This document shows positions 1 to 32,000 of a DNA stretch of 32,000 bases, in pieces. Numbering within the stretch: position 1 is the first letter of the stretch; each line of letters begins with the position of its first letter. Origin of the DNA: an uncultured archaeon (GTDB lineage Archaea > Micrarchaeota > Micrarchaeia > Micrarchaeales > CABMGC01); the NCBI GenBank assembly GCA_963704435.1, contig OY969902.1:60001-92000 (forward strand). The letters are read 5' to 3'. The notes below the pieces were generated by a model. The model had not been told where the DNA came from and ran no database searches. It saw only the letters and a list, made by a program, of their open reading frames with translations. The position numbers and the translations under genes were made by a program.

Positions 1-127
1 CTGGCGCCTGTGCTTAGCGCGGCGCGGATCTAGGCCCTCTCAGCGGCCCCCAAGGCGCACAGGGAGCGGGCGTCCATCTCCTCCTGTAGCCCCGCTCCGA
101 TAGGTTTAAATAGCTAAGCCGAGAATT

Positions 128-397
128 ATGCTCGGGATTTGCATGGAATTTTGGAAGACAATTACGGGAGTGATCGTGATACTGATAGGGATCGCGGTGT
201 TCTGGCAGGGTTTTAGCACGGTGAGCCAGTGCAACTCGATCTTAGGCAAAGTGGCTACGGCGGTAACCTCCATCTTCGGCGGAACCGGAGCGCAGGCCTG
301 CTACAATGCCCAGATAGCCGAGATAGGAGGCATCCTTCTGGTCCTGATAGGCCTGGCAGTGATCTTCTTCCCTATGAAGAAGAAGGGCAGGAAGTAA
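128..397 (+). CDS. small two-TM membrane protein (hypothetical)
   Basis: 89-aa ATG ORF. Two hydrophobic helices (ITGVIVILIGIAVFW, IGGILLVLIGLAVIFF) and a basic KKKGRK tail. TATA-like ggtttaaatag about 20 nt upstream. No family recognised. Confidence 0.5.
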   Translation: MLGICMEFWKTITGVIVILIGIAVFWQGFSTVSQCNSILGKVATAVTSIFGGTGAQACYNAQIAEIGGILLVLIGLAVIFFPMKKKGRK

Positions 398-434
398 TAC
401 CTGAAGGTCTGACGGCGGTCTTTTCTTAGGGTCT

Positions 435-461
435 GGCCCCTTGCGGGGCCGGGCCTTTTTT
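435..461 (+). terminator. GC hairpin plus T-tract downstream of the 128-397 ORF
   Basis: ggcccc-ttgc-ggggcc perfect 6-bp stem (435-450), followed by tttttt at 456-461. Confidence 0.35.
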
Positions 462-686
462 ATGTTTGTGATGGTATCAATGGCAGCGACATGCGTAATC
501 TGCGGGAAGAAGGTCGACAGGTCCGTCTCGGACCCCAAACATCCCGATCAGCGCGTGTGCCTGGACTGCCTCAGGGGCCTCGTATTCAACATGAGCACGG
601 TCGAGGAGGCGATGAAGCCCATGGTCGACGCATTCACGGACGCCCTCTCGGAGATAAAGGACGAGGTAGAGCAGGGAAGCAAGTAG
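462..686 (+). CDS. small zinc-ribbon-like protein (hypothetical)
   Basis: ORF track 441-686; I prefer the in-frame ATG at 462. Carries CVIC(x19)CLDC, a CxxC...CxxC pair typical of zinc ribbons, and an acidic C-terminus. Confidence 0.5.
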   Translation: MFVMVSMAATCVICGKKVDRSVSDPKHPDQRVCLDCLRGLVFNMSTVEEAMKPMVDAFTDALSEIKDEVEQGSK

Positions 687-712
687 CGAGATTTATGCTT
701 AATTGATGGTAG

Positions 713-958
713 ATGAATATGGCGAAGAGAACTAGGAGAACGAGATCAAGGGCTGCTGCAAGGTCTGCAAGGCCAACCCCAACAAAGGAGATAGCCGTGC
801 CCAAGAACCTGAACTACAGGAAGATCGGAGGAGTGGTGCTGGCGGTCGTCGGCGCCCTGCTGGTCCTGGCGAACCTGTCAGGATTGCTGTATGCCTTCGC
901 CGGGATAGTCCTGATATACTTCGGGCTGAGGCTGCTCGGATACAACATTAAGGTCTGA
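713..958 (+). CDS. small membrane protein with Arg-rich N-terminus (hypothetical)
   Basis: 81-aa ORF. N-terminal KRTRRTRSRAAARSAR, then two hydrophobic helices. No family recognised. Confidence 0.5.
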   Translation: MNMAKRTRRTRSRAAARSARPTPTKEIAVPKNLNYRKIGGVVLAVVGALLVLANLSGLLYAFAGIVLIYFGLRLLGYNIKV

Positions 959-1056
959 AGCCGCTGTTTCTGCGGGCCCAACGGCCCGCTCCAGGCTGAT
1001 TCCGCTAGCGTCATCTGGCTACTTTTTACATCCCTCGGCGCGGGAACAAAATCCTG

Positions 1057-1087
1057 ACAATGGTATATATACCCTAAAATCCATAAT
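1057..1087 (+). repeat. degenerate third copy of the promoter module (box ACAATGGT, TATA-like, box AAATCCATAAT)
   Basis: acaatggt (1057-1064), then 12 nt atatatacccta, then aaatccataat (1077-1087). Spacing is identical to the copies at 1195-1225 and 1664-1694. It is followed only by a 4-codon ATG...TGA remnant at 1105. Confidence 0.5.
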
Positions 1088-1174
1088 ATAGTTATAAGTG
1101 GGGTATGACGGGCTTCTGACTGCGGCGACACGGCGGTGTATGGGAGTACAGTGCTCCCATGATAACAAGAAATC

Positions 1175-1227
1175 CAGTGAGAACCGGAAAACTCACAATG
1201 GTTTTTATAGGAGGAAATCCATAATTA
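1175..1227 (+). promoter_or_regulatory. 53-bp repeated promoter/leader module, copy B (TATA tttttata 1202-1209; motif GGAAATCCATAAT 1213-1225)
   Basis: 50/53 identical to 1644-1696. The TATA-like box lies about 40 nt upstream of the ATG at 1247. A GAGG sits 8 nt before that ATG. Confidence 0.6.
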
Positions 1228-1246
1228 TGTATAAGAGGTTGAAACA

Positions 1247-1636
1247 ATGAATAAAAAATTGCTTCCAGAAGATTTGAGATCGATTAATCCTGAGGTTTCG
1301 AAGGCCGACCTGAAGCCTGCGAAGCGAGGAGGAATCTGCCCCACAATAACTGCGGCTGCCATTTCAGGCGCTTTTGCAGGGGCGTTCGTTACGGCGATGG
1401 TTGTGGCGCCTGAAAAAGTTGTAGACGTGGCAGTAGGCGCGGCTAACGATGTGCTTTTTATCGGTTCACAAATAGTGCCGCGGACGTACACTGTGCTGTC
1501 AAACACAGCGCTTACCTATGGGGTGCCAGTGGTGGATGTGGCGGCCACGATTGTGGTGTTCGGATCCGTCGGGCTAGCGCTCCTTGCCAATGCTGTGCGC
1601 AAAGCGGAGGGAAGTTCGCCGAAGGGCAAGCAGTGA
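1247..1636 (+). CDS. hypothetical membrane protein
   Basis: 129-aa ORF with two hydrophobic segments (ITAAAISGAFAGAFVTAMVV, VAATIVVFGSVGLALLANAV). Preceded by repeated promoter module copy B. Confidence 0.5.
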   Translation: MNKKLLPEDLRSINPEVSKADLKPAKRGGICPTITAAAISGAFAGAFVTAMVVAPEKVVDVAVGAANDVLFIGSQIVPRTYTVLSNTALTYGVPVVDVAATIVVFGSVGLALLANAVRKAEGSSPKGKQ

Positions 1637-1643
1637 CTCCCGT

Positions 1644-1696
1644 CAGTGGGAACTGGAAAACTCACAATGATTTTTATAGGAGGAAATCCATAATTA
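1644..1696 (+). promoter_or_regulatory. 53-bp repeated promoter/leader module, copy C (motif GGAAATCCATAAT 1682-1694)
   Basis: 50/53 identical to 1175-1227. Sits the same distance (about 20 nt after the motif) from the next ATG, at 1715. Confidence 0.6.
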
Positions 1697-1714
1697 CATG
1701 TAAAGGCGAAGAAG

Positions 1715-2146
1715 ATGTTCAGACCAATAAGCAACCTGTCAGATAACCCAAGCCTTGCTTATAGATCGAGCCCGAGCGCAGCAGGGAAAATGCAATCTGA
1801 GGAAAAAATTTATCCCGTTATTCCCAAAGAAACCCTTACGGGCCTGAAGCGGACTTTTACTGGACGCGAAATAGCTCTTATCGAAGTTGGCACTGCCCTC
1901 ACGACGGTGGCAGTGATGGCTGCCGGATTCACATATGCGCCCGAACAAACGCAGTACTGGCTAACTACTGCAGCCAACGCGATATTGGATCCGCTTGCGT
2001 ATTCCATAAGCTACCTTGCAAACACTTATGGGAGTAAGGCCATGGAAGGCTGGTCCGCCTTGGCTTTAGCGACCGTCCTCCTTGTAGGCATCGGATACAA
2101 GGCTGCAGTTCCCCAAAAATTCAAGGACCTTCCGCCGAAGAGATAG
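1715..2146 (+). CDS. hypothetical membrane protein (same architecture as 1247-1636)
   Basis: 143-aa ORF with two hydrophobic segments (IALIEVGTALTTVAVMAAGF, WSALALATVLLVGIGY). Preceded by promoter module copy C. Confidence 0.5.
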   Translation: MFRPISNLSDNPSLAYRSSPSAAGKMQSEEKIYPVIPKETLTGLKRTFTGREIALIEVGTALTTVAVMAAGFTYAPEQTQYWLTTAANAILDPLAYSISYLANTYGSKAMEGWSALALATVLLVGIGYKAAVPQKFKDLPPKR

Positions 2147-2171
2147 CAATAGCCTGCTCCTGTCGCGCGAT

Positions 2172-2912
2172 CTAGCACAGAATCGAGGACACGCTGCCTC
2201 CTGCAGCGTTCCCCACCCCTATTATCGTGGTTACGAGCGGCTGCGCGATGAGCACGACGACCAGCCCTATTATCCCTCCAGCTATCATGGCGACCGCCCA
2301 GGCAGAGAGGCTCTTCTTGAATTCCATGTTCGTCGGGAGGAAGTGGGATGTGGCATACATCACTCCCCCGAGCAGGAAGAGCGTGAGCGCTATTATCCCG
2401 ACTATGCTCCTTACGGTGTCAACGATGCCGCAGAGCGAGAACGAGCCGCTGCTCGCGGGCGCGACCGCCACAACGGTGGTCGTCGGGAGGACGGTTGTCG
2501 ACTGCGAGGTAGTGGTCGACTGCTGCACTGCCGGGGTCACCGTAATCCCGAATGACGAGGAGCTGTCCGAGGCCTGCGGGACGCCCGAATCTGTCACGGT
2601 GATGCAGTAGTATGCGCCCCCGGGCGGAGGCGTCACCGAGAGGGTGGAGGATGTGGAAGCCAGCCCGGATACCGCCTTCAGAAGGCTGGTATCCTGCGCG
2701 CAGCCCTGCGACGTGCCCGTATACCATTCCAGCGAGTACTGGGGCGTCCCGCCGCTCCAGCTCGCGGTCAGCGTCACGCTCTGGCCCGAGTAGACGGAGG
2801 TCGTCTGCGAAGATATGGCGGCCTGTCCGAGCGAAGCGGCGCGCGGGCTCGCAACCAGCAGCATCACGAATAAGAGAGCCGCCAAGGCCGCCGGCCTGCA
2901 TGTCCTGAGCAT
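2172..2912 (-). CDS. secreted PKD/Ig-like domain protein with C-terminal VirB2/TrbC-like two-helix hairpin module
   Basis: ORF track 2172-2963; I prefer the internal ATG at 2912 (MLRTCRPAALAALLFVMLLVASPRAAS, a signal-peptide-like start). Ig-like motif SWSGGTPQYSLEWYTG...C...YYCITVTDSG, then a Thr-rich linker. The last 87 aa are homologous to the C-termini of 8244-8672, 12636-13424 and 13510-15033. Confidence 0.75.
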   Translation of the reverse strand: MLRTCRPAALAALLFVMLLVASPRAASLGQAAISSQTTSVYSGQSVTLTASWSGGTPQYSLEWYTGTSQGCAQDTSLLKAVSGLASTSSTLSVTPPPGGAYYCITVTDSGVPQASDSSSSFGITVTPAVQQSTTTSQSTTVLPTTTVVAVAPASSGSFSLCGIVDTVRSIVGIIALTLFLLGGVMYATSHFLPTNMEFKKSLSAWAVAMIAGGIIGLVVVLIAQPLVTTIIGVGNAAGGSVSSILC

Positions 2913-3007
2913 GTCACGTTCCACTCGTCCCGAATTCGGAACAGCAATAAATGCGCATGACATTCCTTAAACTTTTCGGAAATGCTCATCCTGCGGGCGA
3001 AGTCCGT

Positions 3008-4468
3008 TCATGGCAGGAACAGGAAGTTCCTGAACTGGAAGGCGTCGCTCTCGTCGGCGCTGCTGAACGGGTTGCTCTTGAAGAAGACCTTCCTGTCCTT
3101 CAGGGGCGTCCAGTCGCTCTGCACCGAAAGCAGCCTGCCGAGGTAGGGCTTCGCTATGCCGAGCACGTATTCGTGCGGCAGGTCGTCAGGGAAGCGTATC
3201 CCCTCCAGCGGGTTCTCGAGCGCCCACATCACCGCGGACACAACTCCTATCGCCACCTGCACGGTCGTCGCGTTCTGGTGAGGCACCAGCTTCCTCGCCT
3301 TCTCTATGCTGAGCACGGATCCCGTCCACCAGGATACGAGGTCGTGCCCCATCACCAGAGCGCCGAGTATGTCCTCTCCGTGGGATATGTCGTCGCTCAT
3401 TATCCTCATGTTCGGCTGCAGGTCGCAGTTCCTCGCCCTGAGCTCGTACAGCGAAGAGAGCGTCTCGTGGCATGGCATGTAGGCATAGTGAACCGTCGGC
3501 CTGTAGACCACCTTGCCCTCGCTCCAGACGGAGAGCCGGTCGGAGATGCTGAACGCCTCGCCGTGCCTTATCACCATCCCAAGTATCTCCTGGTTCGGTA
3601 TCCACGACCTTACCCAGGTGTTCATGCCCATCTGCGATAGGAATATCTGGTTCCTAGGTCCGACCAGCGGGATGTTGGCCATCGCCGGGAGCACCTTCTC
3701 GTGCGTCCCCCAGCCCATCTCGGCGGGCGCCATGCCCTCCTCGTAGAGCCCCCGGATGCTCCACGTGCCGACGAACTCGTCGACCTCCTTCGGGCTGCTC
3801 GTTATCTGCGTGTCGCGCTCGGAGCAGTGGATTACCTTCACGCCGAGCTCCATGCTCAGCTCCGCGAACAGCCTGTCGGAAATGAGCTTCCTGAGCCTCT
3901 CGGCGTCCTTGCCCGTCACCTTCCTTCTCTTGATGAGCTTTTCCGCTATGTCGATCAGCGCCTTCCTGACGAAGTGCGATATGAGTCCCGGGTTCGCGCC
4001 GTGCTCCAGCACCGCCGTCGGGGACTCCTTCCAGTTCTTCGACAGCTTCCTCACCTTCATGTAGTCGTAGTACAGCGACTTCTCGTACGGCGTCTTCTTT
4101 ATCGCGTTGACGTCCATGCCCCACCTCTCCACCGAGGTGTTCACGTACAGCACCCCGTTGTCGTGGCACCACTTCAGCAGCGTTCCGCAGTCTATGCCCC
4201 ACGAGAGGTCTATCAGCAGTCCGCCCCTGGCGAGGGTCTTCGCAAGCGTGCCCTTCACGTTCTGGGGGTTTATCCTCTTCTTCAGGAACTTGACCCCCTT
4301 CTTCGTCCACGGCTGCAGCTCCTCGGCCTTGTCCTCGAAATCGATTATCGTGATATTTTCGGGAGGTATGCGGATGTGCTTCAGAAGTATCGGAAGCGTG
4401 CAACGCGCAACCGCCCCGTATCCGAGCATCAGAACCTTGCCGTTGAAATCCATTTTCTTTTTTACCAT
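3008..4468 (-). CDS. hss: homospermidine synthase (saccharopine-dehydrogenase-like NAD enzyme)
   Basis: 486 aa. N-terminal Rossmann motif KVLMLGYGAVARCTLP. From memory it is colinear with bacterial HSS (about 470-480 aa), sharing blocks such as ERDTQ, TWS..G, AE.GWGT.E, RSW.P, YRPT.HYAY.PC, QNAT..QV, WALENP, DWTPL and FQFRN. Confidence 0.88.
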   Translation of the reverse strand: MVKKKMDFNGKVLMLGYGAVARCTLPILLKHIRIPPENITIIDFEDKAEELQPWTKKGVKFLKKRINPQNVKGTLAKTLARGGLLIDLSWGIDCGTLLKWCHDNGVLYVNTSVERWGMDVNAIKKTPYEKSLYYDYMKVRKLSKNWKESPTAVLEHGANPGLISHFVRKALIDIAEKLIKRRKVTGKDAERLRKLISDRLFAELSMELGVKVIHCSERDTQITSSPKEVDEFVGTWSIRGLYEEGMAPAEMGWGTHEKVLPAMANIPLVGPRNQIFLSQMGMNTWVRSWIPNQEILGMVIRHGEAFSISDRLSVWSEGKVVYRPTVHYAYMPCHETLSSLYELRARNCDLQPNMRIMSDDISHGEDILGALVMGHDLVSWWTGSVLSIEKARKLVPHQNATTVQVAIGVVSAVMWALENPLEGIRFPDDLPHEYVLGIAKPYLGRLLSVQSDWTPLKDRKVFFKSNPFSSADESDAFQFRNFLFLP

Positions 4469-4637
4469 TTTCAGCTACCTCGAAGTAATAAAGTGATTCG
4501 CAGCATTTCTTTAAAAACGTTCCGCTATTTTTCCATCGTGACGCTGAAAATATTTTCGCAGCCTCCCGAAAAGATTCGGGATTTTCAGGGCGTAATAAGA
4601 CTCTTAAAGTGTCACTTCCAACTAACTCCGTGTTACG

Positions 4638-5222
4638 ATGGCGCGCATTGCGAGAGAGGAACTGCCCTTCAACCTCCAGAAAGGGGAAAAGGTGCTGGAC
4701 GAGGTGGAGCCGCAGAAGAACGGGTTCGTCCTGACGAGGATACTCAACGGCCTGTTCCCGACCGCGGTGGTCTGCGCAATTGCGGGAATATACATAACCA
4801 TCGGCGCCTCCAAGGCGGATCTCGGTCTCGGGTTCGGGATTGCCGCGACAGTCGCGCTGTTTTTCGTCGCCATGCTGGTAGAAGCGCTGTTCGCGTTCGT
4901 CGCGTACGGCAAGTTCATGTACTGGATAACCAACTACAGGGTGATAGGCAGGCGCGGGATCATAGGCTACAGCATAGATTCAATACCCCTCGAGAACATC
5001 ACTGACATAATCATAGGCAGGAGCATCGCGGAGCGGGTCCTCGGGCTGTCCTCCCTCAGGATAATACCGATCGGCGGCACCTCAATAACCTATGGGAAGT
5101 ACGGGGGCATGAGCAGCGCGAACTACTTCCCGGCGCTCATGCCGAAGCACGCGAAGGAGCTGCAGGAGAGGATCTTCGACCTGCGCAACAAGCGAAAGAA
5201 AGAGACGGGCAGGGTCCTGTAA
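4638..5222 (+). CDS. membrane protein with bacterial PH domain (bPH_2 / YdbS-YdbT-like)
   Basis: 194 aa. Two TM helices followed by YWITNYRVIGRRGIIGYSIDSIPLENITDIIIGRSIAERVLGLSSLRI, which matches the recalled PF03703 pattern. Confidence 0.7.
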   Translation: MARIAREELPFNLQKGEKVLDEVEPQKNGFVLTRILNGLFPTAVVCAIAGIYITIGASKADLGLGFGIAATVALFFVAMLVEALFAFVAYGKFMYWITNYRVIGRRGIIGYSIDSIPLENITDIIIGRSIAERVLGLSSLRIIPIGGTSITYGKYGGMSSANYFPALMPKHAKELQERIFDLRNKRKKETGRVL

Positions 5223-5236
5223 CACAGGCGTTGCGG

Positions 5237-5461
5237 ATGCGGATAGGCGTCACGGTCGTCCCGAACTCGAAAAGGCCGGCGGTCTTCAGGATCGACGACG
5301 CAAACTACAGGGTGAAGGTCGACGCTCGCGCCGTCGAAGGCAGGGCGAACGAGCGCCTCGTCGAGCTGCTTTCCGAGCACTTCGGGGTTCCGAAGTCCCG
5401 CGTGACGATAGTCGCGGGCGCCCGCGGGCGTAGAAAGACAGTGGAGGTCGGCCGCGAATAG
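5237..5461 (+). CDS. DUF167 (YggU) family protein
   Basis: ORF track 5231-5461 (TTG); ATG at 5237. The pattern V.V.PNSKR....D.....V.V.A.A.EG.AN..L...L...FGV.KS.V.I..G...R.K.V matches the recalled YggU/DUF167 signature. Confidence 0.75.
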   Translation: MRIGVTVVPNSKRPAVFRIDDANYRVKVDARAVEGRANERLVELLSEHFGVPKSRVTIVAGARGRRKTVEVGRE

Positions 5462-5512
5462 GCAGGAGTTTGACGCAATGCCGGTCCGTCTCGCCGCCTC
5501 CGCTGCGTTTTT

Positions 5513-6646
5513 ATGCTTATTTGTAGTGATAACTGCAAGTCATCCCGGGCGATCGGATTGAAGAAGATAATAGGCATAAGGGGAGTGCTCGAGGTCATAG
5601 TGATATTCGCGGCCGTGATGCTCGCGGGCGCACTCATAGCCGCGGCGGCGGTCAGGACATCCAGCGTATCCATACTCTACGACACGCTTTCTGCGCCTAC
5701 GTTCGCGGTGTTCTCCTACTTCGTCGACGCAGCGCTCATACTGATAATCGCGCTGCTCATGATCAGGAGGCATGCGCACCACAGCAATACGGTCCTGTTC
5801 GAGGCGCTCGATGGCATAGTCACCACCTTCACTTCCTTCTTCCTGTTCCTCCTGCTCTTCGCGATGCTGCTGCCCCTCTCGGTGGCGACCGGATGGGTCT
5901 ACGTGTACTCGGCCGTGACCGCGATGGCGCTGATACTGGTCAAGGACATGCACCACAGGCTCAGGGACCTAACCACGGCCGTGTCCAGCATTGGCGTGGG
6001 CCTGGTGCTCGGGCTCAACTTCCCGCTGTCCTACGCGATCTTCCTGATGGGCGCAGTGGCGGTATACGACTACATCGCAGTGTTCAAGACTAGCGAGATG
6101 GCGGACCTGGCGAGGTCATTCTCCTCGCAGGACCTCTCGTTCCTGATAAGCGTGTCCGACCTCGAGCCCGTGTCGGAGCGCGGGCTCAGCCAGAAGGAGA
6201 TAATCCGCTACATAGAGTGCCTGGCGAAGGATGACGAGCTTGACGATCCGCGGTGCAGGGCCATACTCAAGAAAGGCGAGCTCCCGGCGCAGTCCAGTGT
6301 GTCCCTCGGCGAGGGGGACCTCAGCCTGCCGCTGATGGTCATAATAAGCGCCTACGCTTCGTTCAGCCACGCGATGGCCCTGGCCGTACTGGCGGGCGCC
6401 ATAGCCGGGATCTTCGCCACAATGGCGCTGCTGAAGGCCTACAAACGCCCCATACCCGCGATACCCCCGCTGTTCTCCTGCATAGGCCTCTTCGCGGGTT
6501 CCGCGCTGCTGCTTATCGGTGGCGCGTCGGCATACGCGGGTGCGCTTCTCGTTCTGGCGTGCGCCCTAGTCATGCTCGTGGACATAGTCACGATATCCAA
6601 GAAAATGCGCGACAGCGCAGCGGAGCGTTCGCGCAGGAAGCGGTGA
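5513..6646 (+). CDS. presenilin / signal-peptide-peptidase-like intramembrane aspartyl protease (A22 family homologue)
   Basis: 377-aa polytopic ORF. YD motif in a TM helix (GAVAVYDYIAVFK). A long hydrophilic loop is followed by GxGD (SLGEGDLSLPLMV) and a PAL-like PAIPPLF in the last helices. The true start is uncertain. Confidence 0.7.
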   Translation: MLICSDNCKSSRAIGLKKIIGIRGVLEVIVIFAAVMLAGALIAAAAVRTSSVSILYDTLSAPTFAVFSYFVDAALILIIALLMIRRHAHHSNTVLFEALDGIVTTFTSFFLFLLLFAMLLPLSVATGWVYVYSAVTAMALILVKDMHHRLRDLTTAVSSIGVGLVLGLNFPLSYAIFLMGAVAVYDYIAVFKTSEMADLARSFSSQDLSFLISVSDLEPVSERGLSQKEIIRYIECLAKDDELDDPRCRAILKKGELPAQSSVSLGEGDLSLPLMVIISAYASFSHAMALAVLAGAIAGIFATMALLKAYKRPIPAIPPLFSCIGLFAGSALLLIGGASAYAGALLVLACALVMLVDIVTISKKMRDSAAERSRRKR

Positions 6647-6698
6647 AGACGCATACAAGAAGAAACTGGGATGATAGTCGTATTTAATGAGTGAGTAT

Positions 6699-6827
6699 AT
6701 GGCCCCCAAGACCCCGACCGCGGAGGAACAGAGAAGGATGTCTTCGAAACTGAACAAGGCGTGGATAATATATACGGTGATCATCGTCGTTCTGTTTATC
6801 CTATATATGCTCTGGATCAAGTACTGA
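6699..6827 (+). CDS. possible 42-aa single-TM micro-protein (below ORF-track cutoff)
   Basis: ATG at 6699, TGA at 6825-6827. Translation MAPKTPTAEEQRRMSSKLNKAWIIYTVIIVVLFILYMLWIKY has a polar head plus one hydrophobic helix. It sits in an otherwise unassigned gap. There is no other support. Confidence 0.3.
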   Translation: MAPKTPTAEEQRRMSSKLNKAWIIYTVIIVVLFILYMLWIKY

Positions 6828-6958
6828 ATACGCCTGGTGGGATGCCTTCCTCTACGGTGCGCACTTAGCGTCAGAGCGCGTTTGCGCGGCTTTGAAGGAG
6901 ATGGATTTTAGCGCATTGCCGTCGTATCTAGAAGGAATATAAGGCTGATCGTCGCAAG

Positions 6959-8209
6959 ATGGATTCGAGGATATTCCCGCTGGTAATGCAAATGCTTTTT
7001 GGAGGGAAGGCGAAGGCTGAGACCGTTGAGCCGGGGGAGCTGCGCGGCCTGCTCAACTCGCTGTTCGAAAGGAAGCTCGGCGCGTTCGGCGCGAAGGTGG
7101 GTACCACGACCCGGGAGCTGCGCAGTGAGGGGCAGCAGTTCGTTGACGCATGCGAGAGGTTCAAGCTGCTCGACGCGGAGCCGTACACCGAGGACATCTA
7201 CGCGCCTAACGTGGGCTTCATAAGGAGCCAGAAGGGCCTGTACGCGGATGTGCTGAAGCGCCTGGCGAAGAACCTGGTCGCGGAACCAGTGAAATCCGAC
7301 AATGCCTACGAGGAGTGCAGGGGCGCAGTATCGCACACCGACAAGGTGACCTCGGAGATACTGAAGACCAATGCGCAGTTCAGGCTAGTCGTGCACTGCT
7401 ATTCCAACCACCTCAGGGAGTTCAAGCGGTCGTTCTCTTCGATTGAGAGGCTCGTCGGGCTCCTCAAGGCGGAACTAGAGAGGAAGTCGGGGGAGTTCGC
7501 CGAGTACAGGGCGGTCAGCGAGAGCATATCTAGGTTCGAGAGCTGCGGGATGGAGCTGGAGGAGACGGACAGGGCGATAGGCGAGCTCAGGAAGGGCCTG
7601 GAGCCAGCCGCGGGCGCGGCCCTGGACGCAGGGCAGCGCGAACTAACGGGCAAGCTGGCTGAGAGGAGGGCGGAACTGGCCCGCATGGGCGGCGAGGCAT
7701 CAGAGCTGCAGAACAGGATAAACCTGCTCGCAGCGCCGCTGGAGAGACCCTCCAGGAAGTTCGACCATCTCTCAGCGAGGAAGAGGCAGCTCCACCACTT
7801 CATCGAGGACCCGATAGGCACCATAAGGGATGAAGCCGAGTACGGGGAGTTCAGGGCGCTGCTGCAGCAGCTGGCCGAGGCCGTGCGCTCCGGCGCGATA
7901 GACGTGAAGAACAGGGAGGAGGTTGGCAGGGCGGCGTCCGCGCTACTGGGCTCCGACCTCCTCAGCATGGCAAGCTCATTCAGGTCGGCGCAGCGCGAAA
8001 CGTACGGCCTGAACGACGAGATCAGGGGCCTGGAGGGGGCTCTGAGCTCGCTGAAAGAGGGGAAGACCGCCTCGGAGAGCGCCGCTCACCGCATCGAGGC
8101 CCTGGAAACGAGGGTCAGGGACATCGGGAGGAAAAGGGAGGCGGAGAAGGACGCTATAGAGAGGCTATTCCTCGAAGGTTACGGCAAGCGCATATCCGTA
8201 AGGGCATGA
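6959..8209 (+). CDS. long coiled-coil protein (hypothetical)
   Basis: 416-aa ORF. Composition is E/R/L/A-rich and looks heptad-like throughout. TATA-like aatataagg lies about 20 nt upstream. No family recognised. An alternative start is the MQML at codon 10. Confidence 0.6.
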   Translation: MDSRIFPLVMQMLFGGKAKAETVEPGELRGLLNSLFERKLGAFGAKVGTTTRELRSEGQQFVDACERFKLLDAEPYTEDIYAPNVGFIRSQKGLYADVLKRLAKNLVAEPVKSDNAYEECRGAVSHTDKVTSEILKTNAQFRLVVHCYSNHLREFKRSFSSIERLVGLLKAELERKSGEFAEYRAVSESISRFESCGMELEETDRAIGELRKGLEPAAGAALDAGQRELTGKLAERRAELARMGGEASELQNRINLLAAPLERPSRKFDHLSARKRQLHHFIEDPIGTIRDEAEYGEFRALLQQLAEAVRSGAIDVKNREEVGRAASALLGSDLLSMASSFRSAQRETYGLNDEIRGLEGALSSLKEGKTASESAAHRIEALETRVRDIGRKREAEKDAIERLFLEGYGKRISVRA

Positions 8210-8243
8210 GGGAGATCAGCGCGCCGTAATTCCCCTATTATGG

Positions 8244-8672
8244 CTAGCAGAACGCGGCAAGCACCCCGCTGCCGCCCATCGACGATCCCAGGTTCACAAT
8301 GAACGTCAGCAGCGGCTGGGCCGCAAGGACTATCACCAGCCCGGTCACGCCGCCGGTCATCATCGCAATCGCCCAGGATAGCATTGACTTCTTGAACTCG
8401 AGCTCCTTCGGCATGAAGTGGGAGGCGGCGTACAGGAGGCCGCCGAGGAGGAACAGCGCCATGACCACCATCCCGATCGCCGCCCTTATTGAGCTAACGA
8501 GCCCGCACAGGGCGGAGTCGATTGCAGAAGAGGCCCCAGGAGCCGACGCTTCCGCAGCCATTGATTCGGCAGGGACCGAGCGGACGCAGGCACAGGGAAG
8601 TAGCAGGATGCAGGCGGAAAGCGCTATGAGCAGAACCCGGGATTCACGCAGCACGGTAGTAACAATCGCCAT
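8244..8672 (-). CDS. minimal VirB2/TrbC-like pilin-hairpin protein (signal peptide, short linker, hairpin)
   Basis: 142 aa. Hydrophobic N-terminal signal (VLLIALSACILLLPCACV). C-terminal 88 aa: LCGLVSSIRAAIGMVVMALFLLGGLLYAASHFMPKELEFKKSMLSWAIAMMTGGVTGLVIVLAAQPLLTFIV...C-stop, homologous to three other ORFs in the window. Confidence 0.75.
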   Translation of the reverse strand: MAIVTTVLRESRVLLIALSACILLLPCACVRSVPAESMAAEASAPGASSAIDSALCGLVSSIRAAIGMVVMALFLLGGLLYAASHFMPKELEFKKSMLSWAIAMMTGGVTGLVIVLAAQPLLTFIVNLGSSMGGSGVLAAFC

Positions 8673-8709
8673 ATGCGTATAAAAGCGCTACGCTCGCAGG
8701 ACGGCGCAA

Positions 8710-9807
8710 TCAGCGCCACGTTCTCCTCCTTCTGTATATCCTCGAGTACGCGACCCCGGCGGCTACCGCGACCGCTATCGCGACACCAGTTCCAATGAGC
8801 GGAAGCATATCGCCGGCATTAGGCGCAGGGGTCGTCACGGCCGGAGTGGCGTTCACTGCAGGCGCAACCGTGGTGGTCGGCGCGGTTGTCGTTGCAGTGG
8901 AAGGCACCGTGGAGGTCGCAATCTGCGGTCCAATCGTTACCGTGAAGGTCGTCGATGCGGCGTTGCCGTATGCGTCAGCCGCCGTGCAGGTCACTGCCGT
9001 ATTCCCTATCGGGAACGTCGATCCCGATGCAGGCGTGCATGTTGGCGTGAGCGCCGTGCCGTACTGGTCCGTTGCAGTTGGGGTCGTGTATGTTTCAGTT
9101 GAGCCAGCTGAAGTCGCTGCTGCAGCTGGGTCGACGTAGTTCGAGGGGGTGCCGGTTATCGTCGGAGGCGTTGCTCCCGCGCTGACAGTTATCGCCACCT
9201 CGGATGACGTTCCTGTTGCGCCTGTGCTGTCGGTTACGGTCTCGGAGACCTGATATGTTCCTGGCATTGCAAATGTGATTTGGTTGCCTGCGATTGATGC
9301 CTCTCCTTTAGCCATCGCGTCTGCGCTGTTGGAGTCAATTACCGAATACGCGTATGTGTATGGAGGTGTACCTGAAGTTGTCGAATTAGCGAATGTAACG
9401 TTCTGGCCCGTCGCGATCGCCGTGGATCCTGATGCGGATAGCGTTATCGATGGTGGGATTGTCGATACCGTCACTAACACTGGTGACGAGGTTACCGTCG
9501 CGCCCGTGCTGTCGGTTGCAGTTTCAATTACTGCATAGGTGTTTGCAGCCAAGAACATGATGGTGTTGCCCGCGACTGATGCTTCCCCATTACCCAGTGC
9601 GTTTGCGTTGCCGGAGTCAATTACCGAATACGCATATGTGTACGGAGGCGTTCCGGAGGACGTAGAATTAATGAATGTGACGTTCTGGTCCACCTGGATC
9701 ATCGTGGATCCCGATGCAGATAGCGTCAGTGCTTGCGCATGCGCCATCCCGGACAGAAATAGCATGCAGACAGCAGCCACCATGACCAGACTAAATCGCT
9801 TCGACAT
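8710..9807 (-). CDS. surface adhesin-like protein: signal peptide, 2x PKD-like repeat, HYR domain, Thr/Pro stalk, C-terminal TM anchor with basic tail
   Basis: 365 aa. AHA-QA signal-peptide cleavage-like site. Two 94-aa tandem repeats (aa 27-120 and 121-214) share SASGST..QNVTF.NST.SGTPPYTYAYSVIDS...TDSTGAT. HYR-like block TPTATDQYGTALTPTCTPASGSTFPIGNTAVTCTAADAYGNAASTTFTVTI. C-terminus MLPLIGTGVAIAVAVAAGVAYSRIYRRRRTWR. Confidence 0.85.
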   Translation of the reverse strand: MSKRFSLVMVAAVCMLFLSGMAHAQALTLSASGSTMIQVDQNVTFINSTSSGTPPYTYAYSVIDSGNANALGNGEASVAGNTIMFLAANTYAVIETATDSTGATVTSSPVLVTVSTIPPSITLSASGSTAIATGQNVTFANSTTSGTPPYTYAYSVIDSNSADAMAKGEASIAGNQITFAMPGTYQVSETVTDSTGATGTSSEVAITVSAGATPPTITGTPSNYVDPAAAATSAGSTETYTTPTATDQYGTALTPTCTPASGSTFPIGNTAVTCTAADAYGNAASTTFTVTIGPQIATSTVPSTATTTAPTTTVAPAVNATPAVTTPAPNAGDMLPLIGTGVAIAVAVAAGVAYSRIYRRRRTWR

Positions 9808-9916
9808 GACACACGCCTATGGATATCCTTTAGGCATGCAAAATTTATAATACGGTTAGTGACTTTTCGCAATGCCCGCGCAGTCCCCTCTTACGAGCCC
9901 GCCATCCTATGGGCCA

Positions 9917-10390
9917 TTACTGCTTCTTGCGCTTCCTGTCCGCAGATATCCTGGAGTACGCGACCCCGGCGGCTACCGCGACCGCTATCGCGACACCAGT
10001 TCCCATGAGGGGCAGCATCGCGCTCGGATTGGGCTGCGCAGGAGCAGGCGCCATCGCGACCGGTGCCGTCTGGTTCACTTCGACAGGCGCAGGCAGGACC
10101 GTGGTGACAAGCGTGACCGTGGTCATTGGCGCAGGAAGCACCGAAGAGGGCACCTTCATTGAGGTGTTGTTGGCTGTCGTGTTAGTCGCGCTCTCAGTCA
10201 CGTTTGTCGCATTCACTGGAGCAGTTATCGCCGTGGTGCTGGTGACGTTCAGGCTCGCCGCAATCGGCGTGCTGTTAGTCGCGTTCAAAGGCGCAGCAAC
10301 GGTGGAATTGGTCATATTCTGCGCATACGCAGTCAGGCCCATCCCTACCAGAAACAGCAGGACCATCGAGGTCATAAATCTTGTTTTCAT
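9917..10390 (-). CDS. secreted sequon-dense (N-glycosylation) stalk protein with the same C-terminal anchor as 8710-9807
   Basis: ORF track 9917-10456; I prefer the ATG at 10390 (MKTRFMTSMVLLFLVGMGLTAYA, signal-like). About 10 N-x-S/T sequons within about 55 aa (NMT NST NAT NST NVT NAT NVT NTT NNT NTS). C-terminus MLPLMGTGVAIAVAVAAGVAYSRISADRKRKKQ. Confidence 0.75.
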   Translation of the reverse strand: MKTRFMTSMVLLFLVGMGLTAYAQNMTNSTVAAPLNATNSTPIAASLNVTSTTAITAPVNATNVTESATNTTANNTSMKVPSSVLPAPMTTVTLVTTVLPAPVEVNQTAPVAMAPAPAQPNPSAMLPLMGTGVAIAVAVAAGVAYSRISADRKRKKQ

Positions 10391-10546
10391 ATCTCCACCA
10401 ATCTTAAATGCCATCATGATTGCCGATATTCCGTAGCATTCTACTGAATACCACACTTACCTAGATAAGATGTTTACGTTTATAAAACTATCTGCGGTTC
10501 TTGCACGGCAGTTCCGAGGGATGAAGACGAAGGGAGGGGCAGGCAA

Positions 10547-11296
10547 TCAAGAAGGCCTGATGCATTTGACTTCGTTTGACGCCGTGAGGTTGTACTGCTG
10601 CCCGCCGCTAAGGTTGCTGCGGGTGCTCCCGCTGGGGTAGTAGACGTACACCTGGAACGCATAAGGCCCGATTATGGCCGTGTCCGGATAGCCCACTTCG
10701 CTGTCGTTTGCTGCAAAGGAAGTCGTCGCAGGCTGGCCCGGCTCCCGCGTGCAGGAGCTTCCGTAAGAATGCCAGGCCGCGCAGGCCATGCTGCCGAAGC
10801 CGCCGGCCCAGACCAGACCGCCGGACTGAGGAGGATTATATATCAGCTTATTAATGAAGGCCGTTCCGTTCACTGGCCCTGTGATGGTGCCGTTAGCCTT
10901 GAGCGCAACCAGATAAAGTAGTCCGTTGGGGGTCCACTTGACTCCGCAGGAGACCGAGGAGAAGTTCATCGTGAATGGCGAGTTGTCCACAGGGGCGCCC
11001 TGGGAGACCGTGGTCGAAGGGGCCGGTGGCGCCACTGTGGTTGTCGAAGTGTTGACGGGCTTGTTCGGGCAGTTGTAGATAGCCCCTTGCGCGGCACAGC
11101 CGTTCGCTTCTATCCCGCAGATGTATCCGTATGGGCAAACGGTCGCGGTCGGCTGGATCGTGGACGAATTGCTGCCTGGCGTCGAGTAGGGCGCGGACTT
11201 GGGAATGACCAAGACTATTATTGCCCCTATCACTACGATTGCCGCCAGTATGCCCAGGATCATCTTCGTATTCGGTTTCGACTCCTTGTTTGCCAT
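10547..11296 (-). CDS. N-terminally anchored extracellular Cys-containing protein (hypothetical)
   Basis: 249 aa. N-terminal TM helix (MILGILAAIVVIGAIIVLVI). Cys-rich segment CPYGYICGIEANGCAAQGAIYNC, a Thr-rich linker, then a beta-rich domain with further Cys. Lies 10 bp downstream of the preceding cluster gene. Confidence 0.7.
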   Translation of the reverse strand: MANKESKPNTKMILGILAAIVVIGAIIVLVIPKSAPYSTPGSNSSTIQPTATVCPYGYICGIEANGCAAQGAIYNCPNKPVNTSTTTVAPPAPSTTVSQGAPVDNSPFTMNFSSVSCGVKWTPNGLLYLVALKANGTITGPVNGTAFINKLIYNPPQSGGLVWAGGFGSMACAAWHSYGSSCTREPGQPATTSFAANDSEVGYPDTAIIGPYAFQVYVYYPSGSTRSNLSGGQQYNLTASNEVKCIRPS

Positions 11297-11305
11297 GCCT
11301 TCCCC

Positions 11306-12406
11306 CTACGGCTGCCTAGTGAGCGTGAAAGTCTGGGTATATCCGCAGCCGACCGAGCACGAGGCGTCCGGAGGGCCTGGCGGCGCGGGCCCCGGGCTCC
11401 CGGTCAGCTTAAGGATTCCGCCGGACACCCCTCCGACATAGGTGGAGCCGTCGTTGCCCGTGAGGCTCACACCATTTCCGCTTACCGTCCCGTTAATCGT
11501 GAAGTCGACGTTTGTCTGCATGAGCCCGTAAATCACCAGGTCGCAGGTGCGGCCCGCTGGCGCAGGCTTGGTTATGGTCGTAAAGTTGACGACAAGGGTG
11601 CCGCTTACGTACGATCCGTTCTGCATCATCACGTTCAGCGTTGCATGGCCGGAATACGCGCATTGGGCGTCGCCGGCCCCGAGATCCTGCATCGTCACGG
11701 GCCCGCTCCAGATTCCGCTGACGCTTCCGCCAGATCCGGATATCGTGGTGGTGCTGCCTCGCGTGGTCGTGCTAGTGCTCTGGGATACCGTAGTGGTGCT
11801 TCCTCCCTTGACCGTGGTTGGCACGGTTGTGGTGGGGCTTACTGTAGTCGTGCCCGGGGAGGTCATAGTGGTAGTGCTGTTAATTGTGGTCGTGGTCGTA
11901 TAGCCCGGCGGCGAGACTGTGGTGGTCCTGGGAGCGCCCCTCCTAAGGACGAAGACCTGTGTGTACCCGCAGTATTTCACGCAGTTCGCTCCCACTCCCG
12001 AGAACGTCCTGTTCACGTAGAGGGTCATTATGTCGGAGTTCACCCAGCCCGTATAATTGACATCGTAGGTGTCCACCAGGTACACGTTCGTGCCGCTGAC
12101 CTGGCCCTGGACCGAGATCTGAAACGGGCCGTTGCCGTAGGAGCAGTTGAGGCCCTCCGGAGATGGGCTCGTGATTTCGATGCTGCCGCTGAACTGCCCG
12201 TTCACGGCCGCACCCGTCTGCGACAGCGCCAATGTCACGGGTCCGCCGTATGAGCAGCTGGGGATTCCAGTGTCTTCCATCGTGAAATTGCCAGTCCAGG
12301 TGCCCGCAATGTTCAGCGGTGCCACGGCGCCGGATGAGACCACCACCGCGGCCCCGGCCCCGGCCACGACAAGTGCGAAGAATACGACATTCACCAGGCT
12401 TACCAT
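11306..12406 (-). CDS. secreted protein with two homologous beta-rich domains separated by a Thr-rich linker (hypothetical)
   Basis: 366 aa with a signal-like N-terminus. Domain 1 (GTWTGNFTMED...C.YGG...CGYTQVFVLRR) and domain 2 (GIWSGPVTMQD...CAYSG...CGYTQTFTLTRQP) share start and end motifs. The linker is about 70 aa of T/S/G/P. Confidence 0.75.
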   Translation of the reverse strand: MVSLVNVVFFALVVAGAGAAVVVSSGAVAPLNIAGTWTGNFTMEDTGIPSCSYGGPVTLALSQTGAAVNGQFSGSIEITSPSPEGLNCSYGNGPFQISVQGQVSGTNVYLVDTYDVNYTGWVNSDIMTLYVNRTFSGVGANCVKYCGYTQVFVLRRGAPRTTTVSPPGYTTTTTINSTTTMTSPGTTTVSPTTTVPTTVKGGSTTTVSQSTSTTTRGSTTTISGSGGSVSGIWSGPVTMQDLGAGDAQCAYSGHATLNVMMQNGSYVSGTLVVNFTTITKPAPAGRTCDLVIYGLMQTNVDFTINGTVSGNGVSLTGNDGSTYVGGVSGGILKLTGSPGPAPPGPPDASCSVGCGYTQTFTLTRQP

Positions 12407-12635
12407 AGTTGTCCCTTATTTGCCCACTACTTCAAAGGTCAAGTATAAATATGTTATTCCGACAAGGACAAGATGGAACTGTGGAAACAGTAAGCGGACC
12501 CAAGCCAGCGATATTAGTGTGCACCATTCCGGTACACTTTCTGGCTTGGACTTACCCACTTGATACTATATCCTATTGCAGCGCATAAAAAGGTATCTAA
12601 TTATCTGTCTAGACACGCCGGAGCTTTCCCCTGGC

Positions 12636-13424
12636 TCAGCACGATATCGTTATGGCGCCGCTGCCAGGCTGCGAGACTATACTTATTATTGTAGTCAGGA
12701 GCGGCTTCGCGGCCAGAACTATGACAAGCGCTATGACCGCGCCTATCAGCATCGTGGTCGACCACGTGGTGAGGCTCTTCTTGAAATCGAGGTTCGTGGG
12801 CAGGAAGTGGGATATCGAATAGAGGATTCCGCCCAGCAGGAAAAGGGTCAGCGCGAGTATGCCCACCACGTTCCTGATCTCGTCCACTATCCCGCAGAGC
12901 TGCAGGTTTATCGCCGACGCTGCCGGCTGCGCTATGGCGTTCTGGGAGGTCGCGTTGGCCGCGCCCGCAGTCGTGGTCGCGGAGGTTACCGATGTGGTGA
13001 TGGTCGTCGGAATGTAGACAGCGATCTCCGCCGCCGGGGAGAGCGCGGCAGATCCCTTGGAGTCGGCGATGTAGACGCAGTACCATGCGGTCTTGGGGGG
13101 CGTCACTACTATTGCGTCCCTGGTCGAGAAGACGCTGTCGTTCCTGAAGTTGTCGCTATCGGACTGGCATTTCTGGAACGGGCCCGAGTACCACATGACT
13201 TTGTACGGGGAAGTCCCGCCGTACCAGACTGCTATGACGTTGGCGCTCTGGCCGTAGGTTATGTTCAGCGCGTTCACCGTGACGCTGATCTGGACGATGG
13301 GGGACAGCAGCACCGGCGCGATGATGCCCGTGGGATTGCCTGTCGAGGCCGCGCCCGCAGATACAAACAGCAGCGCAAGCGCAAATGATATTGAAGTCGC
13401 CTGCAGGCCGCGCACCTTGAACAT
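12636..13424 (-). CDS. secreted PKD/Ig-like domain protein with C-terminal VirB2/TrbC-like hairpin module
   Basis: ORF track 12636-13454; I prefer the ATG at 13424 (MFKVRGLQATSISFALALLFVSAGAAS). Ig-like motif VWYGGTSPYKVMWYSG...C...WYCVYIADSKG. Last 87 aa: LCGIVDEIRNVVGILALTLFLLGGILYSISHFLPTNLDFKKSL...ISC-stop. Confidence 0.8.
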   Translation of the reverse strand: MFKVRGLQATSISFALALLFVSAGAASTGNPTGIIAPVLLSPIVQISVTVNALNITYGQSANVIAVWYGGTSPYKVMWYSGPFQKCQSDSDNFRNDSVFSTRDAIVVTPPKTAWYCVYIADSKGSAALSPAAEIAVYIPTTITTSVTSATTTAGAANATSQNAIAQPAASAINLQLCGIVDEIRNVVGILALTLFLLGGILYSISHFLPTNLDFKKSLTTWSTTMLIGAVIALVIVLAAKPLLTTIISIVSQPGSGAITISC

Positions 13425-13509
13425 AATGTAAACCTCCAGCTGGGCAATGTCCAATTAACTGAACGTAATGTTCCTTAACCCTTTCGGAGCGGAAGGCCGC
13501 TCCTGTCCT

Positions 13510-15033
13510 TCAGCAGGATATGCTCAGCGCGCTGGCCCCTGTCGCGGACGCGCCGAGGTTCGCTATCAGCGTGAGCAGCGGCTTGGCCGCTATCACCACG
13601 ACCAGGGCGACCACCGCGCCTATTATCATGGTGGTGGACCAGGTGTGGAGGCTCTTCTTGAAATCGAGGTTCGTTGGCAGGAAGTGCGACACCGCGTACA
13701 GCACCCCTCCGAGAAGGAATAGCGTGAGCGACAGTGCGCCAACTATGCCCATCACCGACCCGACGAGCCCGCAGAGCACCGAGGAGATCGCGAATACCGT
13801 GCTTTGCTGCTGCGAGGTCGAGTTGGAGCCCGGCGTTCCCCCGACCGTGCTCCTTCCCGTCAGGACCGTTATCTCTATCGCCTGAGACGCGACCGTGGCG
13901 GGGGTGTTGGACGAGTCTGTGACGGTGTAGCAGTACCAGGTGCTTCCCGAAGGGGACAGCGCTATCGAGCCCGAGGTCGCCGACAGGTTGGCGCGCACTG
14001 CCAGCGTAACCGCGTCCTGGGCGCACGATGCGGACTGGCCCACGTACCATCTCAGCGTGTATGTCGGGGTCCCCCCGCTCCAGCCCGCGGTCAGGCTCAC
14101 CGCCTGGCCGTTGCTTATGCTGGAAGCGGTAGTCACCACGTTAGCTGCCAGGATCCTCGGGTTCACCGTTACCCCCGGCGACTCGTTGCTGACGGCCTTC
14201 CCCCTTGCGTATGCCACTGTCACCCTGCCCAGCAGCACGTTCCCCGCCTCCGCGGCGTTGGTCGTGTACGCAAGCGAGTTGTAGGCCATCGAGTTCGCAT
14301 TTATCACGTTCGCGAGCGCGTTCCCCGTGGCTGCGCTGACTATCACGAAATCGTAGGAGACGGGGGTGTAGTTCCCGTTCGCCATCGCGTTGAAAACCAC
14401 GGCCTGCCCCGCGTCTATCACGGTGCTGCTCACGGATATCAGCGGCGTCGGATAGACCGGCGGGGGCGCCATTGACTGCGAGAGCAGGAGCGCGGCGGCC
14501 GCGACCACGATCAGTATTATCGCTATCGCGGCGATGCTCTTCCACGGGATGCTCCGCTCCTCGTCCTCTTCGTTTTCGTACGCGCCGCCCGCTTTCGCCT
14601 CCTGCGGCACGTTCCTGCCTTCCTCTTCATGAACCGCTTCCGCTTCGGGCCCGGCTTCCTTTGGCGCGTGGCGCTCCTCCTGTTTTTCACCGGAAGCTAT
14701 CTGGCTCTCCTGCGCGGCGCCTTTCTCTTCCTCGCGGGCGCGCTCTTCGCGATGCTCCACGTGCCCCTCCTCCTGCTTGCGCTCCTCGCGGTGCTCTTCA
14801 GGGGGGCGCTCATGATGAGCCTCCTCGTATTTTTCCTCTGGCTTGTGCTCTTCGTGCTGGGCCTCCTTGTGCTCCTCCTTCGGCTTGCGCTCCTCATGGG
14901 CATGCTTGTGTTCCTCCCCGTGCTCCTTCCCCTCCTCGCGATGCTCCTTGTCCTTGTGCTCGGGATGCTGCGGCTCCTTGCGCTTCTTTCCGGCGCCCCC
15001 TTCCTTATGACCTGCCTTGTTTTCCTTCGCCAT
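13510..15033 (-). CDS. membrane protein: His/Glu/Lys-rich N-terminal tail, TM helix, two Ig-like domains, C-terminal VirB2/TrbC-like hairpin module
   Basis: 507 aa. The first ~165 aa are low-complexity H/E/K/R (HKEGG..EHKDKEHREEGKEHGEEHKHAHEE...). TM helix IAAIAIILIVVAAAALLL. Ig-like motif GWSGGTPTYTLRWYVG..C..WYCYTVTDSS. Last 88 aa: LCGLVGSVMGIVGALSLTLFLLGGVLYAVSHFLPTNLDFKKSL...ISC-stop. Confidence 0.8.
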   Translation of the reverse strand: MAKENKAGHKEGGAGKKRKEPQHPEHKDKEHREEGKEHGEEHKHAHEERKPKEEHKEAQHEEHKPEEKYEEAHHERPPEEHREERKQEEGHVEHREERAREEEKGAAQESQIASGEKQEERHAPKEAGPEAEAVHEEEGRNVPQEAKAGGAYENEEDEERSIPWKSIAAIAIILIVVAAAALLLSQSMAPPPVYPTPLISVSSTVIDAGQAVVFNAMANGNYTPVSYDFVIVSAATGNALANVINANSMAYNSLAYTTNAAEAGNVLLGRVTVAYARGKAVSNESPGVTVNPRILAANVVTTASSISNGQAVSLTAGWSGGTPTYTLRWYVGQSASCAQDAVTLAVRANLSATSGSIALSPSGSTWYCYTVTDSSNTPATVASQAIEITVLTGRSTVGGTPGSNSTSQQQSTVFAISSVLCGLVGSVMGIVGALSLTLFLLGGVLYAVSHFLPTNLDFKKSLHTWSTTMIIGAVVALVVVIAAKPLLTLIANLGASATGASALSISC

Positions 15034-15172
15034 TCCGCATCATTACTAATAAGAGAAACGCTGGATTTATATGATGCACGCTCGGAATTGCCGGTGTATC
15101 ATTAATTATCATATAGATAACTAACTGCACACTCCTATTTTGAGTGGTGTGGGGCACAACTGGAAGCCGGAG

Positions 15173-16228
15173 TCAGGGCTTAAGCTTTTTTATCATGCGT
15201 GCCTCAATTGGGTCATTAATCGCATAGGTCTCTCCCACCTTCTCGACAAGGCCCAATTTTACAAGGTTACGCAATAGGGAGCTCAGAATCGTGTCGGACA
15301 CGCGCTCTCCCTTCGCTGACACGTAAGGTTTTATCTCGCTCCACCTGTCGATGCCGTTTGCTATCGCCTTGAGCACGTAGATATATCTCCTTCTTGAGCG
15401 CGCTATAAGCCTTCCCACTTCATTTGCCAGGATCCGCGACCCTTCCTCAAATACTTTGGCGACCGCCTCCTTGTGATCCAAACCTAGTGCGCACCTGTAA
15501 TATCCGTAGTAGGCAAGCCAGCCGACGATGCCTCCTATGCTCTCGACGGCATCTTCTATCTCTGCCTCGGTCGCCTTGACGCCCGACTTCTTGAATCCCG
15601 CAGACAGAAATCCGGTGCTCTCCTTCCTCCCAAACCTGTCGAGGTATATCTCATCCCTGAACCTGCCGTACAGGGGTGCATTGGCATCTTCATATCTCAG
15701 GAAGTCCCTCAGCATTCCGATTTCGCTTCCGGTAAGCACATATGCGATGTTTGAGAGATTGTCTACGCTCCACGCAATTATCCCATCGTACCGTACCCTG
15801 CCCGCGTACCTCAGGTACTGGGCCTCATCAAGGGCGATGACGAAGAACACCCCCTTGCCTTTGCACCATTCATTTATTCCCTTAAGCAGGCTTGTTATGC
15901 TGTTGTCGATCAGCCCGCCTGAAAAGTTCTCGGGATCCAACCCCAGCCCGCTGGCGAACTTCACAAATTCCTCCGCCATCGCCTCTGCAAGTGCGGAAAG
16001 GGGAACAGACGTGTGCTCATAGTATATCTCCTTCAAGTCTATGAATATGTAAGGGAACTCTTTCTCGTTGAGCATGGCGCGTATGAGGCTAGTCTTGCCT
16101 ACCCGCCTCAGCCCATAGACCACGATTAGCCTCTCGCGCCTTTTCAGGGCACCCTCCAACTGTCCAAGCTCTTTCTTCCTATCATATAGGTCGTCCACGC
16201 TTTCCGTCGGATTCAGGTCGAATTTCAC
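15173..16228 (-). CDS. archaeal AAA-type ATPase (Arch_ATPase/ATPase_2 with C-terminal DUF234-like winged helix)
   Basis: 351 aa, GTG start. The beginning F..R..EL..L and the Walker A GLRRVGKTSL match the recalled PF01637 layout. Walker B-like FFVIALDEAQYL. C-terminal YIYVLKAIANG..RWSEI......VSDTILSSLLRNLVKLGLVEK is wHTH-like. Confidence 0.8.
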   Translation of the reverse strand: MKFDLNPTESVDDLYDRKKELGQLEGALKRRERLIVVYGLRRVGKTSLIRAMLNEKEFPYIFIDLKEIYYEHTSVPLSALAEAMAEEFVKFASGLGLDPENFSGGLIDNSITSLLKGINEWCKGKGVFFVIALDEAQYLRYAGRVRYDGIIAWSVDNLSNIAYVLTGSEIGMLRDFLRYEDANAPLYGRFRDEIYLDRFGRKESTGFLSAGFKKSGVKATEAEIEDAVESIGGIVGWLAYYGYYRCALGLDHKEAVAKVFEEGSRILANEVGRLIARSRRRYIYVLKAIANGIDRWSEIKPYVSAKGERVSDTILSSLLRNLVKLGLVEKVGETYAINDPIEARMIKKLKP

Positions 16229-16263
16229 TAATACACCTATTAGTTACTAATACTAGTATTAGT
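16227..16263. promoter_or_regulatory. two abutting palindromic operator-like sites ACTAATA-N4-TATTAGT over the ATPase gene start and promoter
   Basis: actaata-cacc-tattagt at 16227-16244 and actaata-ctag-tattagt at 16246-16263. Both are perfect inverted repeats with equal 4-nt spacers. They overlap the GTG start (16228) and the AT-rich core promoter. Confidence 0.4.
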
Positions 16264-16310
16264 AAAATTAATATGCGTATCGCGCCAGCACTCGCGCTGC
16301 GCAATTTATA

Positions 16311-16382
16311 TAGTGGTGTGCCGTAGCCTCTCTTCTGTTTTAGGTGGCATTCGACTTAGCGGCGTTCTGCCTTGCACGCTCA
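16311..16382 (-). repeat. 72-bp perfect duplicate of the 3' end of the RNase P RNA gene (att-like; non-functional rnpB fragment)
   Basis: Identical base for base to 17086-17157. The flanking bases differ on both sides (a/t upstream, t/c downstream). Same orientation as the intact gene. Confidence 0.9.
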
Positions 16383-16388
16383 TCGATA

Positions 16389-16730
16389 TCAATACTTGAA
16401 CCGTCTTTCATACTGCTTGTGGGGGAACCACTCCAGTATCACAGAGATTATCTCGATTTCGTTTCCACGTAGAGTGTACACCAACCTCCATCCGTTTGGC
16501 AGGTCATACTTCCTCAGGTTTGTGATTGCGAACCTCATCACGTACGCTCTGGGCCAGAGCCTCCTCCTTATCGCCACTCCCGCAAAGGGATCTTCCTTCA
16601 ACGCGTCCATTGCTTTCCGTATTTGCGAAGCGAGCTCTTTCTCCTCAAACTTTCCCGATTGCAATTCCAGGAAAGCCTTGCGGACTGACTCATCTCCGAA
16701 TCCGACCTTCTTCTCCCTTCCGTCGTTCAA
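16389..16730 (-). CDS. RelE/ParE-superfamily toxin-like protein
   Basis: 113 aa. C-terminal NLRKYDLPNGWRLVYTLRGNEIEIISVILEWFPHKQYERRF resembles the recalled RelE/StbE signature (..yR..l..gyRliY.v....i.i..i..H..Y). Overlaps the upstream small gene by 4 bp. Confidence 0.6.
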   Translation of the reverse strand: MNDGREKKVGFGDESVRKAFLELQSGKFEEKELASQIRKAMDALKEDPFAGVAIRRRLWPRAYVMRFAITNLRKYDLPNGWRLVYTLRGNEIEIISVILEWFPHKQYERRFKY

Positions 16731-17014
16731 TCAACCACCAGCCCGCGCTCGTGCATCTCCTTGACTTTTGAGGGATTCCACAGCCACGTTACCGTCCTGT
16801 CCTTTTCGACATGAATCTTGCCCGAATACTCAAGGTATTCGAGTATAGTGGTGAACGTGGACCACATCATTTTCTTCGGCAGCAGCCGCCATATCTGGGC
16901 CACGGTCTTGTCATTCCCGTACCTGAATAGCGCCTTCTCGACCATCAGTATCGAGTCGAGCCTTGGCGACCGGTCTATTTTCTTCGGGGCGCTTTTAAAC
17001 ACCTGCACTTGCAT
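16727..17014 (-). CDS. putative antitoxin / small winged-helix DNA-binding protein
   Basis: ORF track 16727-17023 (TTG); ATG at 17014. About 95 aa. Its stop overlaps the toxin start by 4 bp, the typical type II TA arrangement. The wHTH assignment is an inference from size and position. Confidence 0.5.
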   Translation of the reverse strand: MQVQVFKSAPKKIDRSPRLDSILMVEKALFRYGNDKTVAQIWRLLPKKMMWSTFTTILEYLEYSGKIHVEKDRTVTWLWNPSKVKEMHERGLVVD

Positions 17015-17018
17015 ATGA

Positions 17019-17048
17019 ATCAATTGATATATGTATCAACTGATATAT
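17019..17048. promoter_or_regulatory. tandem 14-nt direct repeats ATCAAYTGATATAT in the TA-cassette promoter (operator candidate)
   Basis: atcaattgatatat (17019-17032) and atcaactgatatat (17035-17048) are 13/14 identical with a 16-nt period. The first also contains the palindrome atcaattgat. TATA-like tatataaat follows on the minus-strand upstream side. Confidence 0.4.
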
Positions 17049-17085
17049 AAATACATCGGTGCGCGGATTTGATGGCCGGAAGCGT

Positions 17086-17324
17086 TAGTGGTGTGCCGTA
17101 GCCTCTCTTCTGTTTTAGGTGGCATTCGACTTAGCGGCGTTCTGCCTTGCACGCTCACTGTACGCGCATCGGCGCGTTTCACGCGCACGCGCACGCTCGT
17201 CGCGTCATCGCTTTATGTGCGCCAGCGCTTGCGTTTCTGCTCCGAATATGGCCTTGGGCCTCGCGTACTCCGCGTGGAGAGAGCTTCCTCAGTCTTTCGA
17301 CCGTAAGCCACCCGCACACCACTA
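17086..17324 (-). ncRNA. rnpB: RNase P RNA (compact, type-A-like)
   Basis: Read on the minus strand.
- P1: 5' UAGUGGUGUGC pairs perfectly (11 bp) with 3' GCACACCACUA.
- P2: GGUGGC pairs with GCCACC.
- P3: GGUC-GAAA-GACU.
- CR-I-like GAGGAAGCUCUCUCC.
- CR-IV/CR-V-like AAGUCGAAUGCCACCUAAAACAGAAGAGAGGCUAC (compare E. coli AGAUGAAUG...ACAGAA...GGCUUA).
- P4: AGC[U]CUCUC pairs with GAGAGGCU, leaving a bulged U.
- TATA ttatataaa is centred about 26 nt upstream of the predicted 5' end.
Ends are good to a few nt. Confidence 0.75.
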
Positions 17325-17358
17325 ATCTTTTTATTGCTTCCCTCTTTATATAAGCCTT

Positions 17359-17730
17359 ATGATTGGCATTCTTGCGCTTCTCGCGGCGATAAACCTCACC
17401 AACGTCACAGCGAGCGCGAACTCGCTGGCAACCGCCGCTGCCTCGATAGTGCCTGGAGGCATAGGCGGCTCCCTGATAAGCGAACTACTCATCATAGTCG
17501 CCATACTCATCGTGCTGTTCATCGTCTTCAAGGTCGGAAAGGTCTTCTTCAAGCTGCTCTTCGGCATCATAGCAAACAGCATACTCGGCCTTGTCGTGAT
17601 CTTCGCCGCGAACACCTGGCTGAACCTGGCCATACCGCTAACTCTCCCGATCCTGCTCCCTACTGTGCTCTTCGGCCTGCCCGGTATAGGCACGATAATA
17701 CTGATGAGGCTGCTCGGGGCGCCGATCTGA
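17359..17730 (+). CDS. small polytopic membrane protein (possibly BofA-like)
   Basis: 123 aa with four hydrophobic segments. The C-terminal half NSILGLVVIFAANTWLNLAIPLTLPILLPTVLFGLPGIGTIILMRLL resembles the recalled BofA (PF07441) pattern. TATA-like tttttatt about 27 nt upstream. Confidence 0.55.
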   Translation: MIGILALLAAINLTNVTASANSLATAAASIVPGGIGGSLISELLIIVAILIVLFIVFKVGKVFFKLLFGIIANSILGLVVIFAANTWLNLAIPLTLPILLPTVLFGLPGIGTIILMRLLGAPI

Positions 17731-17925
17731 CTACTTGGCGAGCTCGACGTCTGCCTTGCTCACGGTCTTCCTCTTAGCATGCTCGGCGAGCATCACGGCC
17801 TTCTTCGCGACCGAGTAGGAGAACGTAGTCATGAGGTCGGCAAGCGCGTCCGCCGCATCGTCGCTCACTCTGTTTGCGCCCGAGTCCTTGAGTATCCTCT
17901 TCGCGGTGAGCTTCGAGATTCGCAT
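17731..17925 (-). CDS. archaeal histone (HMf family, single histone fold)
   Basis: 64 aa. KRILKDSGANRVSDDAADALADLMTTFSYSVAKKAVMLAEHAKRKTVSKADVELA aligns with recalled HMfB ([55 protein letters not shown]). Confidence 0.9.
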   Translation of the reverse strand: MRISKLTAKRILKDSGANRVSDDAADALADLMTTFSYSVAKKAVMLAEHAKRKTVSKADVELAK

Positions 17926-17964
17926 GGGGTAATATAATCTGCGAAGGTTTAAAAGATAAATCGA

Positions 17965-18426
17965 ATGGAAATCAGGGAGCTGCGCGCCGGAGACGGGAAG
18001 GCCCTGTCTCTGCTGGCAGCAAGCGTGTACGACGAGCTTCCGGAGACGATGAACCTATCGGAGAGGCCGGACGGCCCAGCCGCTGACGCCCTGCTTTGGA
18101 TTAAGCTCGAGAGCGCAGCGAGGGGCGCGCTCTTGGACCTAGTGGCAGTTGAGGAGGGCGAGGTGATCGCGGACTGCGAGATACTGCGCAGGGGAGAGGA
18201 GGGCCTGGTCGGGATAATCGTGTCCGGGGAGCGGCGCAGGAAGGGGCTGGGCAGCCTGCTGCTTGCGAGGTGCATGGACGAGGCACGGACAGCAGGGATG
18301 ACCGAGGTCACTGCAGAGATATCCGAGTCTAATGCCCCGGCGCTGGCCTTCTTCAGGAAGCACGGGTTCTCAGACCGCGCTCCGCTCAGGGAAGGAATTG
18401 TCCTTATGAGGAAAAGCCTACTTTGA
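17965..18426 (+). CDS. GNAT-family N-acetyltransferase
   Basis: 153 aa. Acetyl-CoA-binding motif A-like VSGERRRKGLGSLLLARCMDEA, followed by ESNAPALAFFRKHGF. Confidence 0.85.
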   Translation: MEIRELRAGDGKALSLLAASVYDELPETMNLSERPDGPAADALLWIKLESAARGALLDLVAVEEGEVIADCEILRRGEEGLVGIIVSGERRRKGLGSLLLARCMDEARTAGMTEVTAEISESNAPALAFFRKHGFSDRAPLREGIVLMRKSLL

Positions 18427-19002
18427 CCCGCTCTTGACTCCGAGCACGCTGCCGTTCTTCTGCGACAGTATCGCAACGATGTAGTTGCTGGACCTCTTCG
18501 TGGAGTAGTTGATTATGTACGCGTTGTCGCTCAGCGCCGTGACCGCGGTGACGTTCGGGGCGCCGTACGCCACGATGTACGCCTTCACGCTCGCAAGGCC
18601 CGATGCCAGCGTGGTCGCCACCTGCGGGTTCGGTATGAGGTTGCCCATCGAGTAGTTCATCGGCGTGCAGTTCTGGGCGTAGATGTCCTTCTTCGTGGAT
18701 ACGAAGCCGAACTTGGGGTAATCAAAAGAAAGTATGCTGTAAGACGGGCACGGCGACGTCGCGTTCAATATGACGGCGGCCTCCACGTGCCAGCTTCCGG
18801 AATAGTTGGAAGGCACCACTTCAGTGAGCGTGATGTTTGCGTTGGGATACAGGTCCATCAGGTCGGTCTTCACCAGCGCAGAGGCCTGCTGCGAGTTGAC
18901 GGACTGCGCCATCAGCATGTTCGATGTCGCTACGTAGTATCCGATGAACACCATCGCGACTATGACTATCGCGCAGACTATCACCTTAGCCAGCAGCTCC
19001 AT
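18418..19002 (-). CDS. N-terminally anchored extracellular protein (hypothetical)
   Basis: 194 aa. N-terminal TM helix (VIVCAIVIVAMVFIGYYV), several N-x-S/T sequons, Cys pairs. Its 3' end overlaps the convergent GNAT gene by 9 bp. Confidence 0.6.
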   Translation of the reverse strand: MELLAKVIVCAIVIVAMVFIGYYVATSNMLMAQSVNSQQASALVKTDLMDLYPNANITLTEVVPSNYSGSWHVEAAVILNATSPCPSYSILSFDYPKFGFVSTKKDIYAQNCTPMNYSMGNLIPNPQVATTLASGLASVKAYIVAYGAPNVTAVTALSDNAYIINYSTKRSSNYIVAILSQKNGSVLGVKSGSK

Positions 19003-19077
19003 GCATTACATGAAACGCTCAGGTATAAAAATATGCGCAGAAGCGGTTTTGTCAACGTGCAGAAACCATACGATGGC

Positions 19078-19100
19078 ATATAAATGGGGAAATCCATAAT
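19078..19100 (+). promoter_or_regulatory. TATA box (atataaat) plus exact 13-nt motif GGAAATCCATAAT
   Basis: The same 13-mer follows a TATA-like box at 1213-1225 and 1682-1694 with a 2-3 nt gap. Here it overlaps the first ATG of the 19084 ORF, which argues for a downstream start (ATG 19153). Confidence 0.5.
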
Positions 19101-19599
19101 ATTGAGTATTGCGGGCAAGCGTAATTTACGCAGCGCGCCAAAAGGCAATGGAATGGCATTTAGATTTGACTCATACGGTGACATAGTCCTGGCAAACTCT
19201 GAGCCGGTGGCCGTGCAGGGCAGGGAGGTCAGCTCCGGGAAGATCGAGGACACAATCAGAAGTCTGCCTGATGTAGAGATGGCGCTCGGACGATTGCTCC
19301 GGGCCGAAAAGGAGTTGGAGACTCCAATGCCTGATGAGAAATATATGAAAGCGATCGGCAAGCGCTGCGATGACTTTGATACTGTGAATGCAGCCATTTC
19401 CAAGGAACGAAACGTACTGAACAGGGATTTCGATACCCTGCCTGAGGAGCAGCTCGCGGCCCTGCCCGCGGAGGTAATCGACGCGCAGAAGGTGCGCAGG
19501 GTGGAGGTGGATGCGATGTGGACGGCATTCGCGGATCACCTTGTGAATTACGTGCTGCCTAGTAGGCACATAACTCATAAGAACGAGCCGCTGTCCTAG
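19084..19599 (+). CDS. hypothetical soluble protein
   Basis: 171-aa ORF, or 148 aa from ATG 19153 (MAFRFDSYGD...), which I consider more likely because of the promoter elements at 19078-19100. No family recognised. Confidence 0.5.
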   Translation: MGKSIILSIAGKRNLRSAPKGNGMAFRFDSYGDIVLANSEPVAVQGREVSSGKIEDTIRSLPDVEMALGRLLRAEKELETPMPDEKYMKAIGKRCDDFDTVNAAISKERNVLNRDFDTLPEEQLAALPAEVIDAQKVRRVEVDAMWTAFADHLVNYVLPSRHITHKNEPLS

Positions 19600-20789
19600 G
19601 CGCTCACCACCGTGGCCAGCTTAAGCGACCTGGTCACGATGCTCCTCATTCCCATCGAGCTCGCCATCTCCCTGACCTTGTCAGTGTCCGCGCTGATCAC
19701 GGGGTTCTTCGCGTTTATCGAGCACACGTCCCTGTAGGGCGTTATCGAGTCCCCGTACGTGCCTATCCTCCTCGCGACCGCTATTATCTCCTCCTTGTCG
19801 AAGCCTATTAGCGGCCTGAGCACCGGGACCTTCATGCCGTACTGCTCCGCGCGGAGGTTGGCGGGGGTCTGGGACGCCACCTGGCCGAGGCTCTCCCCCG
19901 TGAATATGGTCAGCGCGCGCTCCCGCTCGGCGACCCGCTCCGCCAGCCTGAGCATGAACGCCTTGAGCAGTATGAGCTCGTACCTCCCGAAGCGGAACGA
20001 GCCCGCCTGGAACACGTGCGACGGGACGAAGTACGCTGTATAGTGCGGGTGGTAGCCGGACAGGGTGCCGATTATGCGCGCGACCTTGCCCTCCAGCGCC
20101 TCGCGCGGCTCCTGGAACGCGTGGAGGTGCACGTACACCGGAGCCACTCCCCTCTTCATCGCGTACCATGCGGCCACCGGAGAGTCTATCCCGCCGGACA
20201 TGAGCACGACGCCGCTCCCGGAGCTGCCGACCGGGAGCCCTCCAGCGCCCCTGGACTTCCCGAACGAGAGATAGGCCACGTCCTTGCCTATGCTTATGCG
20301 GAGCTCGGTGTCGTAGTCCTTGGTGTCGGGCTCGATGCCCAGCTTCACCAGCTCCTTCCTCATCCGGTTTACCACGTCGACCGAGTCGAACGGGAGGGTC
20401 TTGTCAGACCTGTGCGAGCTTATCAGCACGCGCTTGACGCCCTTTCGGGACTTCAGCATCGACCTCGACTTCGAGGCGATGGCGGCCAGCTTCGGCTCCG
20501 CGGTCACGGACAGCTCGGTGCCGCTCAGTCCGAACGTCCTGCCCAGTTTAACCGTGATCCCGGCCGCGTCCTGCGCCCTCTCCGGGGTTATGAGCATCCG
20601 GTCGTACTCCCTCTTGAGTATGAACCTCTCCCCGGCGAGCTGGTCGCGGATGTTGCGCTCGAGCAGGCCGATATAGGAGCCCCTGTTCCTCCCCTTGAGC
20701 CAGAGCTCTCCGAACCTCGCGACAATCAGCGCCTTGCCTTCCCCCTTACTTTGCATCGGGCCCACCGTATCTCCGGAATATGCTCTCAA
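19596..20789 (-). CDS. thiI: tRNA sulfurtransferase ThiI (THUMP plus PP-loop ATPase; no rhodanese domain)
   Basis: 397 aa. N-terminal ferredoxin-like/THUMP region (ALIVARFGELWLKGRNR). PP-loop VVLMSGGIDSPVAAWYAMKRG. Conserved TGESLGQVASQT block. An alternative start is the MQSKG at codon 12. Confidence 0.9.
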   Translation of the reverse strand: MRAYSGDTVGPMQSKGEGKALIVARFGELWLKGRNRGSYIGLLERNIRDQLAGERFILKREYDRMLITPERAQDAAGITVKLGRTFGLSGTELSVTAEPKLAAIASKSRSMLKSRKGVKRVLISSHRSDKTLPFDSVDVVNRMRKELVKLGIEPDTKDYDTELRISIGKDVAYLSFGKSRGAGGLPVGSSGSGVVLMSGGIDSPVAAWYAMKRGVAPVYVHLHAFQEPREALEGKVARIIGTLSGYHPHYTAYFVPSHVFQAGSFRFGRYELILLKAFMLRLAERVAERERALTIFTGESLGQVASQTPANLRAEQYGMKVPVLRPLIGFDKEEIIAVARRIGTYGDSITPYRDVCSINAKNPVISADTDKVREMASSMGMRSIVTRSLKLATVVSA

Positions 20790-21240
20790 CGCGCTCCCTT
20801 ATATCCTTCGGCGGGACCTTCAGGTTCCACTCGTCCCACACTTTCCAGATGAACTCGAGGTCATCCATGGGCACTAGCGCCTTGGTGAAATGCGGGGGCC
20901 TTGTCTCCGCGCTCGTCCTGCCGCGCCGACCCCGCTCCTCCTCCGCCTGCTCATCGGCGAGCTGCGCGTGCCTCTCGTCGAGCAGCTCGGTCTTCCTGTT
21001 GAAGTCCTCGCTCTCCAGGTGGTCGTAGCCGGTGAAGCCCAGCATGGCGTTGCTCTCCTGCGCGTCGCCGTACCTCTCCACCACCTTCTGCGTCTTTTTC
21101 ATCCTGCCGACCCTGCCCTCGTCCCGCTCGGCCCTAAGGTAGCCCGTACCTGACATGCGCAGCGTACCGTCGTTATCGAACTCGCACTCCATCTCTATCA
21201 GCTCGTCCCCGACCTCTCCAACGAGCATCTTCAGCTTCAT
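20746..21240 (-). CDS. hypothetical acidic protein, likely co-transcribed with thiI
   Basis: 164-aa ORF with natural-looking composition. Its 3' end overlaps the annotated thiI start. No family recognised. Confidence 0.5.
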   Translation of the reverse strand: MKLKMLVGEVGDELIEMECEFDNDGTLRMSGTGYLRAERDEGRVGRMKKTQKVVERYGDAQESNAMLGFTGYDHLESEDFNRKTELLDERHAQLADEQAEEERGRRGRTSAETRPPHFTKALVPMDDLEFIWKVWDEWNLKVPPKDIRERVESIFRRYGGPDAK

Positions 21241-21350
21241 CGTATCCGCTCTCCCCAGAATAATGGAATCTGCGCATTTCTGCTTTAAATATCCGACGCA
21301 GGCGCGTGACGAATATGCCAGGAAGGCATATTAGGGTGGGAAGGCAATAG

Positions 21351-21872
21351 GTGCTCGGGGTAACGGTGTCCGGGTCAAATGGCGCAAGCGCGGCGGCAGT
21401 AGCAGGTTCCAGGAACAGGATGCCGGCGCATCCTTTCGCCAGCGAGGAAAATTCCGCGCGTTTGAAGTACCTGATAAAGAACGGTACGAGCAGGAAGCTG
21501 GAGAAATCGGGATTTACGAAATGCCTGATCGGAATAGTCAAAAGAAAATACTCGTCCGACAGCGCAGACATCGCGGAAGAAGCGGACATTAAAAAGAGGG
21601 TGCTTGCGCTCAGCCTCGAAGAGAGGCTTTCCATAGCGCACATCGCCAAACGGCTTGACATAAGCCACTCCTCGGCTTACGGGATCATTGACGGCCACGA
21701 CCCGCTTGTGGAAAGGCTGCGCGAGCTCGGCGACATGTTGAGGGGAGCGGCGTACCATCCTCTGAGGCACGCTTCGCGCTACAACCTGCCCATGAGCGAA
21801 ATTCCCGAGATAGTGGAGTACGAAAACCTGCGCCAGTTCTTCCGGCGCGGTCACAAAACGAAGAAACAGTAG
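21351..21872 (+). CDS. putative HTH DNA-binding protein
   Basis: GTG at 21351; alternative ATG at 21420 (MPAHPF...). HTH-like LSLEERLSIAHIAKRLDISHSSAYGII. Preferred over the overlapping minus-strand ORF 21375-21944, which has an Arg-rich, antisense-looking composition. Confidence 0.5.
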   Translation: MLGVTVSGSNGASAAAVAGSRNRMPAHPFASEENSARLKYLIKNGTSRKLEKSGFTKCLIGIVKRKYSSDSADIAEEADIKKRVLALSLEERLSIAHIAKRLDISHSSAYGIIDGHDPLVERLRELGDMLRGAAYHPLRHASRYNLPMSEIPEIVEYENLRQFFRRGHKTKKQ

Positions 21873-21892
21873 CGACCGCGCTTGCGGTAAAA

Positions 21893-21906
21893 TGCTCTGG
21901 TCGAGA
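21893..21906 (-). repeat. copy of the 3' acceptor end of tRNA-Glu (att-like remnant)
   Basis: tgctctggtcg (21893-21903) is identical to 22855-22865, the tRNA 3' end as written on the plus strand. Extended, it is 13/14. Same orientation. It lies exactly where the AT-rich block begins, 21 nt after the stop of the HTH gene. Confidence 0.45.
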
Positions 21907-21978
21907 AGGGTCGGACCTGTTAGATGCCTAATCGCTATTGTCAAATATGCTTCAATGCCCCCGTTAGTTACTTCGTTA

Positions 21979-22164
21979 CTATTTAGCGGGAATCTTTGCG
22001 TAAATGGCGTTGATGAGCTTTCCCTGAGACTTGCTCCAGGCCCTGTTGCCCTGCTTTTTCATATATTCAACGTAAAAATCTATGAACTGCAGGTTGCTCT
22101 TGAGGTTCCTCCTCTTCTCCTCCCTGAGGTCCTTCAAGGTTATCTTATATTTCAATGTCCTCAC
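21979..22164 (-). CDS. small basic protein, partner of the nucleotidyltransferase (hypothetical)
   Basis: 61-aa K/R-rich ORF. Its start overlaps the end of the upstream NTase gene by 20 bp, a TA-like gene pairing. No family recognised. Confidence 0.4.
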   Translation of the reverse strand: MRTLKYKITLKDLREEKRRNLKSNLQFIDFYVEYMKKQGNRAWSKSQGKLINAIYAKIPAK

Positions 22165-22756
22165 CCAAGATTTCCTTCGTAATGCCCCTCCTGATTTTCA
22201 TTTCTTTTAGAAAGTATTTAAGCTTATCAACATCGAGGTAGTCCTTCAGGAAGCGGTACAGGTGCCTCGCATCCTCAAAGTCCTTATCGCTCCCCAAGTA
22301 GAGTTTGTAAGCTATCTGGAGTTCGAGGGGAGATATGTACAAATATCCTTCGTCCAAAACAACCTTTATCCTCTCTGACATGCTTACCTTTGAAAGCGGG
22401 CTGCCCATCAATTTCAATTCAAAGTTTGGGAACACTTCCTTATCCCGAATGACCCTAAGCGAGATTCCTTCATTGAGAAGGTCATACGCCTCTTTTGCAT
22501 CGGTCGCATTTAGCAGGTTGAAACCGTGCTTTTCCAATGAACGGCAGAAGGAATAGAACTCTTCCTTGGAGCGCGGATTTATGAACAGGTCTATGTCCTC
22601 GGTGGTTCTGCTGCGGCCGAACAGGATCGCCACGTACCCGCTCACTATCACATAGTCGAAATCGATCAGGCCCATAAAATCCAGCACCAGCCTATCCAGG
22701 TTGTTGAGTTCCTTGTTCTTGAGGCGGATGGTTTTGCCTTTCCTTTCAAGCTCCAT
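22145..22756 (-). CDS. nucleotidyltransferase-fold protein (MNT/minimal-NTase-like N-terminal domain plus helical C-terminal domain)
   Basis: 203 aa. SGYVAILFGRSRTTEDIDLFI fits the hG[GS]-x(9-14)-D-h-D NTase signature. Confidence 0.6.
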   Translation of the reverse strand: MELERKGKTIRLKNKELNNLDRLVLDFMGLIDFDYVIVSGYVAILFGRSRTTEDIDLFINPRSKEEFYSFCRSLEKHGFNLLNATDAKEAYDLLNEGISLRVIRDKEVFPNFELKLMGSPLSKVSMSERIKVVLDEGYLYISPLELQIAYKLYLGSDKDFEDARHLYRFLKDYLDVDKLKYFLKEMKIRRGITKEILGEDIEI

Positions 22757-22854
22757 AAGCGATCACTACACATTGGCAGAGAGCTATTAAAAGGTTTTAA
22801 TGAACGTAGTTCCGCCAGAAAAGAAGTGGGCTGCGGCGGTGTTCCAATGTCCAG

Positions 22855-22929
22855 TGCTCTGGTCGGGATTCGAACCCGAGTTACAGACTTGAGAGGCCTG
22901 TGTCCTTGACCGGACTAGACGACCAGAGC
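22855..22929 (-). tRNA. tRNA-Glu (anticodon CUC)
   Basis: 75-nt cloverleaf folded by hand. Acceptor GCUCUGG/CCAGAGC. D arm GUCU/GGAC. Anticodon stem CAGGC/GUCUG with loop C-U-CUC-A-A. T arm UCGGG-UUCGAAU-CCCGA. Discriminator A. CCA is not encoded. Confidence 0.9.
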
Positions 22930-22965
22930 TCTTAATAGATTTTCCCGCTTACATTAATATTCCCG

Positions 22966-24201
22966 ATGCATCCCTGCATCCGAGGTGCTGATTTGCGGCT
23001 GCTCGACGCGTACACTCCAAACTCCCTGGGCGGATTCATAGGCAACTCCGCGTCGCTCAATACCCTGCGCGAGTTCGGGATGAGTGTACAGGCGGGCAAC
23101 AGGCCGAAGCCCATCATGGTCTACGGGCCCTCTGGCACGGGAAAGACCTCGGCCGTGCGGGCCCTCGCATCAAGCAATGGCTTCGAGCTCGTGGAGCTCA
23201 CCTCCAGCGACTACCGCGATGCCGAGACGCTCCGGAGGAAGCTGCTGCCCGCCGTGAGCAGCAGGGGCCTCTTCAGCAGGTTCACGCTCATGCTCTTCGA
23301 CGAGATAGATGAGCTCTCGCGGCAGTTCGACAAGGGCGCCGAGTCTGCTGTGCTCCAGATAATCAAGGAATCGAAGCAGCCAATAATATTCACTGCGAAC
23401 GACTATTGGGACCAGCGCATAACGTTCCTTAGGACCCATGTCGACAGGATAGAGTTCAAGAAGGTGGGCTCGTCGCTCGTGCTCGGCCTGCTCAAGAGGA
23501 TCGTCGCCGGCGAGAGGGCCGAGGTGCCTGAGGATGTGCTGAAGGAGCTCGCGAACCGGAGCGATGGAGACGTGCGCGGCGCGATCAACGACCTCGAGAT
23601 GGTGATGGGCGGAGGCCCCTCCGCGCTAGAGTCGCTGGGGATAAGGAACAGGAAGCTCGAGATATTCAGGGTGCTCGACAGGATCTTCACGTCGAAGAAC
23701 TTCTCGGCCGCGAAGCTCGCGGTGGACACCGGCGACGTCAGCCTAGACATGCTCATAAACTGGGTCGAGGAGAACATACCTACGCGCTACACCTCCAAGC
23801 AGGCGGTGGACAGGGCATACTCGGAGCTTGCGATCGCGAGCCGGTTCCTCGGCAAGGCGGAGCGCGTCCGCTACTACGGCTACCTGAAGTACGCGTCCGT
23901 GGGAATGTCCTCGGGCGTCGCGCTGTCCAGCGCGGGCAACATAAGGTTCCTGATGCCGTACGCGTTCCCCGCGAAGATCAAGTATTTCAGCGTCACAAAG
24001 GAGAAGAGGAACCTGCAGGGCAAGATGGCGGCCAGGCTCTCGCCGTTCCTGCACACGAACAAGCGGGAGATAATAAGCTCCTACCTGCCCCTGTTCAGGC
24101 AGATCATGGAGAAGGGGGGCGAAGCGGGCAAGGAGACCGTCACTTCGGTGCTCGAGTCGCTGGAGTTCGAGAAGGAGGAGATTGCGCACATCAAGGGCTG
24201 A
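22966..24201 (+). CDS. rfcL: replication factor C large subunit (AAA+ clamp loader)
   Basis: 411 aa. N-terminal DAYTPNSLGGFIGN (compare EKYRP.tLd.vvGq). Walker A VYGPSGTGKTS. Walker B MLFDEIDEL. SRC-like region FTAND, sensor-2 region SDGDVRGAINDLE. Confidence 0.75.
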   Translation: MHPCIRGADLRLLDAYTPNSLGGFIGNSASLNTLREFGMSVQAGNRPKPIMVYGPSGTGKTSAVRALASSNGFELVELTSSDYRDAETLRRKLLPAVSSRGLFSRFTLMLFDEIDELSRQFDKGAESAVLQIIKESKQPIIFTANDYWDQRITFLRTHVDRIEFKKVGSSLVLGLLKRIVAGERAEVPEDVLKELANRSDGDVRGAINDLEMVMGGGPSALESLGIRNRKLEIFRVLDRIFTSKNFSAAKLAVDTGDVSLDMLINWVEENIPTRYTSKQAVDRAYSELAIASRFLGKAERVRYYGYLKYASVGMSSGVALSSAGNIRFLMPYAFPAKIKYFSVTKEKRNLQGKMAARLSPFLHTNKREIISSYLPLFRQIMEKGGEAGKETVTSVLESLEFEKEEIAHIKG

Positions 24202-24207
24202 AGATGC

Positions 24208-24861
24208 ATGATAAAAAATGTCATTTTTGATTGGTCGGGAACGCTAAGCGACGATATAGTTCCTGCTTACGCAGCAACAATGGGCGTATTTAGGAAATTG
24301 GGCCTGAAGACCTTGACTTTCGAGGAATACAAAAAGGAAGTCGTACTTCCTTATATGAAATTCTATCACAAATTCAGGGAAGGCATAGATAAAGAAGAAG
24401 TCGATAAATTATTCTATGATGAGATAAATCCGACCAACAAATCAAAGCCCTTCCCCGAAGCCAAAGAACTTTTGGAATTTTTGGAAAAGGAAAACGTCAA
24501 AGTTGCTTTGCTGAGCGCACACCCTCAGAAGAAATTGATCAGGGAGATACGCGATTATGGATTCAAGAGATTCTTTGTCGACGTCAATGGGAGTGTGCAC
24601 GACAAAGTCGAAGTGATTTCGGGAATCATGAATAAGAATGGCTTTGCTCCGACCGAAACTGCGTATGTTGGAGATATGGTTCACGATATTGAAGCAGGCA
24701 AAAAAGCCAAAGTAACGACCATCGCAGTTTCATGGGGTTATCATCCGAGAGAAAGACTGTTGAAAGAACGTCCCGATTTTCTCATAGAAAACCTTGTCGA
24801 CCTGAAACGACTTATTCTAAGGCTCAATAAAAAGCCGCCGAAATCATCCGATAGGGTCTAG
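24208..24861 (+). CDS. HAD-superfamily hydrolase (subfamily IA-like)
   Basis: 217 aa. Motif I reads FDWSGTLSDD, with the second Asp replaced by Ser (a phosphonatase-like DW.GT variant). Motif II LLSAH. Motif III/IV K...YVGDMVHDIEAG. Strongly AT-rich (a counted line is 30% GC). Confidence 0.8.
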   Translation: MIKNVIFDWSGTLSDDIVPAYAATMGVFRKLGLKTLTFEEYKKEVVLPYMKFYHKFREGIDKEEVDKLFYDEINPTNKSKPFPEAKELLEFLEKENVKVALLSAHPQKKLIREIRDYGFKRFFVDVNGSVHDKVEVISGIMNKNGFAPTETAYVGDMVHDIEAGKKAKVTTIAVSWGYHPRERLLKERPDFLIENLVDLKRLILRLNKKPPKSSDRV

Positions 24862-26481
24862 CTCAATCTCCATCGCGAGCACAGGCTCCTCGATACCGAA
24901 CTCCACGGTGACCCTAGGGTGCACCTCCCCAAAGATGCCTATCCTTCTGCCGTCGAGCATGGCCTGCGCGCACCTGCCCTCTATGAAGCTCTCATGGGCC
25001 GCCGCCTTTACCTTTATGTCGATGCCGAGCACCCTCCCCAGCGCCTCGACGTCCGCCTTCATGTCGTTGAAGTTCGCCTTCGCCCCGCACGACACCGCGG
25101 CGAGCCTGTATCCCTCAACGGGCTTGCCGCCGCTCAGCTCGAACGCCATGTCGAGCTCGAAGAGCCTCTGCGGCATCCTGTCGTGCGCCGACTTGCCCAG
25201 GCACTCGAGCAGCGACGGTATGAGCCACGTCCTCATCATGGTCGCCACCTCCGTCTTGGGATTCGACAGCTTTATGGCGTCCATGTCCTTTATTCCCATC
25301 ATCCCGAAGTTCTTCCTCTCGTTCGTAAGGTATGAGTTGAGCATCTCGCAGTATCCCAGGCCCAGCGCCGCCTCCCTGATCCTCGCGTGCGACACGCTCT
25401 TCGCCTCGGGCGCCCCAGGCGTTGCCGATTCGAGCTGCACCGGCCGTATGTAGTCATATCCGTACGCTATCGCGACGTCCTCCACGATGTCCTGCTCGTT
25501 TATGTAGTCGAGCCGGTACGCTGGCACCCTGAAGCGCACGCTCCTGCCCACCAGGCTCGCCTCGTAGCCCATCTTGTTCCCGAGGAGTATCACGTTGTTG
25601 AAGCCTATCTTTACGCCTATCTCCCTCTCCAGCAGCTCCAGCGGGACGCTGACGGTCGGGCTCTCCATGCCAGGCGTGATTGCCGACTCCGCGCCGTACC
25701 TTATCTTTACCTGGTACACGTCGCATCCCATGTCTATGAAGTTAGATGCGAGCAGGTCCGCCACCCTCTCTATCACCTGCCGGGTCGGCCCCGTGATGTC
25801 GACCAGCATGCTGGTCGTCGAAGTCGTGACCCTGGTCCTCTCCGAGTTTATTATCGGGATGAGCGCCATCGTGCCCGCCGAGTCCTTCAGCGCGGCGTAC
25901 TTTCTCTTGGTCTCGCCGAGGAGGGCCCCGTACTTCACGCCCTTCTCCTCCTTCTTCAGCACCTCGCTGTACCTCATGCCCGTCCTGTGCCCTAGCGGCA
26001 CGAACTCCTCGTCGTCGTAAGCGTCGTAGTAGAGCGGAGGCTTGACCTCCCTGAGGTCATGCAGGCCTATCGCTATCCTCTTCCTGCGCCTGCCGTAGTT
26101 CTCGCTTATCTTCTCTGTGAAGCCTATCAGGTCGAGCAGGTCCTCCTCCCCCATCTTCGCGTTCTCGACCACTATCGCTGCTATGAAGGGCCTTATCTTG
26201 GAGACGCTGCTGCCGACGCCTATCGCGAAGCCCTCCTTCTCGCCCTTCGCGGAGTAGTCGAATTCCCGGCTCCTCCGCATGAAGTACCTCAGCGCCCTCG
26301 CCAGCCCGACCGCGCTTATCATGTCCGGCCTGTTCGCCTTGAACTCTATGTCCCACTCCTTACCGCTCTCCCTCTTTATCACCAGGCCCAGGTTCTCTAT
26401 GTTCCTGACCAGCTCCTTCTCGGATATCTTCGACCCTAGCGCGCGCATCAGGTGCTTTTTGTTGTAGGTCGAAACTGGCAT
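24844..26481 (-). CDS. pheT: phenylalanine--tRNA ligase beta subunit (archaeal type)
   Basis: 545 aa. The archaeal PheT N-terminus contains the NRPDMISAVGLARAL motif. B3/4 and B5 regions and a C-terminal class-II-like fold. Directly downstream of pheS. Confidence 0.92.
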   Translation of the reverse strand: MPVSTYNKKHLMRALGSKISEKELVRNIENLGLVIKRESGKEWDIEFKANRPDMISAVGLARALRYFMRRSREFDYSAKGEKEGFAIGVGSSVSKIRPFIAAIVVENAKMGEEDLLDLIGFTEKISENYGRRRKRIAIGLHDLREVKPPLYYDAYDDEEFVPLGHRTGMRYSEVLKKEEKGVKYGALLGETKRKYAALKDSAGTMALIPIINSERTRVTTSTTSMLVDITGPTRQVIERVADLLASNFIDMGCDVYQVKIRYGAESAITPGMESPTVSVPLELLEREIGVKIGFNNVILLGNKMGYEASLVGRSVRFRVPAYRLDYINEQDIVEDVAIAYGYDYIRPVQLESATPGAPEAKSVSHARIREAALGLGYCEMLNSYLTNERKNFGMMGIKDMDAIKLSNPKTEVATMMRTWLIPSLLECLGKSAHDRMPQRLFELDMAFELSGGKPVEGYRLAAVSCGAKANFNDMKADVEALGRVLGIDIKVKAAAHESFIEGRCAQAMLDGRRIGIFGEVHPRVTVEFGIEEPVLAMEIELDPIG

Positions 26482-26485
26482 GGGC

Positions 26486-27964
26486 TTACCTCACTGTCAT
26501 TTCCCTCAGCCAGCCCGCGCTGGCATTGTAGAGGCTGGCGATGCTGCTGATCTTCCTGTCGCGTATGAGGAGCAGCCTCTCGACTCCCGTGCCCCAGGCG
26601 AGCACGCTTATCTTCTTGCGCGATATCCCGGTGACCTCCCTCCTCAGTATCCCGGCGCCCGCGAGCTCAAGCCACGTGCCGTTCTGCTCGGTCTGCACGC
26701 TCACGCCGGGCTCCACGAACGGGTAGTAGGACGGCCTGAACCTTATCTTCTCGATGCCGACCCCCTTGAACAGTTTTATCATCACGTCGAACAGGTTCGC
26801 GAGCGTGAGGTTCTCGCCTATGATTATGCCGTCGGACTGGTAGAAGTCGGCGAGGTGCTTGTAGTCTATGTTCTCGTTCCTGAGGTTCCTGCCTATCGTG
26901 AACATCTTTATCGGAAGCTCCTGGCCCTTCAGCCCCTTCTCGATCGCGCCGAGCATCTGGTGCACGTACCTTCCAGTGACGCTGGTCGTGTGCGTCCTTG
27001 GCATCGCCTGCATCGCGAACTCCTCCTCCCAGTTCGCGTGCCACGCCCTCTCGTGCTCTCCCTTTATCCTCATCACGACCTTCCTGTCCCCTATGTCGAG
27101 CTCCTTGGGCTCGGACACGAAGAACGTGTCCTGCTCGTCCCTGGCGGGGTGGTCCTGCGGCATGAACAGGTAGTCGAAGACCCAGAACGACGGCTGTATT
27201 ATCGGGCCGGAGACCTCGGCGAATCCCATGCGAAGGTAGGCGTCCCTGAGGTCGTCTATCGTCCGCCTAAGCGGGTGGCGTATCGCTACCTCCCTTGGCT
27301 CCACGGGCGCGTCCACGTTGTAGGGCCTGAACTTCCTGTCGGTCCACAGCCTTCCCTTTATGACGCTCCTGTCCACGGCCTCGATGAGGTCCCGCTCCTC
27401 GCGCACCTCTCCGGCCGCGCGCACGCCCTTTGCGGTTATCCGCACCTCGCTTATGCTCTCCCTGCTGCGCGACTCCAGCAAGCCCCTCTTCCTGAACTCC
27501 GCGACCGCGGCGGTGTCCTTGTATCTCGCGTATGCGCCGCCGTCTGACTGCAGGGCCTTGAGTATTCGCTCCTCTTCCATGTCTCCCTCCGCAGCGCGCT
27601 TTCCTGCCGGAGCGAGCTGCACGGACCCCTTGTCTATCCCGACGAGGCCCTTCTTCTTCGCCCACATGAGGCCTATCTGGTCTGTCCGGTCCGAGAGGTC
27701 GCGTATGTTGGCAGGGCCCTTCGCCAGCCTCTTGAGGAGCGCCTTCTCCGGGAGCCCGCTCTCCGCGTATTTCACGCCCTCCTTCGTAAGCGCGGCCTCC
27801 TCCACTGCCTCCCTCTTCACGGTGGCCATACCGCCTGCGACGAGGTTCTGTATGGCCCACATCGTCTCGTCCTTGCCGAACCCTGCGGCCTTCATCAGCT
27901 CCTCCAAACCGAGCCCGTTCCTTCCCTTAAGGGCTTTCAGCACGGCTATTTCATATTTGTGCAA
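26486..27964 (-). CDS. pheS: phenylalanine--tRNA ligase alpha subunit (archaeal type)
   Basis: 492 aa. N-terminal wHTH repeats, then a class II catalytic core with HPARDEQDTFF, RTHTTS, FRPSYYPFVEPG and GAGILRREV...AWGTGVERL (motifs 1-3). Confidence 0.92.
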   Translation of the reverse strand: MHKYEIAVLKALKGRNGLGLEELMKAAGFGKDETMWAIQNLVAGGMATVKREAVEEAALTKEGVKYAESGLPEKALLKRLAKGPANIRDLSDRTDQIGLMWAKKKGLVGIDKGSVQLAPAGKRAAEGDMEEERILKALQSDGGAYARYKDTAAVAEFRKRGLLESRSRESISEVRITAKGVRAAGEVREERDLIEAVDRSVIKGRLWTDRKFRPYNVDAPVEPREVAIRHPLRRTIDDLRDAYLRMGFAEVSGPIIQPSFWVFDYLFMPQDHPARDEQDTFFVSEPKELDIGDRKVVMRIKGEHERAWHANWEEEFAMQAMPRTHTTSVTGRYVHQMLGAIEKGLKGQELPIKMFTIGRNLRNENIDYKHLADFYQSDGIIIGENLTLANLFDVMIKLFKGVGIEKIRFRPSYYPFVEPGVSVQTEQNGTWLELAGAGILRREVTGISRKKISVLAWGTGVERLLLIRDRKISSIASLYNASAGWLREMTVR

Positions 27965-27977
27965 ACGTATCCACCGC

Positions 27978-28745
27978 TTACCTGAACGTCTTCGCGTAGA
28001 CGTATGCCACTATGGCCACTATCGCGACCGCGACGAGCGCGTAGATCGCGTCGGTGTAGCTCTCGTACAGGCCGCTGAAGTACCTCAGCACCTCCTGCTG
28101 CGGAGTCTCGGTCGTGACGTACACGAGCGTGAACTTCTGGAGCGGCTCTCCCGAGTTCCAGGAGAACGTCGTGCTGTTCGCGTAGCCTCCGAGCGCGTTC
28201 GGCAGGGGCGAATCAGGCGCAGGGTAGACGGACACCAGACTGGCTCCGCTGGGTATGATTATCTTGAGCGCCGAGTCGGAGAACAGTGACTCGCCGCTCG
28301 CGGTGTGCATGAAGCTGAAAACCGTGTTGTTGAACGCGTAGTCGAACTTCCTGGGCGCGACGTCCGTCACGGTAGTGACGTTGGAAGCGTAATAGCTCAT
28401 CGTCAGCGTCGCATATCCGCCTCCCGAAGATGTCAGCGGCCCGGGGAGGTAGGTGAAGTTCGATATGCTTCCCCTCGGGTTGTATATGTGCTCGGAGAAG
28501 AGGCTGGAGCCGACGGCCTGCTGCCATCCGTTGAGCGTGAGGTTGACTGCCTGCCTGTCCTGGTTGTATGTTGCGATCGAGGAGTTGCTGACGTACAGCG
28601 TTATCGTCTCCACGATGTGCGCCGTTGTCGAGTTGCTGAGCGATACGGTGGTGGAGAGGTAGGTGGCGTTGAAGTACGCGCTCACCCCGTACTGCAATAT
28701 GAATGTTGCCATAAGGAAGGCTGCAATAGACAGGGATTTGCGCAT
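27978..28745 (-). CDS. secreted, C-terminally anchored glycoprotein-like protein (hypothetical)
   Basis: 255 aa. Signal peptide (SIAAFLMATFILQYGVSA), many N-x-S/T sequons, C-terminal TM helix (IYALVAVAIVAIVAYVYA). Lies 13 bp downstream of pheS. Confidence 0.6.
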   Translation of the reverse strand: MRKSLSIAAFLMATFILQYGVSAYFNATYLSTTVSLSNSTTAHIVETITLYVSNSSIATYNQDRQAVNLTLNGWQQAVGSSLFSEHIYNPRGSISNFTYLPGPLTSSGGGYATLTMSYYASNVTTVTDVAPRKFDYAFNNTVFSFMHTASGESLFSDSALKIIIPSGASLVSVYPAPDSPLPNALGGYANSTTFSWNSGEPLQKFTLVYVTTETPQQEVLRYFSGLYESYTDAIYALVAVAIVAIVAYVYAKTFR

Positions 28746-28778
28746 GCGATTCCCGGATAGAGTATAAAAGCCAAAGTA

Positions 28779-28806
28779 TTAAAATCCGAACACCACGCTT
28801 CGGATT
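28779..28806 (-). terminator. hairpin plus T-run after the amidotransferase gene
   Basis: aatccgaa-caccacgc-ttcggatt, an 8-bp perfect stem (28783-28806) overlapping the stop codon. On the minus strand it is followed by UUUUAAUACUUU. Confidence 0.4.
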
Positions 28807-29482
28807 ATCTGCTCATGTCGATGAAATTGGACATTACCCGCAGGGGCAGCCGGTACCCGCTGTCAATGCCTCCCAGCAGGTTCCTGGCGTCTTCGCGGTC
28901 GTCCTCGGCGATTATCTTCGCGAGCCTGTAGAGGATCTCCGGGTGGAACTGGACGCAGCAGAATCTCCTGAGCGCGAAGGCCTCGATGCATGACGCGCTC
29001 TCGGCCAGCACGACCGAGCCCTTCGGCAGCGATGCCGCGCTGTCCCTGTGGTTCTCATATGCCTCGAACGTACGAGGCATTCCCTTGAACAGGGGGTGTT
29101 TTGCGCCCGCATTCGTCAGGCGGATGTCGGTGAATCCCTTGACGCGATTCTCGCCTACCCTCACCCTGCCTCCCATGGCCTGCGCCACCACCTGGAGGCC
29201 GAAGCATATCCCAAGGACAGGCAGTCCCGCTTCATCAGCCGAGCGCGGGAACGCGAGCAGCTTCCCTACCCACTCCCAACCCGAGCTTACGAAAGACGGA
29301 GAACCTGTGATTACCGCGAAGTCGGAGGATCTTAGCTCGGCCGCAGAGGGCATGCAGCCTGCGTACGCGCTCTTCATCGCGATGTCGCTGACGCCCATGC
29401 TCGCAAGATGCCTTGATATCGCAAATCCGTCGTTCGTGCCCCTGTCCCTGTCCGAATCGCAGTTGAGTACCAGCGCCCTCAT
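28805..29482 (-). CDS. class I glutamine amidotransferase domain protein
   Basis: ORF track 28805-29680; I prefer the ATG at 29482 (MRALVLNCDSD...), because the upstream 66 codons look like non-coding read-through. Nucleophile elbow LPVLGICFGLQVVA. C-terminal VQFHPE (His-Glu of the triad). Confidence 0.75.
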   Translation of the reverse strand: MRALVLNCDSDRDRGTNDGFAISRHLASMGVSDIAMKSAYAGCMPSAAELRSSDFAVITGSPSFVSSGWEWVGKLLAFPRSADEAGLPVLGICFGLQVVAQAMGGRVRVGENRVKGFTDIRLTNAGAKHPLFKGMPRTFEAYENHRDSAASLPKGSVVLAESASCIEAFALRRFCCVQFHPEILYRLAKIIAEDDREDARNLLGGIDSGYRLPLRVMSNFIDMSR

Positions 29483-29594
29483 ACTACGTTCTTTGACGCT
29501 GCAGATAAATAACCTGCGCACGCAGGTGGCAAGAACACTGCGAATCAATAAATAGCAGAGGGCGCATAATAAAGCAGGAGCCCGAGACGATACG

Positions 29595-30128
29595 ATGCAA
29601 ACTAGAGCTATGCCGCGCGTCAGGGCGACGGCCGCGGAACTGATGGAAAGACCTGAAATACGGGAGAAGTTCGATGGCAACCTTAAACTATTGCAGAATA
29701 AATTGGGCCGTCATACGAGTCACGTGCACTGGTTTGATTACCGCGTCCGATTCGGGAAAGAGCATGTATGCAGGAGCTTCAGAACATGTTTTGGCGAAGA
29801 TGTTGTGTTTGGCTCTTGCACAGCAGTAGGCCCCTATGCTACCATAGCCAAGAATACTGAGATAAAGATGGGGGCCGTGATCGGCGGTTACGTTAAAATA
29901 GGTTCTGATGTAACCATAGGCCCCTATTCTTTCATAAGCCACGATGTGACAATCGGAAATGGATCTGTCATCGGAACCCGGGTATTTATTGACTCACGCG
30001 TTGGAATAGGTCGCCACATCAAAATCGGGGATGGTGCTTCGATAGGTCTTCTGGACAATAGCGTGGACAGGGATATTGGAGAGATGGAAAGATATCCTCC
30101 TTGCAGGCATCTGCTGCGCAAAATCTGA
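29595..30128 (+). CDS. hexapeptide-repeat (left-handed beta-helix) protein, paralogue 1
   Basis: 177 aa. At least 10 consecutive [LIV]-G-x4 hexads (VIGGYVKIGSDVTIGPYSFISHDVTIGNGSVIGTRVFIDSRVGIGRHIKIGDGASIG). The ~55-aa N-terminal extension is shared with 30232-30762. Confidence 0.65.
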   Translation: MQTRAMPRVRATAAELMERPEIREKFDGNLKLLQNKLGRHTSHVHWFDYRVRFGKEHVCRSFRTCFGEDVVFGSCTAVGPYATIAKNTEIKMGAVIGGYVKIGSDVTIGPYSFISHDVTIGNGSVIGTRVFIDSRVGIGRHIKIGDGASIGLLDNSVDRDIGEMERYPPCRHLLRKI

Positions 30129-30231
30129 AGCGCCTCAAATAAATGCTGTCTGCATCCCCTGCGCAAGTGGCAAGATTGCTGCAAATAGATAAATACGGGG
30201 CGGATAATATCAAAAGCACTGGGACGATGCG

Positions 30232-30762
30232 ATGGCAACGAAAACAAATCAAAACACCAGAGCTCTGGCTAACGTTCTGATTGAAAGGGCCGAGCTGTGG
30301 CATATGTTCAAGGGGAATCAGGAAATATTTATCGCGGAATTGGGAACTACTGGAAAAATGAAGCGGTTTGAGGATTCTGTCCATTACGACAAGCCATGCG
30401 AGCACGAAGGCAGCATCAACATCGGAAAGGGTACGGAGATCGGCGCGCGTGTGGCGATAGGCTCGAACGTTTCCATAGGCAAAAACGTGCGTATCGGAGA
30501 AGGTGCGGTGATTTGCGATGGCGTGACAATAGGCAGCGGGGCGACGATCGGCGCAGCCGCATTCCTAGGATATTCTTCGATAGCCAATAAGGATTCCTCC
30601 ATTGGCGCACTCGTCAGATTCGGGCGTTTTGCGGTATTATACGAAGGCTGCCGCGTGGGGGACGGCGCTCAGATAGGTTATCATGCGCTAGTGCGCGAGG
30701 ATGTGGCCTCGCTGGGATGGATTCCTAATAATCATGATTTGCAGCGCAAAACTGAGATCTAA
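30232..30762 (+). CDS. hexapeptide-repeat (left-handed beta-helix) protein, paralogue 2
   Basis: 176 aa. IGARVAIGSNVSIGKNVRIGEGAVICDGVTIGSGATIGAAAFLG has strict 6-residue periodicity. N-terminal VLIERAELWHMFKGN parallels ELMERPEIREKFDGN of paralogue 1. Confidence 0.7.
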   Translation: MATKTNQNTRALANVLIERAELWHMFKGNQEIFIAELGTTGKMKRFEDSVHYDKPCEHEGSINIGKGTEIGARVAIGSNVSIGKNVRIGEGAVICDGVTIGSGATIGAAAFLGYSSIANKDSSIGALVRFGRFAVLYEGCRVGDGAQIGYHALVREDVASLGWIPNNHDLQRKTEI

Positions 30763-30839
30763 AGTGCCATTTATTCTGGCAACATTTAAATCTTCCAAAA
30801 ATTAAGGAGCATCTGTGATTCTTGGTTCTGGGTGAAGAA

Positions 30840-31586
30840 ATGGTACAAATAGCAAAATATGAGAGAAGCGTGATCCCTGCTGTTGATGTAAAGCCCGAGG
30901 CGTTTACTAATCAGAAAGTTTCGCCTATGGACACATTTAAGAGTTTGGTAGAGCAGACGCATGATGTGGAAGGTATCGGAGGCTACAAAATTGGCGCGGC
31001 ATTGACAATCTATTATGGTTTGCCAAAACTGGTTAGAATAGTCAAGCGCTATACCGACCTCCCGGTTATCTTGGACCTTCAGAAAGGAATGACGGACATC
31101 CCTGACACCGGAGTGGGCGTTTTATCCGCAATTAAATCTTCAGGAGCCAGCGGCTTCATAGGCTTCCCTATGTCCGGACCTGCAACGCAAGAAGCCTGGA
31201 CAAAAGCTGCGCAAAATCTCGGGTTGCCAATAATCCTGGGAGGGGAAATGACGCATCCGAAATACAAGCGGAGTGAAGGCGGCTATATCTCTGATGATGC
31301 CTTGTCTGAAATATATCTGTTAGGCGCGAGGATGGGAGTAACCAATTTCGTGGTTCCTGGAACCAAGATTGACAAGATTAACTACTACCGGAGCATACTT
31401 GAGCCGGAGATAAAGGAGCAGATATCCTTCTGGGCCCCGGGATTCGTCACGCAAGGCGGAGTAATTACGGACGCAGCCAAAGCCGCAGGGAGATCATTTC
31501 ATGCCATAGTGGGCAGAGCGATATTCGAGGCTGAAGATATGCATTCCGCCGCGTTAGAGCTGACCAGCCAAATAAAACGTGATTGA
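30840..31586 (+). CDS. pyrF: orotidine 5'-phosphate decarboxylase (OMPdecase/HUMPS family)
   Basis: ORF track 30822 (TTG); ATG at 30840. GGYKIGAAL, ILDLQKGMTDIPDT (compare D.K..DIpnT) and C-terminal AIVGRAI. Immediately followed by pyrE (stop at 31586, next ATG at 31587). Confidence 0.7.
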   Translation: MVQIAKYERSVIPAVDVKPEAFTNQKVSPMDTFKSLVEQTHDVEGIGGYKIGAALTIYYGLPKLVRIVKRYTDLPVILDLQKGMTDIPDTGVGVLSAIKSSGASGFIGFPMSGPATQEAWTKAAQNLGLPIILGGEMTHPKYKRSEGGYISDDALSEIYLLGARMGVTNFVVPGTKIDKINYYRSILEPEIKEQISFWAPGFVTQGGVITDAAKAAGRSFHAIVGRAIFEAEDMHSAALELTSQIKRD

Positions 31587-32000
31587 ATGGAAAAACACGC
31601 GCTGCAATTAGAAAAACTTGGAAAAGAAATAACGCAAGGAGCATACCAAGAGGGATTGATAAGAACCTGGTACAGGGACAAGCCTGAAGGTTTTACTCTA
31701 GCAAGCGGCCTGTATAGCCCGCTCTACATTAACTTAAGGTTGATTTCTAGCGTTCCGAGCGGCAGCGCAGAACTTTACAGAAAAGCCGGAGAGGCGGTAG
31801 GACTGATGCTTGAAAATGCAGGTTTCGCGCCTGATGGAAAACATAGACTTGTCGGAGTGGCCATGGCGGGCATACCCCTCGCCAATGCAGTTACATTGAA
31901 CAGGGGAATCCCCTCGCTGTATACTCGAAAACTGCCCGAAGACGTCAAGACCCCGGAAGACGTAGACGCATACATGCACGCGCACGGTCAAAAAGCGCTC
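31587..32000 (+). CDS. pyrE: orotate phosphoribosyltransferase (5' part; runs off the window)
   Basis: Open frame from ATG 31587 to the window end (138 codons), so it is not in the ORF track. FTLASGLYSPLYINLR matches the recalled OPRTase N-terminal signature (f.L.SG..Sp.Yid.r). VGVAMAGIPLA follows. Confidence 0.75.
   Translation, partial: MEKHALQLEKLGKEITQGAYQEGLIRTWYRDKPEGFTLASGLYSPLYINLRLISSVPSGSAELYRKAGEAVGLMLENAGFAPDGKHRLVGVAMAGIPLANAVTLNRGIPSLYTRKLPEDVKTPEDVDAYMHAHGQKAL

Follow-up and report, generated by a model that had tools for sequence, protein, structure and literature searches.

The window, that is, the whole 32,000-nt stretch of DNA analyzed, is part of a Micrarchaeota (DPANN) genome and harbors an island of surface-protein genes in which a pilin-like hairpin module recurs, mostly fused to PKD/Ig-like domains. 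On balance, we lean toward a reading in which a conjugation-derived apparatus is encoded elsewhere, and the window holds an accessory, fast-evolving island whose Ig-pilins are either built into the pilus or docked at it, and set host contact. Fusion of VirB2-like modules to Ig-like adhesin domains may be how Micrarchaeon cells grip their hosts, with the fusion pilins as putative spares for a conjugation-like machine whose genes lie elsewhere in the genome.

Seven consecutive minus-strand open reading frames occupy positions 8244 to 15033, as a sequence-only reading had described, and all their products are secreted or membrane-anchored. Three of them share a C-terminal two-helix module with a fourth gene located about 5 kb from the cluster (2172..2912, minus strand). 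This module of about 96 residues comprises a Cys, a helix, a basic loop, a second helix, a G/S tail, and a terminal Cys. Its four copies are 51%–64% identical over 96 residues, with 33 invariant positions including both cysteines, and an hmmsearch of all six frames of the window retrieved these four only (E 1e-30 to 1e-44; next best 0.08). The first cluster gene (13510..15033, minus strand) encodes a 507-aa protein with a 160-aa cytoplasmic N-terminus rich in K/E/H, a membrane helix (residues 161–191), two PKD/Ig-like domains, an S/T linker, and the VirB2-like pilin module at 13510–13800. The second (12636..13424, minus strand) encodes a 262-aa protein in which a signal peptide and a single Ig-like domain precede an S/T linker and the module, located at 12636–12926; both products match public gene calls exactly. 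The distant gene encodes a 246-aa protein of similar layout, with a signal peptide, an Ig-like domain (weak Pfam Ig_3 match, 7e-4), an S/T linker, and the module at 2172–2462. The last cluster gene (8244..8672, minus strand) encodes a 142-aa ‘bare’ paralogue, with just a signal peptide and the module, whose product is identical to family member P0001. Its AF2 model (pLDDT 80.7) shows a signal helix and two long helices at residues 47–85 and 92–131 (pLDDT 84–97). The start of this gene is uncertain, as one public gene call (L019) begins at an internal Met and yields 75 aa.

An exhaustive profile search collected 364 family representatives, mostly ‘bare’ proteins of 105–160 aa; bare members of 112–145 aa have a signal peptide and a conserved FKKS/RKS loop. 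The family thus has the features of a pilin of the VirB2/TrbC type, its members being small and secreted, with a short basic cytoplasmic loop between two long hydrophobic helices. PF04956 (TrbC/VirB2) matched 29 of 103 members (best E 1.3e-7) and PF18895 (T4SS_pilin) matched 26 (best 1.4e-6), against at most six for any other Pfam family, sporadic unrelated membrane families included. The window proteins themselves reached only E 0.2 with TrbC and did not match T4SS_pilin. The earlier assignment of the hairpin to the VirB2/TrbC pilin superfamily is therefore supported by transitive, indirect profile evidence, and not by a direct Pfam match. Among 177,635 PDB sequences, the best match of the module was the R388 pilin TrwL, with an in-register alignment at E 0.099; hhalign against the TrwL-family profile gave E values of 5e-4 to 1.4e-3 at a probability of just 17%–30%, and a Foldseek search with the hairpin model returned no matches. 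Of the 103 members, 66 have the Cys pair and 74 have exactly two Cys. Fusions recur throughout the family, including Ice_binding domains, PKD domains, or an 813-aa head joined to the pilin, and tandem poly-pilins (P0064, P0065, and P0074).

The canonical member is an ordinary bare pilin of 120–135 aa, which heads a conserved chromosomal operon in 12 Micrarchaeota species (12 of 12 genome loci are Micrarchaeota MAGs, and the operon is common to all). Behind the pilin gene come those of a multi-pass protein of 640 aa and a membrane protein of 243 aa, then six multi-pass proteins that are paralogous to one another, and an ATPase; the canonical members thus lie alongside an ATPase of the VirB4 clade and putative VirB6-type membrane proteins in 12 or more Micrarchaeota genomes. 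TBP, L21e, Rpb4, and TopoVI-B genes flank the operon, with MoxR upstream in most genomes, and no HerA/NurA/Rad50/ParA repair genes are linked to it in the Micrarchaeota loci. The proposal of a self-contained or novel apparatus made by the seven genes was not borne out. Nor was the judgment that archaeal counterparts are missing, given that a bare-pilin operon with multi-pass proteins and a HerA/VirB4/CedB-type ATPase has a Ced/Ted/T4SS-like layout. The cluster is undescribed insofar as the literature searched reports no such genes in Micrarchaeota, but it is neither the machine itself nor a new kind of apparatus. The window copies themselves are not linked to the ATPase operon; the one nearest to the operon pilins is 2172–2912 (64% identical to that of L001 and 73% to that of L026, a close relative that has the operon). 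An ATPase ortholog of 82% identity (P0267) lies on a contig of 852,977 nt, and the contig of the window proteins is likewise 852,977 nt, from which we infer that the operon is located elsewhere on the window's own contig.

The ATPase is 69%–89% identical across more than 100 Micrarchaeota clusters and matches DUF87 (1.9e-15), AAA_10 (6e-14), and P-loop_TraG (8e-10). Against the CedD, CedB, VirB4, and HerA models it reaches about 1e-17 to 1e-19. We rejected it as a CedB/TedB ortholog, as its NCBIfam scores are far below the cut-offs (CedB, 64.8 bits against 700; CedD, 67.9 against 600) and the HerA and VirB4 models score alike. The six multi-pass paralogues have no Pfam match. In a Foldseek search of 350,542 PDB chains, the top matches of one of them were TrwI/VirB6 chains, namely 8rtd_L (E 0.13, probability 0.80), 8rt9_F, and 7o3v J/G/F, with TM scores of just 0.30–0.41, and hhalign against the MPF_T VirB6 profile gave no profile–profile signal (E 0.32). 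The paralogues might be VirB6-like by fold, as weakly suggested by the Foldseek ranking. These values leave some room for a different origin, which we nevertheless think unlikely: the family and operon would not derive from a T4SS at all but form a HerA-type ATPase complex for pilus-free DNA or nutrient uptake or envelope biogenesis, and the TrbC and T4SS_pilin matches would be hydrophobic-helix noise. Such an origin would fit an ATPase of 501 aa that is about as close to HerA as to VirB4/CedB and lacks the VirB4 N-terminal domain, as well as the non-significant VirB6 similarity and the scattered matches of family members to unrelated membrane families. Noise, however, would not be expected to favor the two pilin families so clearly over all other Pfam families, to yield a VirB2 pilin aligned in register as the single best PDB sequence match, or to place VirB6 chains at the top of the structural matches, and the AAA_10 and P-loop_TraG matches of the ATPase exceed the Pfam thresholds. 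Three independent weak signals converge on the same machine.

The other four cluster genes, all on the minus strand, encode surface proteins. The 366-aa product of 11306..12406, secreted or anchored, consists of two Cys-containing beta-rich domains with an S/T-rich linker between them; their duplication, noted earlier, was confirmed by an internal local score of 154 against 38 ± 6.6 for shuffles and by matching Cys spacing. The adjacent gene (10547..11296) encodes a 249-aa Cys-rich protein that has 8 Cys and 8 sequons and is anchored in the membrane at its N-terminus, and neither product matches any Pfam or NCBIfam family. The gap between these two genes (11297–11305) is 9 bp, not the 10 bp given before as the minimum, although the gaps are indeed short. 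Next, 9917..10390 encodes a 157-aa sequon-dense stalk protein with a signal peptide, 11 N-x-S/T, and a C-terminal membrane anchor. The 365-aa protein from 8710..9807, which has a signal peptide and, besides an S/T stalk, a membrane anchor at its C-terminus, is a PKD-PKD-HYR adhesin-type protein as proposed (Pfam HYR 8.5e-12; PKD 7.5e-8 over two stretches; PKD_4 2.5e-6), and its gene contains a tandem 282-nt repeat. Its PKD domains resemble the Ig region of the 507-aa protein (1.4e-14). The earlier reading of the partner domains as Ig/PKD-like adhesin domains is supported. The products of 9917..10390 and 8710..9807 share their C-terminal 120 or so residues (42% identity over 125 aa, 5e-19; 89% over an 89-nt stretch of DNA), and the anchor that they have in common is an unadorned hydrophobic helix with basic residues after it.

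No enzyme, transporter, or ATPase lies between the cluster genes according to Pfam and NCBIfam. The N-termini across the cluster are Sec-type signal peptides or signal anchors, and the cluster and its flanks gave no Pfam or NCBIfam match to a class III signal peptide, as had been stated, nor to a PilB/PilC-type ATPase and platform or a prepilin peptidase; membership of a type IV pilus or archaellum was rejected on this basis. A GxGD-type protease is encoded nearby (5513–6646), which is presenilin/SPP-like and not PibD/FlaK. Likewise, we rejected an S-layer or archaeosortase system, as no NCBIfam or Pfam model for an S-layer domain or a PGF-CTERM-type sorting signal matched in the surface proteins.

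Sequence inspection of the upstream regions revealed a BRE/TATA-like motif, CCGAAA[AG]G[GT]TTAAGGAA, before the ATGs of both 12636–13424 and 2172–2912, and a GGAGG lies 8 nt 5′ of the 13424 ATG; these motifs favor the ATG starts chosen for both genes in the sequence-only reading over the longest-ORF starts. Most cluster genes have a TATA-like element of their own, so that a single transcript spanning all seven is unlikely; that of 8244–8672 lies just 8 nt 5′ of the ATG. Judging from spacing, 11306–12406 and 10547–11296 are probably co-transcribed, and 8710–9807 and 8244–8672, 37 bp apart, perhaps so.

Comparison of genomes showed no conservation of the seven genes as a unit. A genome that is 99.9% identical (blastn, L019) has, in place of the 30 nt at 10420..10449, an insert of 4.4 kb that encodes a surface protein of 1411 aa of Big_3_5 (1.1e-8) and right-handed beta-helix (Beta_helix 7.5e-14) type, and another contig (L020) ends exactly at 10419. 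Synteny in relatives, suggested earlier as a check, fails for five of the seven genes: the related species L027 keeps just the two Ig-pilin genes, at 61%–62% identity against 82%–89% in flanking proteins, and 11306–12406 is among those missing. The ortholog of 12636–13424 there is in the same position and 62.5% identical. The 507-aa protein is 61% identical overall to its ortholog, the pilin module being the best-conserved part (83%), followed by the Ig domains (69%–76%) and the cytoplasmic tail (39%). Measured against that tail, the Ig domains are under clear purifying selection.

In the model that we favor, a chromosomal T4SS or Ced/Ted-like apparatus would be encoded elsewhere in this genome, as in other Micrarchaeota, and the island would contribute three additional pilin paralogues; three of the four window copies have PKD/Ig-like domains at the N-terminus, connected to the module by a flexible S/T linker. 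The module would insert as a hairpin whose two ends face outward while its basic FKKS loop lies on the inner side, and a disulfide between the N-proximal and C-terminal cysteines may staple the ends together, a functional mimic of cyclized T-pilin/TrbC. Because no residue that is invariant in the operon pilin is lost from the module, the same assembly platform should recognize it, and the Ig-bearing paralogues would then be incorporated into the pilus, its tip being the most plausible site, or else dock at its base, and would present their adhesin heads there. We infer that a pilus forms and that fusion pilins co-assemble with it; no Micrarchaeota filament is reported in the literature searched. 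The 507-aa protein, given its N-terminal membrane helix and cytoplasmic tail, would be held in the membrane and would not enter a filament unless cleaved. The PKD-HYR, sequon-rich, and Cys-rich anchored neighbors would be further variable adhesins or glycoproteins, and together with the pilin fusions they may set the specificity of host-cell contact.

Alternatively, the hairpin of the fusions could be a membrane anchor displaying Ig/PKD adhesins, a duplicated pilin module that neither polymerizes nor contacts a secretion-type machine. We regard this as possible, if rather doubtful. The extra N-terminal helix and cytoplasmic tail of the 507-aa protein would pin its Ig domains at both ends, the adjoining adhesin-like genes encode ordinary single-helix anchors, heads of up to 813 aa found on the module elsewhere are hard to fit in a filament body, and the cluster does not adjoin the ATPase operon. 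For an anchor, however, hydrophobicity would suffice, yet in the fusions all 33 invariant positions are intact, and these include both cysteines as well as the G/S tail and the motifs FxxxxGG, HFxP, and W..M. Moreover, the module is more conserved between species than the Ig domains, and seven-module poly-pilins make little sense as anchors.

It has also to be considered that the Ig/PKD region is a pro-peptide or leader cleaved near the conserved Cys, such that the fusions supply antigenically distinct bare pilins (pilin variation), which strikes us as improbable. VirB2/TrbC/TraA pilins have unusually long leaders and undergo N- and C-terminal processing. The TedC pilin is processed (PMC9905601), in the fusions the residues leading up to the Cys are similar to the N-terminus of mature bare pilins, and the tandem poly-pilins imply proteolytic release of single modules. 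Against a mere leader stand the purifying selection on the Ig domains and their relationship to domains inserted in a 975-aa multi-pass protein of the L003 operon (1e-11), a kinship that argues for a function of their own; besides, no cleavage motif is recognizable.

Given the favored model, the island is best read as a variant of systems of the Ced/Ted type and of the VirB2 arrays of Patescibacteria. Ced (Sulfolobales/Desulfurococcales) and Ted (Thermoproteales) are DNA-import systems with VirB2-like pili, composed of a pilin (CedA1/TedC), a VirB6-like protein (CedA/TedA), and a VirB4-like ATPase (CedB/TedB), and their pilins share no sequence similarity with each other (PMC9905601). The Micrarchaeota operon resembles them in being a minimal conjugation-type set that is domesticated on an archaeal chromosome and that combines a small two-helix pilin with multi-pass membrane protein(s) and just one ATPase of the HerA/VirB4 clade; its pilin has a cleavable signal peptide like TedC, and the best NCBIfam matches of its ATPase are CedD and CedB. 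It differs in phylum (DPANN Micrarchaeota versus Thermoproteota), in having six paralogous multi-pass proteins instead of one, in the lack of linked HerA/NurA/Rad50/ParA genes, and in the extra Ig/PKD-fused pilin paralogues and poly-pilins, which Ced/Ted as described do not have. CedA1 and TedC did not match the Micrarchaeota pilin in profile searches of PDB sequences, a set that we take to include the pilus structures of Beltran et al.; since the Ced and Ted pilins do not resemble each other either, all of them may still have a common fold.

Episymbiotic Patescibacteria have variable arrays of 2–11 VirB2 genes, and the array of Southlakia epibionticum is essential (PMC12102498). Like the Micrarchaeon, they are ultra-small, host-dependent episymbionts with several divergent VirB2-family genes, in tandem or with non-pilin genes between, the same Pfam families (PF04956 and PF18895), and a T4SS without relaxase, presumably co-opted for host interaction. 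Unlike those arrays, the present one is archaeal and unlinked from the ATPase operon, three of its four copies bear Ig/PKD heads, and its paralogues are 51%–64% identical versus a mean of 25%. With the bacterial pilins VirB2, TrbC, TrwL, and TraA, the module shares the order of signal peptide, helix, short basic cytoplasmic loop, and helix, both termini outside as in conjugative and T-pilus pilins, and possibly joined termini (here by a putative disulfide, in T-pilin/TrbC by a peptide bond), and TrwL is its best solved-structure match. It differs from them by its conserved Cys pair, G/S-rich tail, and N-terminal fusions, and, unlike in bacterial conjugative systems, no VirB7/9/10 outer-membrane core, VirB3/5/8/11, or coupling protein was detected.

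The Rickettsiales vir homolog (rvh) T4SS has four to five tandem VirB6 paralogues. Families of VirB2 paralogues occur in Anaplasma and Bartonella (cited in PMC12102498). In these bacteria as here, a multi-pass (VirB6-like) component and pilins are amplified in tandem in a host-dependent organism with a reduced genome; unlike rvh, the Micrarchaeota system is archaeal with a single membrane, and its putative VirB6 homology is indicated by non-significant fold matches. Finally, giant SPEARE-type proteins of nanohaloarchaea unite a VirB4/TraG-like ATPase domain with a membrane helix and Ig-like domains in tandem (PMC10266531). By architecture, they are reminiscent of the present island in joining Ig-like adhesion domains to T4SS-type components for proposed host contact in a DPANN archaeon, but in the nanohaloarchaea a single giant protein contains both the Ig domains and the ATPase, and in Micrarchaeota the Ig domains are fused to the pilin.

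Profile search and alignment confirmed that one C-terminal module of about 96 residues is common to four proteins of the window, as the sequence-only reading had claimed. A six-frame hmmsearch with the family profile located it, always on the minus strand, in the 507-aa (13510-13800), 262-aa (12636-12926) and 142-aa (8244-8534) proteins of the cluster and in a 246-aa protein encoded outside it (2172-2462). E-values range from 1e-30 to 1e-44, the next best match in the window scored 0.08, and no further copy was found. The four copies are 51-64% identical over 96 residues, with 33 invariant positions. The claim that this module is a VirB2/TrbC-like hairpin stood at the family level and not for the window proteins directly, which have no significant match to Pfam TrbC (E 0.2) or T4SS_pilin; a profile of the four sequences likewise found no match among PDB sequences. 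A word-indexed homology search retrieved 41 relatives, nearly all of 112-145 aa and composed of a signal peptide and the module only, and an exhaustive profile search among 1.84 billion representatives retrieved 364 family members, 130 of them with E <= 1e-10. Every member that carries a name is called "hypothetical protein". When 103 diverse members were scanned singly against Pfam, 29 matched TrbC/VirB2 (best 1.3e-7) and 26 matched T4SS_pilin (best 1.4e-6), any other Pfam family being matched by at most six.

Among 177,635 PDB sequences, the best match of the 103-sequence profile was the R388 plasmid's VirB2 pilin, TrwL (E 0.099), in an alignment that keeps the signal-peptide cleavage region, helix 1, the loop, a conserved Trp and helix 2 in register. 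Comparison by hhalign with an annotated TrwL/VirB2 profile gave E-values of 5e-4 to 1.4e-3 at a low probability of 17-30%. The AlphaFold2 model of the 142-aa protein displays a signal helix followed by two long helices, and the pLDDT of the hairpin is 84-97; Foldseek matched the hairpin only to generic helical hairpins in the PDB (best E 1.7), the fold being too simple to be informative. On this transitive and individually weak sequence evidence, we accept the module at the family level as a probable member of the VirB2 superfamily. A Cys pair, with one residue about 10 positions before helix 1 and the other at the extreme C-terminus, is present in 66 of the 103 members (74 have exactly two Cys) and absent from the TrwL-type bacterial VirB2 sequences that we aligned; in the 142-aa protein the pair is Cys56 and Cys142. 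Both ends of the module are predicted to lie outside the membrane, and a putative disulfide between them would imitate the way T-pilin and TrbC are cyclised head to tail. A lipobox role for the conserved Cys, which is preceded by S/T-x-L and lies 8-14 residues inside the mature protein, was considered and rejected.

To place the bare pilin in its genomic context, we scanned one genome per GTDB species and obtained 13 tblastn-confirmed loci. Twelve come from metagenome-assembled genomes, 11 labelled Micrarchaeota or "uncultured archaeon" and one Marsarchaeota; the thirteenth, from an Armatimonadetes bacterium, is a weak match (8e-5) with no operon genes seen. In the Micrarchaeota genomes of the scan, the bare pilin gene heads a common operon amid housekeeping genes (TBP, L21e, DUF655, Rpb4 ... 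TopoVI-B), a few loci being cut short or lacking one gene. The first gene usually encodes a MoxR ATPase and the second the pilin, followed by a multi-pass protein of 633-650 aa, a membrane protein of 243 aa, six mutually paralogous multi-pass proteins, two proteins of about 275 aa, an ATPase of 501 aa and five more genes. The 501-aa ATPase scores above the Pfam thresholds for DUF87/HerA-central (1.9e-15), AAA_10 (6e-14) and P-loop_TraG (8e-10). Among NCBIfam models it matches CedD, CedB, a VirB4 model and HerA best, each at about 1e-17 and with a score far short of the equivalog cut-off, and its best PDB matches are HerA and then a VirB4-like protein. Over 100 clusters from Micrarchaeota contain this ATPase at 69-89% identity, which makes the apparatus a core feature of the phylum.

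For an AlphaFold2 model of one multi-pass paralogue (pLDDT 73.6), the top-ranked PDB matches are TrwI/VirB6 chains of the R388 T4SS, not significant at E 0.13 and TM 0.30-0.41. No signal came from hhalign of the paralogues with TrwI alone or with an MPF_T VirB6 profile, and none of the multi-pass, 640-aa and 783-aa operon proteins had a match in PDB sequence searches. No VirB5 counterpart was recognised. Pilin, ATPase and membrane platform each give an independent weak signal, and all three point towards a reduced, Ced/Ted-like machine of conjugation type. The 633-650-aa protein directly after the pilin (10373-12295 of operon locus L001 and orthologs, alignment A5) has an invariant loop motif, D-E-E, along with numerous conserved aromatic residues; it has no Pfam or PDB match and is possibly a glycosyltransferase of GT-C type with the pilin or surface proteins as its substrate. 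In one genome, a DUF2079 membrane protein is added beside it (L025 1946-3502). Another Micrarchaeota genome has tandem pilin genes at the operon head (L013 9725-10279 and 10487-10876; 184 and 129 aa), and thus the pilin has also been duplicated in situ.

The operon is not in the window itself. An ATPase ortholog with 82% identity, P0267, is listed for an 852,977-nt contig, and the contig that carries the window's proteins has this same length. In the close relative L026, whose ATPase falls in the 90% cluster of P0267, the operon head comprises MoxR, a 132-aa pilin and then proteins of 639, 244, 475, 397, 501, 389 and 351 aa. From these two observations we infer that the machine is present elsewhere in the window's genome. 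When the multi-pass profile was used in a word-indexed search, most of the family was missed, even some of the query sequences, and the return of no copy from the 852,977-nt contig therefore says nothing on absence.

All three Ig-pilin fusions (13510-15033, 12636-13424 and 2172-2912) share one architecture, namely a signal peptide or signal anchor, one or two PKD/Ig-like domains, an S/T linker of 20-30 residues and the module. The Ig domains of the fusions are mutually related and share ancestry with the PKD domains of 8710-9807; related repeats also occur as insertions in a multi-pass protein that the operon of another species encodes (1e-11). Similar designs recur in the wider family, in which the module follows an Ice_binding-like beta-helix, a PKD domain or an 813-aa head, and other members bear four to seven modules each. 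Three such proteins, P0064 (1071 aa), P0065 (632 aa) and P0074 (342 aa), contain seven, four and four tandem VirB2-like modules behind an extracellular head, each module bounded by the conserved Cys pair; they are either poly-pilin precursors or membrane proteins of 8-14 helices. Tandem modules thus imply proteolytic release or very unusual membrane proteins. In a rival reading, which we consider unlikely, the Ig/PKD head of the fusions is a cleaved pro-domain.

All seven minus-strand ORFs of the cluster were recovered where the sequence-only reading had placed them. Five of the six products looked up at those coordinates are exact public gene calls on the 852,977-nt contig; for the product of 8710-9807 the only matching public call lies on a short contig, that of 8244-8672 has a separate match (P0001) and that of 9917-10390 has none among public gene calls. 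The domain descriptions also held: Pfam finds PKD-PKD-HYR in 8710-9807, the 157-aa product of 9917-10390 has 11 sequons, that of 10547-11296 has an N-terminal anchor and then eight Cys, and that of 11306-12406 is internally duplicated (repeat score 154 vs 38 +/- 6.6 for shuffles). Pfam and NCBIfam scans agreed that no enzymatic gene is interleaved, and direct scans of window proteins gave no other match beyond HYR/PKD and weak Ig. A resemblance of the 8710-9807 product to the CPR pilus protein PamR (NCBIfam E 0.005) was dismissed as mere Ig-like similarity, Pam being unrelated donor-strand-exchange pili. The C-terminal anchors of the PKD-HYR and sequon-rich stalk proteins (8736-8824 and 9946-10034) are 89% identical in DNA and share the motif MLPL[IM]GTGVAIAVAVAAGVAYSRI, then basic residues, which points to a putative recent gene conversion or shared sorting signal.

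The idea that the seven genes form one conserved unit was not borne out. In the related-species locus L027, corresponding flanking genes, whose proteins are 82-89% identical, surround orthologs of just the first two cluster genes, both of them Ig-pilin fusions (61-62% identical), and orthologs of the other five genes are not at that locus. The 507-aa protein is conserved between the species in the order module (83%), Ig domains (69-76%) and cytoplasmic tail (39%). Residues 1-160 of this protein (14560-15033, minus strand) form an extremely K/E/H-rich, low-complexity cytoplasmic segment encoded by degenerate 33-nt repeats; compared with the L027 ortholog, its composition is kept at an identity of only 39%. 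The 99.9%-identical strain L019 has 4.4 kb (8465-12887) in place of 30 nt of the window (10420-10449), coding for a 1411-aa Big_3_5/right-handed beta-helix (NosD-like repeat) surface protein, and a contig of another assembly breaks exactly at this junction. The locus accordingly has the character of a variable island of surface proteins, with a conserved pair of pilin fusions as its seed. Integration linked to a tRNA was considered and rejected, the sole tRNA lying at 22854-22929. Most cluster genes have their own upstream TATA-like element, so the seven are probably not one transcript. A BRE/TATA-like motif, CCGAAA[AG]G[GT]TTAAGGAA, occurs both ahead of 12636-13424 (13440-13470) and ahead of 2172-2912 (2950-2975), each time on the minus strand, and suggests possible joint regulation of these two paralogues.

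Several neighbouring features deserve mention. Perfect direct repeats of 72 nt (16311-16382 and 17086-17157) bracket two minus-strand ORFs, 16389-16730 and 16727-17023; the downstream gene is ParE-toxin-like (Pfam 4.3e-5) and the overlapping upstream gene a likely antitoxin, so that the pair resembles a small toxin-antitoxin cassette, either mobile or duplicated. At a distance of two genes from the cluster, 5513-6646 (plus strand) encodes a presenilin/signal-peptide-peptidase-like intramembrane aspartyl protease (Pfam SPP 5.4e-11), for which type II signal anchors like that of the 507-aa protein would in principle be possible substrates; no such protease lies beside the fusion pair in L027. 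Four small membrane proteins (89, 81, 129 and 143 aa; 128-2146, plus strand) adjoin the fourth pilin copy and do not match the pilin family profile, which left unsupported the weak TrbC match of one of them, ORF 1715-2146 (E 0.038).

In F, T, Ced and Ted pili, VirB2-type pilins wait as membrane hairpins, and a VirB4/VirB6-type platform extracts and polymerises them with lipid (PMC9905601). The window paralogues retain every invariant residue of the operon pilin and would thus be expected to be recognised by its assembly platform. The N-terminal head on its flexible linker would face outward, and large heads would be most easily fitted at the pilus tip, where they would take on the adhesin role of bacterial VirB5. 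The 507-aa protein poses the main difficulty, as its extra N-terminal helix and cytoplasmic tail would hold it in the membrane unless cleaved. Such retention would fit the alternative that the fusion modules are pure membrane anchors, against which stand the retained invariant residues; we regard this alternative as possible, if doubtful. As a speculative model, in which we place low confidence, we propose that Micrarchaeota build a conjugation-type, lipid-containing pilus of the VirB2-like family with strain-specific Ig/PKD-headed paralogues at its tip or along its shaft, an adhesive hollow tube that would dock on a wall-less Thermoplasmatales host and serve these DPANN symbionts as their long-sought conduit for acquiring DNA, lipid or metabolites. 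If this pilus exists, VirB2 pilins that bear extra domains, together with poly-pilin precursors, would represent a principle new to T4SS pili.

These findings bear on the question of how DPANN archaea attach to hosts and take up lipids, nucleotides and DNA. The phylum-wide, highly conserved T4SS/Ced-like operon is a concrete candidate machine, and the rapidly varying adhesin-headed pilin paralogues are candidates for determining specificity; co-cultures already available would allow a direct test of both. A paper on a cultured Micrarchaeon describes few transporters and unexplained cell-cell contact, with pili and secretion systems unmentioned. The papers searched contained none on Micrarchaeota with VirB2, VirB4, pilins or secretion systems, and no description of Ig/PKD- or beta-helix-headed VirB2 pilins or tandem poly-pilins. 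The type of machine is known; no description seems to exist of its core presence in Micrarchaeota or of its head-bearing and tandem pilins. Among known systems, Ced/Ted, classical VirB2/TrbC pilins and the VirB2 arrays of episymbiotic Patescibacteria, with 2-11 divergent pilin genes (PMC12102498), come closest. The amplified multi-pass component of the operon recalls the VirB6 paralogues of Rickettsiales, and the giant Ig + VirB4-domain proteins of nanohaloarchaea (PMC10266531) are a DPANN parallel to the Ig-pilin fusions. A Micrarchaeota pilus of this family would extend VirB2-type pili among archaea beyond Thermoproteota and would parallel the arrays of the ultra-small Patescibacteria, which suggests convergent or shared solutions.

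Follow-up and report, generated by a model that had tools for sequence, protein, structure and literature searches.

Candidate VirB2/TrbC-like pilin modules with a conserved cysteine pair and Ig-like fusions in Micrarchaeota

Four minus-strand open reading frames (ORFs) of a Micrarchaeota archaeon close with one and the same helix-loop-helix module of ~88 aa, which raises the question of whether these proteins belong to the VirB2-like pilins and what the two cysteines that bracket each module might do. The ORFs, referred to here as paralogues 1 to 4, lie within a 32,000-nt stretch of contig OY969902.1 (positions 60,001-92,000, assembly GCA_963704435.1), hereafter the window, and their features are collected in Table 1. 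The original prediction had placed the four modules exactly, and its consensus string agrees with our MAFFT alignment of the last ~97 residues of the paralogues. This alignment contains 33 invariant columns, including L-C-G, LFLLGG, Y, SHF-P, FKKS, W, M, G, LV-V, A-PL-T, and both cysteines, the second of which is the last codon before the stop in all four ORFs. The modules had also been described as aligning without gaps, which holds for the helix-loop-helix core, whereas the Gly/Ser-rich tail has a single 1-residue indel, such that the modules measure either 87 or 88 aa. Each ORF matches a 35-member family profile with E values of 5e-44 to 2e-43 (it should be noted that the profile contains these four modules), and the similarity among the modules is far beyond chance.

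Table 1. Coordinates of the four paralogues and of the genes between them (window positions)
Feature	Position	Strand	Description and basis
Paralogue 1, ORF	2172-2963	(-)	263 aa; translation
Paralogue 1, domain order	2172-2963	(-)	Sec-type signal peptide, predicted V-set Ig-like domain, Ser/Thr-rich disordered linker, C-terminal pilin-like module
Paralogue 1, predicted V-set Ig-like ectodomain	2535-2831	(-)	W...YYC motif; Foldseek, Pfam Ig_3
Paralogue 1, module	2172-2435	(-)	Cys, helix 1, SHFLPTNMEFKKS loop, helix 2, Gly/Ser tail, terminal Cys
Paralogue 2, minimal form	8244-8672	(-)	142 aa; signal peptide, short linker, module at 8244-8510
Secreted/membrane-anchored protein genes between paralogues 2 and 3	8710-9807, 9917-10456, 10547-11296, 11306-12406	(-)	ORF list, translations
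Paralogue 3	12636-13454	(-)	272 aa; signal peptide, one Ig-like domain (~13011-13307), Ser/Thr linker, module (12636-12899)
Paralogue 4, ORF	13510-15033	(-)	507 aa; translation
Paralogue 4, N-terminal region	14545-15033	(-)	~163 aa, His/Glu/Lys-rich; translation
Paralogue 4, signal-anchor	14476-14544	(-)	single, hydrophobic; translation
Paralogue 4, two beta-rich ectodomains	~14158-14457 and ~13858-14148	(-)	second of V-set-like type
Paralogue 4, module	13510-13776	(-)	after linker; module alignment

Paralogue 2 is the sole minimal form of the four, as had been predicted. Its AF2 model (m9c55e0397f68) consists of helices at residues 3-29 (the signal), 47-86, and 92-131, while that of paralogue 1 (m643e8a895591) has a beta-sandwich at residues 28-126 (pLDDT ~90), a linker at 132-157 (pLDDT <50), and helices at 157-191 and 197-236. 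The hairpin of these models measures 40+40 residues at a pLDDT of ~90. Sequences and models agree upon a signal peptide and a pair of hydrophobic helices with a short positive loop between them, with a signal-anchor in paralogue 4, for which three TM segments are predicted. The true starts of paralogues 1 and 3 are likely internal, at M18 (nt 2912) and M11 (nt 13424), respectively, and the latter start recurs in a 95% identical protein (P0039). PKD/Ig-like domains had been assigned to the three fused paralogues, and here the Ig-like part can be retained and the PKD part cannot: Foldseek searches of the PDB with the paralogue 1 domain placed nanobody VHH, PD-1, and TCR V domains on top (E 3e-5, probability 1.00, target-normalised TM ~0.64), Pfam Ig_3 was matched under its threshold (E 7e-4), and the prediction for the fused ectodomain is a sandwich of the V-set Ig-like type. 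The fused architectures are evidently conserved genes, since a full-length, syntenic orthologue of paralogue 4 shares its architecture at 61% identity (P0041) and another fused relative is 49% identical (P0040). The paralogues and the four co-directional genes at 8710-12406 also make up a same-strand surface-protein island of 6.8 kb. Pfam matched the gene nearest paralogue 2 (HYR, 8.5e-12; PKD, 7.5e-8) and none of the other three, no homologues of the four were found in the T4SS-like operons of relatives described below, and any functional link to the pilins is suggested by position alone.

Exhaustive searching with HMMER and the 35-sequence profile identified 307 family representatives at E<=1e-3, 72% of which are minimal proteins, while about a quarter bear N- or C-terminal ectodomains or tandem modules. 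The tandem forms carry 2 to 7 modules per protein (P0038, P0043, P0058, P0092, and P0158), and two proteins combine the module with an extra C-terminal TM anchor (P0054 and P0069). Paralogue 2 is identical to a database protein (P0001), and minimal pilins of other Micrarchaeota share 70-88% identity with the module of paralogue 1; one of them, at 72% identity, is operon-linked (P0006). No prior description of these proteins was found in the searchable literature.

The module had been likened to TrbC/VirB2 and T4SS_pilin, a kinship that our results support by an indirect route, namely through the Pfam scores of relatives, a profile-profile comparison, and the ATPase of the associated operon. 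The window proteins themselves gave sub-threshold Pfam matches to TrbC (E 0.2, 12.3 bits, cut-off 27.9) and T4SS_pilin (E 0.2-0.4). Among their relatives, P0122 and P0138 exceed the gathering score of 27.9 for TrbC (PF04956; 29.0 and 29.2 bits, respectively) and P0120 exceeds that of 26.6 for T4SS_pilin (PF18895; 26.8 bits); these matches span nearly the whole Pfam models, and with the window-family profile the same three proteins score E 3e-10 to 5e-12. TrbC is matched at E<=0.01 by 32 of 115 small relatives (best 1.3e-7), and T4SS_pilin is likewise matched by 32 of the 115 (best 1.4e-6). When a superfamily profile was compared with PDB sequences, the sole match was TrwL, the VirB2 of R388. 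A word-indexed search with a TrwL fragment gave only three close sequences, and hence a TrwL/VirB2 reference was built from seven annotated plasmid proteins, each encoded beside VirB3/VirB4. Against this reference, hhalign returned a probability of 64% (E 6.5e-5) for the superfamily, with TM1, loop, and TM2 in register, as compared with 6.6% for the close family alone and 0.1% for control families of three other membrane proteins from the same operon. Taken as sequence evidence, these intermediates and the profile-profile comparison argue for pilin homology with moderate, not overwhelming, strength. Profile searches of the PDB with 4- and 35-sequence alignments yielded chance matches only (OST3, cytochrome oxidase II, and similar), and a Foldseek search of the PDB with the minimal-form model found nothing below E 1.8 and generic hairpins rather than a solved pilin, a two-helix hairpin being too simple for a fold search to discriminate. 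Neither sequence nor Foldseek searches matched F-pilin, T-pilin, CedA1, or TedC, and the PDB set searched should contain the CedA1 and TedC pilus entries deposited with PMC9905601; the further suggestion of a fold like that of CedA1/TedC is not supported. Two other assignments were considered and rejected. An archaeosortase-type C-terminal anchor (PGF-CTERM and relatives) combines a short motif with a single TM and a basic tail, whereas the module has two helices, a basic loop predicted to be cytoplasmic, and a Gly/Ser tail that carries no charge and ends in Cys. Type IV (TFF) pilins or archaellins do not fit either, as the signal peptides are Sec-type rather than class III and the hydrophobic part is a C-terminal hairpin instead of one N-terminal helix.

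In 17 of 22 loci of related Micrarchaeota, the pilin gene is located upstream of, and on the same strand as, a conserved array, in one to three tandem copies. The array encodes a 6-TM protein, six 7-TM paralogues, two ~277-aa proteins, and a ~502-aa Walker-A ATPase, and includes four more genes; a minimal orthologue heads this chromosomal operon in at least 17 Micrarchaeota genomes. The upstream flank contains genes for Pelota, TBP, L21e, DUF655, Rpb4, and MoxR, and downstream there is a ~455-aa gene product that we take to be topoisomerase VI B from its sequence. A mobile conjugative element was rejected on account of this conserved chromosomal site and of flanks in which no integrase or relaxase was recognised. 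In Pfam, the ATPase clears the cut-offs of DUF87/HerA with 60 bits and of AAA_10 with 48 bits. Within NCBIfam, it matches CedD (8e-20; 71 bits against a cut-off of 600) and CedB (4e-17; 62 bits against a cut-off of 700) best, the NCBIfam VirB4-like CD1110 family follows at 2.5e-16, and in the PDB it matches HerA best and also VirB4 (4ag5). By these sequence matches, it appears to share the ATPase clade of CedB/CedD/TedB without being an equivalog of any of them. The 7-TM paralogues have no Pfam, NCBIfam, or PDB match, and for this reason we do not call them VirB6 homologues. With the pilin profile, their N-terminal hairpins give matches of 84% (E 8e-6) and 40%, and the same polytopic-pilin hairpin relationship has been reported to link CedA to CedA1 and VirB6 to VirB2 (Beltran et al., PMC9905601). 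From topology, position, and this hairpin, a VirB6-type role may be suspected. The genes immediately before the operon at one locus (L027) encode a protein of four modules, two pilins fused to ectodomains, and one minimal pilin, while at another (L014) an operon 7-TM paralogue (6785-8773) bears the Ig-like domain of the window paralogues. Its Ig insert is matched by the Ig region of paralogue 3 and, in tblastn, by positions 13849-14127 of the window, within paralogue 4. The 32-kb window contains no T4SS-like gene, and any such machine of this genome would have to lie outside it.

This arrangement can be compared with several known systems. The TrbC/VirB2 pilins (TrwL of R388, Ti VirB2, and RP4 TrbC) resemble the window family in having a Sec signal peptide and two hydrophobic helices around a short basic loop, and the conserved aromatic that closes helix 1 and the Trp that opens helix 2 fall into register between the two. 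Like the minimal pilin gene of the relatives, theirs opens an operon that also encodes a VirB4-type ATPase, and in both the hairpin ends appear to be tied together. Unlike these systems, the Micrarchaeota operon is archaeal, chromosomal, and in conserved synteny beside housekeeping genes, with no recognised relaxase, VirB3, or VirB8, and its pilins have a Cys pair in place of peptide-bond cyclisation, ectodomain fusions, and tandem modules, the window proteins also scoring below threshold. The T4SS_pilin (PF18895) arrays of Patescibacteria/CPR likewise belong to ultrasmall host-dependent organisms, and PF18895 is matched by relatives of our family. Divergent VirB2-like pilin paralogues are arrayed there near a VirB4-like ATPase and without a relaxase, and the accessible portion of that account reports neither Ig-like fusions nor a conserved Cys pair (PMC12102498). 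The Micrarchaeota system further differs in being archaeal and in its six 7-TM paralogues and 500-aa soluble ATPase. The Ced/Ted systems are also archaeal and chromosomal, with a minimal T4SS-like set of a pilin, one or more polytopic proteins, and a HerA/VirB4-clade ATPase; CedD and CedB are the nearest NCBIfam families of the Micrarchaeota ATPase, the polytopic protein begins with a pilin-like hairpin as do the Micrarchaeota 7-TM paralogues (PMC9905601), and TedC shares a cleavable signal peptide with the window-type proteins. They differ in phylum (Thermoproteota rather than DPANN), in having one or two polytopic proteins rather than six paralogues, in pilins without detectable sequence similarity to ours, and in their ATPases, as the Micrarchaeota ATPase lacks TM segments and scores ~10-fold under the equivalog cut-offs.

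The cysteines had been noted as invariant in all four modules, which is correct, and this extends across the family. Both are present in 35 of 35 close family members and in 204 of 207 complete modules, and two dissimilar members have neither; their joint presence or loss is significant by Fisher's test (p 1.4e-4, not corrected for phylogeny). The TM1-loop-TM2 region is otherwise free of Cys in 206 of 214 modules, and in tandem-module proteins each module retains its own pair. In both AF2 models, helix 2 overshoots the level of the first Cys by ~9 residues, and the second Cys sits on a low-pLDDT tail of 10-11 residues. Conservation and joint loss favour the proposed Cys-Cys bond, which itself stays inferred. 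Both cysteines, one in the opening turn of helix 1 and the other closing the tail, would be extracellular and most likely linked within the hairpin, joining its ends as cyclisation does in TrbC, VirB2, and TrhA. In the cyclic pilins (RP4 TrbC, Ti VirB2, and R27 TrhA), the hairpin ends are likewise covalently joined on the outer face, whereas a side-chain disulfide would need no TraF-like peptidase/cyclase. Such a staple would leave both main-chain termini free, so that N- and C-terminal ectodomains and tandem concatenation could be tolerated, unlike in the cyclic pilins.

From these results, we consider it probable that within the VirB2/TrbC pilin superfamily the family forms a DPANN branch centred on Micrarchaeota, taken jointly with the following explanation of pilus formation, stapling, and adhesion. 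The N-terminal signal peptide, or the signal-anchor in paralogue 4, would export each protein, and the module would be inserted as an N-out/C-out hairpin in which helix 1 passes inwards, the short basic loop SHFLPTNLEFKKS lies on the cytoplasmic side, and helix 2 leads back outside to the Gly/Ser tail. A chromosomal T4SS-like machine would then extract the hairpins from the membrane and assemble them, as happens for conjugative and Ced/Ted pili. In related genomes, this putative machine lies directly downstream of the minimal pilin and would comprise the six polytopic paralogues, with pilin-like N-termini as reported for VirB6/CedA, and the soluble HerA/VirB4/CedB-like ATPase. On the outside of the filament or of the cell, paralogues 1, 3, and 4 would expose their V-set Ig-like domains, which would probably serve in adhesion to the host cell. 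Since paralogue 4 has an extra N-terminal membrane anchor, a membrane-resident role is plausible for some copies.

Such a role might even apply to the whole family, in that a VirB2-homologous hairpin that never polymerises could oligomerise with, or plug, the 7-TM/ATPase channel complex and present Ig-like or other ectodomains, the Cys pair steadying its extracellular face or cross-linking neighbours. We regard this as doubtful rather than far-fetched. Paralogue 4 and P0041, with a third TM and a ~163-aa cytoplasmic N-terminal domain, would have to be cleaved to leave the membrane, and the 4- to 7-module proteins and the C-terminally anchored P0054 and P0069 resemble resident membrane proteins, and the tandem proteins with 2 to 7 modules also speak for this role. 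The 7-TM operon proteins themselves start with a pilin-like hairpin, it has been argued that pilins arose from bona fide membrane proteins (Beltran et al., PMC9905601), and VirB2-like pilins are absent from the related monoderm (MPF-FATA) conjugation systems (PMC12102498). However, VirB2-like pili (CedA1 and TedC) do exist in archaeal monoderms (PMC9905601), the minimal majority of representatives has nothing to anchor, and the minimal gene comes first in the operon, often in 2-3 tandem copies, as would be expected of a structural subunit produced in excess and as seen in the Patescibacteria pilin arrays.

The cysteines could instead bond between subunits, with the tail Cys reaching the helix-1 Cys of a neighbour to yield a cross-linked, acid-stable polymer rather than a mimic of cyclisation. 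Joint presence and loss fit this equally well, and the overshoot of helix 2 together with the low-confidence tail could bring a neighbour within reach. Acidic or hot habitats are common among Micrarchaeota, and covalent stabilisation would be helpful there. We nevertheless find it unlikely, given the separate pair in every module of the tandem proteins and given that the termini of one subunit are adjacent in TrbC, VirB2, and TrhA (PMC12037004), which favours an intramolecular link. A far less probable reading denies the homology altogether and makes the module an unrelated two-TM hairpin of a lineage-specific small membrane protein, its VirB2 likeness being compositional and the ATPase a non-secretion HerA-type helicase. 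The insignificant direct pilin matches, the generic Foldseek hairpins, and an ATPase that is closest to HerA in the PDB and far under every NCBIfam equivalog cut-off would all suit it. It sits poorly with relatives that clear the Pfam gathering thresholds over full models, with the gulf between hydrophobic controls and VirB2 in hhalign, with a conserved architecture of signal peptide, hairpin, and basic loop, and with an operon, syntenic across at least 17 genomes, that combines multi-paralogue polytopic proteins with an AAA_10/CedB/CedD/VirB4-like ATPase.

For pilin biology, the family suggests a second chemistry for tying pilin ends, by disulfide rather than cyclisation. Such a link would permit the display of large domains upon a VirB2 scaffold, with possible engineering use, and the family is of evolutionary interest because it bears upon the proposed origin of pilins from membrane proteins. 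DPANN archaea depend upon physical contact with their hosts, and the molecules of this contact are almost entirely unknown. The four genes point to an undescribed secretion/pilus apparatus that may have a role in host-cell contact, and a T4SS-like operon with a diversified, surface-exposed VirB2-like family provides testable candidates for host attachment or material transfer in Micrarchaeota, in parallel to the T4SS/pilin arrays of Patescibacteria, the bacterial ultrasmall symbionts. Proteinaceous tubes and a 21-nm docking barrel have been seen by cryo-ET between Micrarchaeota and their hosts, with no assigned genes (PMC11329633). It is a speculative and rather improbable extension that a T4SS-like machine is encoded on the chromosome and inherited vertically in Micrarchaeota, and probably elsewhere among the DPANN, and that its disulfide-stapled VirB2-type subunits, Ig-bearing or concatenated, form part of these host tubes or of the docking barrel as a conduit for lipids, metabolites, or DNA. 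If true, this machine would be the uptake conduit upon which these genome-reduced symbionts depend.

Four minus-strand ORFs in the window share a C-terminal module of ~88 residues, a helix-loop-helix bracketed by two cysteines, and each lies exactly at the coordinates of the original prediction. Over the last ~97 residues, the alignment of the four paralogues contains 33 invariant columns; the Cys of the L-C-G motif and the terminal Cys are indeed invariant in all four, and the alignment is gapless as claimed, save for a one-residue indel in the Gly/Ser tail. These are evidently real genes, since identical or orthologous proteins are present in public metagenomes: database proteins P0001 and P0039 are 100% and 95% identical, respectively, to window paralogue products, P0041 matches the 507-aa paralogue 4 over its full length (61% identity), and P0040 shares 49% identity with paralogue 1. 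Synteny of the paralogue 4 and paralogue 3 pair is also kept on another contig. The RNase P RNA and tRNA-Glu(CUC) genes confirm the archaeal origin of the window, which also encodes what we take, by sequence alone, to be archaeal-type PheRS alpha and beta subunits, an RFC-like ATPase, and ThiI.

Table. Coordinates of features in the window and at loci of related proteins
Feature	Location	Coordinates	Strand	Remark
Paralogue 1	window	2172-2963	-	ends in module
Paralogue 2	window	8244-8672	-	ends in module
Paralogue 3	window	12636-13454	-	ends in module
Paralogue 4, 507 aa	window	13510-15033	-	ends in module
tblastn match to Ig insert of L014 7-TM paralogue	window	13849-14127		E 6e-10
His/Glu/Lys-rich region of paralogue 4	window	14545-15033	-	N-terminal ~163 aa
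Presenilin/signal-peptide-peptidase family intramembrane aspartyl protease	window	5513-6646	+	Pfam SPP 5e-11
Surface protein with PKD and HYR domains	window	8710-9807	-	
Asn/Thr/Ser-rich surface protein	window	9917-10456	-	adjoins 8710-9807
Archaeal RNase P RNA	window	17087-17323	-	Rfam RF00373, 90 bits
tRNA-Glu(CUC)	window	22854-22929	-	
Two tandem paralogous ~177-aa proteins	window	29595-30128, 30232-30762	+	one family, all-against-all BLAST
Operon of ~16 genes downstream of minimal pilin	L001; L021; L014; 14+ others	10373-20369; 4280-19669; 1459-18764		
MoxR-type AAA+ ATPase gene	L001; L003; L036	8998-9906; 7463-8380; 9043-9951		conserved immediately upstream of pilin
7-TM operon paralogue with Ig insert, 662 aa	L014	6785-8773		
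P0043, 4 tandem modules	L027	10001-11899		directly upstream of operon

Paralogue 2 is a minimal form, with only a short linker between the signal peptide and the module; paralogues 1 and 3 contain one beta-sandwich domain after the signal peptide and have a Ser/Thr-rich linker leading into the module. Paralogue 4 has no signal peptide at its start: its first ~163 residues are rich in His, Glu, and Lys and lead into one hydrophobic anchor, behind which come two beta-rich domains, a linker, and the module. From this layout, we predict three TM segments and a cytoplasmic N-terminus. The N-terminal region is an extremely charged, low-complexity stretch with HKEEHKE-type repeats, is conserved ahead of the membrane anchor in the orthologue P0041, and may be a cytoplasmic domain with a role related to metals or pH. 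In AlphaFold2 models, the module forms a 40+40-residue helical hairpin (pLDDT ~90), and in paralogue 1 a disordered linker joins this hairpin to a confident beta-sandwich (residues 28-126). With Foldseek, this sandwich matched V-set immunoglobulin domains (nanobody VHH, PD-1, and TCR V; probability 1.00, E 3e-5), so that of the predicted PKD/Ig-like ectodomain, the Ig-like part stands and V-set is a better fit than PKD. As the N-terminus is exported and the basic residues of the module are confined to the inter-helix loop (FKKS), its topology should be N-out, loop-in, and C-out, which would therefore place both cysteines outside the cell.

Several neighboring genes also deserve mention. The two adjoining surface proteins are otherwise unrelated, and both end in a near-identical segment, MLPL[IM]GTGVAIAVAVAAGVAYSRI, followed by a basic tail, which looks like a sorting or anchor signal. 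The intramembrane protease, encoded between paralogues 1 and 2, has visible YD and GxGD motifs and could conceivably process signal-anchored paralogues. Hexapeptide-like (I/V-G-x-x-x-x) repeats abound in the two tandem ~177-aa proteins.

The proposed relationship of the module to VirB2/TrbC pilins drew no support from direct tests and gained it through intermediate relatives and hhalign. The window proteins matched Pfam TrbC only at E 0.2 and T4SS_pilin only at E 0.2-0.4, module profiles found no useful match among PDB sequences, and Foldseek on the bare hairpin was uninformative. A word-indexed search identified 37 close relatives, mostly minimal proteins of 120-130 aa, one of which carries the name Candidatus Micrarchaeota, and an exhaustive HMMER search with their alignment extended the family to 307 cluster representatives at E<=1e-3. 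Among 115 small representatives, 32 matched Pfam TrbC/VirB2 and 32 matched T4SS_pilin at E<=0.01. P0122 (29.0 bits) and P0138 (29.2 bits) exceeded the TrbC gathering score of 27.9 and P0120 (26.8 bits) exceeded that of T4SS_pilin (26.6), each match spanning nearly the whole model; the same three proteins matched the window-family profile at E 5e-12, 3e-10, and 4e-12, respectively, as scaled to a library of 1.8 billion proteins. The wider profile matched a single PDB sequence, TrwL (E 0.58), which is the VirB2 of plasmid R388. As an independent VirB2 reference, we used seven annotated TrwL/VirB2 genes adjoining virB3/virB4 on plasmids. By hhalign, the superfamily alignment of 200 modules matched this reference with 64% probability (E 6.5e-5) and kept the register of helix 1, loop, and helix 2, the close family alone reached just 6.6%, and three other membrane-protein families of the same archaeal operon gave 0.1% as controls. 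Thus, pure compositional convergence seems a very unlikely source of the VirB2 resemblance, and the module is likely homologous to the VirB2/TrbC superfamily at a level short of HHpred-standard proof.

We found no T4SS genes in the window. At 17 of 22 loci from species-representative genomes of other Micrarchaeota, the minimal orthologue heads a conserved operon with all genes on the same strand, and this pilin-led operon is present on further metagenome contigs as well. One to three tandem pilin copies are often followed by a ~640-aa 12-TM protein, and then by a ~243-aa 6-TM protein, six paralogous ~7-TM proteins with the common motif LRSFPFTRxxGGxLIAI, two ~277-aa proteins, a ~502-aa soluble Walker-A ATPase, and four more genes. 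The members of the operon include a Zn-ribbon 2-TM protein, a coiled-coil/wHTH protein, and a ~800-aa protein. Among the members scanned, the ATPase was the only one assigned to a Pfam family: it scored above the thresholds for DUF87/HerA and AAA_10, matched HerA and a VirB4 in the PDB, and had CedD, CedB, and VirB4-like conjugation ATPases as its best NCBIfam matches, all far below equivalog cut-offs. The 7-TM paralogues matched nothing in Pfam or the PDB, and the N-terminal hairpins of the second and fourth matched the pilin profile with 84% (E 8e-6) and 40% probability, respectively. Beltran et al. described the same hairpin relationship for CedA and CedA1 and for VirB6 and VirB2 (PMC9905601). 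Pelota, TBP, L21e, DUF655, Rpb4, and MoxR lie upstream of the operon at its fixed chromosomal site, where neither a relaxase nor an integrase was recognized; the operon is therefore a core chromosomal system rather than a mobile element. Since the operon-linked P0006 at that site has 72% identity to the module of paralogue 1, the window organism very probably carries the operon elsewhere in its genome.

Both cysteines are present in 35/35 close relatives, where the second is the last or penultimate residue, and in 204/207 complete modules (median spacing 83 residues); in the minimal paralogue of the window they are Cys56 and Cys142. Only P0121 and P0172, from visibly different sub-branches, have modules without the C-terminal Cys, and both also lack the N-terminal one (Fisher's exact p 1.4e-4, uncorrected for relatedness), while the TM1-loop-TM2 core is free of further Cys in 206/214 modules. 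This is the pattern expected of a disulfide pair. According to the model helix boundaries, helix 2 continues for ~9 residues past the level of the first Cys, and the second Cys sits on a flexible tail of 10-11 residues, so an intramolecular bond is sterically possible; a bond to a neighboring subunit, the competing version of the same idea, is possible as well. Unlike head-to-tail cyclization in other pilins, a side-chain staple would leave both termini free, which we think is the most economical account of the tolerance of this branch for fusions. Among the 150 best representatives, 108 are minimal, 19 have an N-terminal ectodomain, 12 have a C-terminal extension with the second Cys kept before it, 2 are extended at both ends, 6 contain 2-7 tandem modules, and 3 are fragments, all of which are consistent with an N-out/C-out module.

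The fused forms are tied to the machine by locus L027, where the operon is directly preceded by genes for a 4-module protein, two pilins with fused ectodomains, and a minimal pilin, and by the L014 7-TM paralogue, which carries an insert homologous to the V-set Ig-like domain found in the window paralogues (tblastn E 6e-10 to window 13849-14127). The L027 protein (P0043) and the 1071-aa P0038 carry four and seven tandem pilin-like modules, respectively, in a single ORF, with a Cys pair in each module and an N-terminal ectodomain ahead of them; these may be polyproteins, covalently joined oligomers of pilin, or polytopic membrane proteins. We consider it probable that the window paralogues serve a Micrarchaeota T4SS-like apparatus as VirB2-superfamily subunits, each of which a disulfide would staple; the minimal forms would constitute the bulk subunit, and the Ig-fused forms would be displayed on the surface as adhesins. 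The main alternative, which is rather unlikely, is that some or all copies instead stay in the membrane as anchoring or docking modules of the channel complex. The case for this role is strongest in paralogue 4, which has a third TM and a cytoplasmic domain, in the tandem-module proteins, and in forms with an extra C-terminal anchor. The pilin-subunit and membrane-resident roles are not exclusive across paralogues.

In Patescibacteria, VirB2-like pilin arrays occur near a VirB4-like ATPase without relaxases (PMC12102498), and Ced and Ted pili are known from Thermoproteota (PMC9905601; PMC11868833). We found no description of a DPANN T4SS-like/VirB2-pilin system in open-access full texts, which is weak evidence because only open-access papers were covered. 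In a co-culture of the Micrarchaeota ARM-1, cryo-ET revealed protein nanotubes, with an outer diameter of 6.7 nm and a lumen of 4.4 nm, as well as a 21-nm barrel within the DPANN envelope. Neither structure has assigned genes, and the authors ascribe the tubes to the host (PMC11329633). A link between these structures and the pilin system would be speculation, and we regard it as doubtful. Overall, our results describe what would be a branch of VirB2-like pilins that is disulfide-paired, tolerates fusions, and bears Ig-like domains, linked with an archaeal T4SS-like operon that appears to be undescribed.

Follow-up and report, generated by a model that had tools for sequence, protein, structure and literature searches.

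A toxin–antitoxin cassette between two copies of the 3' end of the gene for RNase P RNA in a Micrarchaeota archaeon: a likely attachment site

Introduction

Tyrosine integrases insert genomic islands and proviruses into tRNA and tmRNA genes at their 3' ends; in archaea, SSV and pNOB8-type elements are examples. The CIMEs of streptococci are att-flanked stretches of DNA without recombination genes, and they are mobilised by a related integrative element. In Campbell-type integration, a circle with a chromosomal fragment recombines homologously with the chromosome; single crossovers of suicide vectors are an example. The ffs and csRNA genes are rarer RNA-gene targets of integration (PMC12540744), and in a 2025 paper ffs was still put forward as a new target outside the tRNA genes. 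Full-text literature searches yielded no report of rnpB, the RNase P RNA gene, as an integration target.

Here we describe a toxin–antitoxin (TA) cassette between two copies of the rnpB 3' end in an uncultured archaeon of the Micrarchaeota. The locus lies within a 32-kb window, that is, the whole stretch of DNA analysed. As with islands in tRNA and tmRNA genes, the direct repeat is equivalent to the 3'-terminal portion of a stable RNA gene that is complete again on one side, with a displaced 3' fragment of it on the other, and the cargo has a foreign composition; an apparent empty site in one k=31 contig would be a further parallel. The locus differs in its target, the RNase P RNA gene; in the absence of a detectable integrase in the element and the 32 kb around it; in a cargo of one 0.66-kb operon; and in a repeat length that varies between sister species, 72 versus 31 nt. 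By analogy with CIMEs, att-like repeats surround DNA without recombination or transfer genes that would potentially be excisable in trans. Unlike CIMEs, the host is an archaeon and no partner element at the same site was found. The duplication of a shared segment around the insert and a reversal by pop-out are also features of Campbell-type integration; the case presented here would be a natural one, with a homology of just 72 nt.

Results

The gene at the proximal end of the locus is an intact rnpB of 237 nt (17087..17323). It lies on the minus strand, as do both repeat copies, the cassette with its promoter, the short segments between them and the downstream ATPase_2 module. The Rfam model for archaeal RNase P RNA (RF00373) matched it with 90.3 bits, above the gathering score of 84, and at model positions 1-288 of 288. 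This full-length match upholds the rnpB assignment, on which the first-pass annotation had made its reading of the locus depend, and the restoration of an intact gene on the proximal side. A TATA-like CTTATATAAAG is located near rnpB at 17344-17354. In the cmscan alignment, the 5' AGUGGUGUG pairs with the 3' CACACCACU in the P1 helix, which marks the 3' terminus. Full-length orthologs of 233-239 nt were present at 15 related Micrarchaeota loci and end at a homologous ...CACCAC(N); the RF00373 scores of relatives were 90-104 bits. The sequences of the relatives part directly after CACCAC. The last base of rnpB is 17087, and the repeat therefore consists of the last 71 nt of the gene and one additional base. 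The outer repeat boundary had been predicted to coincide with the 3' terminus and does so to within this base. The proximal copy is identical to the sister species L066 in 71/72 positions, indicating a strong constraint on it as part of rnpB.

A repeat search of the window confirmed the perfect 72-bp direct duplication reported by the first-pass annotation. The proximal copy R1 (17086-17157) and the distal copy R2 (16311-16382) are 100% identical at a spacing of 775 and divergent from the first base outside, on both sides. No second 72-nt direct-repeat family was returned in the window. A 34-nt sub-pattern with up to three mismatches occurred exactly twice in the window, versus 0 expected in 100 shuffles, and no other partial copies of at least 12 nt were present there. 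R1 (17086..17157), with the last 71 nt of rnpB and the one extra base, forms an attL-like junction. R2 (16311..16382) is a displaced rnpB 3' fragment at an attR-like junction and by itself gives a partial RF00373 match (24.8 bits, E=1.4e-4). The first-pass annotation had suggested that the TA transcript could borrow terminator or processing signals of the rnpB 3' end; the 72-nt repeat is free of oligo-T runs. A spacer of 6 nt (16383..16388; TATCGA in RNA sense) separates R2 from the toxin stop codon TGA at 16389-16391, at the distance noted before. On the other side, R1 and the TA promoter are separated by a 34-nt segment (17052..17085). Homologous segments occur in the cassettes next to rnpB in L066 and in a third, more distant species, L046. 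The segment is also similar to native rnpB trailers in relatives that have no cassette downstream; for the trailer of L030, shuffling gave p=0.004 without correction for the roughly 19 comparisons made. The islet comprises 703 bp of unique DNA. The GC content of the cassette is 0.498 versus 0.59-0.61 in the flanking chromosomal DNA.

Between the repeats are two ORFs that overlap and a promoter in which a 16-nt repeat occurs twice in tandem. ORF calls, Pfam and Foldseek agree with the initial description of the cargo as only a RelE-like toxin, its small upstream partner and their promoter with tandem repeats. The TA promoter/operator (17017..17051) has a TATA box TTTATATA (17044-17051) and the 16-nt operator repeats ATATATCAGTTGATAC (17033-17048) and ATATATCAATTGATTC (17017-17032). 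The same tandem motif precedes paralogous cassettes elsewhere (L073 825-856, L074 755-786, L068 7961-7983 and L081). The antitoxin candidate (16727..17014, 95 aa) has a predicted winged helix-turn-helix fold: the top Foldseek matches of its AlphaFold model (pLDDT 82.7) were all winged-helix DNA-binding proteins (DtxR/IdeR, IclR, MecI, STIV F93). It had no match in Pfam or NCBIfam and is represented by 94 homolog clusters of about 95 aa. Its stop codon and the start of the toxin gene share 4 nt (TTGA). The toxin (16389..16730, 113 aa) belongs to the RelE/ParE/YoeB superfamily. It matched Pfam PF05016 ParE_toxin with 24.4 bits at a cut-off of 23; paralogs matched this family too, and homologs are named RelE/ParE or Txe/YoeB toxins by their sources. 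Its model (pLDDT 75) matched archaeal RelE, ParE2, YoeB and RelK structures with a Foldseek probability of 1.0 (1wmi, 5cw7, 2a6r, 3oei). A PDB sequence search with toxin and antitoxin gave no meaningful matches. A shorter call of 93 aa in L066 is not a sign of toxin decay: the frame is intact and only the TTG start is changed to CTG.

The cassette is a predicted autoregulated type II TA operon of a winged-helix antitoxin/repressor and a RelE/ParE-fold toxin. Toxin fold, upstream partner, 4-nt overlap and palindromic operator repeats are shared with RelBE, ParDE and YefM-YoeB systems, including aRelE-aRelB (1wmi, 3bpq). The partner is different: a 95-aa winged-helix protein without a Pfam family, not RelB, Phd/YefM or a ribbon-helix-helix protein. 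Going by the names given by the sources, the TA family seems to be restricted to DPANN archaea.

Contigs correspond to a filled allele and to an apparent empty one. In the filled allele, the left junction is formed by the 5' part of rnpB, the repeat and ACGCTTCC, and the right junction by the toxin end, the repeat and TATAAATT. An empty allele would have the 5' part of rnpB, the repeat and TATAAATT (or, in another notation, the 5' part of rnpB, the 72-mer and TATAAATTGCG), and a circle or a tandem would have the toxin end, the repeat and ACGCTTCC. The filled structure recurs in NCBI JBLFLA010487286.1. The ENA contig L012 (2.2 kb) crosses the whole locus from flank through R1, cassette and R2 to flank, and L005, L009, L014 and L015 each cross one junction. 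Position 16373, inside R2, has a SNP in one population contig, L013. The different upstream context of L013 was recognised as a chimera with a histidine-kinase fragment, and L003, a candidate for a contig without R2, has a scaffold N-gap instead. Empty sites had been proposed as a check of the integration, and the Logan contig L008 (ERR11523660) has one: 16001-16382 is joined directly to 17158-18390 via exactly one 72-mer, with flanks of 100% identity. L008 is a single short k=31 contig of 1.6 kb from the same near-clonal population, and a low coverage losing both junction k-mers could mimic an empty site. Logan contigs from other runs (L002, L010, L077, L078) terminate precisely 30 nt (k-1) into the repeat; a branch in the assembly graph would have this effect where the filled allele is present. 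Some cells appear to have the cassette and others to lack it.

Assembly errors are frequent at repeats that exceed k, and the several contigs ending within the repeat could suggest that the duplication itself is a mis-assembly. However, every junction was reproduced by independent assemblies from different samples and assemblers, with L012 crossing them all, and the gene order is the same in the sister species. A mis-assembly is hardly conceivable.

The sister species (L066 and L067) is 85% identical over window positions 19000-16391 and has the same cassette immediately 3' of rnpB. It is located within a 31-nt direct repeat with two mismatches, which corresponds to the last 20 nt of rnpB and 11 nt of trailer. 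That the boundaries of this second repeat differ while its rnpB-terminal core is shared suggests that recombination took place at the core. In L046, the cassette also directly follows rnpB; its rnpB is 92% and the neighbouring gene 63% identical. A duplicated rnpB 3' end was present in none of 48 other Micrarchaeota and related rnpB loci (25 from genomes, 23 from metagenomes), so that rnpB is not a general hotspot.

The association of cassette and rnpB is old. The cassette is 82-90% identical to that of the sister species and the flanking genes are 79-89% identical, and an equal divergence places the association before the species split. A long residence is likewise indicated by the two or more related species that have the cassette at rnpB. 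The perfect repeat has another age. With a divergence of at least 7.5% per lineage since the split from L066, about five changes are expected in R2, and the chance of 0/72 is about 0.004. This implies that the repeat, judged by its sequence, is young in this lineage and that either the cassette was recently re-integrated or R2 was recently matched by gene conversion to R1, which is under constraint. The first-pass annotation had concluded a recent event from the identity of the copies. A recent process is indeed needed for the perfect 72 nt, but the arrival of the cassette at rnpB was not recent, given its presence there in at least two other species with a divergence like that of the flanks. 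Divergent repeat copies throughout the relatives had been named as a sign of an ancient, non-mobile rearrangement; this pattern was half observed, in the 31-nt repeat of the sister species with its two mismatches.

The first-pass annotation had described an element without an integrase. Both cassette ORFs are toxin and antitoxin, and Pfam detected no integrase among 30 of the larger ORFs of the 32-kb window. There was also none at the sister locus in L066. A Pfam survey of 117 ORFs downstream of rnpB in relatives revealed no integrase among the families matched by more than one ORF; a lone integrase is possible. The usual downstream neighbour of rnpB in relatives is a CAP-domain protein.

Cassettes of the same family, with 65-79% amino acid identity, are located at unrelated loci in other Micrarchaeota, which speaks for a mobile module, and have no flanking repeats there. 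One of them, L081, lies 27 nt upstream of a 414-aa ORF of a tyrosine integrase (PF00589), followed by many small ORFs. The translation of this integrase ORF has no tyrosine downstream of the HSLRH motif, and the enzyme may be degraded. No rnpB-like sequence was found in the 8.6 kb of L081. Scans of IMG/VR gave no matches for an rnpB-like att sequence, nothing for the L081 integrase and only two spurious 32-residue matches for the antitoxin family. A tblastn search with the antitoxin against phage and plasmid collections yielded nothing. In these searches for an excised circle or an attP on a free element, no viral, phage or plasmid record had an rnpB-like att or the TA family.

Discussion

From the anatomy of the locus and its occupancy in relatives, we infer a circular intermediate, the direction of the event and an enzyme outside the cassette. 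It is probable, with room for doubt, that the TA islet was inserted at the rnpB 3' end by Campbell-type recombination and that this insertion is precisely reversible. A circular or circularised form of the cassette would have carried its own rnpB 3' end and rnpB-trailer-like sequence. A single recombination of this circle with the chromosomal rnpB 3' end would yield an intact rnpB with R1, followed by the cassette and by R2, the former chromosomal 3' end in its displaced position, which is linked to the previous downstream neighbour, the ATPase_2 module. The reverse reaction between R1 and R2 would remove the cassette precisely and produce the empty allele of the same population. The enzyme could be a tyrosine integrase acting in trans, or host homologous recombination could use the 72 nt of perfect homology; the two are about equally likely. 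The initial proposal of a site-specific integration stands in so far as low GC content, repeats, the empty-site contig and the sister species agree with a recombinational insertion at the rnpB 3' end; site-specific and homologous Campbell-type recombination are not distinguished by the present data. The native-trailer-like DNA after R1 suggests that the core of the cassette may first have landed 34 nt past rnpB by an unrelated route. Other observations that speak against the proposed insertion are the lack of an integrase among the window ORFs scanned and of a recurrent one downstream of rnpB in relatives, the virus and plasmid searches without a match, the 48 rnpB loci without a duplicated end and the missing repeats around same-family cassettes at other loci.

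An ancient insertion that has since become immobile is rather unlikely. Under this reading, a single landing next to rnpB in the common ancestor of L066, L046 and the present species would have been followed by vertical inheritance, with R2 kept equal to R1 by intrachromosomal gene conversion and L008 as an assembly artefact or a rare dead-end deletion. The equal divergence of cassette and flanks fits such a simple vertical inheritance of a fixed insertion. So do the location of the L046 cassette at rnpB, the repeat decay in L066 (2/31), which is about that of neutral DNA, the lack of an integrase among 30 of the larger window ORFs and the status of L008 as a lone 1.6-kb k=31 contig. However, the inner repeat boundary differs between the species, with 72 versus 20 nt of rnpB, and no simple deletion relates the two; homology is not spread to DNA of other origin by gene conversion. 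Distal to R2, the two species have unrelated DNA, and the Logan contigs of some runs break off at the repeat, whereas in ERR11523660 they pass through it. Improbable is a remnant of a larger integrase-bearing plasmid or provirus in rnpB, of which the TA module was kept by addiction. The integrase ORF beside the L081 cassette and the low GC content shared by the TA cassette and its ATPase_2 neighbour would suit such an origin, but the att-like repeats are only 34 and 6 nt away from the TA operon, so that the deletion must have ended precisely at attR. Moreover, the content in L066 is equally minimal, and L081 is a single case without rnpB-like sequence and with a perhaps degraded integrase ORF. 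An insertion sequence or transposon with a target-site duplication was rejected: there is no transposase, the cassette ends have no inverted repeats and 72 nt far exceeds any target-site duplication known to us. An integron gene cassette was also rejected, as the repeat is rnpB sequence and not attC, and the 30 window ORFs scanned include no integrase.

Campbell-type insertion at rnpB is compatible with an extension to the DNA downstream. There, the ATPase_2 module (15173..16310) is a single gene encoding a PF01637 domain and a C-terminal winged helix, with its own promoter that includes a 22-nt perfect palindrome (16244-16265). Its GC content is 0.51, and in the empty allele it directly follows rnpB. 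It is possible, though less likely than not, that small islets of one operon each, first the TA cassette and then the ATPase_2 module, are arrayed in tandem along the rnpB 3' flank and were added in turn at the rnpB end, with R2 as the boundary of two islets and a decayed third copy, R3, after the ATPase_2 gene. Orthologs of the module in L079 and L080 have about 80% nucleotide identity and different contexts, and with the present locus this makes three contexts in which homology stops at its stop codon. In L030 and L044, rnpB is directly followed by the surface-protein gene that is found beyond ATPase_2 here, and a different gene occupies the ATPase_2 slot in L066. The candidate for R3 is CACACCACT at 15143..15151, located 22 nt after the ATPase_2 stop codon, its only other occurrence on that strand in the 32 kb. 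This is a weak match, being just 9 nt long with an alignment shuffle p of about 0.05. L066 has no convincing comparable remnant, and the contigs of other genomes end at the upstream boundary of the module. A resemblance of the DNA behind the ATPase gene in L080 to the trailer in L066 was unconvincing (p about 0.02).

Conclusion

The rnpB 3' end is likely an attachment site. The movement of TA modules between chromosomal sites is poorly understood, and the mobile elements of DPANN archaea are almost unknown. The TA module described here, from a DPANN archaeon of the Micrarchaeota, has intact recombination footprints and an apparent presence/absence polymorphism. Since the rnpB end is nearly invariant in related Micrarchaeota, with 71/72 identical positions at 85% genome identity, a cassette with that end could enter the chromosome of any relative. 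It is a speculative but possible reading that a minimal addiction module free of an integrase uses the 3' end of an essential ribozyme gene as its site, enters relatives by host homologous recombination or a trans-acting integrase and resists loss. If true, TA genes could move self-sufficiently without a recombinase of their own, restoring rnpB on entry, and further single-gene islets, such as the ATPase_2 module, may gather at the same site. If confirmed, the RNase P RNA gene would join the short list of stable RNA genes that serve as attachment sites.

Repeat and RNase P RNA gene

The region has a single long repeat, a perfect 72-nt direct repeat at window 16311–16382 (R2) and 17086–17157 (R1). 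The surroundings of the two copies diverge at the first base beyond the repeat, as described in the first-pass annotation. A 34-nt piece of the repeat occurs exactly twice in the window with up to three mismatches, against 0 occurrences expected, and no third copy of at least 12 nt was found in the window. Rfam identified a full-length archaeal RNase P RNA on the minus strand at 17087–17323 (RF00373, 90.3 bits; gathering score 84). The rnpB call thus held, and R1 comprises the final 71 nt of rnpB and one additional base. Read in RNA sense, R1 is the upstream copy and R2 follows 775 nt later; R2 by itself is a partial RNase P match in Rfam. The 15 related rnpB genes are 233–239 nt long, end at a homologous CACCAC(N) and diverge thereafter. 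This places the repeat boundary at the gene end, as originally proposed.

Rfam gives lengths of only 233–239 nt for the RNase P RNAs of the window and of 15 related loci scanned (among L018–L067); compared with the archaeal model of 288 positions, they have large deletions. These short Micrarchaeota RNAs look like a compact variant.

Content of the cassette

In RNA sense, R1 is followed by a 34-nt segment (17052–17085), a TATA box with two tandem 16-nt operator-like repeats (17017–17051), a 95-aa ORF as antitoxin candidate (16727–17014), the 113-aa toxin ORF (16389–16730), which overlaps the former by 4 nt, and a 6-nt spacer before R2. The 113-aa protein matches Pfam ParE_toxin (24.4 bits, cut-off 23). 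Its homologues are named RelE/ParE or Txe/YoeB toxins, and its AlphaFold model has a Foldseek probability of 1.0 to archaeal RelE, ParE2, YoeB and RelK. The 95-aa protein has no family in Pfam or NCBIfam; it belongs to a well conserved family of at least 94 clusters, with a predicted winged helix-turn-helix fold. This would fit an autorepressing antitoxin acting on the tandem operator, which is kept ahead of paralogous cassettes at other loci. The GC content is 0.498 in the cassette and about 0.60 on either side. Integrase families were absent from the 30 window ORFs scanned. The first-pass view of a RelE-like toxin, a small upstream partner and a promoter with tandem repeats, all without an integrase, is supported.

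Filled allele and probable empty allele

All junctions were reproduced by the metagenomic NCBI contig that includes the window (JBLFLA010487286.1, GCA_052915985.1) and, in different samples, by several ENA contigs; one contig, L012, covers both repeats and their flanks. These independent contigs rule out mis-assembly as the source of the duplication. Window-identical contigs, with roughly one SNP per 1–3 kb, are present in many samples.

The search for an empty site yielded one contig. L008 (Logan run ERR11523660) joins window 16001–16382 straight to 17158–18390 via one 72-mer: rnpB is immediately followed by TATAAATTGCG and the ATPase_2 gene. Contigs of other Logan runs (L002, L010, L077 and L078) end exactly 30 nt (k−1) inside the repeat, at both repeat ends. 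De Bruijn graph contigs break in this way when the filled allele is present, which suggests that the pass-through contig in ERR11523660 is a real allele. The Logan k of 31 is shorter than the 72-nt repeat, and a low-coverage sample losing both cassette-junction k-mers would yield the same contig. A presence/absence polymorphism in the population is probable, not proven.

The cassette in related species

The nearest rnpB loci are all from MAGs of Micrarchaeota (DPANN archaea). Upstream synteny is kept across Micrarchaeota, with ThiI, a 194-aa protein, GNAT, histone and a small membrane protein before rnpB; the downstream side is variable. The sister species (L066 and L067) has the same cassette in the same place, 85% identical to window 19000–16391. 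The direct repeat that bounds it has 31 nt and 2 mismatches and consists of the final 20 nt of rnpB and 11 nt of trailer. A divergent duplication in all relatives had been named as the sign of an ancient, non-mobile rearrangement; it was present in L066 and L067, and the rnpB 3′ end was duplicated in 0 of 48 other related loci.

Between window and L066, five flanking protein genes are 79–89% identical and a sixth 56%. The values are 96% for rnpB, 71/72 for R1, 90% for the TA promoter, 89% for the antitoxin and 82% for the toxin. Cassette and chromosome have therefore diverged together. In a third, more distant species (L046), the cassette is located directly 3′ of rnpB (92% identical; neighbouring gene 63%) on a contig that stops within the antitoxin gene. 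The association of cassette and rnpB is older than the split of these species. Distal to R2, the DNA is unrelated, with an ATPase_2 module in the window and an opposite-strand 360-aa ORF in L066.

The toxin start codon TTG (window 16728–16730) is CTG in L066 (6368–6372), with the 113-codon frame open; gene callers consequently give a 93-aa product. The L066 toxin may be down-tuned or translated by coupling alone.

Downstream neighbourhood of rnpB

At two relatives' rnpB loci (L030 and L044), a surface-protein gene directly follows rnpB; in the window, this gene lies beyond ATPase_2. The ATPase_2 gene (PF01637, MCM-type winged helix) occupies 15173–16310 together with its promoter, in which a 22-nt perfect palindrome lies (16244–16265); their GC content is low. 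Orthologues with about 80% nucleotide identity occur in different contexts in two other genomes (L079:1–830 and L080:1–1093), one adjoining a 522-aa Toprim-domain protein. In this comparison, homology stops at the stop codon. Gene and promoter behave as a portable single-gene module. The rnpB-terminal 9-mer CACACCACT recurs at 15143–15151, 22 nt past the ATPase_2 stop and exactly at the end of homology with the orthologues. Apart from this site and the repeat copies, the 9-mer is absent from that strand of the 32-kb window. It could be the decayed remnant of a third att copy. Taken together, the neighbourhood gives a hint of small islets arrayed in tandem at rnpB, with weak statistics (p about 0.05).

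Three putative surface proteins (272, 507 and 263 aa; Ig-like or low-complexity Thr-rich) share a conserved segment with 81% DNA identity (12694–12809, 13571–13686 and 2307–2436). These paralogues lie downstream of rnpB and make up a family that relatives carry too. L030, the closest genome-derived relative, has a 300-nt perfect direct repeat (5350–5649 and 5833–6132; 483 nt apart).

The cassette family at other loci

Family members with 65–79% amino acid identity lack flanking repeats and occupy unrelated loci. They are found between dnaJ and a methyltransferase, and beside HD-domain, ankyrin and sulfatase genes. The TA cassette family moves. At L081:1976–3909, a cassette with 72.8% nucleotide identity to window 17051–16391 and a frameshifted antitoxin precedes a 414-aa tyrosine integrase ORF (PF00589) by 27 nt, and about ten small ORFs come after the integrase; an RHH_12/PIN toxin–antitoxin pair is upstream. 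The region looks like an integrated mobile element. Neither rnpB-like nor tRNA sequences were present in the 8.6 kb of contig examined.

A paralogous TA pair (about 35% amino acid identity) is located on the other side of rnpB in two relatives (L030:2194–2942 and L056:1208–1833), ahead of the small membrane protein, where the window has its histone gene. L030 has no histone or GNAT match, and a 372-aa ORF without Pfam family adjoins the pair. At L074:1452–3323, a 26–44-nt repeat with the core ACGCCTTGGCCG... occurs in four copies, 530–750 nt apart, downstream of a same-family cassette among small genes including a DUF433/DUF5615 pair.

Age and probable mechanism of the insertion

Islands in tRNA and tmRNA genes have the same anatomy, but the cassette lacks their integrase. 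In this it is similar to CIMEs, integrase-less att-flanked elements; no partner element has been found for it. Explanations as an integron or a transposon fail. The view of rnpB as an unusual target stands: a full-text literature search turned up no paper in which rnpB serves as an integration site, and a 2025 paper still gives ffs as a novel non-tRNA RNA-gene target.

The perfect identity of the repeats had been read as a recent event. Since the association predates the split from the species of L066 and L046, the insertion itself is not recent. A change of at least 7.5% per lineage would put about 5 substitutions into 72 nt, with a probability of about 0.004 for none at all. With 0 observed, R2 is not an old neutral relic in the window lineage; the 2 mismatches in 31 nt of the L066 repeat are about the decay expected. 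The inner repeat boundary, 72 nt in the window versus 20 nt of rnpB in L066, is not derivable by simple deletion. The observation is confirmed and its interpretation partly supported.

The simplest reading is that a circular cassette with a copy of the rnpB 3′ end would recombine with chromosomal rnpB. Within the clade, this recombination would have taken place or been renewed at least twice, and the insertion would be reversible via the repeats. The 34-nt segment that follows R1 is similar to the native trailer of rnpB in relatives with no cassette 3′ of that gene (p = 0.004, uncorrected). This suggests that the cassette acquired its rnpB-like arm from an rnpB locus. Such an arm fits homologous Campbell-type recombination and a trans-acting integrase alike. 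On balance, the structure is probably a minimal TA islet at the 3′ end of rnpB, a reversible recombinational insertion that is old at this site and recently refreshed.
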